Origin: Laetmonice hystrix | Lineage: Eukaryota | Direction: 5' to 3' | DNA length: 64,000 bases | NCBI GenBank assembly: GCA_965235115.1 | Contig: OZ249436.1 | Span: 29,824,001 to 29,888,000 of the forward strand | Shown: one piece after another, positions 1-64,000 of the stretch | Layout of the letters: every line of letters begins with the position of its first letter | How positions within the stretch are numbered: the first letter of the stretch is position 1 | Notes under the pieces: generated by a model | Database searches by the model: none | Seen by the model: the letters and a program-made list of their open reading frames with translations, nothing else | What the model was told of the DNA's origin: nothing | Translations under genes and position numbers: made by a program

Positions 1-697
1 GCCCACCTCGCGTCACGAGGCGACATGTCGCTTTAATCTCAGCAGACGACTGAGAAGCACTTTGAAATTGAAAATGAGAAGAAATTGAACACTACTTGTC
101 CTGACTCCTATAGCGTAAAGTAGACTACTTGTACAGTGGTGTGTAAGCTTGGTAGAACACATTTCTCACGATTTGCGTCGAATATAATGTAAGAAACCCA
201 GAAGGTTCTAACTGCACATAACAAATAATATATTTTTAATTATCTAAAATATTTGAAAACGTAATGGTTCGAAGTATTTATTAAATATATGAGAAAATAT
301 ACACGGACTCGTCTTATGATACAGCTCACTAGAGGCGCTGCTAAACCACGTGCAAGAAATTGCCTATTTTTATTCCAACTCAAAGCAGAAAGCCGTCGAG
401 GTTGATCATTGGCACCACCATGAAAAGGTGGTGGTCACACCGGTCACGGTTCTTGACTTTCTATGGCCGGTTGGGGCCAGTCGGACGAGTCCAAGATCCA
501 AATATATTCAACTGGACCAACGAACTTAGCGTCATTTAGGGGTGTTCGCCGTTCATTCTCAAACTGCCAACGTGATGACTAAGTGAGATAGTCCACGGCC
601 ACCCCTCATGGATGCATGCAGGTTATACGCCGAGGGCTTCGCCCTCGGCGTATAACCTGCATGCATCCATTCGTGGGCCGTGGACTATCCCTCACAT
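1..697. repeat. Dispersed non-autonomous repeat ending in a long palindrome (possibly Crypton-like); related copies at ~2295-2530 and ~48990-49390
   Basis: Blocks ctttaatctcagcagacgactgagaagc and ccattcgtgggccgtggac(t/c)atccctcacat recur in the other copies. Perfect 30-bp stem atggatgcatgcaggttatacgccgagggc-ttc-gccctcggcgtataacctgcatgcatccat at 608-670. Superfamily is a guess. Confidence 0.5.
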
Positions 698-699
698 AC

Positions 700-875
700 A
701 CCCCACGGTACCGGTTATATCCATGTAACCGAGCCCACGACCATTTCCGTATAACCCGGTCTGGGACCCGGCGGGGATTGAACGCGGAACGCTGGAATGG
801 CAATCCTACGCCCTATACCACTACGCCATGGCGTCACACTCAATCCATGCGCTCTAACCACTACACTAGCCGGGA
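700..875 (-). mobile_element. tRNA-derived SINE-like head (degenerate)
   Basis: Minus strand has A-box-like tggcgtagtggt and B-box-like gttcaatccc, plus a second A-box-like tagtgtagtggttagagc. No clean cloverleaf. Confidence 0.4.
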
Positions 876-920
876 CACTTACACTGTTTAGAGTTGAACT
901 GGACCAGATGGCCTCGTGGT

Positions 921-1860
921 GCTATGAATAAAACCCCTCGCTGACGCTCGGGGTTTTATTCATAGCACCCCTCGTAATTTTTTTTCTTTCTCTGTAGGCA
1001 TCAACTTCTTGTCGAGAATATTCCTATGGCAAATAATGGATATGGACATCATTTCTTACTTTGTCAATGAAAACATTTATTTTCACAATGAAATTTATTT
1101 CGCCAAATATAATCACTTTCTTTTTTCCTTTTTTATTTACTGCTGTGTCAATTCAAGGTGAAATAATAATTGTGAAATGATGAGCCGGTTATAAACGCGT
1201 CGAGGCTGGATGTTGATGTCGGGTAACCTGAGTCCTTTCCGTTGTGTCGACAGGCTTTGCGCTAGCTTCTAATATTCGGCCCAATTCCCGCTGCTGATCT
1301 ACTGATGTCCTTTTATATGAACGAACTCATACTTAGAAAAGGCACAATAAAATTCACCACCCAAAAAATTGTTTCTATTATGAGCATAATTTGAGTGTCA
1401 TAGGGGATTGGAACTCGCGATGTTGGGTTCACGAGGCGACGACTCTAACCATTACACCACAGAAGCCCCTTTAGTATGTTTCCAGGCTAATCTGTCCTGT
1501 GTGCTGCAAAAATGCCAAGGTCATGGTCAATATGTGGTCGGTCAAAGAAGGGGTCAGCGAACCGCGACGACAGGCGTGCATGGTGTTTACATGTTATTTC
1601 CGTCTCACAACAGTGCAGAAAGGTGTTTATATAACCGCCCATGGGTTGGTTATACCATTGAATTCAGTGAGGACTCGGCATTTGATCCATATAACCGGAC
1701 ATGCAGTGCAGAAAGGATTATATGAGACCTGTACAAAAATACCTCATTTTATCGGAAAAACAATTTTAATGTTAAAATCCTTTTTCCTCTGTGGTGTATA
1801 CATGTTATTCAACTATTCAACGAGGGGGGTTATTGATAGCACCCCTCGGTTGATTATTTT
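921..1860. mobile_element. Non-autonomous element with hairpin ends and an internal tRNA-like segment (~1395-1470, minus strand)
   Basis: Stem gtgctatgaataaaacccc/ggggttttattcatagcac at ~928-968. Related cgagggggttattgatagcacccctcg at ~1821-1848. Internal gtggtgtaatggttagag...gagttccaatccc on the minus strand. Confidence 0.4.
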
Positions 1861-3502
1861 TTCTCGAAAGAAACCAAGGAGTTCTTGACACAAAATTAAC
1901 TTATTAGGTAAATAAATTGTTGAAAGAAAACAAAGAATCTAGACGGGTGGTCCCCTGCCTACCAGATATACGTAGCAGTCAATATAGACCTGGGGACCCG
2001 GCTAGGGTGTTCAGGGAACACGAGGCTCGTCGACTGGGTGTGCTAGATTGATCAGTGACCAAGTTTTATTGGTTGAAACTGAAACCAAACATTGGTTAGC
2101 TGCCAATGCACTGTATTGGTCAAAACGTATCAAGGTCCTTGGTTCAAACAACCAATATACAGCTAATCAACCATTTTGGTTATTTCGTTAACCAATCTGT
2201 TTTTAGAGTGTGCCCATCTGTTTCTCGGAATTGGGGGCCTGTAGAACCAAGGCATATGTACACAAGAAAGAGCAAGGTACAAAAATGGCGATAACACCTG
2301 GATTGACACCCTCTTGTCTTGGCCCACGTCGTGCCACGTGGCGACTTAATCTCTTTAATCGCTTTAATCTCAGCAGACGACTGAGAAGCGTCGATTGACC
2401 ACCCCTTGTCACGACGCGTATGATAAGTAGGCCTACTTGACTGTACTGGTGTGTAAGCTCACCAATTTCACCCTCAGCGTCTAAGCTGCTGCATGGAGCC
2501 ATTCGTGGGCCGTGGACCATCCCTCACATGATAATAACATGATAATAAGCGTTGAAAACTTTATAAATTATTCAATTACGTAACATGATGTAATCTTGAC
2601 ATAGCTTCCTAAATTTGTCAAGGCGAAGGTATTCACTAAGTTTCTCTCACACATTCTAAAAAAATAGCAAATATACACCCTCCGTATTGGGAAATGACAA
2701 ACTGCTCAACTTTGAAGTCATGTGACTCCGTCAAAATACTTCAAATCGCTCAATCCCTGCTACAACTTCTTCGGATATCTAGGAGTAACCATTCTGTACA
2801 ATTTGAAGAAAGCTTCATCAGAATTTCAGATGTATGTGACAAATGACCTGTGACCTAGTCCTTAAGAAGGTCAAAGGCCATCAGCGAAATTTTGTTAAAA
2901 CATTATTAAGGAACCATCTCTTTTCTAGTATCTGAGAGACAGTACTGTTGCCCTGTTGGTACTTGTTTGGTCACTGGAAAATATTTTCATAAGTTTGGGT
3001 CAACATCCCACCTAGGCTGTGATGTAATAAATAGTTCTTTACAGCTATGGTCATTCATTTACAGCAACACTCTACAACTTTTGTGTGTGCAGGGATGGCT
3101 CAGCAGTAAAGTGTAGGAATTCCAGGCCATGGGTATGACATAGTTCTTTACTACTATGGTCCTTTATTTACACCAAGACTCTGCAAATAATGTGTGAACG
3201 GATGGCTTAGTGGTAGAGTGTAGGAATTTTATGCAAAGGGTCGAATACCACCCATGATATTTTTTTTCTACCACTGGGAATCTACGTGAATATCTTTCTC
3301 AGCGCTGGATATCTGAAAAAACTTGGTGCGTATCATGACAATGACCTGACATGAGTTCTTTACTCTATGGTCATGGTTGACTTACTTTCATTTCATACAG
3401 GGCCTTTCTAGAGACATCCATAGAGGAACGGGATACCCGATTGCCTGCAATCTGCATGTCTAGTTGCAGCTGCCAGTCCTGCGCAAATGCGATGCGACCG
3501 GC

Positions 3503-3600
3503 TTTATAAGGGCGGGCACTTCCATCATCTTTTACACGACAGCAGGTTCAACATTAGCTCGGACAGATCAAGCGGATCGTCTCACTTTGAACAAGTAAGT
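3503..3600 (+). promoter_or_regulatory. Putative promoter and non-coding first exon of methyltransferase copy A
   Basis: tttataag (TATA-like) plus gggcggg (GC box), followed by a consensus donor AA|GTAAGT at 3595. In copy B this donor lies ~670 bp upstream of the acceptor before the ATG. Confidence 0.5.
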
Positions 3601-6600
3601 GCAAGGTTAGCGTGCCGATCTATTCGTCAGAAAATGTCTGTTTCACAACACACATCTCCCAACACAAGGATTCTATGTAGATACTTTTATTGATCTACTG
3701 GCACGGCCGTGTCCGTGCCGAGAAACTGATCAACATCACAGATTCCCCCCCCCCCTGAAGCTTCAGGTGAGAGAACCCCACAGGTGATGCTGATGTTAAA
3801 TATTCACATTATAATGTAGAATTACAAGCACCAGGTTACCTATCCACAATCTTCCGACTTGATGACGAATCCCCCCTGAGGCTTCAGGTGAGGAAAGTCA
3901 AATTTCGCGCACTCCAATTGAACGTCAAATTACACCATCACTTTTCCCCAGGCCCCACATTTGGGCCCGAAACGCCAACCGGATGACAAACGTCATCCCG
4001 GGCCCACCCAACCAAACCGGCGAGGCACATAAACCCTCCGAATTGTTACTCCACAGGGGCGTGGTGGCAGGAAAACAAGATACCCAACCGGGTCATGCAC
4101 ACGCTGGCAATAAATATATTTTCCCTCACATCGTACCCCTTCCTTCTTCCAAGAGGATTATCCTATACAGACATCCCACATTCCACGCACCATGCTTACA
4201 GTATCACCTCATAGCCAACACACCGAGCCGACAATATATACCGGGACACCAATCATCGGCCCCGCAAGATAATCATCCACACCAGGACTTAACCAATATA
4301 CCATCCCAAGTTATCGGACATCTCTAGCTATCGTACCTAAATTAAATAAGCCTGAGCCTTCAGGCACCGATCGACCTCCCGCACCAAAAACCAGGGATAA
4401 ATCCTACTGTAGGTAAAACCCTGGAAAAGCGTAAAGGCGACCCCGATCATCCGTTTGAACTATCCAACCATTTCCACCACTTGGAACAGGACCTTCCCCG
4501 TTATCTATTATTCATCCGATCTTTCCAACACCCAGTTTGAAATACCCAACAATTTCCACATGCCCACGCTCAGACAGGCTGTCCATTCCCTTGAACGTCG
4601 TGAATTCTGTCTTCTCGGACTCCAAATTCATCTTCTTGAACGGTAACGACTTGTCCCCACCGACGCCACATCTCCTTATTCCATCAGGCAACCCCGCTGA
4701 GGCACCCGTCATCTTACGACGACAGTCCACCACAAAACCCAATTCAACGCAATCACCTCCGTTCGTCCCATGGCCGACACAGCATGAAAAAGAAACACTA
4801 GCGTAATACCGTAACCCGTAGTACCACCCAGAAGTATTCATTCACAGTTCACCGTGGCCTTTACTCAACATCCTCATAACCGACATGAACACCTGCAGCC
4901 CAGCCTCCTGTGAACACACCGTCAACTTTATACCACAAGATCGTCAACTAACAACCCCAACACCGGGGCAGAATAACTGTCTCCGCATCACTCCAACTGG
5001 CCCAAAAGAGAGGCGCCATGAACCCAGCCGTCAACCTCAGAACATCGAAGGCCAAGAGGCATAAAGAACCCAAGAACACCCTGCTTCCGCACCAGGGAGC
5101 CAAAATAGCGATAAATTCAACATGTGAAAACCCAACTAATGTTTCCACTAACAATAATACCGACAATACTGCAGCTACCACAACCAAAACTACTGCAACT
5201 ACCTACTGAACCTTCTGTTATAACAATAAAACAGGAATAAGACCAAAGTTGACAAAATAAAGCTCCTGGGTACTAACATTCAACAACAATAATAACAAAT
5301 ATAACAATACTAACCATAATAGGGATAATAGCAACAACAAATAGCAGTAATATACGAATAAAAACACAAATAAACATAATAGCACCAATAATACTAAAAA
5401 TAATACCAATATAACTTTACAATAATCCTAATATAACTGGAACAATACTAATAATACTAATACTACTAATATACTACTACTACTACTATTCATAATACTA
5501 CTACTAATAATAATCATAATAAAGAATGTTACCAGGCCTGTAAAAATCGCGTGTCCGCGTGTCCCGGACGCCTATGTCAGCCGTGCGGACAACCAAAAAT
5601 AAATATCTAGGCCTAGGCGTACCCGCGGACAACCACCTTTTATATCCCGAAAACGACGCTTATTTTATCGTTTAATGGCCATCTTGTCGGCATGTTGTTC
5701 GACGGGTCCCCTAGCCGTTGAAATGGCTATATGGCTCTTTATAATGAAGCATGGTACAAGCAGGGGACACGTCCAGTCAACTCAAAATATGCACCGGCGC
5801 GTTGTAAACGGAACGGCACCCTGTATACGTATTGGATTGGCGCCATTCCAGCAAAAGGTTGACAGTGAATTACTATTTTCCGATTTTGTTAAAAAGCAGA
5901 CGATCATAGGTAATTCATTGTCGCTCATTTGGCGAAGTCGCGGCAATGAACCACACCAATGAGTAGGCCTACACTGGAGCAAGACTGTCTCAATTAGCTG
6001 ATGCAGATTAAGATTAATGGACCCTCCCTTGCATAGTTCAATTCAGATGAGGCCATTCTGTCCTGGCTTGATGACTGCAAGGGTTCCAGACACATAAAAG
6101 GACATTCAAAAAATATAATTAGTGAAAATGCACCCAGTCATGTTTTGTATTAGGCCTATACATGTATAAAACTTTATGTTCCGGTGACCCATAGATCTAC
6201 ATATGTATAGATTTACCTCATTCAGCTGATGTAATGAGATTATTGTATATATTGTAGTGAAATTGGGCCGTGTCACTACAGCACGGTTCGGGATAGCCGT
6301 GGGCTTTCCACTGGCACGGTAGAAATACACTTACCGTAGCGGCCTGCTTGTCGACTATGTCGGGCCTGCCACTGGAGTGGGTATATTTCGTCTCACAGGG
6401 ATGGTCCGTGGTTGTTGCCGGGGTCAATATGAGGGTCAGTCCGTGGGTCAATGTGTTTGGCCCGTAACCAATGTCGTAGTCCGTGGTCAGTGTTTCCCTA
6501 GTCACTAAACGGAGTCCGATAGGACTAGGGGCGGTCGTCAGGTATAAAGCCTACCAAATACCGGTCGTCACATCCAGAAAACAATAGGAGTGGATACATA

Positions 6601-7019
6601 GTTACTAGTTGTTATCTCAGGGCAGATACCATCTAAGCATAGCTATTGGCCTATCGTATAGGTTTGGCAACGTTTAGCCCGAGACTTTACTGTTTCGAGG
6701 ACTATTCGAGTCAGTATAGAGTCTACTCCTAAAGTTGGGTGCAAAAGTGAATCATCTTTTGTGGCTGAATGTTGTCAGAGATCAACAGTAATACTGGCCT
6801 TAAAGTTACACATACTCATTCTGATATAGACAGTTATGTGGTTGTTAATTAAGGCTGCTTGCCGGTTAAAGACATTTTGTCATTTGTCATATTGGATGAC
6901 ATGAAAACCAGGCAGAAGCACTGAGTTAGTTTGACCTGCATTCTCACCATTCACAGATGCTCTGAATGTAACCAATGGTTGCTCACCTTCAACCAATGCC
7001 TTGTCTAGTAGTAACACCT

Positions 7020-9100
7020 TGTTGTGGACCCACCCTGGCGAGGCGGCGGTCGTAGGTAGGAGACGGGAGGTCACCAAGTATGTAGTGGCCCAAGTCCCAT
7101 CGTGGTCACCAAATATGTTGTGGACCCACCCTGGAGAGGCAGCGGTCGTCGGTAGGAGGGGGACGGGGGGCTTACCGTACCATGTACCCCAGTGAAGACA
7201 ACTCAACGACGGCTGGCGGTGATGATAATTGTATTGGCAGACATGATACATGATATAGAGTATCGCGGGATACTCTACTAGCCTAGAGGCCGAACCTCAT
7301 GCTACTGACCAACCGAGAACAACTCTCTCACTGACCAACTCCCCGAGTAGGAGTGGAGTCGGTGAGCGCCAAAACAACTATCATAATCGATCCACGTCGG
7401 AGATCCAACACACATAGCCTGTCCGTTCAGGCGCGCAAAATACACAAATATATAAATCGAAGCAGACTACGGCCTATACAAAACACACAGTTATAAATCA
7501 AAGCAGGTTATGGCCTATATTATAACTCGGTTACACAACCAGAAAAAGCCCTACCGTTTATAGCGTCCGTTATGTGGCGAATATAAAATACACAAATCGC
7601 CACCACAAATTATGGCTATAGCTATACAAAGGCTCGCCCAGAAATGGCCTACGGTAAATACACATTATATACAGTGTCCGTTCCCAAACTGGCATCCCGC
7701 AGGTCCAGTGTTGTCGGCGCGTCCACCGCCCTCTGCGGCACCATTTTCCCCCAGTGAACCGTCGTTCTCGGCGACACCATCGTCCTCGAGGGCACCATCG
7801 CCCTCAGCGGCACCATCGCCCTCGTCGACCAGCCGGTGACGCTGCCTGACCTGCCCTGGGCCAGTGCGGGGTTACGCACCCCCGCCCCAGGTCCAATGCA
7901 GCCAGTCACGCCCCCCAGCTGATCCAGTCCACTGCCCGCATCATTGACGCCCGCCTCGCCTGGCCATCCTCGCCGCGGCCACCCACCTGCGCATCAGAGG
8001 GGCCTTCGCTGGGCCATCCAGAGAGCACCCACATACCTCTGTAACGCTGTTGTCGCCCACGCCCGGCGCCATCGCCCTCCCCGAGATCATCGTCCTTGGC
8101 GCCATCGTCCTCGGTGCCATCGTCCTCGGTGATTACTGGAACGCTAGACCCGACAGGGTCCACACCCGGCCTGCTAGCGTTCGAACACGACCCGCTAACT
8201 TCACCAGCGTCGCTTCTAGCTGGTCCGTCTTCGCAATATAGATGGTGGCCATCAGGACTATATCCTCCTACCTTTCGCTATGCTCCGCTGCAGCTCCTTG
8301 CACTCAACCAGGGTGCCTTCCAATTCCATGGCCGTGGGTCCGTGTACTGGACGGTCATGAGATCAGGCATCGCGTGGAGTGTGTATGTCCACACTGCAGC
8401 GCCACGCGGTGCCGTCACAAAGACCGTCCCATCGTGGTCACCAAATAAATGTTGTGGACCCACCCTGGAGAGGCGGCGGACCCGAGACTGAGCCACGGCT
8501 CAGCTCGGGCACATACTCTGAACAACTCGCCCCCTCTCTCCCTTAACTGGATATTCGGTGCCCCTATACATATATACGAAACGCCGTCCGTGTCGGCATC
8601 CCGGCCGGAACTCCACCCCCTCCGCTCTGCCAGCAGTAGACCCCGGTGGCCGCGGTCACCGACACGGACCCCCGCGATGACATCGTGTCACCGGTCGGTC
8701 AGTGTCCGGATCTCGCGGCCCCCAGTGACACCGCTCGCCCAGCCGGGGGTCCGCCATGGAGGCCAACACGGACGGAAGACGCTGGGTACGTGCCGGTGTC
8801 ACCTCACCACGACATCGGTATCGATACAACCTTTACGCAACTTGGGAGGTGACGGCCCGAGCGTTCCCGGTTCCAGCCCGCACCAGCATCCGACTTAAGG
8901 GAACCCAATACTCCAGCAACTACATGATTAAATATATAAACGACATCCGAGCCGCCCATCCTTAAGGGAACGAGCACAAGGATTCGACTATACAAACATA
9001 CAGAGATAGTAAAGTATACAGTAATAATATAGGCATACATATATATACGGGGAGGCCAACTATACTAAATGTCCAGCGGCTGCGAAGCCTAGCCGCAACA
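7020..9100 (-). mobile_element. Non-coding LTR-like element nested in the Gypsy, with internal LTR-end plus PBS duplicates
   Basis: Termini TGTTGTGG...CCGCAACA with TSD ACCT (7016-7019, 9101-9104). Motif tgttgtggacccaccctgg at 7020, 7116 and 8450. The latter two adjoin PBS-like tggtgaccacgatgggac on the minus strand (7094-7111, 8426-8443). Confidence 0.75.
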
Positions 9101-10871
9101 ACCTGTTACAGTGTTACCGGTACCCAGCACTTTCAATGGTGGGTAATGTTGGCCTGATCTCCGGGTCGAGTGGTGGCCTTTGCACTCGACCCTGCTCAGT
9201 TTTCCGACGTCAACTGTGGAATCGATCGGTGACCGATTTGTCCACAGCTGTGGCAAACTGAGCTGACTGACCTTTGTGGGCTCGGGGGAGTGGCAAAGCA
9301 GGCTTGCCGGATGTTGGGGGCATCCCCACAACTCTGGGCATTTACCTGTTCTTTTAATGCCGCTATTTCCATCCCTTGCTCCTTGACAGTCTTTGTCAGG
9401 TCTTTTACTAGGACACAGACCTCCTGAGATGTCGCCAGTTATCTCAGAATGCATGGCCATAACTGACTTGCAAGTCTCCTTGAGAATTTCTGACGATTCT
9501 TCGTCACATGAGGTCTGCGCTTCCTCATCCTGCCAATTGACGCGCCTCAACTCTGATCGAGAGCGGTCTTTCCGACCAAGGGTCACCTGGAAATTATACT
9601 CGAATTCATCGACTTTCCGTCTCGCCTCTGTGAGGGTCGTTGGCTTATGGTTTAGAACCAGGCAGGCCACGTTGCTATTGCGGTACCCTTTCAAGAAGTG
9701 TTCTACTGTTAGTTCTTCGCGGGTAGCAGTGCCTATTCCGGGATAGGCCTGCGCAACAAGCCACTGTACGTCTTCTGCGTACTCTTTAGTGGACCGGGAT
9801 TCTTGTCGAAAACTCGCGAGCTTCATCCGCACAGTCCCAGCTGGTTCAGTCTCACCATATCTCAGATCGAGCTCTCCTCGCAACAGGGCGTAGCTCTCGC
9901 GGTGATCTCCAGGCAATGAGAACACGAAGCGGGCGGCTTTTCCTCGAAGACATTCGTAAAGGTGGTCCAGCCGGTCATCCTCATTCCACCCATAACGATT
10001 CGCCATTCGTTCAAAGGGGTAAATGAATGCTTCCCAGCTTTCCTCCTCATTACCCTCGAATGTAGCCATATTTGGCCTCGACAACGGATACCCCATTTGT
10101 GTAGCTCTGCTACCTATGGTGTTTTGAGCCATGCTACCTGCTGGTGGCATCCCGTTCACGGAGGTTGGCATTGCTCATCCTCTCCCGGGGCGGCCCTTGC
10201 TGGGCCTGCCGCTCAATCACCCCAAGAGTTGCCGCATACTCTTCCTCGAAGAGTCGCTGCTTCTCTGCTTCCCGTTCACGGAGACTAGGGGTGGAAGTGG
10301 ATACATGTGGTATCGCTGAGAGGGGTACAGGCTGAGTGTATCGCTCCTGAGGGTTTGCTAGGGAAGGATTTGCTGGCGGAGCGACAAGCGAAGCCTGTCG
10401 CTCCTGAGGGAGCGGGGCAATAGTAGGAGGGTGCTGCGTCCCTGTGGGATGCTTAGGCACCGCTCCAGATGGAGACAGGTTTGGCATAGTTGTGGGAGGT
10501 TTAAGGACTGGTTGTCGTGGAGAAAGTGGCGGCGGAGTCAAAGCCTCAGCACCTTTCACTTCCTTCTCCTGTCTTGGGGCTTCCAGCCTCTCCATCATGA
10601 TGTACAACAATTCAGTCATTTGTTTCTGACTGGCTTCCAGTCTTGCACGACCCTCCTGATCTAACCGGGCGCGCTCGTCCCGTTGAGCAAGCTCTGCCTC
10701 CCTATACTTTTGCCTCTCAAGTTCTATTTGGTCTCGCTCCTCCCTCCTCTTTTCTGAATCACGGAGGAAAGATATAAGTTCCCCAAAACTCTCTCTGAAT
10801 GAAAACTCCTCCTCCCTTTCCTCTTCCGTAGCTTTCTTTTGGGATTTAGGAGGCATTATAGGATTTATCAA
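9101..10871 (-). pseudogene. gag: Gypsy gag (coiled-coil and Pro-rich N-terminus plus capsid domain), frameshifted near 10134-10171
   Basis: Overlapping ORFs 10134-10871 and 9089-10171. Capsid-like FEGNEEESWEAFIYPFERMANRYGW...LRGKAARFV...LDLRYG and downstream EYAEDVQWLVAQAYP...VEHFLKG. Confidence 0.85.
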
Positions 10872-12668
10872 ATTCAGAGATTAAGCCAAATACTTGTTGC
10901 CCATTCAAGATCGGAGTTACCGAATCACTAAGTTCGTGTACTGGAACTTAGGAATAAATGAACAAGTATTAAATTCGAATAACAAAGCTTGTACTATATT
11001 CGACTTATTTCGAAAGTACGAGTCTATATAATTTGAACTTGTCAAATATTTTAATTAATCTATATCAAATAAGTTAACCTAAGTACAATTTAATATTTAG
11101 TTCATGTACTTGAATTGATCAGATTAAGCACTGCTAACTTTCTAAGTTACTTGCAAGAAAATCACTGAAGTTCAGTAAAATTCAAATATTGGAGTGCTTA
11201 TAATAAGCTGAGACAACAATAGGGTTAGGTTTATTGACTGTAAATTCAAAGTCAACACCGAGTATCTCTGTGTAACAATTGAATAGATAAGCAATGCTAG
11301 GTAATACAGTCAAACCCTTATATTGTCAAACACTTTTATCACTTACTCACCCTGAATGTCTCTACAACAAGTGTTATAGTCGTAAGTAGAGGCAAACACC
11401 TTAGGCTTTCAAGTGAATTGCTCGTAAATGTCCGTAAAATACAGGTACCGTTTGGTAGAAATTGTTTTCCAACCTTAGTCTTGTTCAATACGACGTGGAG
11501 CGGTAGTGTGGTTCGTTTTCTTACATCAGATGGCGCTTGTAGTACTACGGGTGTCCCGAGCTGGCGCCACCTGGTGATTAGTGGTCGTACTTTACTCCAG
11601 TAGCGGCCGACGTCATGCAAAGTAAACACAAGGTGGTTACTCAAGTTTGACAGCCTGTATTATGGCACAAGTAACGAATTCAAGTATACAGAATCGAAAC
11701 TAAATAGAAAACGTTACTGTCTACTTCAGAGAATGCACAGTTTATGCTCCTATACCACTATTTTATAGCAGGGAACGAATGCACCGGTGGTCTGGCAGAG
11801 CGGGGCTATATGTGGCACCACTCACCAGTCACATATCAGTCGCTATGCGTGCAAATTGTCACCTCTATGTCACTTTTAGTGAGTAGCCCTAGTTACTGCG
11901 AAGTTATGCTTACTTACGCTGTAATTATGTGAAGCTAGTATAGATGCACAAATACGTAGTACAAGCAAAAATACAGTTGACCAATATTAGGCTAATCAAT
12001 AAGCTCGGTCAACACTCAAGTTGGCCCACCGTCGCGCTCTACCGCGCACACGAGAGGTACTGAGTGGCGTGTGAATGGGTGCACGTGTACTGGTGCAAAT
12101 CACAACTTTGACCAAATTGGACAAATCTACAAGTTAAACTCTACACAACCTCCCCCCGCTTCAAACAATTGACTATGCTGAAAACGGAGATGTGAAAGAG
12201 TAAACGCAAATACATCTAGAGTGCAGCCAAACGTCTGCGTGCTGCTCTGCGCGGGAAATCTAAGCGCTGGCAATGACGCACGTTCTTCACTCACTACTGT
12301 AGTAGGAGTGTGCCGTCGACTCTGTAGTGAGTGTCGTGGTTTCAACTACGTGTATTGAAACTGTGGTTTCAACTACCGTGTCAGTTAGTTTACTTCTGAC
12401 ACCAATTGTAGTGAAACTGTGGTTTCACTAATAACTGTCGTGCCAGTTACTTTACTTCTGACACCAATTGTAGTGAAATTGGGCCGTGTCACTACAGCAC
12501 GGTTCGGGATAGCCGTGGGCTTTCCACTGGCACGATAGAAATACACTTACCGTAGCGGCCTGCTTGTCGACTATGTCGGGCCTGCCACTGGAGTGGGTAT
12601 ATTTCGCATCACAGGGATGGTCCGTGGTTGTTGCCGGGGTCAATATGAGGGTCAGTCCGTGGGTCATT

Positions 12669-13404
12669 AGGCCCATTCGACTGGCCGTTTTCGTGAAGTA
12701 TCTTTTTTCGTTAAGTAATGATTACATTCGGCTGGCTGCTTCGTGAAATTTCGTGCTCAACGAAATGTCACGGAGACTTGACTGCGTGAAGTTCGTGAAG
12801 TTCCAGCCAAGATGGCCCGGGCCAGTATGAAAAATTACCGAAATCGCCCAAAATCTCCCGAAATCTAAATAAGAATTACAGAAATCTACCGAAATCTAAA
12901 TAGGATCTATTGGAATCTACTGAAATCGACCGCCAAACGGGTGTAACTAATTATCGAAATCTGAAATCGATCTCCACCTACTGAAATCGACCCCCAAGCA
13001 GTGTGTATAGATTTCGGTAGATTTCGGTAATTAGCCAATTGAAATAAAATATTTCTCAGCTGAATTTAAGGATAGGAATGGACAGATAAAGACATAGGCC
13101 TATTATAGGCTAGCCATTAAAATGGCCAATGTTTTGCTACATCATATTCCTTAAATGATATAGGGCAAGGATTCAAGAGTATGCCAGATAGTGTCGGCAG
13201 CCTAAGTGGCATCTGTGGTTTCATCTTTGAAATCGTCTGCTGTTGCCATGGTTGCCACCCTTGACCTTATCAAGGCGTATGCAAGGTGAATCTGTGAAGC
13301 ACGATATCATTCTAGTGGCTGCACTGCGTTAAGTAACTTTTCAGAAACTAGGTCACTGCGCAGATGAAAATTTATTTCACGAAAACGGCCAGTCGAATGG
13401 GCCT
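12669..13404. mobile_element. MITE (PIF/Harbinger-like) inserted in the Gypsy LTR
   Basis: Perfect 29-bp TIR aggcccattcgactggccgttttcgtgaa. Flanks ATT/AAT. Empty site gggtcAATgtg is visible in the other LTR at ~6445-6455. Confidence 0.85.
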
Positions 13405-14279
13405 AATGTGTTTGGTCCGTAACCAATGTCGTAGTCCGTGGTCAGTGTTTCCCTAGTCACTAAACGGAGTCCGATAGGACTAGGGGCGGTCGTCAGGTAT
13501 AAAGCCTACCAAATACCGGTCGTCACCCGACAGTGGCCCGGGCGACCGAGTAGGTGGAGGCGGTCAAACGCTCTGGGGCAGCGAGGGCCTACTAGGCCAG
13601 CACAGTAGACCAATGGTCACTGGGCTGTGGCGGCATAGGCCGAGGGTTGCAATATCGGCCTGTAAGGTAACCGCGTGGGGCTCCTCACAGGACGACAAAC
13701 TTGCAACAACTCTAGTTATCGCGGGAAACCCAGGCTTATATAGATTCTACCCTTCTGGGGCCAAACTGAGGCGGCCGATTTACACGATCCGCCAGAGGGC
13801 GCGATATGGGGATATACTGACTAGGTGAGCCTCATCCCTAGGTGGCGCTAGGTTCGGTCCAAGGCACTTTCACAACAATATATTGTATGTTTTCTCTATC
13901 TGTATTATTGTCATAATGCTTCATACGTACATTGTGCAGTCATAGGCACTACAAAATAGAGTAAACATTTAATAATATCCCTAGGAAGCCAGCATTCTTT
14001 TTTGTGTGAGGACAACCAAATATTATGTGGGGACAACCATATTTTGAAAAGTGGTTGTCCTCAGGACAACCACTTTTTTATGCGATTTTTACAGGCCTGG
14101 TTACCAATAATAACAACAACTAATAATAAAATAATACACAATAATAAAACCACTGACACCATACCATCATAAAACCATAAACCATTACTAAATTTCCATC
14201 ACCACCCACAAAACGGTCCCCTCACTGACCTGATGAACCCACCTTCCTTGACCTAACGCTCCATCAACAGCCCATCAGC

Positions 14280-16260
14280 ACCACACCGTCAGCCTACCGC
14301 CACATCCATCGCCAACTTAACACCAACATCATCAGCCTAACCCCACAACCCTCGCCAACCTAACGTTACAACCACCGTCAACCTACTGCCACAACCAACG
14401 CCAACTTACCGACACCAACACCGTCAGGTTACCGCCACAACCAACGCCAACTTACCAACACCAACATCGTCAGCTTACCGCCACAACCAACGCCAACTTA
14501 CCGACACCAACACCGTCAGCTTACCGCCACAACCAACGCCAACTTACCGACACCAACATCGTCAGCTTACCGCCACAACCAACGCCAACCTAACAACACC
14601 AACATCATCACTTACCGCCCTAACCATCGCCAACTTAACGACACCAACATCGTCCGCTTACCGCCATAACCAACGCCAACTTAACGACACCAACATCGTC
14701 CGCTTACCGCCATAACCAACGCCAACATAACGACACCAACATCGCCCGCTTACCGCCATAATCAACGCCAAATTAACGACACCAACATCTTCAACTTACC
14801 GCCGCAACCAACGCCAAATTAACGACACCAATATCATCAACTTACCGCCCTAACCATCGCCAACTTAACGACACCAACATCGTCCGCATACCGCCATAAC
14901 CAACGCCAACTTAACGACACCAACATCGTCCGCTTACCGCCATAACCAACACCAACTTAACGACACCAACATCGTCAACTTACCGCCCTAACCATAGCCA
15001 TATTAACGACACCAACATCGTCCGCTTACCGCCATAACCAACGCCAACTTAACGACACCAACATCGTCTGCTTACCGCCATAACCAACACCAACTTAACG
15101 ACACCAACATCGTCAACTTACCGCCCTAACCATAGCCATATTAACGACACCAACATCGTCCGCTTACCGCCATAACCAACGCCAACTTAACGACACAAAC
15201 ATCGTCCGCTTGCCGCTATAACCATCGCCAACTTAACGGCAACAACATCGTCCGCCTACCACCCTAACCATCGTCAGCCTACCAGCACAACCATCGCCAA
15301 CTTAACACCAACATCGTCAGCCTACCACCACAACCATCACCAACTTAACACCAACATCGTCAACTTACCGCTCCAACCATCGCCAACATAACGAAACCAA
15401 CATCGTCAACTTACCGCCACAAAAATCGCCAACCTAACGTCACAAACACCGTCAGCCTACCGCCACAACCATCGCCAACATAACGAAACCAACATCTTCA
15501 ACGTACCGCCACAACCATAGCCAACTTAACGAGACCAACATCATCAACTTACCGCCACAAAAGTCGCCAACCTAACGTCACAAACACCGTCAGCCTACCG
15601 CCACAACCATCGCCAACTAAACGACACCAACCTCGACAGCTTACCGCCACAACCATCGCCAACCTAACGACACCAACATCGTCAACTTACCGCCACAACC
15701 ATCACCAACTTAACGACACCAACATCGTCAACTTACCGCCACAACCATCACCAACTTAACGACACCAACATCGTCAACTTACCGCCACAACCATCTCCAA
15801 CCTAACGACACCAACATCGTCAACTTACCGCCACAACCATCGCCAACCTAACGACACCAACATCGTCAACTTACCGCCACAACCATCGCCAACCTAACGA
15901 CACCAACATCGTCAACTTACCGCCACAACCATCGCCAACGTAACGCCACAAACACCGTCAGTCTACCGGCACCACCACCGCCAGCCCATCGGCACAACCA
16001 CTACCGAACCTAACGTCACCAACACCACAGACTACCCGAACCACCATCACCAGCCTACCGGCACCACCCTAATCAGCCTACCGGCCATTACAATCCCAAC
16101 GGAAGCAACATCCCCAGTCCCCCCGGCACACCATCACCAGCCAACCGGCACCACACTCACCAGCCTACCGGCACCACCAGCCTACCGGCACCACCATCAC
16201 CAGCCTACCGGCACCACCTTACACGAGCCCCACGGCACCACCCTCATCAGACTAACGGCA
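14280..16260. repeat. Minisatellite: 46-bp unit made of two diverged 23-mers, grading into a 23-bp accggcaccaccatcaccagcct array
   Basis: ttaccgccacaaccatcgccaac + ctaacgacaccaacatcgtcaac, period 46 (e.g. 15781 and 15827). The 23-mer array reappears at ~18310-18570. Confidence 0.9.
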
Positions 16261-17014
16261 CCACTCGAGCCACTTCAACCCATATCGAACGACACGGGAA
16301 CCACCACAGCTAACCCCCCTGCTGCCTTTTACCGGATATTCCCAGACCATAATGTGATAGGAACAACCACCAGCGACCAAAAGAAGCATACAAGTGAATA
16401 ACATTCAAATCATCTCCTGAAAGAAAATTAATTAAACATCCTAACACATACTACATAATATTAATCAAATTACTAACAGTAACACTACTAAATACAATAA
16501 CGATATTTAAAAAAAACAACAACAAAAAAACACACACACATAATACTAAGGACCATAATATTAAATAATAACAGCAGTGATTTTAGGAATATTATAATAA
16601 TAAATAAAGTGAATAATTATAGGAAAACCAATAATAAATTCTACTAAACTCGATTATAAATTAAATTACGGCAACACGATACCTATACCAATACTTTCGT
16701 AAAAATGATAAAACTACTCCTTTCACAATGTTACCATTCAAGCTACTAACAATACCACTAACAATAATAACCAATACCTCTAATAAAACTAATAATAACA
16801 TAACAATATAGTAACACATTTTTTCCCAAAGGTAAACTCCAAACTTGTAAACCGGTCCCCCGACTACAGATGCAGCCTTCCTCTCGGGAACACCTACCCC
16901 TGACCCCCCCCCCCCCTCCCCACAGTCTTCACTCCGAGCACGGCTCCCCCTGACCGCCGCTGCCGTCCTTGACCTCCAACGCAGTCTTCACGCTGAGCAC
17001 GCACCCCCCCCCCC

Positions 17015-18900
17015 CCAACTGTCGCGACGACTTCCCCCACAACACCGAACCCCCACACTGCTGAAGCAGCCTTCCGTCAGAAACACAGAACCCCCACACT
17101 GCCGAAGCAGCCTTCCTCCACAGCACAGAACCCCCACATTGTCGCGCAATCTTTCCTCCACAACACATAACCACCACTCTGCTGCGCAGTCTTCCCCCAC
17201 TAGCACAGGTGTACTAAGCCCAAACCACTCTACCCTCAAAGCACTATGGTAGTAGTTTGAGCGTACGCCCAAACTACTCTAGAGTGCTTTGGGCGTACGC
17301 TCAGACTACTCTAGAGTGGTTTGAGCGTAAGTCAGCCTACGCTCAGATGACTACCCTGCCCACGCCCACACAACTACTGTTATGCTCAGAACACTCTACT
17401 AACTCTCAAAACACTACCCTCGCTTAATTTAGATACAACTCCCAGGATTCGTTCAAAAACCTTCTTCTTCTCCTTCTCCTTCCCCTCCAACTCCTCCTCC
17501 TTTTCCTCCTCCTCTTCTTCTTAAGCGGGGTGGTGTTTTTTGGGTGTTATACTACTGTTATGCTCAGAACACTCTACCCACTCTCAAAACACTACCCTCG
17601 CTTAATTTAGCTACAACTCCCACGATTCGGGCAAAAACCTTCTACTCCTTCTCCTCCCCCTCCTCCTTTTTCTTCTTGTTCTTGCTCTTCCTTCTTCTTC
17701 TTCTTGATTCTTCTGGACATTGATAATACCGAAATCTAGCCTAATTCTCAGCAGTGGGTGGGGCGTCTTGCCCCACCCACAGGGGCGTCTTCTCCGAAGG
17801 GAGGTGGGTTTACAGACACCCCGACCCCCCCCCCCTGCACATGGCCCTGGGGGGAATCCCCCCACACACTTTTTTCACCAAAGAAAAAGTTTGTTCCTGT
17901 TAATTGTCATAAAGTGTAACTTTTGACCTTCACAATTGCACTCAAAGTTCAACAGATCACTCCATAGTCCTAAAATCGTTTTCTGGACTATGCATCAGAG
18001 CCCTAAGTTTGCTTGATTTCGCTGTCAGGAACACCCGCTGCAAACATTAAAATAAAAGTCAGACAAGTTTCAGGACCCCCCCTCCCCGTCCACTTTCAGA
18101 ACCCCCCCCCCCCTTACAAAAGGAACTGCCGCCCGTGGGTGGGGTAGTGTTTTGAGCGTGGGTAGTGTTTTGAGATTTATAGGGGTAGTGCTTTGAGCGT
18201 GAGAGTAGTGCTTTGGGTGTACCCCCAAACCACTACCGTAGTGTTTTGGGCCTACGCTCAAAACACTACGGTAGTGGTTTGAGCGGGGTAGTGGTTTGAG
18301 GGTGTTACACCGGCACCACCATCACCAGCCAACCGGCACCTAACCATCACCAGCCTCCCAGCATCACCATCACAGCCTACCGGCACCACCATCACCAGCC
18401 TCCCAGCACCACCATCACAGCCTACCGGCACCACCATCACAGCCTCCCAGCACCACCATCACAGCCTACCGGCACCACGATCACCAGCCTAACGGCACCA
18501 CCATCACAGCCTACCGGCACCACGATCACCAGCCTAACGGCACCACCATCACCAGCCTACCGGCACCACCTACGCGAGCCCCACACTGTCGCGCAGTCTT
18601 TCCCCCACAGCGCATAACCACCACACTACCGCGCAGACTTCCCCCACAGCACACAACCCCCACACTGCCGAAGCAGCCTTCCTACTCAGGCACAGAACCC
18701 CCACACTGCCGTAGCAGTCTTCCTCCACAAGTACAGAAACCCCACACTGCCGAAGCGTCCTTCCTACACAAGCACAGAACCCCACACACTGCCGAAGCAG
18801 CCTTCCCCCACAAGCTCAGAACCACCCAAATGCTGTGCAGTCTTCCCTCCACTAACACTGCCCCACATTACCAAACAGTCTTTCCACAACAAGCACATTT
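17015..18900. repeat. ~40-bp minisatellite (gaacccccacactgccgaagcagccttcctccacagcaca) in two blocks, ~17015-17207 and ~18575-18900
   Basis: Period 40 (cccccaca at 17091 and 17131). The same unit resumes after 18575. Confidence 0.8.
17208..18311. mobile_element. Foldback/MITE-like insertion with long imperfect, internally repetitive TIRs
   Basis: GGTGTA...TACACC ends. caaa(c/g/a)cactac motifs on the left are mirrored by gtagtg(g/c/t)tttg on the right. Internal ~177-bp tandem duplication. No clear TSD. Confidence 0.6.
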
Positions 18901-19037
18901 TTACCACGAGCCCCCAACAGGCTTAAACCTTGCTCAACCATCCCATACACCAAGCGGCAATACAGCCGAGCAACCACGATTATTTCTTGTCCCAATGTAT
19001 AAAACATGCACCCCACTTCTCTCGTCGACACCAACAC

Positions 19038-19991
19038 TAGGGATGTCGGACTTTTTTTGAAAAACGCATTAATGAATTGGTAAAGGACATATATGGGGTC
19101 AATTTGGCATGAGAAAATAAAAAATGGGATCAGTTTTTCTCTATCTGATAAGGATTTGATATATAGATATTGGCCATGTTATATTAAGATTTTTGATTTT
19201 TTTTTTGGCACGATAGGGCATTCTTATAATATAGATGGCATGAAGTGGACGAAAGTGAGTTTTTATTATCATTTGACATGTCTATCACAGACTCTCCAAC
19301 GTGTCAACTTGATCACAGACCTCATCAGCTTGATCACACACCTCTGTATCCATTAGATACCCAAAACTGGAATGTAAACAACTCTGGCGCCAAACCGCGA
19401 GTGAGCGATAATAGAAGAAATGAAAGCAATAAAAGCACTAAAACGGCCTGGCGCTAAAAAGCGCTATGCTTGAATTAAACTTTCTGACCAGGAATGGCAA
19501 GACAAATGACCAAAGTTCATAGCAATACTATGCCATTTCTTGCCAAATTGAGTTGAAGGAAGCCCCCATGCTTTTAATGTCAGCCAAATTACCCTTGATA
19601 TTAAGTCAACTTATAATTATCATAAACTTACTTAAACTAAACAAAATAAAGCTCAATCTACCTTCTTATTTGACACGATCAGCATTCTGGGGCTTTCTTA
19701 AGATGCAATGCCTAGATTACATGGTCATGATGTGCCCTATCTGCTGTAAAAATGGCCGCGCTTCATGCTCATGCAGAAAAGGTATTTTCATACAATTTGT
19801 TGTTGCGCGAATTCTTAACAGATTTCCTTGAAACTTAGACCAAATCAAAGCGCAGGCTCTCTTCTTTTATTTGGTATCAATTTTGAACTGTCTAACTTGT
19901 GTACACGACAATTATCATCCAAGAAACGCGACACTACTTAACATAGGGTTACAATGGGGACTCGCTGCTGCGCGAAACTCCGACGTCCCTA
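19038..19991. mobile_element. Non-autonomous DNA transposon (hAT-like)
   Basis: TIR tagggatgtcgga / tccgacgtcccta. TSD CCAACAC (7 bp), or ACCAACACT (9 bp) if the ends are AGGG/CCCT. Confidence 0.8.
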
Positions 19992-21118
19992 CCAACACTG
20001 TCCGCACCGTCACAGCTGTACTGCTCTAACAACCGACTGCTCGGCCCTCTGGGTCAAAAGAGGGCCAACTTTTCCAGCCCAAATTTCCACCAGCATAGTC
20101 AAACTTACATGCGCATACACTCCAACGAAATTCCACGAAGACTTCACCTCCACCACGTGTCCCACACTTTCGTCACGAGTACCCAAACCGTCCGACCGTT
20201 GCACCACCGACGAGACATGCACCAAAACTCTGAACATTTCAACCCAGCTCTCTCCACTGTCACAACAGCACCCACTTGCTCCGCCACCGTAGTCACGCTT
20301 CACTAGCTAGAAACTCAAACGAAAACGCCGCTCCTTGTTTTGACCGTCTGCTTTCAAGAAGGCCCAATCTTCCTGGCCTACTCACTTTTATACCCTGCTT
20401 ACCTGCCATGCCATCTAGGTCACGGCATTTGCATAACCGTCCGTTGTGTGTCGTGAAACTCCATTTCGTTGGTCGAAATCTGCCTTTTCACATCAGTAGG
20501 AAAGGCCCATTTTCAAGAGGGGGATATGACTAGCGGGTAACGAGAATTAAAAACAGGTAAAATATGCTGTTTGAGGCTGGAACATAACACTGTCCTTAGT
20601 TACCATTATGTACATTAATTATAGATGCACATATCACATGCCAAAAAGATAATCAATATTTCAATTGTAGCCATTATATTATTGAATACGTTGGCACATT
20701 TTAATTTTCTGAAAGGGTGTCAAATCTTTTGGGAATCTGAACTGGAAAATGTTTACAAAGCCGATTCAGTTTTATGATACATCGCCCGTGATAACTTAAC
20801 CCCCACTAAATTTGGTCGAAAGTAAAGATGTACATCCCTGACCTGATCCCTTACCCCAAACCCTAACCCTCCCAAAAACATGTCCCTATCCTATTCCTAT
20901 ATCCCTATCCCTGACCTTAACCCGAACCCCTGACCACAAATTTTGTGGGGAATGTATCATGGCGAAATAACGAGTGCTATCGGCTTGTTCTGTACATTCC
21001 ATAATTTATGTCCAGTTATTCTCCGAATTCCAGACATCACCTATATCTGCGTGTGATCTTAAATTTACTTTTGATATAAACACGAATACTCGATATTATG
21101 CTGTAGAAATTACAGAAA

Positions 21119-24100
21119 ATGGCTAACATGGACAAGTTCGATGAAGTGGCCTTCGAAAGAGCCAGAGGGGCCCAGAATCCAAAGCAATCCTTTCCCGAAC
21201 GAATGCAGTATTACGACACTTGGGCATCTGAGGAGACATACGACATCGTACGCATGTTTAGGAGCCTACATAATTAGAGTAATTCAAAATTAATTTAGTT
21301 CTGAAACCACACATTTTATTAAGTGTAAACAGAATATTATATTTAAAATTCTGTTTCTAGCATCTGGCGCCCACTAACTATCGTGGACCCACACTCTGTG
21401 CAGCTGCTATTGAACATTATATGCCCACAACGAAGGAAATGCATATCCTTGACATAGGAGCGGGCACTGGATGCGTGGGAACGGAAGTACGTATAAAGCC
21501 ATAGAATATCCACCAAACTATATTGACCGTCAGAAAATTAGTTCACCAGACAGGACGCTTGGGTATCCATGCATGGCGATGTTGATTCACAGGCTTTTCG
21601 TTAATGTTTGTTGAAAGTCCAAGATAGCACACCTTCTTCATATTACAATCTCATGTTATTTAAAACAGTGCAATTGTAACTTAGAGGTTGGGTTTCAGAG
21701 AAATGTTCTCTATGTTTCTCTTCTGCGTTCATGCACATATGAACACCCAGAATGAATTATATAAAGAACCGATCTATGTCACATTATTACTGATTTTGTA
21801 AAAATGATGTTCTATTGGTTAAGAACAAAGCTTGAACAGTCAGGTAGATGGCGCCGTAATCGTCCATCCAACAAAAAATGTGACATACAGTAGACTTTGC
21901 ATTTAACGTACTGATTGGGACCAGAGATTTGTGTTTGTTATATGCGAAGTCTGTTATACGCATAGATCTATACAGTAATATTTGTATTATCGTTCGACGG
22001 GACCGAGACTTCCAGTTTCAGTACGTTGTACGCGACTGTCATGGTATATGCAAGGCCGTTATATGGTCTACTGTAGATCGTTTTTCCCGTGTACTCGTCA
22101 TATATTTCTAGTTGCTCCAAAATTTGGGTTAAAGTATAACAGAAACGCAGAGAAAATCGCATGTCTCTGTGGACCCCCTCCCCCCACGTCATTGCTGTAA
22201 TATCCAATAGGCCGTTCGCTAATAAGAGCATATCGGGTGGATAAAAAACGCCCCGAACTTTAAACTTTAATACTTCAAAAACTATGCATTCTAATTCAAT
22301 AAAATTCCACGTAATATCACTTCATGATATTATCTCTGGTATGTTAAAGTTTCAGCTCCATAGCTTTGATATTAATCCCGTGGCGCTAAAAACAAAAATC
22401 AGTGTCTAAAAACGCAATGCCGGAATTAAGTCAAATATCATGCAGCTGCCAGGTGTCCAATTTGACACCTGTTTGATGCACCGCATTGTCCCTTGGGTGA
22501 AAAATTCCATATCTAGTTTTTGCATGTTTCACAATATGTATAATGTTGTGGACCACTAGATATAATAAAATATGTGCTATTCCTAGTACTTTTAGAGAAA
22601 AACAGATGTTTAATGTGCCAAACCCTACAGAGAAACTGCAACATTAGGACGGTATGACTGTAACGAGAAGTTCAAGGTAAATCGTATCATTATCACGTTT
22701 AGCAACACATTCAGAACGTTACGTATTTCTCAATGTTGGGAAGATATTTCCCTATCAGAGATCAGGAACTGCAGTGGCTTATGGAAAAAGACACTGAGAG
22801 CAGTCTGGAGTGAAAACGGGGGACCGATTGACCACCTACTCTGGTGTGAGGCCAGGGACTCTGGGTGAGACTACAACTCGCTTTAGCCTGGCATTGCGCT
22901 TTTGTACAATGAATTTTGTTTTTAGCCTCATGGAAACATTATCCAAGCTATTGAGTTGTAACATTAACAATTAAGAGACAACATCATGAAGTGGGATTAA
23001 GAGAACTTTGATTGAATTACAATCATTACTTTTTGAAATATTGAAGTTTAAAGTTCGGGCGTTTTTTTTTATCCACCCGATATATTAGCTTATGAAGCGT
23101 GGATACAAGAACATCGAGGCAATTGAACCATCGGAAGGGATGCTGGAAGCTGCCAGAAACAAGAAGGTTTACCGTAAACATACTCTCGGTGCATTCGGAG
23201 CCACAAACCCATCTATTGGTGACCGTAAGTATGCGCACCATCAGCAGTCTTCATGTTGGGCACCCAACAAATCTCCCACCGTATCCTGATGACCAATTCA
23301 GCCAACCTATAAACCAATATATTAACCAAAAATTTGTTTAAATTGATCAACGTATTTTAGATAATAATCTAACAAATCTGGATTGTTAAAAAAAACTACC
23401 AGAACTAGATTATTTTAACCAAGATCTCGGTCGGACACATAATCTACCATCTAGACTGGTTAAATTTAACCATTATCCAATATCTATATCTCTATCATAC
23501 CCAGAGGTCTGATTTCTGCCGATTATATGTCTCTCAGGTTCCTACGATGCGCTGGTCTGTTCGGGCGTTTTCCTGGAAGGCCACCTTCCATGCAAGGCTG
23601 TGCGAGAGATGGCTCGAATTACTAAACCAGGTTTGTCGTGCGTTTTTCTTTTTAAGGATGGTTCCTTTAGATGATGCATGTATTCATATATGTGTAAAGT
23701 TTGCGAATGATTATGATATACATGTAGGCCGTTTTGACAAAAAAGTTCATGGTCTACAAACGGGAAGTTATTCATTAAAAAATGTTTAGAAACTAAATTC
23801 TGTTATCTTAGTTGATCTCCAGAACACCTTGATGTCCTGCTTGTCTTCATGGAATAAATAAAAATAATTTTCTAAATAAAAATTGTTGAAATGCAAACAG
23901 ATGAAGTATAATCATGAGCACAAATATTCATTCTTCCAGGCGGTTTGATTGTGATTGTCTTTCGCGAAAAGGTTCTGGAGCAGGTGGAAGAATACCGCGG
24001 CCGCCTGGAACCGATGATGAAAGAAATGCAAGCGGAAGGAGTTTGGGAACTCTTGGAAAGATCTGTGAAACCCATGTACTTTTTGGACATGAATGGCGTC

Positions 24101-24136
24101 CTATATGTCTTTAAAGTTAACGAGGAAAACAACTAA
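21119..24136 (+). CDS. METTL27: Class I SAM-dependent methyltransferase, METTL27/WBSCR27-like, copy A (226 aa, intact)
   Basis: Exons 21119-21247, 21361-21486, 23089-23224, 23538-23630, 23940-24136, all GT-AG with consistent phases. Motifs YYDTWA...YD, YRGP, ILDIGAGTG, AIEPSEGML, SYDALVCSGVF..GHL, MARITKPGGLIVI. Family recognised from motifs; orthology untested. Confidence 0.88.
22233..23080. mobile_element. Tc1/mariner-like MITE in the intron before coding exon 3 (copy A)
   Basis: TA flanks. Long TIRs tcgggtggataaaaaacgccccgaactttaaactt... / ...aagtttaaagttcgggcgtttttttttatccacccga. Confidence 0.85.
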
Positions 24137-25144
24137 TTAAGAATAAGATTGAATATTTTAACCAGCAGCCGATTTCGCCATATGGCACTACTTGATGTAC
24201 TATAGTTTCTGTTAGAAGATGGGAAGCAGCGGTATCAATTTCGAATGAATTGTTCAGATTTCTAAAATGATGTTATCATGTATGTAATACAGTAAACTTA
24301 GAGATACAAATGCAAAATTGATTGATACCCGTAGGGGAGGTATATGTAAAATATCTCCACCTATATGTAAAAAAAATTACCGACGAATATAAAATTGAGA
24401 AATTAACAGCTGGTTGATGCGGCCATAAAAATACATTATTATAAATTAATAAAACTTTCTTGGGTTCACTGCTATCACACTTGCTTTTACAGATTCTTGT
24501 CCCCGCGCGCGTCACCTAAAAACCCCCGCGTCAAGTCTTTTTTTTTATAAATCTGACTGCTTCATATGGTGGGCAGTGTAGCACTGTGACAGAACGTTGC
24601 AATGGTTCTTTGGCGTTGGCGTTTTCCTGTTAGTCTTATTGCTTTTTATGTGAGTTTTACACATTCTTTAACGAAAACAATGAACATCATTGCATTAGTT
24701 TTTTCTTCAAGGTTGCCTGGTTGCATCCATAAAAAAAAGGAGGATGAAAAAAACGCGTCACCGCACCATTTTTTTATATGAAAGGACAAGAAACGAAATC
24801 TTCAGTTTTCTGCTTTCCTGCTCACTACTGACGTACTTTGGCACTGATTGTTTTTCATATTGATTCTGTTAACACATACTACGAGTAGACAGCTGTGAAA
24901 TTCTCCCTAATGTGGAAAAATGAATAAAACTAGCTTCAGTGTCCGCAAAGTGCGGTGAATCCGCCATCTAAGTAAATAACAAATAGATAAATAAACAAAT
25001 AAATAAATAAATAAGTAAATAACAAATCTATAGAACTATAATGGCCCATCCGCTGATCGTGTGAAAAAGGTGCAAAAGCCGGCTGCAAATCCCGGGGTCT
25101 CGGAATCTAAGTGTGTCATTTTCAGTGACTGAATTAAGACTATA

Positions 25145-25527
25145 GGGCTGGGCAGTCTCGTGTCCTGGATATGCAAATGACGTAAAATAGCCTCAAACCA
25201 CTTGCGCTTTGGGGACAAACAATGTGACGTCACAAATTGCCCATAGGTTTAACATAGGCTCAATAACAACAATTTCTAAAATCAGGTTGTAGTGTAAAAA
25301 ATTAAACTTCTTACATGTAAAATGTACCTTTTAATTCAGTAAACTTGTTAGTTAATCATATTTGTAAAGCTCAAGACTCAAAGTGCTCTCATTGGGGAGC
25401 AAAAATATTTTGAAGTTGACAGTCGCTGGTCCCTATGGGCGTAGCAATGCTAAGCTGACGAGACTACCCTCTGTTTATTCCCATTCTCGCATGTTTGCCT
25501 ATCTAGGACACGAGAACTGGCCAGCCC
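25145..25527. mobile_element. MITE with GGG...CCC ends (duplicate at ~55269-55651; relative at 30055-30449)
   Basis: TIR gggctgggcagtctcgtgtcctggata / tatctaggacacgagaactggccagccc, TA-flanked. Shares internal tatgcaaatgacgt and tgtgacgtca...cccatagg blocks with the 30055 element. Confidence 0.75.
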
Positions 25528-26166
25528 TATTAATAATTGGCGATTTCTTTTTTTTTACAAAATACCAGCCAAAGGTACATGAACATGTAGGGGACCTTTG
25601 GGGCATATTGGAGAACCGCTTTGCAGACATATTTTTGCTAAAACATGACGTATTATTTGAAATTCGTGACATATTACCTTTAAACCATCTCCCAATGGGG
25701 GAGTCTCAGAACTAATCCGACAAGTGGCGCTGTCAGGAACTACGCCATGCAGTAGGCCTGGCTAGGCTTGGCTCAGCCTGGCTGGAGGCTCTGCTGAACC
25801 ACACGTTAGCTTATCACAGATTGTGAGCATAGTAGCAACCATTAACAGAAGAAGCATCACGACATCGAGACATAGAAGATTGTCCTAAGTCTGAATAGAC
25901 GAACTGAAGGTCTTTTAGCAGCCTAGACGTCTAGGCTATATTGCGGCACAATCAAATCACGTGGTCAAAACACTGTCCCTGCTCACTGCCGACAGTACCC
26001 TATGGGCGTAGACTAAAGATAATAGACAAGTCTTCAGTTCTGTACGAGGGGTATTTCATGAAATATCACATTTCAGATACCTACGCCACGTTAGGTGTTC
26101 ATTTGCATGTTATTCCAATAGTTACAAAAGTTGAAGTGACAGCTGGAACTCCGCCATTTTGAATGT

Positions 26167-26454
26167 CACTCGGAACACCGACGCTGCTTCTGATTGGTTC
26201 TGACAATAGGTCTAGCCTAGAACCGGTAACATTGATACAAATAATGGTTTTTAAAATTTTTGTCATCTTTTAAATTAGGTATCTTTTGATGTCGAAAACA
26301 AAAGAGACATAATGTCTGCACTTTTCACGATGTCTGAATATTACAAACGACCCGAAAGAAGTGTAATCGTGGCTTGATGGCAGCCACCCTATCCTTTACA
26401 ATAGCAACCTCGTTTTTGGATGGCTTAGTTGGTGGAAGCGCCACCTTCCGAGTG
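26167..26454. mobile_element. Small MITE with CACTCGGAA termini (duplicate ~56291-56584)
   Basis: cactcggaa...ttccgagtg. The first 31 bp are identical to the left end of the 26588 element. Confidence 0.55.
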
Positions 26455-26587
26455 TTTTGGCGTACCCTATTAACAGAAATGCCATGTTTCACCAACGAGA
26501 CTAGACTATAGACTCGATCGTTGGTTTCGACGAATAGGGCCTAGGTGGCCATGTTGGGGGTGGAGTGGGGTGCGATGGGGGTGGGGG

Positions 26588-27471
26588 CACTCGGAACACC
26601 GACGCTGCTTCTGATTGGCTGTTTCTAGGTCATATCCAGAGGCAAAGCAAGCCTCGGATGTATGAAGCCGCCATTTCCCCACAATTTGCGCAAACCCCAG
26701 TGAAGCGGCATCGCGCATGAACACAGAGTAAATAGTCGACCCCTACGCACAGGCACATAGGCCTAGTTCAAAATAGGCCTATAATTTCTCAGCAATACTA
26801 TCCTTCTCGAAATTTCTATCGTGGAGCCAAAGCAGTCTCTTCTTTACCTGGGAGGAAAACCAGATATATTCTGACTCTGTAAAGTCCGACACAGGGGAGT
26901 TCTACACTTTCGGCACGGCGGCAGCGCGCGAGTTTGTTGTTTACATCCGGGTCAGTGGTCCCGACCTAGCCACCCACCCACCCCACCCCCCCAGCATGGC
27001 GACCTTCGTCGTACAGCCGAGATATGACGCGAGTCAATCGTGGGTGAGCCGAGTGGGGGTGGGGGTGGCAAGGTCGGGATCTGTGGCCCTGGATGTAGAC
27101 AACCGCCAACTGAAAGTCCTATACGGTGACGCCGTGCCGAAAATGGAACACTTTCCACTTAATTAGCCTGTGTCGGAATTTACAGAGTTAGAATATCTGG
27201 TTTGCTCGCAGGTAAAGGAGGGACTGCTTTGCCTCTACGGTAAAATTTCGAGAAGGATAGGTAAGTTGAGAAATTAGATTAGAACTAGCCTATGTGCCTG
27301 TGTGTAGGGGGGAAATTCGACTGTTAATTTACTGCTCATCGCTACATCCGCGATGCCGCTTTACGACTTTGCAGAAATCCTGGAGAAATGGCCACTTCAT
27401 ACATCCGAGGCCTGCTTTGCCTCCGGATACGACCTAGAAACAGCCAATCAGAAGCAGTGGTGTGCTGAGTG
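26588..27471. mobile_element. Foldback-type MITE with ~310-bp imperfect TIRs (duplicate 56718-57604)
   Basis: 26588-~26895 is the reverse complement of ~27167-27471, e.g. gcttctgattggctgtttctaggtc / gacctagaaacagccaatcagaagc. Confidence 0.85.
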
Positions 27472-27634
27472 AGCCAGACCAGCCAGCAAAGATACAGCCT
27501 TGATCATCACGCCCTCTGTTGGCAGAGAGACGGCGTCCCAGTCTGGCAAAGATGCAACTCATGCTGTCTCCTCGATAGATGGCGTGCCTGTGTACAAAAC
27601 AGTCTGCGTGGCAGACGGGACCACTGAGAGAGGT

Positions 27635-28270
27635 CATTCGGAAAACCTCGGCCCAACTTCCGGTCGCTTCGCTAGTTGTGGACTCGGACGTCGCAAGCCG
27701 TAGAGATATGACAGTGATTCCACGGGTTTGGGTACATCACAACTCGCGTAGTGCGCAACGCCGCAAAGTAGTTCATAGAATGTCGGTGTTCGGCCTAACT
27801 TGAGATTGTTCATCAGGAAAGATGGATAATTTCCGAAGATTTGCATTCTCGATCGTTCTTAGCAGCCGCGACACATTCAGTTTTGCAGTATTTATGAAAT
27901 CATACGACTTTACTAGCTTGTATCAACATAAGGAATGACGTCATACACCCAAAGGAATCCCAAGTGAGACAGCTCGTCCGTGGTACAAACGTAGACCTCC
28001 GTGTGACGATAAACAATGCTAATAGGAATGTCAACATCTAAAAAAGTATCTATAGAGACCTAAATAGATTTTCTCTGACGTCTAATCCACTTGTCAGAGG
28101 TATCAAGCGGAGATCTGTTTTTAAACAAGCCAGACACTGCTTGTCTTTCGCCTTTGTCGGTGTGTCTGCCGTCGCCGTTTTGACCACGTTGTGTCACGTG
28201 ATCCAACATGGTGACGACTGTGCGAGGGCCGAGAGGATCTGGCCCGGACAGTCCCGAGGTGGGCCGAATG
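27635..28270. mobile_element. 636-bp non-autonomous DNA transposon with 10-bp TSD, present only in copy A
   Basis: TIR cattcggaaaacctcgg / ccgaggtgggccgaatg (14/17). TSD TGAGAGAGGT at 27625-27634 and 28271-28280. Empty site at ~57758-57767. Confidence 0.9.
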
Positions 28271-29490
28271 TGAGAGAGGTGTGTCAGCATGTGACCAGAA
28301 TAGACGGCTCCGATTGGCAACTCTCTCGTCGGGAAGTCTGACCTCACTGAGCGAAGGACGGTCGACGGTGTTGTGTTGAAAGAAACCGAAGTCCATTTTT
28401 GGCCTAGAAATCTTGCCTAATTCACTGTTTTCATTCATCGGTCCGAGACCAAACAGCAGCCATGACGAGCACGGGATCTGATACAGACTGTTTGAACAGG
28501 ACACGGTTGCTGCAAACCTGTTACTTGCCCCCACCCCCATAAAATAATTGCCATCAATATCATGATTTCCCCCCCCCCCCCAAAGAATAGATCTCCTCCA
28601 ACTTCATCAGAGAACGACGACATCTGCCTGTCTCATTCCAGGCGGCGGTATCATATTTCAAAATAACACCAACTGGGGGGCATTTTTTCACTCAATTCTT
28701 TAAATTTGCGTTGCTTGAAGAGGGGCGTGAATTCACCGGTGACGTTTCTGCGCATAACGAGTCTTGGCTCTTCTCCGATGAACCTTTCATATTTTACCTG
28801 TGCCATTTCAGGGGGGGGGGATCCCTGGTTTTGATAGTGGGGAGAGGGCACCTAAAAAGATTTTTTAGCGATTTGATTGTTAGCCGCTACTGTAGGCTAC
28901 TAATACATCTTCATCACTAAAAAGAAGGAAAATATAGGGGACTGACCCCCTGGCCCTCTGGACCCCCACTTATATGTTTGGCCGGCGACATGCAGAGACC
29001 GGAGGGCTTTTAGGCCTACATTCTTGGTCTAACCTTAGAAACTGCCTTAGGGACATTGACGCCATATCGTAATGGGTGCAGTTCTTGACAATCAAAATCT
29101 AAAATATAGACACTATACATGTAGGGTAGATTCAGGTTGACCGAGACAGCAGATTGACCGAGACACCTAAGCAAAGACGCCTTAAAGTGTAATAAGGATA
29201 AGGATACTTTTTTCTTTCGAAAGAGCATCGTTGAAACTTCTTGTAAATCATCCTCTGCAAGCTTTGTGAAAATAAAAAGCTTTTTATTAAATATACCCAC
29301 ATTTATATCTCCATATCCTATGACAGTCTTGGAATCTCACTAATCCTCGGCAATCTTCGGTAAACTCCGGTGTGTGACGTGTCAACATGTGTAGAGCCGC
29401 CATTATGACTGTGACCGTAGTAGGCTAAAGTCGGCCGTGTGTTGTTTTCGGGATATGCCTTACATGATCATCCTCAAATTCCATTGCCAT
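28271..29490 (-). pseudogene. Possible fossil Kolobok-like transposase C-terminus plus P2X7-ballast/KolX-like ORF (duplicate ~57760-58900)
   Basis: Across frameshifts on the minus strand: HIPK..RPTLAYYGHSHN, PSWC, VLVMAA, FLGQK, PSTVLRSVRSxFP...VYSGH, in the order expected for these domains. Heavily decayed. Confidence 0.3.
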
Positions 29491-29745
29491 GGAGGTAAAT
29501 CCAGGTGTCAAGGACAATGAGTGGAGTAAACGAGTAAATAGATGGCGGTGTGCCGCAATGTTGTGGTATAGAAAAGCATGGACAATCATGTGGGCGTGTA
29601 TCGTTGGCCAAACAGGACCGGTCTCCCGTCAGCCGGTCAGGCTCAGGCACAAAACTTGTGAACAGGACCATTAGGCTACTGGACCAAGGTCCAAGCAGTC
29701 TGTCCTAACATGTTAACCCAAGAGTAAACGACCAAGGCAAGCAGA

Positions 29746-31485
29746 AAACTAGATACGTTGTGGTGATACCACAATGGATCCCATCCCCGCGGTGTCCCGT
29801 CCAACATGTTAAGAGAAGCGATAACAATGGTGGTATCATGCACCCGTGACGACGTATAAGTCTTAGACGATGCAAATTATGTCATTATGACAAGTGAAAG
29901 AGCATATGTAACTTCCTATTAGCGTTTAATGGTAACTCTGGTTCTAACCTCAACCATTAACAAGTTATATCCCTGAGACAATATGGATGACATCGTTATG
30001 ACGTCATAGGTCACATGACCTGAAAAATAATGGTGCCAAATGAAAGAGCATATAGGGCGCCTAAGTCTCGTGACCTGGTTATGCAAATGACGTTAAATAG
30101 GCTCAAACCAGCTCGCGATAGCACCAAACGTGCGCCATGCGATTGTGACGTCAAAAAATTTCCCATAGGATTAGCATTGACAGGGCCGACAGGCTTACAA
30201 AAACCAGCCCGTATATTCACAATCTAACTTTCTAAACTATAAAACAAACTTTATCCCAGAGTAAACATGCCTGCCATCATGTATTGTAACGTTTAAATAT
30301 TAACAGCGACTTCACTGCAGAATGAAAATATTTTAAAGTTGACTGTCACTGTTCCCTATGGCCATCGCAATGTTAAACCAGCGAGGCTATCTGCTCCTTG
30401 TCCCGACAACGCGAAATCTCTTGAATTCTCGTGACATACTTAGGCGCCCTATATGACTTCCTATTAGTGTTTAATCGTAACTATGGCTCTAACTTTAACC
30501 ATTTACAAGTTATATCCCTGAGAAAGTGTGGTTGACATCGTTATGACGTCACAGGTCACGTGACCTGAAAAATAATGGTGCCAAATAAAAGAGCAAATAG
30601 GACTTCCTATTCGTCTTCAATAGTAACTATGGCCCTATCTGGCACTGTTTAGAAGTTATAGCCATAAATAGCTAAACTGACCACTGTTGAAGACTTCAAG
30701 GTCACGTGATTCAGCGAATATAGTTCAAATCGCTTATCCCTGGATGATTCTATTAAAGCAAATTTTACCAAAAAATGAAGAAGAAGAAGAAGAAGAAGAA
30801 GAAGAAGAAGAAGAAGAAGAAGAAGAAGCGATTTAACCAAATTGTAAGGTGAGGCCCAGTTCTCCCAAAGGTCAAAGGTCAAAGGTCCAATGAAGGCTCA
30901 ATTTTAAGTATGACCCATGCCTAATTATAGCACCATGATGGGTTTTGGAAATTCTCAATATGAGCTTAAAAAATGGCCTCAATGTACAAATCACGTACAT
31001 GACGTCATGACTGAATGTATGACCTGTCTTTGTCATGGTCAAGGTGTGTATTCATAAACAATTATGGCTCTGTCTCAAATCTTTCAAGAGTTACAGCCAG
31101 GAATCTTCCAAATGGCCTAACTTTAAAACTTGCAGGTCAAGTAGTTCAGCGAAAATAGGTCAAATCCTTAGAAATAATGGTGCCAAACGAAAGATCATAT
31201 CACTTCCTATTTGTGTACAATAATAAACATGGCCCTTTAACAGAAGCATCTTCGAGTTATAGCCATAGATACCTAAACTGGGCACTGTTCAAAATTTCAA
31301 TGTCACGTAACTCCGCGAAAATAGGTCAAATCGCTTATCCTTGGATAACTATTGAGAAGCTCTTGTCAGAGAGTCCTTCTGCCAAATATTGTCAAGTTTT
31401 ATCAAAAAATGAAGAAGAAGGAGGGTTGTAACCGATTTACGACCTAGGACCCAGTTCTCCTTAAGGTAGAAGGATGGGATAATAA
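29746..31485 (-). mobile_element. Non-autonomous Helentron (HINE/DINE-1-like), family 1; duplicate ~59150-60206
   Basis: Minus strand begins ttattatcccatcc, contains (TTC)n and tandem internal modules, and ends gatgggat + hairpin cattgtggtatcaccacaa + tctagtttt. Confidence 0.75.
30055..30449. mobile_element. MITE inside the HINE, copy A only
   Basis: TIR gggcgcctaagt / acttaggcgccc with TATA on both sides. The comparable HINE module at ~59690 has a single TATA at this position. Confidence 0.85.
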
Positions 31486-31607
31486 GAAATCAGCCAATCA
31501 AAAGCGTCAACATAAAAAAAGATGTTAAAAAAGAAGGCAAAGGCTTCTAAACCTCATTCAAAGACGAGACACCGTACAGTACACATAGTCAAGCAATTGT
31601 GAACACA

Positions 31608-32712
31608 ATGGCTGATCTTGGACATGATACAAGTGGATCTCTTTTTAGCTATGTAAAACATGACGATACAATTAGCGATATCAACTGGGTGGTATACAGA
31701 CCTGTGGGACAGCTGAATTCTGGAGGAGCAGTAGAATTTAACGTTTCTGGAAACAGTGCTCAGTACATCGATTTAAAGAATACCCGTTTGAGGGTCACCT
31801 TCAGAATCCTCCAAGGAAATGACCAGGGATTGCCATCACCAAACCCTACCGGTACCAACACTGAAACCCCTCCTCTGGCCAAGGTAGCACCGATTAACCT
31901 CATAGGTCAATCCCTCTGGAATCAGGTGTCGTTGAGCCTGCAACAAGTAAACGTGTCTACATCCATCGGAGCCATATACCTACAAGGCCTATTTTGACAC
32001 CCTACTCGGTTCAACTTACACGGGCTCCACATCCATACTCTAAAGTCAGCTGTTTGCCAAAGATACTTCATCAAACCCAGACCCTATCGACGGTACGAAT
32101 TCAGGCCTTATATTCTGGTGACGTATGTTTACGGACAAAAGCGGGCTGGTGACTGTGGAGGGTCCCCTTCATTTGGGAATCTGCCAACAATCGCGTTATC
32201 TTATTAACGGGTTCAAGCCAACTTCAAGTTCTGGCCGAATACCGACGCGTTTCGACTGATGAATCCGAATCACGATGCTGACTTTAAAGTGGACATTACT
32301 GATGCAGTGTTGAGAGTGCGACAAGTAGAGATGAACCCCCAAGTCATGATCGCCCATTCAGAAGCGTTACAGCAATCAAATGCAAAATACTTCTTTGAAC
32401 GGACTGAAATGAGTTCGTATGCCATTGCAAAGGGACAATACTCTGCTACTTTCGAAGACATGTTTCAGTCCTACGTCCCAAATAAGGTCGTTTTGGGTCT
32501 TGTGTGGAAAATACAATAAAAAAACCTTTATTTCGACCATTATGATTTGAACTTTGTGGGGCTGTACGTCAACGGAAAGGCCACGCCATTTGAACCCCTA
32601 ACTCTGAACTACAAAGAAAAAGACTACCTGCCGGCCTACATGACTCTGTTTGGGGACAACTACGAGAACGACTCTGGAAGTATCATAAACAGACTGGACT
32701 ATCCTAAAGGAT
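31608..32712 (+). pseudogene. Polinton/Maverick (adintovirus-like) double jelly-roll major capsid protein, disrupted
   Basis: YRPV..L...AVEFNVSGNSAQYIDLKNTRLRV, VAPINL..QSLWNQV, YKAYFDTLL, EGPLHL.I.QQ.RYLING, AVLRVRQVEMNPQVMIAHSEAL..SNAKY, VPNKVVLGLV, FDHYDLNFVGLYVNG, AYMTLF. Frameshifts, plus a stop at 32041. Confidence 0.9.
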
Positions 32713-33404
32713 CCTTTAGAGCAGGAGGATACCTTTATGGTAAGTGGACTTTCGATTCGATGTGTGTAAAGCAGCCTGTTTAAAGTAACCACATTAACAA
32801 ATGGCAACATCAACGGTTAGAAACTGACAGTGTCTTTTCTTCTGTAAGCCCCAGTCACATCTAGTCGTACGAATTTTGGATCGCACGATAGGCAGGGGTA
32901 ATCAGGGGGGGGGGATCGTGAGGTGTCGGGGGCCTGTCGTGGAATCGCTCTACGGTTATGAGATAGTGGTCACACACTAAAGATTAGTTTGCGACCTTGT
33001 CATTCGTAGCACAAATGCTCATAGATTTCTCGCAGGAATTATCCAGACAAAGCGTGCGATTACCTAAGATTACCTATGACTGTCAAGGAACAATCGTATG
33101 AAGGGTCAGGTTTACTTGTGCGATAGTCGTGGGAATAACTGTGCAATAGCAACTAGTCGCAGGACAAGTTGTGTGATGGTCTTGTGATGACTGTTCGAGT
33201 GTCACTAGCCACGATAAGGCACGACGTTCCTTCCAAACAGGAATGCTTTTACGTATTTCTTCCACCGATATCTTCTCCTATGACATAATTATCCTGTCCT
33301 TTAACGCTGCCGGGGTCAATTTGTCTCTCAGTGCACGGTAAACTTTCTCCTTCAGAGAGTTCCATATAGCATAATCCATGAACATGATGGTGATGGTCAG
33401 ATTG

Positions 33405-33827
33405 CACAGTTTTGATATCGGATTTTTTGACATGTTGTTTTGAATTTGACAATACTTGCATAATTTCCGTCCGATCTTTTAGATATTTTGCAGACTTGTT
33501 TATGATACACTAAAGTTATTGTGTGAAAAATTTCAATGAAATCGGTTTATCTGTTTGCAAGAAACGGCTTCCTTTAATCGTGAAGGAAGATGGAGGCCAC
33601 ATTGAGCATAAACTGAAATAAGGGTTTTCCTTTGATATTGGATTTTTTGACATGCTGTTTTGAATTTGACAATACTCGCATAAGTTCTGTCAGATCTTTT
33701 AGATATTTTACAGACTTGTTGATGATACCCTAAGGTTACTGTGTGAAAATTTTCAATGAAGTCGGTTTACCGATCACTGAGAAAATACTTGTCAAAAAGC
33801 GGTTCACTTTTTCTGGGACACCCGATA
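33405..33827. mobile_element. Tc1/mariner-like MITE fragment (right end only)
   Basis: Two ~140-bp direct repeats (~33411 and ~33631) and terminus gttcactttttctgggacacccga|ta, similar to the intronic MITE end. Confidence 0.5.
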
Positions 33828-33959
33828 TACCCATATTCCTAACTATGTAGTAAGTCAAAAAGTATGTCAAGACTGTGTTGATAGTCTGATTTGCAACAAA
33901 TGTAACTGTTGTGGGGATAGATGTTCTCGTGCAACAAGTGGAATTCAAAAGACAAATGT

Positions 33960-35822
33960 TATGCTACCCCTCCTTGTGAAGATTGTGGTGATAGACAGCG
34001 TGTATTTGAATTAGACAACATCGTAGGTCAGTTTTGTGAATATCTCTTTGATACTCAACACAATTTATATACAACTGTTTTGGCTCATAACCTTCGTATC
34101 GCGGTTATGACGGTTTCTTCATTCTTCAGTATTTCTTAGATCAATCTATGTTTCCTGATCACATTATATATTCAGGTTATATTAATTATGTACATGTCTG
34201 TAGGAGGTGGTCTGTCTATTCGCCTCATTGACACCTTAAATTTCTTCCCCGTCAAATTAGCTACTTTACCTAAAGCATTTGATTTGACGGAGTTGACGAA
34301 AGGGTGGTTCCCTCACTTTTTTAATACAGTAGACAACCAAAACTACAAATGTATATCGGCCCCTTTCCTGAACCTCGGTTTTATGGATGCGACATGATGT
34401 CGTGTGAGGAGCGCACACCTTCAATTTCAAAAAAGAAAGGAAAGCCTATTGTGTGTCTGATGTCACCATACTGAGAGAAGCCTGTATGCGTTTTCGTCAG
34501 TTGATGCTCAATGTCACGGGTAAAAAACGTGAAGAGGAGAATGAGGATCAGGAACCGGTAACAGTACTTTACGGCATTGATCCGTTCAGATACGTCACCA
34601 TCGCCAGTGTATGTATGGGAGTATTGAAAGGTAAATTCTTTTCTGAACATGTGGAGATTCAAGCTAAACATAAGAAAACTGGTGTCGAAAAGACATGCCG
34701 CAGGATTTGTAAGGAGGACAGTTGCGTGTATCTTTTGGACAATGTTGAATTAACATCTGAACAATTCGATGAGAATTGGGAATATGTTCTCGAATCCACC
34801 ATTTTAAAATCAAATATAGGTCAAGTCCCTACATCTGGCTATGGTGTCGATCAGTACAGTGCCGAATCCATCCGTTCGCTTGAATGGTTGAATCACCATC
34901 ACAACCTGTCGATTCAACATGCTTTAAACGGGAAAGAACACCGCATACCTGGGTCAAAATATAAATTGGACGGTTTTGACAGAGTGACGAACACGGCTTA
35001 TGAGTTTTATGGCTGCATATTTCATGGATGCCCACAATGTTTCCCCGACCGCCAAATGAAACACCCGCTCACTCGACAATCCTACGAGGAGCTATACACA
35101 CAGACTATGAAACGTGAGAGTGATTTGAAAGGTCGAGGATACAATGTGGTGTCCATCTGGGAATGTGATTTTCACCGTGAAATGAAAGAAAACTCGGTCT
35201 TGTCCGACTTTGTCAAAACTTTAGACATTCAGTCTCGTCTGAACCCGAGGGATTCCTTCTTTGGAGGCCTAACAGAGGCGACACGGTTAAGGTACAAAAC
35301 ACGTGACGAAGAACAAATTAAATATGTTGACTTTACGAGTTTATATCCGTATGTCAACAAGTACTGTGAATACCCTGTCGGTCACCCTGAAATTATTACA
35401 CAACCTGGAAATGATTTAAGTTCCTATTTCGGCATGGCCAAGATTAAAATCCTACCCCCACGGAACTTATACCATCCCGTCCTCCCTTATCGATCTGTTC
35501 AGACGATGACCGGTGTCTGTTGGGTACGTGGTGTACTCTGGAAATACAAAAAGGGGTTGAAAAAGGCTATGTCATTGTAAAAGCCTACGAGGTATATCAC
35601 TGGCATTATCATTCCATCGTAAAAAGTCCTGGCTTAAGATCCCTTACCAAGTTGTGCCTCAACTCGTTCTGGGGTAAGTTTGGGTAGCGTCTCAACATGC
35701 CCCAATCCGAGTTCATACACGCATCACAACCAGAACGTTTTTTTCCTTGTTATCAGATCCAACTGTGACTGTAATTGACTTCATGATTGTAAACGAAAAC
35801 GTAATCCATTTGAAATACGAAT
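33960..35822 (+). pseudogene. Polinton/Maverick protein-primed family B DNA polymerase with VSR-like nuclease insert, disrupted and truncated
   Basis: VLAHN..YDGFFILQY, IDTLNFFPVKLATLPKAF.L.EL.KGWFPHFFN, YC.SDVTILREAC, TIASVCM, IQHALNGKE..KLDG..AYEFYGCIFHGC..WECDF, LNPRDSFFGG, YVDFTSLYPYVN, KLCLNSFWGKFG. Frameshifts and deletions; no DTDS motif seen. Confidence 0.93.
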
Positions 35823-37116
35823 GGATATAATGGTCGTGTAAATCGGGCTATCCACATATAAGCGATTTTACCCCAAAACGACGATATAGCGTCAGTCGCC
35901 CTGGTGGATATTCGAAGCGCCAATGAAAGGATGCACTCTCCGCCGCAAGATGTCACTGCTGTCTGTCTGCTACGTGCAATGTCTCATGGGAGATTGGAAA
36001 GGATGGTCAAGACGTTTGAACGGTTGACCTTCAAACAAAGAAGTTTCAGTGGTCTATATCATGATATATGTTCTTGACACATGGCCCTATTATTTACCAT
36101 TGGGCCTTTCTGAAAATCAACGTGATCAAACGAAATTGTTTTTACATCTTATGTGACTTTTTAGACTTGTACCAAGTAGGCTGCCAATGCTTAATTTTTC
36201 AGTAGTCAGGCTGATAGATCCATTTCAATGTCAGATCGGCCTATATTTGATTATTGTGTTAAACTTCTGATACACTCGACTGTATACATTAAAGGGCCCT
36301 CACAAAAAAAATATGTCTCATTGGGGTTCTCCGATAATATCCTCTACCTTTCTGTGTGGTCTTGGCATAAATAAATAGCCTAAATTCTAAAATTCGCAAA
36401 TCTTATTTCAGCCTGAAAATAACCTACTTAGCTTCCGAGACCCCGGGAGTTGTTTTTCATATTCCTATGAATATTGACAGCTTTATTCTCGGGAAAATCA
36501 CAGCTTTTTTTTAAATTCTAGGACTTCATTCGTTGCGCACAGTTACCAAAGTTGTGCTCTGCACCACAACAACACAACGTTGAAACGGTGGCTTTCATTG
36601 CGTTTGCGTGCACTCGACTATATTGTAATTTGTTCCACCATTAGTGGGTTATTTCACAGCTTGTTAACTTGTTCTTATCTCTCTGTTCTTATCTCAAGGC
36701 GCTTTAATTTACCATTGGACCTTTCTGGGAATCAAAATTTAATGAAATTACGGTATCTAATGGGCCCTTATAGACCGATATTGCACACCCGCCACCTTGA
36801 TCATTGTCATTGCATGTTTCAGGTAACAATTACATTTGAATACCATCAAATGTGGAATTTCGATATAGATCTGGGCCTATTATGTTTGTTCTGGCATAGA
36901 TCTATTCGTAAATGCTCCCTCATTCATTCAACGACAGTTGCATCTGCTGTAGCAATGAAGGCCATGATCTTAGCTCTACAATGGTGTTACTTTGACTTGT
37001 ATAGATCCATATATTACTTAACCCTTTCATGGTCACTGTCCTCAATTGAGGACACCACTTCTTGCACAGCGTCCTCGGACACTTCATTAAACTGTGTTAA
37101 TTATACAAAATGAAAC

Positions 37117-37800
37117 AGCCACCCTTAAAAGTTGTTATTAAATAACAACTTGTAAGGGTGGCTAAATTTTAGTCAATAAACATCGCCTTGGTGGATAGCA
37201 GCATCGTGTCAGTGGTTTTATAGGCCTACGCAAAATCTAGCATCGTTGGGTATGAACGCTGACCAACCGACGTGGACCATCACGTGCGTTGACGTTCAAC
37301 GGGCGTCGGTTTTGCATCGTTTACACCAGAAATGCACGCTAATTTTTATGAATCGCGCCTGCAGTCAGTGCTGTAATCTGATTGGTGTACGGGGTACCGA
37401 ACTAGGTGGAAAACAGTTTTATCCATTCATCAAGGTGGGTGGGGGGGGGGGGTGCAGATCCACTTTCATTTTTTTTTGTATTGGCTGGGATCCCTGTTTA
37501 TTTGAAACTATATTTTTTTGCAAATGTGCCTTTTCAGAGTGCAGAGGATGGCTTATACATCCAGACAAAACAGCTGTTGCCAAATCTCCTCCTCTGGTTG
37601 TTGAAGGAGTGCCTGTGACAACAACAAACGAGTTGCTAAAATGCATCGAGTGGTACTTTTGTTCCACATTTGTGTTTAGTATAAAATATTATGAACGTCT
37701 GAGGAAAACGTGAAACTTCATACAAAATTTCTTCTTCGAGGTGAAAGATAAAGATGTTACAAAGTCCATGCGGACGCTATACCATTTTGCTTAAGAAGTA
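37117..37800 (+). pseudogene. Probable EnSpm/CACTA-type remnant: palindrome plus last exon of a SAMD3-like accessory ORF (~37538-37790)
   Basis: Palindrome agccacccttaaaagttgttatt-a-aataacaacttgtaagggtggct. After ttttcag: VVEGVPV...LLKCIEWYFCSTFVFSIKY...KT*NFIQNFFFEV, resembling the '..F..YVFN..YP......FIQ..F..I' pattern. Confidence 0.5.
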
Positions 37801-38094
37801 AATATCAAGGCATTCCTGCACAGACGATTGTGGGAAAGGGAATAATTGGTTACCATGATTTTATGATTAATCGATACTGTAGAAGGACCTGTTCCAAGTT
37901 GTGAAAATGGTTTGATATTTCAAACTAAGGTGACTAAGGTCAATTTGACTGGGGGTTACAATGATTGTAGTCATAAAAGATTAGTAATAAAAGCCTTAGA
38001 AAGTTCGGAGAAAAAGGCACAGTCATGCTGACCAAGCTCAGATTAGAACACCAGTCGTTTTGACTAACTTTCTACCTCAGCATTTCTTTCTGTG

Positions 38095-38803
38095 TACGGT
38101 TTGGAATGATCCGTAGCGCAGGGCGATCCGGTAGCTTCCGTGACCTGGAAAGGCGATGATGCGAGGGGTTCCTACGACATTGTTACGGGTTGAGAAGGAT
38201 TGTTACGGATAGCTTTCCGAGTCTACTCCATATATAGGTAAGGATAACTTACGGATAGCTACGGCTTACTGTGGCTCACTACGGCTGTCTTACGGGTTGA
38301 TGTGGTTCTACCACGGCTTACTACGGGCTGTTACGTATCTCCGACGGGTTATTTCGGAATGAACAGGTTGGCATGCTGGCGAGGCAAGCGTCACCACGTG
38401 ACCCACGCAACCCGTAGCAAGCCATATACCAACCCGTCACAATACGTACCACCCGTAGTACGCCGTATCAACCCGTATAATACGTACCAATACGTTGTGT
38501 GATCCGTTCCGTACTAATACTGACCGATACGTTCCAACCCGGGAAGGATGCCTAACAACCCGTAGTGGGTTCGTCACCGATTACGTGATCACGGCTTACT
38601 AGGGAAGTGTCAACTAAGGGTTGCTACGTATCATCTACGGGTTACTAAGGGTCATCTTCGGATTGCGACGGGTCCGCTACCATGATCGAAATCGAATTTT
38701 TTTCAAGACGTTTAAAACTTTTCCACGGATCGAAAAGCCGATACGGATCGGTACTGGTTGCCACGGGTAGCTAGAGAACATCCGGGAAAGTGTGACGGGG
38801 GCT
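38095..38803. mobile_element. PIF/Harbinger-like non-autonomous element, right portion
   Basis: Dense tacgg/ccgta motif repeats. Terminus aaagtgtgacgggggct|TTA. Left TIR not found. Confidence 0.55.
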
Positions 38804-39036
38804 TTAGCGTCCTTATCAAGTCAAAAACTCGGAGAGGAGGATGGTATTGTAGGTTACATTTTATAATATCGTAACCCGTCGATATAAGCGGACTTTATAC
38901 AAAAGTTGAAACCCGTCGAGGAGACTACACAATGAAGTTGAATAATAAATTATATCCCATGATAACAAACAACACTTTATAAGTCTGTATACAGTTATGC
39001 AGTATACGTAGGATAGAAATTACTATTCTGCCTTAG

Positions 39037-42000
39037 TTATTATCCCATTCCCCCCCCCCCCCGAAGGATTTTGAAATCACTCGGTTTCGTCTACACTATT
39101 ATCCCATTTCCCCCCCGAAGGGGGAAATGGGATTTTGAAATCACTTGGTTTCGTCTACACTATTCTTCTTCTTCTTCTTCTTCTTCTTCTTCTTCTGATT
39201 ATTGGTGTGGTGACCTTTTGCTGTATCTCGGTTATCTATGGAGGTATCGTCATGAAACTTGCAGGGAACATTGATCATCCACTAAAATGATCAGCTATTG
39301 ACTGATTACGTCATATGACGTCACGTCAATAACTTATGACGTGTTAAAGTTTCTCAAAGGAGGGCTCATTTCTTGAATTTCTCGAAAAGTAGAAGCTATC
39401 TCGATGATAGTTCCTAATTAGGCACTTGGGCATTAATCGTCATGAACCTGAATTTGACCTCTGACCTTTGACCTTTGTGAGATCTAGGTCAAAGATCTTA
39501 AACAGCTTAATTTGCATCTCCTCCCTCAATATTTTGCAATATGTAGGCAAAGTGTGTCTGAAGAGTCTCTTAAGGTGGCTTTTTATGGGGACGTTTAGAA
39601 ATCAAGAATTTGACTTATATTAAGAGAGTCATATGACTTTGAAATTTGGCAATTTTGGCATTTTTTGTTAAAATTGCTTCGACGAGATAGAACTCATATA
39701 TTTGGTCACTAGATGTGTGCTCCTATTAAAGATTGGTCACTTTGCATAATTTTTTGCATAAATTTACCAATATCTTTTTATTTATGATGAAATATGTAAT
39801 CTGACGTAGACAGTCTCTATCTTGAAACGTGTGTATGCTAGCCATCTACAAATATAACAGTTACAAAGTGTATAGAGTCAGGCATACTGCTGGTCGTTTA
39901 GTTCTTTTCTTGGAAAGGTAATATGGTCAGAATTGTAAGTTTTAATTGGTATAGTCTTCACAATAAAATGTTTGTCACTCTGGACGGTCGGGTCTCTGTG
40001 TATACAGGCCACCGACTGTGAATAGCCGCCCGGGTCGGCAGCGTTACGTAACTGCTACTGATAAGGTCGGGGTCGGCAGGGTCCTCCCAGTCAGGGGTTG
40101 ATGGACCCTTGCTGGGAACAGTTGTGACTACTCCCCTCCCCTTCCTCCCAGTCAGTGTGAGGTTGGAGAAATAGCCTATGTGTATTCCAAACTGACATTA
40201 CTGAATTAGCTGTGCCTCTAAACTGTAGGTTCTGTCTAATACATGTTTTTGGATACTTTCCCTTGCCTCCCAATACATATGTTTTTAATCTTACATGAGA
40301 GGAGAGCTGAATAAAAGAATACTTTGATTGTTGGCTGTGGAATTAAGGTGACATGCTGAACTTTTGGTCAGTTGCACTTCGTTTCAGCCTGAGTCAAAAG
40401 CCTGGTGTGGATGACATTCACACCCATTGGCCTTCTCTGACACTGACCTGGTAGGGTGCTTTTTGATAGGCCCCCTAGGCCTATCCTTGTCAATCGTTCA
40501 TGATGCCGATAACACTATACTATTTCATAATTGTCAAAGGGGTACTTAATAAATTCCATGTAAATGAAAATAACCTCCAGAGGTAATGTCGGCACGGCAG
40601 TGTCAAGTATACCTGTGGAACAGTTGGCGGAATCACAGGACAGTCAAATTAAAGGAGAGAAAAATGTAGGTAATGATAGAAACCCATTGGGGAAATGGGA
40701 TCCTACCTGTATTGCTTGGCAATCAGAGTTTCTAGTGTTTGTCACTAGGATGGTTCTGGTCTCTGTATACACAGATCACCCGCTGTGAGGTCCGCCCAGC
40801 CAGAGAGCTAGGTCGGCAGAGAGTTATGTAATTGGTGCTGATAAGGGCCGCTGGTGTCGACGGTCCTCCCAGCCAGGCTGGGGTTGGAATGTGTATGTCC
40901 AGAACAAACCCAACTGAATTAGCCCTGCTTTAGAGCTGTAGGTGTAACTGTCTATACACATTTTCTTGAAGGCTGTCTTTTTGAATTTACAAGACAACTC
41001 TTGGTTGAGTGAGCCAGCAGATTGATGTGGATAGACTTCATATTTAGGGCCCGCCGGTAGGTAGGCCCGTCGGTCGTGCCTAATCCCCCTTTTCTCCCAG
41101 TCAGGGTGGGGTTGGAGAATATGTGTATTCCAAACTGACATTACTGAATTAGCTGTGCCTCTAAACTGTAGGTGTAACTGTCCAATACATGTTTTTGGAT
41201 ACTCCCCCTTGCCTCACAGTCAGGGTGGGGTTGGAGGAATATGTGTATTCAGAACTGACATAACTGAATTAACTGTGGTTTTGAACTGTAGGTGTAACTG
41301 TCTAATGTATTTTTGAATCTTACATGGGAGGAGAGCTGAATAAAAGAATACTTTGATTTTTGGCTGTGGAATTAAGGTGACATGCCAAACTTTTGGTCAG
41401 TTGCACTTTGTTTCAGCCTGAGTCAAAAGCCTGGGGTGGATTACATTCACACCCATTCGCCTTGTGTGACACTGACCTGGCTGGGACGTCAATTGTTCAT
41501 GATGCCGATAACAGCTTTAAGGACTATACTATTTCATATTTGTCAAAGGGATACTTAGTAAATTCCATGTAAAACTGTGGAACAGTTGGCGGAATCACAG
41601 GACAGTCAAATTAAAGGAGATTAAAATGTAGGTTCTGATAGAAAACCATTGGGGAAATGGGATCCTACCTGTATTGCTTGGCAATCAGAGTTTCTAGTTC
41701 TTCTTCTTCTGATTATTGGTGTCGTGACCTTTTGCTGTATCTCGGTTATCTATGGAAGTATCGTCATGAAACTTGCAGGGAACATTGATCATCCACTAAA
41801 ATGATCAGCTATTGACTGATGACGTCATATGACGCCACGTCAATAACTTATGACGTGTTAAAGTTTCTCAAAGGAGGGCTCATTTCTTAAATTTCCCGAA
41901 AAGTAGGAGCTATCTCGATGATAGTTCCTAATTAGGCACTTGGGCATTAATCGTCATGCACCTGAATTTGACCTCTGACCTTTGACCTTTGTGAGATCTA

Positions 42001-43703
42001 GGTCAAAGATCTTAAACAGCTTAATTTGCATCTCCTCCCTCAATATTTTGCAATATGTAGGCAAAGTGTGTCTGAAGAGTCTCATAAGGTGGCTTTTTAT
42101 GGGAACGTTTAGAAATCAAGAATTTGACTTATATTAAGAGAGTCATGTGACTTTGAAATTTGGCAATTTTGGCACTTTTTGTTAAAATTGCTTCGACGAG
42201 ATAGGAATCATATATTTGATCACTAGATGTGTGCTCCTATTAAAGATTGGTCACTTTGCATAATTTCTTTGCATAAATTTACCAATATCTTTTTACTTAT
42301 GATGAAATATGTAATCTGACGTTCACAGGCTCTATCTTGAAACGTATTTAAGATAGCCATATGCAAATACAACAATTACAAAGTGTATAGATTTAAGTTA
42401 CCACTGATTGTTTAGTTCTCTTTTTGAAAAGGTATTATGGCCAGAATTCCAAGTTTTAATGGGTATAGTCTTCACAATATAATGTTTGTCACTAGGATGG
42501 TTGTGGTCTCTGTATACACAGATCTCCTACTCTGACGTGGCCGCCTGCCGGTAGGCAGAGTTACGTAAGGGCTGGTGATAAGGGCTCGCCCCTCGGTCGT
42601 GACTACAGTCAGGGTGCCTCCCAGTGAGGGTGGGGGTTGGAGGAATATGTGTATTCAGAACTGACATAATTGAATTAACTGTGGTTTTGAACTGGGGGTG
42701 TAGGCTAACTGTCTAATGTATATATGTTTTTGAATCTTACATGGGAGGAGAGCTGAATAACAGAATACTTTGATTGTTGGCTGTGGAATTAAGGTGACAT
42801 GCTAAACTTTTGGTCAGTTGCACTTCGTTTCGGCCTGAGTCAAAGCCTGGTGTGGATGACATTCACGCTCATTGGACTTGTGTGACACTGACATGGCAGG
42901 GCGCTTTTTGATAGGCCCCCTAGACCTATCCGTGTCAATTGTTAATAATGCCGATAATTTTGCATAAATTTACCAATATGTTTTTTTTTTAGGCCTATGA
43001 CGAAATTTGTAATCTGGCGTTGACAGGCTCTATCTTGAAACGTGTGAGTGTATGCTAGCCATCTACAAATATAACAGTTACAAAGTGTATAGATTCAGGT
43101 ATACCACTGATAGTTTAGTTCTTTTCCTGGATAGGTAATGTGGCCAGAATTGTAAGTTTTAATGGGTATAGTCTCCACAATAATATTTTTACCCTCTGAC
43201 GGTTAGCATCTCTGAATACACAAACCGCCGCCGGCCGCCTCTCCCAGCCCGGTGTTGGCAGCGTTACGTAACTGATGCTGATAAGGTTGGGGTCGGCACG
43301 GACTCCCCATTCCTCTCAGTCAGGGTGGGTTGATGGACCCTTGCTGGGAACAGACTTAATTGAATAGCTGGGCCTTTGTATTTATAACTGTGGGTGTAAC
43401 TGTATAAGATATCATATTCTTGAATCTTATATTGGAAGAGTATATTATATTCTTGAATCGTATATTGGAGGAGAGTGGAATAAAAGATTAGGCCTATATT
43501 AAGCGGTCTTCTTGAAGTTACAAGAGAACTCTTGGCCAGCTCTGCCCTTGGTTGAGTGAGCCAGCAGGTTGGTGTGGATGGTTCCACAGTTGGCTGAGTC
43601 ACAGGACAGTGAAATTGAAGTAGAGAAAAATGTAGGTAATGATAGAAAACCATTGGGGAAATGGGATCCTACCTGTATTGCTTGGCAATCAGAGTTTCTA
43701 GTT
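39037..43703 (+). mobile_element. Tandem HINE (non-autonomous Helentron) family 2, forward arm with three 3' termini
   Basis: 5' ttattatcccatt(t)cccc with hairpin and (TTC)n. The 3' block ggggaaatgggatcctacctgtattgcttggcaatcagagtttctag ends at ~40735, ~41697 and ~43701. Confidence 0.82.
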
Positions 43704-43932
43704 AGGTGGAGACAACATGGGCAGAAAGAAAGCAACCCTGAATGCCCTCCCAGCGACCCCCCCCCCCCAAAAAAAACCCCCAGAATATTTGATAACAAGA
43801 AGAAGTAAGTTTACTAACTTAATGCTTTCCATACTACAGCCATCCTCGTTTAGCCTTTATAAATGATTCCAACCCGTATTTAGATATGGCCTTAAATTAA
43901 AAGTAAAGCCTTGATAGAAATTAAAAAAGGAG

Positions 43933-46900
43933 ACTAGAAACTCTGATTGCCAAGCAATACAGGTAGGATCCCATTTCCCCAATGGTTTTCTATCATTACC
44001 TACATTTTTCTCTCCTTTAATTTGACTGTCCCGGGATTCCGCCAACTGTTCCACAGGTATACTTGACACTGTCGTGCCGACATTACCTCTGGAGGTTATT
44101 TTCATTTACATGGAATTTACTAAGTACCCCTTTGACAATTATGAAATAGTATAGTCCTTAAACCTGTTATCGGCATCATGAACAATTGACACGGATAGGC
44201 CTAGGGGGCCTATCAAAAAGCGCCCTGCCAGGTCAGTGTCACACAAGGCCAATGGGTGTGAATGTCATCCACACCAGGCCAACAATCAAAGTATTCTTTT
44301 ATTCAGCTCTCCTCCCATGTAAAATTCAAAAACATAATACATTAGACAGTTAGCCTACACCCCCAGTTCAAAACCACAGTTAATTCAATTATGTCAGTTC
44401 TGAATACACATATTCCTCCAGCCGCCACCCTGACTGGGAGGCACCCTGACTGGGAGGAAGGGGGGAGTAGTCTCGACCGACCGGCAGGCCCTTATCACCA
44501 GCCCTTATGTAACTCTGCCGACCGCGGGCGGCCGCGTCACAGGGAGCGCCGACCCGACCTTATCAGTAGCAGTTACGTAACGCTGCCGACCCAGGGCGGC
44601 TATTCACAGTCGGTGGACTGTATACACAGAGACCCGACCGTCCAGAGTGACACATCATTTTATTGTGAAGACTATACCGATTAAAACTTACAATTCTGTC
44701 CATATTACCTTTCCAAGAATAGAACTAAACAACCAGCAGTATACCTGACTCTATACACTTTGTAACTGTTATATTTGTAGATGGCTATCATACACACGTT
44801 TCAAGTATAGAGCCTGTCAACGTCAGATTACATATTTCATCATAAATAAAAAGATATTGGTAAATTTATGCAAAAGGTTATGCAAAGTGACCAATCTTTA
44901 ATAGGAGCACACATCTAGTGACCGAATATATGATTCCTATCTCGTTGAAGCAATTTTAGCAAAAAGTGCCAAAAGTGCCAAATTTCAAAGTCACGTGACT
45001 CTCTTAAGATCAGTCAAATTCTTGATTTCTTAACGTCCCCATAAAGAGCCACCTGATGAGACTCTTCAGACACACTTTGCCTACACTTTGCCAAATATCA
45101 AGGGAGGAGATGCAATTTAAGCTGTTTAACATTTTTGACCTATATCTCACAAAGGTCAAAGGTCAGAGGTCAAATTCAGGTGCATGACGATTAATGCCCA
45201 AGTGCCTAATTAGGAACAATCATGGAGATTGCTCCTACTTTTCCAGAAATTCAAAAAATGAGCCCTCCTTTGAGAAACTTTAACACGTCATAAGTCATTG
45301 ACGTGACGTCATATGACGTAATCAGTCAATAGATAATTATTTTAGTGGATGATCAATGTTCCCTGCAAGTTTCATGAAGATACCTCCATAGATAACCGAG
45401 ATACAGCAAAAGTTTTACTACACCAATAACTAGAAACTCTGATTGCCAAGCAATACAGGTAGGATCCCATTTCCCCAATGGTTTTCTATCATTACCTACA
45501 TTTTTCTCTACTTCAATTTCACTGTCCTGTGATTCAGCCAACTGTGGAACCATCCACACCAACCTGCTGGCTCACTCAACCAAGGGCAGAGCTGGCCAAG
45601 AGTTCTCTTGTAACTTCAAGAAGACCGCTTAATATAGGCCACTCTCCTCCAATATACGATTCAAGAATATAATATACTCTTCCAATATAAGATTCAAGAA
45701 TATGATATCTTATACAGTTACACCCACAGTTATAAATACAAAGGCCCAGCTATTCAATTAAGTCTGTTCCCAGCAAGGGTCCATCAACCCACCCTGACTG
45801 AGAGGAATGGGGAGTCCCTGCCGACCCCAACCTTATCAGCAGCAGTTACGTAACGCTGCCAACACGGGGCTGGGAGAGGCGGCCGGACTCACAGCAGGCG
45901 CTTTGTGTATTCATAGATGCTAACCGTCAGAGGGTAAAAATATTATTGTGGAGACTATACCCATTAAAACTTACAATTCTGGCCACATTAACTATCCAAG
46001 TAAAGAACTAAACAATCAGTGGTATACCTGAATCTATACACTTTGTAACTGTTATATTTGTAGATGGCTAGCATACACTCACACGTTTCAAGATAGAGCC
46101 TGTCAACGTCAGATTACAAATTTCGTCATAAATAAAAACATATTGGTAAATTTATGCAAAATTATCGGCATCATGAACAATTGACACGGGCCTATCAAAA
46201 AGCGCCCTGCCATGTCAGTGTCACACAAGTCCAATGAGTGTGAATGTCATCCACACCAGGCTTTTGACTCAGGCTGAAACGAAGTGCAACTGACCAAAAG
46301 TTTAGCATGTCACCTTAATTCCACAGCCAACAATCAAAGTATTCTGTTATTCAGCTCTCCTCCCATGTAAGATACAAAAACATATACATTAGACAGTTAG
46401 CCTAGACCCCCAGTTCAAAACCTCAGTTAATTCAATTATGTCAGTTCTGAATACACATATTCCTCCAACCCCCACCCTCACTGGGAGGCACCCTGACTGT
46501 AGTCACGACCGACGGGCGAGCCCTTATCAATATCACCAGCCCTTACGTAACTCTGCCTACCGGCAGGCGGCCGCGTCACAGTAGGAGATCTGTGTATACA
46601 GAGACCACAACCATCCTAGTGACAAACATTATGTTGTGAAGACTATACCCATTAAAACTTGGAATTCTGGCCATAATACCTTTTCAAAAAGAGAACTAAA
46701 CAATCAGTGGTAACTTAAATCTATACACTTTGTAATTGTTGTATTTGCATATGGCTATCTTAAATACGTTTCAAGATAGAGCCTGTCAACGTCAGATTAC
46801 ATATTTCATCATAAATAAAAAGATATTGGTAAATTTATGCAAAAAGTTATGCAAAGTGACTAATCTTTAATAGGAGCACACATCTAGTGACCAAATATAT

Positions 46901-47611
46901 GATTCCTATCTCGTCGAAGCAATTTTAACAAAAAGTGCCAAAATTGCCAAAATTCAAAGTCACATGACTCTCTTAATATAAGTCAAATTCTTGATTTCTA
47001 AACGTTCCCATAAAAAGCCACCTTATGAGACTCTTCAGACACGCTTTGCCTACATATTGCAAAATATTGAGGGAGGAGATGCAAATTAAGCTGTTTAAGA
47101 TCTTTGACCTAGATCTCACAAAGGTCAAAGGTCAGAGGTCAAATCCAGGTGCATGACGATTAATGCCCAAGTGCCTAATTAGGAACTATCATCGAGATAG
47201 CTCCTACTTTTCGGGAAATTCAAGAAATGAGCCCTCCTTTGAGAAACTTTAACACGTCATAAGTTATTGACGTGACGTCATATGACGTCATCAGTCAATA
47301 GCTGATCATTTTAGTGGATGATCAATGTTCCCTGCAAGTTTCATGACGATACCTCCATAGATAACCGAGATACAGCAAAAGGTCACAACACCAATAATCA
47401 GAAGAAGAAGAATAGTGTAGACGAAACCAAGTGATTTCAAAATCCCATTTCCCCCTTCGGGGGGAAATGGGATAATCAGAAGAAGAAGAAGAAGAAGAAG
47501 AAGAAGAAGAAGAGAAAGAAGAAGAAGAAGAAGAAGAAGAAGAATAGTGTAGACGAAACCCAGTGATTTCAAAATCCCATTTCCCCCTTCGGGGGGGGGG
47601 GGGGATAATAA
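43933..47611 (-). mobile_element. Tandem HINE family 2, inverted arm with two 3' termini
   Basis: Reverse complement of the same modules. Termini actagaaactctgattgccaagcaatac at 43933 and 45429. 5' end with (GAA)n and gggataataa at ~47611. Confidence 0.82.
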
Positions 47612-50559
47612 ATAGAAGAAGGTCCAAACTCAGACTCCTCTCAACAGGGTGCCAGCCAAGGTACTGAGACAGGGATGCTTGGTTGGAAACGATAATAAAC
47701 AAAGTCGGCCCCGAGAAGACATAGAGATCTACCACACTAGCACTCCTGATAGAGGGTTAATCTTCCTAGCACAACACTTCCCACATCCCATTCTGTATAC
47801 AAATGTTGTGCGATCTGTCGGACAACATACCGCGGAATAAACTACTCGTTTTTTATGTTGACAGCTTGCTGAGATCATAACAAATATTATTACCTTTAAG
47901 GCATAAATGGGAACATGGATAGATTCTATAGTCGCGGTTTGACTGCGGGAATATTATATATGCACAATGCACTCTTGAATGCACAAATAAAACAACATGG
48001 CTGAAAATGACTGAATCGACAATGACCACGTGGCTCTTAAGTTCAATCCATTCAGTTATAATGTAATGTTCATTTTTGTGGCATTTTCTCTTCACATAGC
48101 TAGTCATACACTATAACAATGGTCATGGGAAGTATCATCCTTTAGTCACCATGTGGCAGTTATACGAGCGATTTATGAGTGCGATTATCAAGGGCCATGG
48201 TTGAGTCATGACAGGCCCGGAGGGGATGGTTCGTTGGAGGACCAAAGGGGGACCGACAGGATGCCCGGGGTCGGCGGGCCGGAGTGGGGGCCGGAGCAGT
48301 TCAGTGGATCCAGCACTGCACAAAAGGGGGAGTAAACATGCGCAGGGGTCTAGGGCTCCTCCCCCAGAAGATTTTTAATTTTAGAAGGCAACCCCCCCTG
48401 CTATTTTCCGGCATCTGGAGATATAAAATGGGAAGTTTCTCAAAGCATTTCGGCCTATAGCTAGATCAATAACATGTGCAGTGAGACCCTAGAAAATTAT
48501 TGAATTCAGAAGAAAAAAAAAACTAATTTCCTGGCAACTGGAGATAGACTTTCTGAAGTTCCTCAAATCATTTAGAGGTCTAAGCCTAGCTTACCAATAA
48601 CATGGGGGGGGGGGCGGGGGGTCTGGGGGTCATTCCCAGAGCATTTTTAAATTTCCTGGTATGGGGAAGTCTACTTGGGGAGATAGAAATTGTGACTTTT
48701 TTCAGGGGGGACCATGGGTCGGGGTTTTTTTTTTGGTCAGGTGGACACCCTGCAGACACGAGCTGGACCCACGATCCCCCTATGTGATCACTGTCAGGGG
48801 GGACAATGGGGCCAGGGAGTGGTTTATTCGAACACCCCGACCCTGCCCATCTGTTTCTCGGAATTGGGGGCCTGTAGAACCAAGGCATTTGTACACAAGA
48901 AAGAGCATTTACTGCAAGGTACAAAAATGGCGATAACTCAATTTGACCCAATTAGTCAGATACTGTGGTTTACATTTGGAAGGCAGTATTGGGATCGCTC
49001 GTTTCGGCTCACCTCGGCTGTCTACGAATACCGCCACTCGTTTGTGCACCTCATCAACCTTGGAGGACCTCAACACTCGGGGTTACACCAGCTCTTGCTT
49101 CGGCCCACCTCGGTATGATGTGACACATCGGTGGACCTCAACACCTGGATTGACACCCTCTTGTCTTGGCCCACGTCGTGTCACGTGGCGACTTACTCTC
49201 TTTAATCGCTTTAATCTCAGCAGACGACTGAGAAGCGTCGATTGACCACCCCTTGTCACGACGCGTATGATAAGTAGGCCTACTTGTACTGGTGTGTAAG
49301 CTTGGTAGAACACATTTCTCACCAATTTCACCCTCGGCGTCTAACCTGAATGGAGCCATTCGTGGGCCGTGGACTATCCCTCACATGATAATAACATGAT
49401 AATAAGTGTTGAAAACTTTATTAATTATTTAATTACGTAACATGATATAATCTTGACATAGCTTCCTAAATATGTCAAGGCGAAGGTATTCACAAGTTTC
49501 TCTCACACATTCTAAAAAAAAAATAGCAAATATACACCCTCCGTATTGGGAAATGACAAACTGCTCAACTTTGAAGTCATGTGACTCCGTCAAAATACTT
49601 CAAATCGCTCAATCCCTGCTAAAACTTCTTCGGATATCTAGGAGTAACCATGCTGTACAGTTTGAAGAAAGCTACATCAGAAGTTTAGATGTATGTGACA
49701 GATGACCTGTGACCCAATCTTTAAGAAGGTCAAAGGCCATCAGCGAAATTTTGGTAAAAAATTATTAAGGAACCATCTCTTTTCTAGTATCTGAGAGACA
49801 GTTGCATTGTTGGTACTTGTTTGGTCACTGGAAAACATTTTCATAAGTTTGGGTCAACATCCCACCTATAGTCAGGGAGCATGTTGCATGAAATAAAGTC
49901 CCGTGGGCATTTTGTGATGAAAGCAAGCGACCACCTAGATGTCTTTAGGGGGTCCCAAATAATACAAAAAAAACTTGTTGGCAATCTAGGAATGGCGGCT
50001 ACTTCCAGTAAAGCGCAAATCCAAAATGGCTGCCAGTCGCCATATTAAAATTGTATGTTTCGATTCCCTTGTCATAGAAGCATGTATAATAGCACTTTTT
50101 CCACTAAATCTCAAACGAGGAATCGATTTCTGGCATTATTATTTGATTTGGAGGCCTCCTTCTGGTTGAAATCCAAGAAGAATGCTGGTAAATGTAACTA
50201 CTAAACTGCTTGGCCTAGGAACATGCATGATAGGACTTTTTCGACCAAATGTGACATGAAGAATCTATTCCCGCCATTATTTTTCCATTTGGAGGCCTCC
50301 TTGATGCTGATATCCAAGATGGCTCTCTGGGAATCTACGTGAATATCTTTCTCAGTGCTGGATATCTGGAAAAACTTGGCACGTATCATGACAATGACCT
50401 GGTATGACAGAGTTCTTTACTCTATGGTCATGGTTGACTTACTTTCATTTCATACAGGGCCTTTCTGGAGACATCCATAGAGGAACGGGATACCCGATTG
50501 CCTGCAATCTGCATGTCTAGTTGCAGCTGTCAGTCCTGCGCAAATGCGATGCGACCGCC

Positions 50560-50657
50560 TTTATAAGGGCGGGCACTTCCATCATCTTTTACACGACAGC
50601 AGGTTCAACATTAGCTCAGACAGATCAAGCGGATCGTCTCACTTTGAACAAGTAAGT
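50560..50657 (+). promoter_or_regulatory. Putative promoter and non-coding first exon of methyltransferase copy B
   Basis: TATA-like tttataag, GC box, and donor GTAAGT at 50652. Acceptor ctgtag or ttacag lies just before the ATG at 51327. Confidence 0.5.
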
Positions 50658-51326
50658 GCAAGGTTAGCGTGCCGATCTATTCGTCAGAAAATGTCTGTTT
50701 TCACATCAGTAGGAAAGACCCATTTTCAAGAGGGGGATATGACTAGCGGGTAACGAGAATTGAAAACAGATAAAATATCCTGTTTGAGGCTGGAACATAA
50801 CACTGTCCTTAGTTACCATTATGTACATTAATTAGATGCACATATCACATGCCAAAAAGATAATCAATATTTCAATTGTAGCCATTATATTATTGAATAC
50901 GTTGGCACATTTTAATTTTCTGAAAGGGGGTCAAATCTTTTGGAAATCTGATCTGGAAAATGTTTACAAAGCCGATTCAGTTTTATGATACATCGCCCGT
51001 GATAACTTAACCCCCACTAAATTTGGTCGAAAGTAAAGATGTACAGCCCTGACCTTATCCCTTACCCCGAACCCTAACCCTCAACATGTCCCTATCCTAT
51101 TCCAATCCCTATCCCTCACCTTAACCCGAACCCCTGACCACAAATGTTGTGGGGAATGTATATATCATGGCGAAATAACGAGTGCTATCGGCTTGTTCTG
51201 TATATTCCATAATTTATGTCCAGTTATTCTCCGAATTCCAGACATCACCTATATCTGCCTGTGATCTTAAATTTACTTTTGATATGTACACGAATACTCG
51301 ATATTTTGCTGTAGAAATTACAGAAA

Positions 51327-54263
51327 ATGGCTAACATGGACAAGTTCGATGAAGTGGCCTTCGAAAGAGCCAGAGGGGCCCAGAATCCAAAGCAATCCTT
51401 TTCCGAACGAATGCAGTATTACGACACTTGGGCATCTGAGGAGACATACGACATCGTACGCATGTTTAGGAGCCTACATAATTAGAGTAATTCAAAATTA
51501 ATTTAGTTCTGAAACCACACATTTTATAAAGTGTAAATAGAATATTATATTTAAAATTCTGTTTCTAGCATCTGGCGCCCACTAACTATCGTGGACCCAC
51601 ACTCTGTGCAGCTGCTATTGAAGATTATATGCCCACAACGAAGGAAATGCATATCCTTGACATAGGAGCGGGCACTGGACGCGTGGGAACGGAAGTACGT
51701 ATAAAGCCATAGAATATCCACCAAACTATATTGACCGTCAGAAAATTAGTTCACCAGACAGGACGCTTGGGTATCCATGCATGGCGATGTTGATTCACAG
51801 GCTTTTTGTTAATGTTTGTTGAAAGTCCAAGATAGCATACCTTCTTCATATTACAATCTCATGTTATTTAAAACAGTGCAATTGTAACTTAGAGGTTGGG
51901 TTTCAGAGAAATGTTCTCTATGTTTCTCTTCTGCGTTCATGCACATATGAACACCCAGAATTATATAAAGAACCGATCTATGTCGCATTATTACTGATTT
52001 TGTAAAAATGATGTTCTATTGGTTAAGAACAAAGCTTGAACAGTCAGGTAGAAGGCGCCGTAATCGTCCATCCAACAAAAAATGTGACATACAGTAGACT
52101 TTGCATATAACGTACTGATTGGGACCAGAGATTTGTGTTTGTTATATGCGAAGTCTGTTATACGCATAGATCTATACAGTAATATTTGTATTATCGTTCG
52201 ACGGGACCGGGACTTCCAGTTTCAGTACGTTGTAAGCGACTGTCATGGTATATGCAAGGCCATTATATGGTCTACTGTAGATCGTTTTTCCCGTGTACTC
52301 GTCATATATTTCTAGTTGCTCCAAAATTTGGGTTAAAGTATTACAGAAACGCAGAGAAAATCGCATGTCTCTGTGGACCCCCTCCCCCCACGTCATTGCT
52401 GTAATATCCAATAGGCCGATCGCTAATAAGAGCATGTATCGGGTGGATAAAAAACGCCCCGAACTTTAAACTTTAATACTTCAAAAACTATGCATTCTAA
52501 TTCAATAAAATTTCACTTAATATCACTTCATGATATTATCTCTGGTATGTTAAAGTTTCAGCTCCATAGCTTCGATATTAATCCCGTGGCGCTAAAAACA
52601 AAAATCAGTGTCTAAAAACGCAATGCCGGAATTAGGTCAAATATCATGCAGCTGCCAGGTGTCCAATTTGACACCTGTTTGATGCACCGCATTGTACCTT
52701 GGGTGAAAAATTCAATATCTAGTTTTTGCATGTTTCACAATATGTATAATGTTGTGGACCACTAGATATAATAAAATATGTGCTATTCCTAGTACTTTTA
52801 GAGAAAAACAGATGTTTAATGTGCCAAACCCTACAGAGAAACTGCAACATTAGGACGGTATGACTGTAACGAGAAGTTCAAGGTAAATCGTATCATTATC
52901 ACGTTTAGCAACACGTTCAGAACGTTACGTATTTCTCAATGTTGGGAAGATATTTCCCTATCAGAGATCAGGAACTGCAGTGGCTTATGGAAAAAGAGAC
53001 TGAGAGCAGTATGGAGTGAAAACGGGGGACCGATTGACCACCTACTCTGGTGTGAGGCCAGGGACTCTGGGTGAGACTACAACTCGCTTTAGCCCGGCAT
53101 TGCGCTTTTGTACAATGAATTTTGTTTTTAGCCTCATGGAAACATTATCCAAGCTATTGAGTTGTAACATAAACAATTAAGAGACAACATCATGAAGTGG
53201 GATTAAGAGAACTTTGATTGAATTACAATCATTACTTTTTGAAATATTGAAGTTTAAAGTTCGGGGCGTTTTTTTATCCACCCGATATATTAGCTTATAA
53301 AGCGTGGATACAAGAACATCGAGGCAATTGAACCATCGGAAGGGATGCTGGAAGCTGCCAGAAACAAGAAGATTTACCGTAAACATACTCTCGGTGCATT
53401 CGGAGCCACAAACCCATCTATTGGTGACCGTAAGTATGCGCACCATCAGCAGTCTTCATGTTCGGCACCTAACAAATCTCCCACCGTATCCTGATGACCA
53501 ATTCAGCCAACCTATAAACCAATATATTAACCAAAAATTTGTTTAAATTGATCAACGTATTTTAGATAATAATCTAACAAATCTGGATTGTTAAAAAAAA
53601 CTACCAGAACTAGATTATTTTAACCAAGATCTCGGTCGGACACATAATCTACCATCTAGACTGGTTAAATTTAACCATTATCCAATATCTATATCTCTAT
53701 CATACCCAGAGGTCTGATTTCTGCCGATTATATGTCTCTCAGGTTCCTACGATGCGCTGGTCTGTTCGGGCGTTTTCCTGGAAGGCCACCTTCCATGCAA
53801 GGCTCTACGAGAGATGGCTCGAATTATTAAAACCAGGTTTGTCGTGCGTTTTTCTTTTTAAGGATGGTTCCTTTAGATGATGCAAGTATTAATATATGTG
53901 TAAAGTTTGCGAATGATTATGATATACATGTAGGCCGTTTTGACAAAAAAGTTCATGGTCTACAAACGGGAAGTTTTTTTTTTAATAAAAATAATTTTCT
54001 AAATAAAAATTGTTGAAATGAAAACAGATGAAGTATAATCATGAGCACAAATATTCATTCTTCCAGGCGGTTTGATTGTGATTGTCTTTCGCGAAAAGGT
54101 TCTGGAGCAGGTGGAAGAATACCGCGGCCGCCTGGAACCGATGATGAAAGAAATGCAAGCGGAAGGAGTTTGGGAACTCTTGGAAAGATCTGTGAAACCC
54201 ATGTACTTTTTGGACATGAATGGCGTCCTATATGTCTTTAAAGTTAACGAGGAAAACAACTAA
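51327..54263 (+). pseudogene. METTL27: METTL27/WBSCR27-like methyltransferase copy B with +1 frameshift (pseudogene or sequencing error)
   Basis: Exons 51327-51455, 51569-51694, 53294-53429, 53743-53836, 54067-54263. Exon 4 is 94 nt vs 93 nt in copy A (attattaaaaccag vs attactaaaccag). Confidence 0.75.
52439..53285. mobile_element. Tc1/mariner-like MITE, copy B counterpart of 22233-23080
   Basis: Same TIRs and TA flanks. Confidence 0.85.
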
Positions 54264-57200
54264 TTAAGAATAAGATTGAATATTTTAACCAGCAGCCGAT
54301 TTCGCCATATGGCACTACTTGATGTACTATAGTTTCTGTTAGAAGATGGGAAGCAGCGGTATCAATTTCGAATGAATTGTTCAGATTTCTAAAATGATGT
54401 TATCATGTATGTAATATAGTAAACTTAGAGATACAAATGCAAAATTGATTGATACCCGTAGGGGAGGTATATGTAAAATATCTCCACCTATATGTAAAAA
54501 AAATTACCGACGAATATAAAATTGAGAAATTAACAGCTGGTTCATGCGGCCATAAAAATACATTATTATAAATTAATAGAACTTTCTTGGGTTCACTGCT
54601 ATCACACTTGCTTTTACAGATTCTTGTCCCCGCGCGCGTCACCTTAAAACCCCCGCGTCAAGTCTTTTTTTTCTAAATCTGACTGCTTCATATGGTGGGC
54701 AGTGTAGCACTGTGACAGAACGTCGCAATGGTTCTTTGGCGTTGGCGTTTTCCTGTTAGTCTTATTGCTTTTTATGTGAGTTTTACACATTCTTTAACGA
54801 AAACAATGAACATCATTGCATTAGTTTTTCTTCAAGATTGTCTGGTTGCATCCATAAAAAAAGGAAAGATGAAAAAAAAACGCGTCACCGCACCATTTTT
54901 TTATATGAAAGGACAAGAAACGAAATCTTCAGTTTTCTGCTTTCCTGCTCACCACTGACGTACTTTGGCACTGATTGTTTTTCATATTGATTCTGTTAAC
55001 ACATACTACGAGTAGACAGCTGTGAAATTCTCTCTAATGTGGAAAAATGAATAAAACTAGCTTCAGTGTCCGCAAAGTGCGGTGAATCCGCCATCTAAGT
55101 AAATAACAAATAGATAAATAAAAAATAAATAAATAAGTAAATAACAAATCTATAGAACTATAATGGCCCATCCGCTGATCGTGTGAAAAAGGTGCAAAAC
55201 ACAGCCGGCTGCAAATCCCGGGGTCTCGGAATCTAAGTGTGTAATTTTCAGTGACTGAATTAAGACTAGGGCTGGGCAGTCTCGTGTCCTGGATATGCAA
55301 ATGACGTAAAATAGCCTCAAACCACTTGCGCTTTGGGGACAAACAATGTGACGTCACAAATTGCCCATAGGTTTAACATAGGCTCAGTAACAACAATTTC
55401 TAAAATCAGGTTGTAGTGTAAAAAATTAAACTTCTTACATGTAAAATGTACCTTTTAATTCAGTAAACTTGTTAGTTAATCATATTTGTAAAGCTCAAGA
55501 CTCAAAGTGCTCTCATTGGGGAGCAAAAATATTTTGAAGTTGACAGTCGCTGGTCCCTATGGGCGTAGCAATGCTAAGCTGACGAGACTATCCTCTGTTT
55601 ATCCCCATTCTCGCATGTTTGCCTATCTAGGACACGAGAACTGGCCAGCCCTATTAATAATTGGCGATTTCTTTTTTTTTACAAAATACCAGCCAAAGGT
55701 ACATGAACATGTAGGGGACCTTTGGGGCATATCGGAGAACCGCTTTGTAGACATATTTTTGCTAAAACACGACGTATTATTTGAAATTCGTGACATATTA
55801 CCTTTAAACCATCTCCCAATGGGGGAGTCTCAGAACTAATCCGACAAGTGGCGCTGTCAGGAACTACGCCATGCAGTAGGCCTGGCTAGGCTTGGCTCAG
55901 CCTGGCTGGAGGCTCTGCTGAACCACACGTTAGCTTATCACAGATTGTGAGCATAGTAGCAACCATTAACAGAAGAAGCATCACGACATCGAGACATAGA
56001 AGATTGTCCTAAGTCTGAATAGACGAACTGAAGGTCTTTTAGCAGCCTAGACGTCTAGGCTATATTGCGGCACAATCAAATCACGTGGTCAAAACACTGT
56101 CCCTGCTCACTGCCGACAGTACCCTATGGGCGTAGACTAAAGATAATAGACAAGTCTTCAGTTCTGTACGAGGGGTATTTCATGAAATATCACATTTCAG
56201 ATACCTACGCCACGTTAGGTGTTCATTTGCATGTTATTCCAATAGTTACAAAAGTTGAAGTGACAGCTGGAACTCCGCCATTTTGAATGTCACTCGGAAC
56301 ACCGACGCTGCTTCTGATTGGTTCTGACAATAGGTCTAGCCTAGAACCGGTAACATTGATACAAATAATGGTTTTTAAAATTTTTGTCATCTTTCAAATT
56401 AGGTATCTTTTGATGTCGAAAACAAAAGAGACATAATGTCTGCACTTTTCACGATGTCTGAATATTACAAACGACCCGAAAGAAGTGTAGGCCTAATCGT
56501 GGCTTGATGGCAGCCACCCTATCCTTTACAATAGCAACCTCGTTTTTGGATGGCTTAGTTGGTGGAAGCGCCACCTTCCGAGTGTTTTGGCGTACCCTAT
56601 TAACAGAAATGCCATGTTTCACCAACGAGACTAGACTATAGACTCGATCGTTGGTTTCGACGAATAGGGCCTAGGTGGCCATGTTGGGGGTGGGGTGGGG
56701 TGGGATGGGGGTGGGGGCACTCGGAACACCGACGCTGCTTCTGATTGGCTGTTTCTAGGTCATATCCAGAGGCAAAGCAAGCCTCGGATGTATGAAGCCG
56801 CCATTTCCCCAGAATTTGCGCAAACCCCAGTGAAGCGGCATCGCGCATGAACACAGAGTAAATAGTCGACCCCTACGCACAGGCACATAGGCCTAGTTCA
56901 AATAGGCCTATAATTTCTCAGCAATACTATCCTTCTCGAAATTTCTATCGTGGAGCCAAAGCAGTCTCTTCTTTACCTGGGAGGAAAACCAGATATATTC
57001 TGACTCTGTAAAGTCCGACACAGGGGAGTTCTACACTTTCGGCACGGCGGCAGCGTGCGAGTTTGTTGTTTACATCCGGGTCAGTGGTCCCGACCTAGCC
57101 ACCCACCCACCCCACCCCCCAGCATGGCGACCTTCGTCGTACAGCCGAGATATGACGCGAGTCAATCGTGGGTGAGCCGAGTGGGGGTGGGGGTGGCAAG

Positions 57201-60200
57201 GTCGGGATCTGTGGCCCTGGATGTAGACAACCGCCAACTGAAAGTCCTATACGGTGACGCCGTGCCGAAAATGGAACACTTTCCACTTAATTAGCCTGTG
57301 TCGGAATTTACAGAGTTAGAATATCTGGTTTGCTCACAGGTAAAGGAGAGACTGCTTTGCCTCTACGGTAAAATTTCGAGAAGGATAGGTAGGCTAAGTT
57401 GAGAAATTAGATTAGAACTAGCCTATGTGCCTGTGTGTAGGGGGGAAATTCGACTGTTAATTTACTGCTCATCGCTACATCCGTGATGCCGCTTTACGAC
57501 TTTGCAGAAATCCTGGAGAAATGGCCACTTCATACATCCGAGGCCTGCTTTGCCTCCGGATACGACCTAGAAACAGCCAATCAGAAGCAGTGGTGTGCTG
57601 AGTGAGCCAGACCAGCCAGCAAAGATACAGCCTTGATCATCACGCCCTCTGTTGGCAGAGAGACGGCGTCCCAGTCTGGCAAAGATGCAACTCATGCTGT
57701 CTCCTCGATAGATGGCGTGCCTGTGTACAAAACAGTCTGCGTGGCAGACGGGACCACTGAGAGAGGTGTGTCAGCATGTGACCAAAAAAAGACGGCTCCG
57801 ATTGGCAACTCTCTCGTCGGGAAGTGTGACCTCACTGAGCGAAGGACGGTCGACGGTGTTGTGTTGAAAGAAACCGAAGTCCATTTTTGGCCTAGAAATC
57901 TTGCCTAATTCACTGTTTTCATTCATCGGTCCGAGCCCAAACAGCAGCCATGACGAGCACGGGTTCTGATACAGACTGTTTGAACAGGACACGGTTGCTG
58001 CAAACCTGTTACTTGCCCCCACCCCCATAAAATAATTGCCATCAATATTCTCCCCCCTCCCAAAGAATGGATCTCATCCAACTTCATCAGAGAACGACGA
58101 CATCTGCCTGTCTCAGGCGGCGGTATCATATTTCAAAATAACACCAACTGGGGGGCATTTTTTCACTCAATTCTTTAAATTTGCGTTGCTTGAAGAGGGG
58201 CGTGAATTCACCGGTGACGTTTCTGCGCATAACGAGTCTTGGCTCTTCTCCGATGAACCTTTCATATTTTTTTAGCGATTTGATTGTTAGCCGCTACTGT
58301 AGGCTACTAATACATCTTCATCACTAAAAAGAAGGAAAATATAGCGGACTGACCCCCTGGCCCTCTGGACCCCCACTATGTTTGGCCGGCGACATGCAGA
58401 GACCGGAGGGCTTTTAGGCCTACATTCTTGGTCTAACCTTAGAAACTGCCTTAGGGACATTGACGCCATATCGTAATGGGTGCAGTTCTTGACAATCAAA
58501 ATCTAAAATATGGACACTATATATGTAGGGTAGATTCAGGTTGACCGAGACAGCAGGTTGACCGAGACACCTAAGCAAAGACGCCTTAAAGTGTAATAAG
58601 GATAAGGATACTTTTTTTTTTCGAAAGAGCATCGTTGAAACTTCTTGTAAATCATCCTCTGCAAGCTTTGTGAAAATAAAAAGCTTTTTATTAAATATAC
58701 CCACATTTATATCTCCATATCCTATGACAGTCTTGGAATCTCACTCATCCTCGGCAATCTTCGGTAAACTCCGGTGTGTGACGTGTCAACATGTGCAGAG
58801 CCGCCATTATGACTGTGACCGTAGTAGGCTAAAGTCGGCCGTGTGTTGTTTTCGGGATATGCCTTACATGATCATCCTCAAATTCCATTGCCATGGAGGT
58901 AAATCCAGGTGTCAAGGACAATGAGTGGAGTAAACGAGTAAATAGATGGCGGTGTGCCGCAATGTTGTGGTATAGAGAAGCATGGACAATCATGTGGGCG
59001 TGTATCGTTGGCCAAACAGGACCGGTCTCCCGTCAGCCGGTCAGGCTCAGGCACAAAACTTGTGAACAGGACCATTAGGCTACTGGACCAAGGTCCAAGC
59101 AGTCTGTCCTAACATGTTAACCCAAGAGTAAACGACCAAGGCAAGCAGAAAACTAGATACGTTGTGGTGATACCACAATGGATCCCATCCCCGCGGTGTC
59201 CCGTCCAACATGTTAAGAGAAGCGATAACAATGGTGCTATCATGCACCCGTGACGACGTATAAGTCTTAGACGATGCAAATTATGTCATTATGACAAGTG
59301 AAAGAGCATATGTAACTTCCTATTAGTGTTTAATAGGTCCAAGCAGTCTGTCCTAACATGTTAACCCAAGAGTAAACGACCAAGGCAAGCAGAAAACTAG
59401 ATACGTTGTGGTGATACCACAATGGATCCCATCCCCGCGGTGTCCCGTCCAACATGTTAAGAGAAGCGATAACAATGGTGCTATCATGCACCCGTGACGA
59501 CGTATAAGTCTTAGACGATGCAAATTATGTCATTATGACAAGTGAAAGAGCATATGTAACTTCCTATTAGTGTTTAATGGTAACTCTGGCTCTAACTTCA
59601 ACCATTTACAAGTTATATCCCTGAGAAAGTATGGTTGACATCGTTATGACGTCACAGGTCACGTGACCTGTAAAATAATGGTGCCAAATAAAAGGGCATA
59701 TAGGACTTCCTATTCGTCTTCAATAGTAACTATGGCCCTATCTGGCACTGTTTAGAAGTTGTAGCCATAAATAGCTAAACTGACCACTGTTGAAGACTTC
59801 AAGGTCACGTGATTCATCGAATATAGTTCAAATCGCTTATCCCTGGATGATTCTATTAAAGCACTTGTTAAAGAGTGTTCCCGCCTAATATTGTCAAATT
59901 TTACCAAAAAATGAAGAAGAAGAAGAAGAAGAAGAAGAAGAAGAAGAAGAAGAAGAAGAAGAAGAAGAAGAAGAAGCGATTTAACCAATTTGTAAGGTGA
60001 GGCCCAGTTTTCCCAAAGGTCAAAGGTCAAAGGTCCAATGAAGGCTCAATTTTAAGTATGACCCATGCCTAATTTTAGCACCATGATGGGTTTTGGAAAT
60101 ACTCAATATGCGCTTAAAAATGGCCTCAATGTACAAATCACGTACATGACGTCATGACTGAATGTATGACCTGTCTTTGTCATGGTCAAGGTGTGTATTC

Positions 60201-60511
60201 ATAAACTGTCGGAACCCATTCCTTTACTCCCAGTGTATCATTTGGCCGCTAGGTGCTAGTCTGTTATATCCCGCTAGGCGGCGCTTTTGTCCAATAGTTT
60301 TGCCATTAAAAGCTCTAAACCGGAAGCGGTGAGCACGTTGCCGGACAACTCAACAATCGGATGTGTTTGCCTTCTTTTCTAACGTTGGAGTGGACATTTG
60401 GTGCCGTCAAGACCAGGATTCCGATCTTACTATCTGGATTTATCTAACTATTGTGCTGTGGTACATCAGACTATATTTTGCGGACTACTCCAACGTGCAT
60501 TCGTGTGAACT

Positions 60512-62011
60512 ATGGACATGATGGATCAGGGTGAACATCTCAAGCGGCGACGTGCCGGCCATAAGGGCTTCATAACCAGACAGATCAACAACGCTCAGGA
60601 CGGAAATCAGGGAGAGGTCCAGCTAAGTGACTTGATTAACTCCATACGCGTCCATCTACGAACTGTCAATGAACTGTCAGACGAACTATTGAACGTCTGT
60701 GACGCAAACTCTGTAGAAACTGAGGTCTTAAACTCGTCAGAATATGACTTTGAGGTCAACTCCCAAATCAAACAGCTGGAACGAAAACTACATGAACTTA
60801 GCATCAGTGATGTCCCAGGTCAGCTGAATCGGCCCACCGTTATCAACACGGCAACGTCAACCACGGTAACACCATCTAATGTGTCCAACTATCTGAATCA
60901 GTCAAATCTACTCGTGCCTTCTACATCTGCTGATGGTGTTACAACTGCAGCAACGTCGACAGTCAACACTGTGACATGTACTGGGATGACACCAACTACA
61001 ACACCTCTGCTGACTGGTCATACCGGAGGACAACACAGACAGAGTGTGAATCTCGGGGTGAGTTACCAACATTTATCTCCCCCTTCATCGGATGTGGACC
61101 CTGCCATGGTTGCCCTGGGTACATCCTTAGCTGAGTTTGATCTGTTTGCGCCACCACCTCCTCAACAACATACCCCGCTGTCATCAAGTCAGCCTTTACA
61201 AGCTCGAAATGTTACTGCATCTACCTACAATATTCGGTTACCAAGATTGGAAATGCCAAAATTTGATGGATCGCCGATCAAATGGCAGACGTTTCGGGAC
61301 TCATATCTTCCAAACATCCACATCAATCTTCAGATTCATGAGAGTGAGAAGTTCACAAGGCTGCTAGAAGGTGAAGCTCTTGAGTTGAGTTGCTGCTCGA
61401 GCGCTTCGGACGCGCACATATTGTGATATGTGCACACAATCAAGCACTTGTGTCGATGGGTGCCCCAACAGAAGATCTTTCATCATTGTCTGCATTTTAT
61501 GATGACATGGAGACCCACATTCGAGGCCTGGAGGCACTGGGACAGACCCAAGATCAGCTTGGTACATTGCTGATATCAATTATTCTCAGTAAACTGCCGC
61601 CAAGTGTCATACAGAACATCACTAGAACCAACGGAGGGTCTGAATGATCACAGAGAAACTGAGTGCACTGAAGTCAAGGACGTCACCCGTCGGAACCAGA
61701 TTGTGCGAGAGAAAGGACTTTGTTTCAATTGTCTAAAGAGCAACCACAAACTAACTGACTGTAAATCAAAGTACTCGTGTCGGTGCTGTAAACGAAGGCA
61801 CCATTCTTCCTTGTGTCGATCTGGGAATCATGACAATTCTGAGGCAGCCAGCGCACCTTCCTATGTTGCACCAAGTCAAGTTACTGCACAACAAAGGGTT
61901 GCTAGCCCCACTTCTGACCCTCAACACATTGGTATCAGTCCTGTAGAATCAAAGTCCAGTGACAAGCCACAACTACCAAGTCCCAATAACAAAAGTGAAG
62001 AAGCCATAAAT
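60512..62011 (+). pseudogene. gag: BEL/Pao gag (DUF1759-type region plus Zn knuckles), frameshifted and partly deleted
   Basis: LKRRRAGHKGFITR, RLPRLEMPKFDGSPIKWQTFRDSY, LLERFG, HIRGLEALG, ILSKLP, CFNCLKSNHKLTDC, CRCCKRRHHSSLC, spread over several frames. Confidence 0.9.
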
Positions 62012-62751
62012 CCGAGCTCGGCGCCAAAGAGCCGGGATCATTTATGGAGGAGAAACGAGGGGTTTGCGTAGGTATATTAGTATAGGTACTCGCACATATG
62101 TATCTAGGACCCATGTCGTGTGCTCAGTATGTATTGTCAAGGAAATGTAAACAATAGCTGTACTCCCGTTAACCACCATCTTGGTTCTCGCCTCTCGCGC
62201 GGTCTGGGTCGGAAATGACGAAGGCGACTTGGGAGACGATCCGGAGGGTATAAATACAACCGAGCAGAAGAGTCGAGTTCTCTACCTTTGGAAGCTTCGT
62301 GGCAATCAGACGGCCCACCTCCGCCCCGACTCCTCCATGTTTCAACGCCTTTGCCTGGGTTAAATTATGTTTTTATGTAGACCTACTGGGTTTGGCTTGG
62401 GGTCAGCATGGCTGCCCGAGTTTTTTTTCTCAGTTTGGTTGGATAGGGATGTATTTAGGTTCCTGGATGTTGTGGGCATTGTCTCCACCTAATAAGGCAT
62501 TACTATACCTATATCTATGTATTTTGGACTATGTATTTCCATATAATGTATTATCGGTTATGTATTATATTACTATAGTATTGTTATGTTGTTACATATA
62601 TCAGTTACACCTTATATAGATTTATCATTTACCATATTATAATGTTTGTAGAGTCCCCCATTGCATGGGGTGATCGACGGGTTACTATGTATGTGAATAA
62701 AATGTAACCTACAGCAAAGCATTCCCGTTCTCCGAGTTTGACTGCATAAAT
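62012..62751 (+). mobile_element. 740-bp LTR-like insertion lacking TG..CA, flanked by CATAAAT direct repeats (candidate tyrosine-recombinase retroelement derivative)
   Basis: cataaat at 62005-62011 and 62745-62751. Internal TATAAATA (~62249) and AATAAA (~62696). Removal restores EEAIN|VLTAPTTQGVLL in frame. Confidence 0.7.
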
Positions 62752-64000
62752 GTTCTTACTGCTCCAACTACTCAAGGTGTGTTGCTATGTACGGTTATAG
62801 CGAAAGTGCGATGCGGAAACGAGGTTTGTGAGGCTAAACTGTTGTTTGACCAAGGTGCTCAACGCAGTTTCTTTCTTTCTTCAAAATCTATGGAGGGTCC
62901 AGGATCTGAAATGGGATGACCTGATTCCAGAACAGTTACAAAAGGATTGGGAAATACTGCAACAAGATCTGGAACTAGCAACCACGTTACAGCTGCCAAG
63001 ACCATTCTTCAAGTGCAATAAGGTTGCCATGGACAAAATCTCACTACACATATTTGTCGACGCTTCTCCGAGAGCATATGGTACAGCAGCATACCTTGTG
63101 AGCGGTGGAAAATCTGTACTTATCTTGGCGAAAAGTCGAGTTGCACCGTTGAAAGAGCTCTCATTACCGAGACTGGAATTGATGGCCGCCGTTTTGGGAG
63201 CACGTCTTTACAGTCATCTCAAACGGATTATCCAACCTGCTAGTGCACACTTGTGGTCTGACAGTCAAATTGTTCTATCTTGGTTGTCAATTGACAGAAA
63301 GCTGGAAAATTTCACTCGAAACAGAGTAAAGGAGATCAAGCGACTCTCTAAAGGCCAACACACACACTGCAATTACCCGTCGCACGACGGTCTCACGACG
63401 GTCTCACGACGGTCCGTCGCTATGGCAATGAGTGGCCTGCAACAGCCTGCGACGGTCGCAGACGTTCTGACAGTGCCAGAACCGCTGCGACCGTCGCAAG
63501 ACTCCATTCCGTCCTGTATAGATGAGCGCGGGTCAAAAACTGGGTCACGACGGTCGCGTCGCAAGGAGTTGCAAGGAGTTGCAAGCAGTCGCAGTGTGTG
63601 TGTTGGCCTTTAAGGGGTTGACTTCCATTACTGCCCTAGTGAGTGCAATCCAAGTGATCTTCTTACTAGAGGCATTCCGGCAAAAAGGTTCTTCAACAAC
63701 GACCTTTGGTTCCATGGACCATCTTGGATGGAACATCCACCTGAAGATTGGCCCAAGACTCCAGCAACTTTATCCACTATTCAGTTGATAGCATTTTCAG
63801 AGGCCATAGTCAACACGGATGATGGAAAGGATGAGGAAAGCACTGCACTGGATCTGCTTAGTGTGTTAATCTCCAAAACCAACAGTTTTGTGCGCCTACA
63901 ACGTACTATAGCCATCATGCTACGCTTTGTCAACAATGCAAGAAACAAAGCAAGGAAGTCCGGTCCTATCACCATACTGGAGCTGCGGAGTGCAGAAAAG
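62752..64000 (+). pseudogene. pol: BEL/Pao pol remnant: protease N-terminus joined to RNase H region (RT deleted)
   Basis: VLLCTV...LLFDQGAQRSF followed immediately, in a shifted frame, by LQNLW...WDD, LHIFVDASPRAYG, AKSRVAPLKELSLPRLELMAA, WSDSQIVLSW, NRVKEI, HYCPSECNPSDLLTRG, WFHGPSW. Confidence 0.9.
63352..63609. mobile_element. PIF/Harbinger (Tourist-like) MITE in BEL pol
   Basis: Perfect TIR aggccaacacacacactgc / gcagtgtgtgtgttggcct with flanks TAA/TTA. Removal restores KRLSKGVDFHYCP. Confidence 0.88.

Follow-up and report, generated by a model that had tools for sequence, protein, structure and literature searches.

A putative HINE/HLE2-type element with nested inserts and an empty site in a duplicate copy in Laetmonice hystrix

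In the Helentron/Helitron group, only the ends of an element are thought to be necessary for mobilisation, and the mechanism ascribed to Helentrons is derived from experiments on Helitron1. According to parts of PMC4067079, HINE repeats are 12–15 bp long and lie 2–4 nt from the 5' end and 38–60 bp from the 3' end. Parts of PMC3627910 place the repeats of Helitron2 0–2 and 20–30 bp from the ends and use a 5' hairpin as a definition. Replitrons have short terminal direct repeats (PMC10288648, in part).

Here we describe a block in a 64,000-nt stretch of the L. hystrix assembly (GCA_965235115.1, contig OZ249436.1, positions 29,824,001 to 29,888,000; the window) that is present in one copy (A) of a duplicated region and missing from the other (B). 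Judged by its ends alone, the block appears to be a new HINE/HLE2 member, showing known behaviour in a clean example. We put the probability of the whole explanation, in-place nesting of its inserts included, at roughly two in three.

Boundaries and ends of the block

Copy B holds the empty site, in which the block is missing. The left flank (3274–3650) aligns with 50327–50708 at 95.8% and the right flank (20485–23772) with 50698–53978 at 97.7%, both within the window. The junction reads GTCTG-TTTT-CACATC in copy B and GTCTG-TTT-CACAACAC...CTGCC-TTTT-CACATC in copy A, a net gain of 16,844 bp, and the comparison locates the ends of the block to within the T-run. With 3 + 4 T in copy A vs 4 in copy B, the insertion at this one site lies in a T-run, with T on both sides and without a TSD. 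Flank alignments and T-run arithmetic agree, bearing out the uninterrupted site and nearly exact boundaries that the earlier note had claimed.

A 7-nt direct repeat that the earlier note had missed, TTTCACA, stands at both junctions (3641–3647 and 20486–20492). Its left copy falls within the 5' inverted repeat and its right copy is already present in the empty site; across the whole window, CACA follows 23 of 2407 T-runs.

Copies A and B may represent genuine paralogues, or else two haplotypes that the assembly placed one after the other; overall they differ at 142 of 9970 positions (1.4%). Divergence is uneven along the duplicates (p = 2e-8) and amounts to 2.3–2.7% beside the insertion site (8/352 on the left, 12/445 on the right).

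The asymmetric subterminal inverted repeats of HINE/HLE2 (11–18 bp) are found here as a 15-bp pair with one mismatch (Table 1). Among 3000 random position pairs, 3 gave matches of at least 15 bp, all of 22–62 bp, which we interpret as genuine repeats within the window. The 3' hairpin (−4.0 kcal/mol) follows the 3' repeat and precedes the end of the element, as HINE/HLE2 requires; taken alone it is weak evidence, a stem this long occurring in 3.3% of 5000 random 29-mers. The repeat geometry, which starts at the boundary on one side and 25–29 nt from the end on the other, is near the published ranges. At the 5' end, no hairpin using the repeat was found (no complement longer than 5 bp in the 146 nt that follow), and the first 36 nt of the block are predicted by folding to be unpaired. 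Lacking a 5' hairpin, the element would be HINE- or Helentron-like and not a strict Helitron2. The earlier assignment to Helentron/Helitron2 therefore stands for the anatomy of HINE/HLE2, as given in parts of PMC4067079 and PMC11417382, and fails for the strict Helitron2 of PMC3627910 (in the parts cited). The asymmetric repeats, 3' hairpin and T-run target on which it drew are all present, the hairpin being the weak member.

A search of the whole window found neither terminal repeat a second time, nor the 3' hairpin, and the terminal pair is the only inverted-repeat pair of at least 14 bp that joins distant parts of the backbone. Nine metagenome-contig loci matching the 3' repeat plus hairpin pattern were rejected as chance, with BLASTN similarity to the window in 0/9 and hairpin pairing kept in 0/9; neither this pattern nor the 4391 motif had a match in viral contigs. 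Two other classes were also set aside. A canonical Helitron (HLE1) runs from 5'-TC to CTRR-3' between A and T, and here the 3' end is CTGCC plus a T-run and the target TTTT. For a cut-and-paste TIR element, the right arm lies 25–29 nt inside the end, and the 7-nt repeat fits the empty site only with loss of a T.

Table 1. Features of the block and its surroundings, in window coordinates
Feature	Position	Strand	Basis
Whole block absent from copy B: putative non-autonomous Helentron-type element (HINE/HLE2) plus nested inserts	3641..20488	+	alignment to copy B, end motifs
Unoccupied target of copy B, TTTT	50698..50701	+	A/B junction comparison
SAM-methyltransferase-like gene, predicted first intron (5' UTR), 17.5 kb in copy A	3595..21106	+	motifs, not transcripts
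5' arm of subterminal inverted repeat, 15 bp with one mismatch against 3' arm	3640..3654	+	repeat search; probable X4 contig start at ~3640
Two small hairpins behind 5' repeat, neither pairing with it	3677..3719	+	folding
3' subterminal inverted repeat, 25–29 nt from end	20445..20459	+	repeat search
3' hairpin, 6-bp stem, 5-nt loop	20463..20479	+	folding
Backbone piece 1: non-coding, A+C 0.64, AAT/TAC-rich tract at its end	3641..5532	+	composition; variant contigs
Short imperfect hairpin motif (4391–4423), very high contig depth; limits approximate	4374..4435	.	contig depth, folding
Backbone piece 2: 46-bp (2 x 23) array 14279–15983, 23-bp array 16018–16264, 40-bp array 17031–17208	14105..17206	+	tandem-repeat analysis
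Backbone piece 3: 45-bp and 41-bp arrays; second copy of repeat module 15969–17206	18317..19037	+	repeat comparison
Backbone piece 4, holds 3' end	19999..20488	+	composition
hAT5-like non-autonomous TIR element, 938 bp without insert, 18-bp perfect TIR, 5-bp TSD GTTAC	5533..14099	.	ends, TSD, contigs
Gypsy-type LTR element, gag, TSD ATAT; 5' LTR 12469–13877, 3' LTR cut down to 6253–6571	6253..13877	-	LTRs, PF03732 E 1.3e-5
Inner LTR-type element, TSD ACCT, non-identical ends, at end of gag frame	7020..9100	-	ends; contig joint 7015 to 9101 in 3/4 runs
MITE in Gypsy 5' LTR, 29-bp perfect TIR, 3-bp duplication ATT/AAT (one mismatch)	12669..13404	.	LTR comparison
DNA5: TIR-like with imperfect ends, palindromic subterminal repeats and a doubtful 4-bp duplication (GCAC)	17207..18312	.	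repeat comparison
DNA6: TIR element, 7-bp TSD CCAACAC, or 9 bp if TIR read one base shorter	19038..19991	.	ends, TSD

Backbone and nested inserts

Without its inserts, the backbone measures 6.2 kb, with about 3 kb of non-array sequence around the arrays. Its A+C content on one strand is 0.70, or 0.64 without the arrays, and the skew has the same direction in all four pieces; 93 outside windows of 500 bp gave 0.50 ± 0.035, with a maximum of 0.58. The hAT-like and MITE pieces, DNA6 and the UTR pieces of the Gypsy are without this skew, and we therefore read the backbone as a single unit. A Pfam search of 61 ORFs and 24 read-through frames found no RepHel remnant. The most open backbone frame has 13 stops vs 22 ± 4.5 expected; two large protein searches found nothing related to it, and it showed no 3-base periodicity. 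With neither Pfam coding remnants in the backbone nor protein relatives of this frame, a mitochondrial or viral source of the skew found no support. Among the titles and abstract openings listed in our literature search, none dealt with strand skew in Helitrons, which does not imply its absence from print. Rfam returned six matches in 3000–21000, all miRNA models far under the gathering score and all on the DNA5 palindromes. CpG in the 46-bp array has become CA in 14 units and TG in 1, counts that represent the same 4 sites vs 1 in non-independent units; the non-array backbone is without CA/TG excess (1.09 vs 1.08), and we treat the asymmetry as only a lead.

Six inserts occupy the block at four levels of nesting. 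The order given in the earlier note holds: the hAT-like element contains the Gypsy, which contains the LTR-type element and the MITE, and two more DNA elements stand apart. Its count of five inserts with TSDs needs qualifying, as four are clean, that of the MITE is imperfect and that of DNA5 is doubtful because it lies one unpaired base outside the TIR, where two repeat modules join. A CAG start is typical of hAT elements. The outer TIR insert, with its 5-bp TSD and an 18-bp TIR starting CAGG, is like hAT5 in TSD length and termini and differs from it in having no transposase; hAT5 is the name used in PMC12730594 (in part) for the 5-bp TSD group of hAT.

The Gypsy insert has TG...CA LTRs, a PBS, gag and a TSD of the 4–5-bp class, the last confirmed by a contig joint. 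No pol domain was detected by Pfam in its ORFs and read-through frames, so the Gypsy/Ty3 label draws on gag and termini; a protein search with the gag returned one unnamed protein. Its left LTR is truncated to 319 of about 670 bp, which the earlier note had overlooked. The MITE is present in one LTR and absent from the other, and since it occupies one LTR only and the other is truncated, both MITE and truncation postdate Gypsy integration. The inner LTR-type element carries repeated LTR-end and PBS-like units at 7020–7158, and its two ends have only 30 bp in common.

Arrival and nesting

Contigs from four public runs (X1–X4), made from one sample that may be the assembly's own, were compared with the 5' half of the block. 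The hAT-like element without Gypsy appears in contigs of all four runs and the Gypsy without the inner LTR-type element in three, giving insert-free forms of both outer inserts of this branch. Variant contigs cover backbone piece 1 and the 5' end. One X4 contig probably starts at about 3640, the 5' boundary; one leaves the reference at 3881. Contigs are deeper over the 5' 150 bp than in the interior, and depth reaches 19491–33830 at 4407 vs 489–905 at 4500 in X1–X3, with X4 showing loose ends at 4374; this motif is probably common to another abundant repeat, and the depths are not read as copy numbers. The hAT-like junction was masked as a repeat, so the insert-free backbone is not directly visible. 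Backbone contigs end 97 letters past 5438 (about 5535) in two of the three deep runs and near 5473 in the third, a weak hint that copies lacking the hAT-like element and copies carrying it branch here (5534).

We favour in-place nesting, on the basis of these contigs and of the damage that the Gypsy took after it had integrated. A presumed partner would have provided a RepHel transposase in trans, which copied a non-autonomous 6.2-kb element. Single-strand transfer, probably by a rolling-circle mechanism, would have placed it in the TTTT of copy A's lineage, adding three element-borne T without target duplication; the event would be a gain in A. The 938-bp hAT5-like element would then have inserted into the backbone and the Gypsy into the hAT-like element. 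An LTR-type element and a MITE would have entered the Gypsy, a deletion would have removed half of its 3' LTR, and DNA5 and DNA6 would have inserted into the backbone, all after arrival. This course must fit at least seven events into the time given by 1.4–2.7% A/B divergence, and it leaves TTTCACA at both junctions unexplained; the weak 3' hairpin, the lack of a 5' hairpin with the repeat, the missing RepHel remnant and the most open backbone frame without protein relatives also count against it.

The Gypsy LTRs were earlier taken to fit recent nesting in place. The count of 4 differences in ~320 bp is confirmed (4/318, or 5 if the base at the MITE site is included), but the resulting 1.3% (95% CI 0.3–3.2%) is no smaller than the overall A/B figure (Fisher p = 1.0), so this clock does not discriminate against transport as cargo. 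Rolling-circle cargo of up to 16.8 kb could have arrived with the backbone, made up of the hAT5-like element (Gypsy included or not), of DNA5 and DNA6, or of all of these. We consider this unlikely, although the hAT-like copy is about 1% off its contigs (2/247, 3/264, 10/673), an age comparable to the A/B split, and ends alone are thought sufficient for mobilisation in this group. The higher, uneven divergence beside the site leaves time for nesting in place, the backbone contigs appear, weakly, to branch at the hAT-like junction, and parts of PMC5148889 report hAT insertions in Fusarium Helitron2-type elements with no evidence that the chimeras moved. The squeeze in time would disappear if the loaded element predated the A/B split and copy B had lost all of it, by precise excision or a deletion guided by TTTCACA, which stands at both junctions; what we call the empty site would in that case be derived. 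The backbone is about 2% off its contigs (9/454, 10/550, 12/550), no less than A is from B. Yet copy B has four T, one more than a deletion inside the repeat would have left, the left 7-mer belongs to the 5' inverted repeat and needs no separate origin, and 16.8-kb deletions guided by 7 nt of homology are uncommon, which makes such a loss rather improbable.

The 7-nt repeat could also be read as a TSD from which one T was later lost, as in CRe-1/2/3 of Helitron2, or as the direct-repeat ends of a Replitron-like element. Parts of PMC3627910 give TSDs of 7–19 bp for some non-autonomous Helitron2, and short terminal direct repeats suit Replitrons (PMC10288648, in part). However, a TSD would require an extra T deletion and would take away half of the 5' inverted repeat, and no TTTT precedes the left repeat as it does in CRe elements. 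Under either version the right repeat, present in the empty site, is host DNA and not an element end; Replitrons are known from algae, plants and protists, and no Rep was detected. We regard both versions as very improbable, and would give just as little credence to a composite in which separate repeats, rolling-circle or other, have outer ends that match by chance. The deeper 5' contigs, the high-depth motif, the X4 contig departing at 3881 and the duplicated repeat module in the backbone would suit a composite; the sole distant inverted-repeat pair being the terminal one, the lack of second copies of the end motifs in the window and the uniform skew would not.

With its ends fixed by the empty site in the duplicate copy, this large HINE-type element makes a well-bounded teaching case, and at least seven events in one block give a rough idea of how fast TEs accumulate locally in a marine invertebrate. 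The predicted intron, 663 bp in copy B (50652–51314), would have grown from 0.66 to 17.5 kb by stacked insertions between flanks only 1.4–2.7% diverged; the host gene assignment draws on sub-threshold methyltransferase matches on one 43-aa exon. The case would gain in significance if the loaded element proved mobile, which would mean that rolling-circle transposition can carry other transposons as one package, or if the target mimicry and strand skew considered next were family-wide. In IS91-type elements, the target tetranucleotide gives a junction like the joined ends of the circular intermediate. Similarly, the targets chosen by this HLE2 family may mimic its own 5' end (TTTCACA), the 3' junction then resembling joined circle ends, and its one-sided A+C richness, with the CpG decay in the 46-bp array, may be a mutational footprint of repeated single-strand passage. 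We think this quite unlikely; if true, either trait would offer a sequence-only readout of target choice and strand use in Helentrons.

Comparison with described elements

The element shares with Helitron2 (PMC3627910, in part) the asymmetric terminal inverted repeats, a 3' arm 20–30 bp from the end and upstream of the hairpin, and a 5' T. Like FoHeli1/2 it has a T-run at its 3' end, and like Fusarium Helitron2-type elements it has hAT insertions inside (both from parts of PMC5148889). Unlike the elements in these parts of PMC3627910 and PMC5148889, it has no 5' hairpin with the repeat and no RepHel ORF.

As far as parts of PMC4067079 describe them, HINE/DINE-1 elements are similar in their 12–15-bp subterminal inverted repeats, 3' palindrome, element-borne T at a T-rich target, lack of a TSD, internal tandem repeats and lack of coding capacity. 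The repeat here is not palindromic, unlike that of mite HINEs, and is without the IR partner that DINE-1 has; its 3' arm lies 25–29 rather than 38–60 nt from the end, and six foreign inserts are present. Compared to Cg_HINE of the Pacific oyster (PMC7492417, in part), our element lacks an IR with microsatellite immediately after the 5' repeat and holds several arrays within about 3 kb of non-array sequence. Both are marine-invertebrate elements of HINE type with central satellite-like arrays, and Cg_HINE likewise has subTIRs that usually differ by one mismatch and TT targets in its empty sites.

Duplicated copies and the insertion site

The window contains no N, and its DNA is animal. Copies A and B, two versions of one duplicated region, show 142 differences across 9970 aligned positions that are not adjacent to gaps (1.42%). 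Divergence varies by segment from 0.7 to 3.7% (heterogeneity p = 2e-8) and is 2.3% (8/352) and 2.7% (12/445) in the segments adjoining the insertion site.

As the earlier note had held, the uninterrupted site in copy B (50693–50707, GTCTG-TTTT-CACATC) fixes the boundaries of the block: the left flank of A matches B up to G3640 and the right flank from C20489. The shared flanks enclose 16,848 bases in A, a net insertion of 16,844. Because A has three T at the left junction and four at the right, the element brought three T, and a T|T placement is possible in three of the four registers; passages of PMC4067079 describe ambiguity of exactly this kind for HINEs. TTTCACA, which had gone unmentioned, is present at both junctions. 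Given that CACA follows 23 of 2407 T-run ends window-wide, this could be chance (about 1 in 100, a figure computed after the feature was noticed), a target preference or the vestige of a deletion in B. A target that mimics the element's 5' end is a lead beyond the ordinary, from one site.

By motif-based prediction, the insertion lies 46 bp downstream of a candidate splice donor at 3595 and ahead of the exon that carries the ATG (from 21107) in a methyltransferase-like gene. The intron predicted from these motifs measures 663 bp in copy B and 17.5 kb in copy A.

Coordinates of features in the window, with accompanying observations
Feature	Position	Observation
Copy A	~2211–31059	
Two-unit repeat of left flank	3031–3241	missing in B; mean contig depth 22,700–31,000 (X1–X3), the maximum over the 3100–14270 alignment stretch
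Helentron-type block	3641–20488	
Near-palindrome CCTGA..TTCAGG	3754–3767, 3875–3888, 4350–4363	three copies, backbone piece 1
Imperfect hairpin motif, 60 bp	4374–4435	contig depth ~20–70x surroundings; several X4 contigs come in from differing sequence; no match in Rfam or viral contigs
hAT5-like	5533–14099	TSD 5 bp
Gypsy	6253–13877	TSD 4 bp
Inner LTR element	7020–9100	TSD 4 bp
Extra LTR-end + PBS-like copies, two or three	7020–7158	left end of inner element
Extra LTR-end + PBS-like copy, one	12389–12416	Gypsy leader
MITE	12669–13404	
DNA5	17207–18312	
DNA6	19038–19991	TSD 7 or 9 bp
Methyltransferase motif-I exon	21361–21489 (A), 51569–51697 (B)	open in both; just after glycine-rich motif, Cys in A, Arg in B
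85-bp segment	23773–23856	A only
637-bp segment	27635–28270	A only; GAGAGAGGT-like direct repeat on its flanks
Polinton/Maverick-like remains	31593–35571	protein-primed DNA polymerase B fragment (PF03175, E 1e-10); broken ORF upstream of it, no match in Pfam search
Foldback structure, 8.6 kb	39034–47621	nested long inverted repeats, arms <= 2 kb, 84–96% alike; GAA/TTC tracts at its limits
Copy B	48844–60206	
Perfect tandem duplication, 244 bp	59335–59578	in B
BEL/Pao retrotransposon	60207–64000	PF05380, E 1e-20; starts where B-to-A match ends

The backbone and its inserts

Removal of its three direct inserts leaves a backbone of 6205 bp. It carries arrays of related 46-, 45- and 23-bp units and also 40/41-bp units, and neither Pfam profile nor protein-relative searches found a coding remnant in it. 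The plus strand of every backbone piece is rich in C and A (A+C 0.70; 0.64 without arrays), compared with 0.50 ± 0.035 in 93 windows outside the block; C exceeds G in 3641–5150 (p = 1e-19), and the last 190 bp are only weakly skewed. DNA5 and the inner LTR element are mildly C-rich. Since all backbone pieces share the skew, whereas the hAT5-like element, MITE, DNA6 and Gypsy UTR have none, base composition supports a backbone that is one continuous element. The array units show CG>CA in 14 cases versus CG>TG in 1 (four sites versus one; units are not independent), and no CA/TG excess was found in the rest of the backbone, outside the array. Together, the strand skew and this asymmetry are a second lead beyond the ordinary.

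We recovered the four-level nesting with six inserts reported previously: the backbone holds the hAT5-like element, which holds the Gypsy, which holds the inner LTR element and the MITE, while DNA5 and DNA6 sit directly in the backbone. TSDs had been claimed at five of the six. Four are clean, but the MITE's 3-bp duplication has one mismatch and DNA5's 4-bp repeat, outside imperfect TIRs where two repeat modules join, may be chance. The Gypsy lies on the minus strand with a gag match (PF03732, E 1.3e-5), and a profile search detected no pol domain. Its 3' LTR retains 319 of ~670 bp; the two ends of the inner element have only 30 bp in common. Both LTR elements have extra copies of an LTR end with a PBS-like site near the true junction.

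History of the nesting

The Gypsy LTRs differ at 4 of 318 positions (1.3%, CI 0.3–3.2%), indistinguishable from A/B divergence overall (Fisher p = 1.0). The earlier note took this pair to fit recent in-place nesting; the count is right, but the clock allows in-place nesting without favouring it over cargo already inside a mobile element. The note's choice between insertions after the duplication and cargo is also too narrow if A and B stem from two different haplotypes or are a haplotype duplication of the assembly, in which case their divergence gives the age of the split between the sequences and not that of the duplication. Parts of PMC5148889 describe hAT insertions into Helitron2-type elements as chimeras without sign of movement.

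We aligned contigs of four public runs (X1–X4; one sample of one study, possibly the assembly's own sample) over 3100–14270, with results comprising 15 of 60 joints, 24 of 1022 loose ends and 32 of 4316 pieces. The runs contain 35–49% of sampled words from 3300–5500. Among the joints listed, the one from 6248 to 13878 (the hAT5-like element without Gypsy) occurs in all four runs, and at least three of the four have the one from 7015 to 9101, a Gypsy that lacks the inner element. At contig level these joints show the inserts to be independent, multi-copy families, as expected under both nesting scenarios. An X3 contig over 6570–7015, among the pieces listed, has 150 extra letters unaligned to the adjoining LTR, so the truncated LTR is apparently a peculiarity of the Gypsy copy here. 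Other contigs connect 7375–7377 to 8478 or 8544 (segments 7116–7377 and 8478–9100) at high depth with a few foreign letters between, which suggests an LTR family of high copy number whose LTRs come in modular variants.

From distance-to-end values, we infer that one X4 contig covers ~3640–3786 and so begins where the 5' boundary is predicted. In the alignment, repeat masking covered the hAT5-like junction. Among the loose ends listed, backbone contigs of X1 and X3 stop 97 letters beyond 5438, and X2 stops earlier. The X1 and X3 ends lie near 5534, the point at which insert-bearing and insert-free copies would diverge, and away from ~5562, the end expected had the path entered the TIR, and thus hint faintly at backbone copies without the insert. 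Contig depths, which are not copy numbers, reach 1491 near the 5' end, compared with 207–261 in the interior of the backbone and 862–877 in the hAT5-like element; as reference, five of the lowest long contigs have 57–63 and one has 16.

End anatomy and known elements

The asymmetric inverted repeats described earlier are 15 bp long with one mismatch: the left arm begins at the left boundary and the right arm stops 25–29 nt short of the right one. In a random control, 3 of 3000 position pairs gave an inverted match of at least 15 bp; all three were 22–62 bp and are attributed to real repeats of the window. The reported 3' hairpin exists as a 6-bp stem between the right arm and the 3' end, but it is weak, with a stem this long in 3.3% of 5000 random 29-mers. 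We looked for pairing of the 5' repeat with nearby sequence and found none.

These ends had been said to define Helentron/Helitron2 elements. They agree with the HINE/HLE2 ends described in parts of PMC4067079 and PMC11417382, whereas the Helitron2 definition, as worded in part of PMC3627910, requires two hairpins, and the 5' repeat here pairs with nothing nearby. Judged on its ends alone, the block is probably a non-autonomous Helentron, and it would work like one. Its arrays are a feature in common with oyster HINEs, as portrayed in portions of PMC7492417, and Helitron-like elements with nested TEs are already known from sections of PMC11417382 and PMC5148889.
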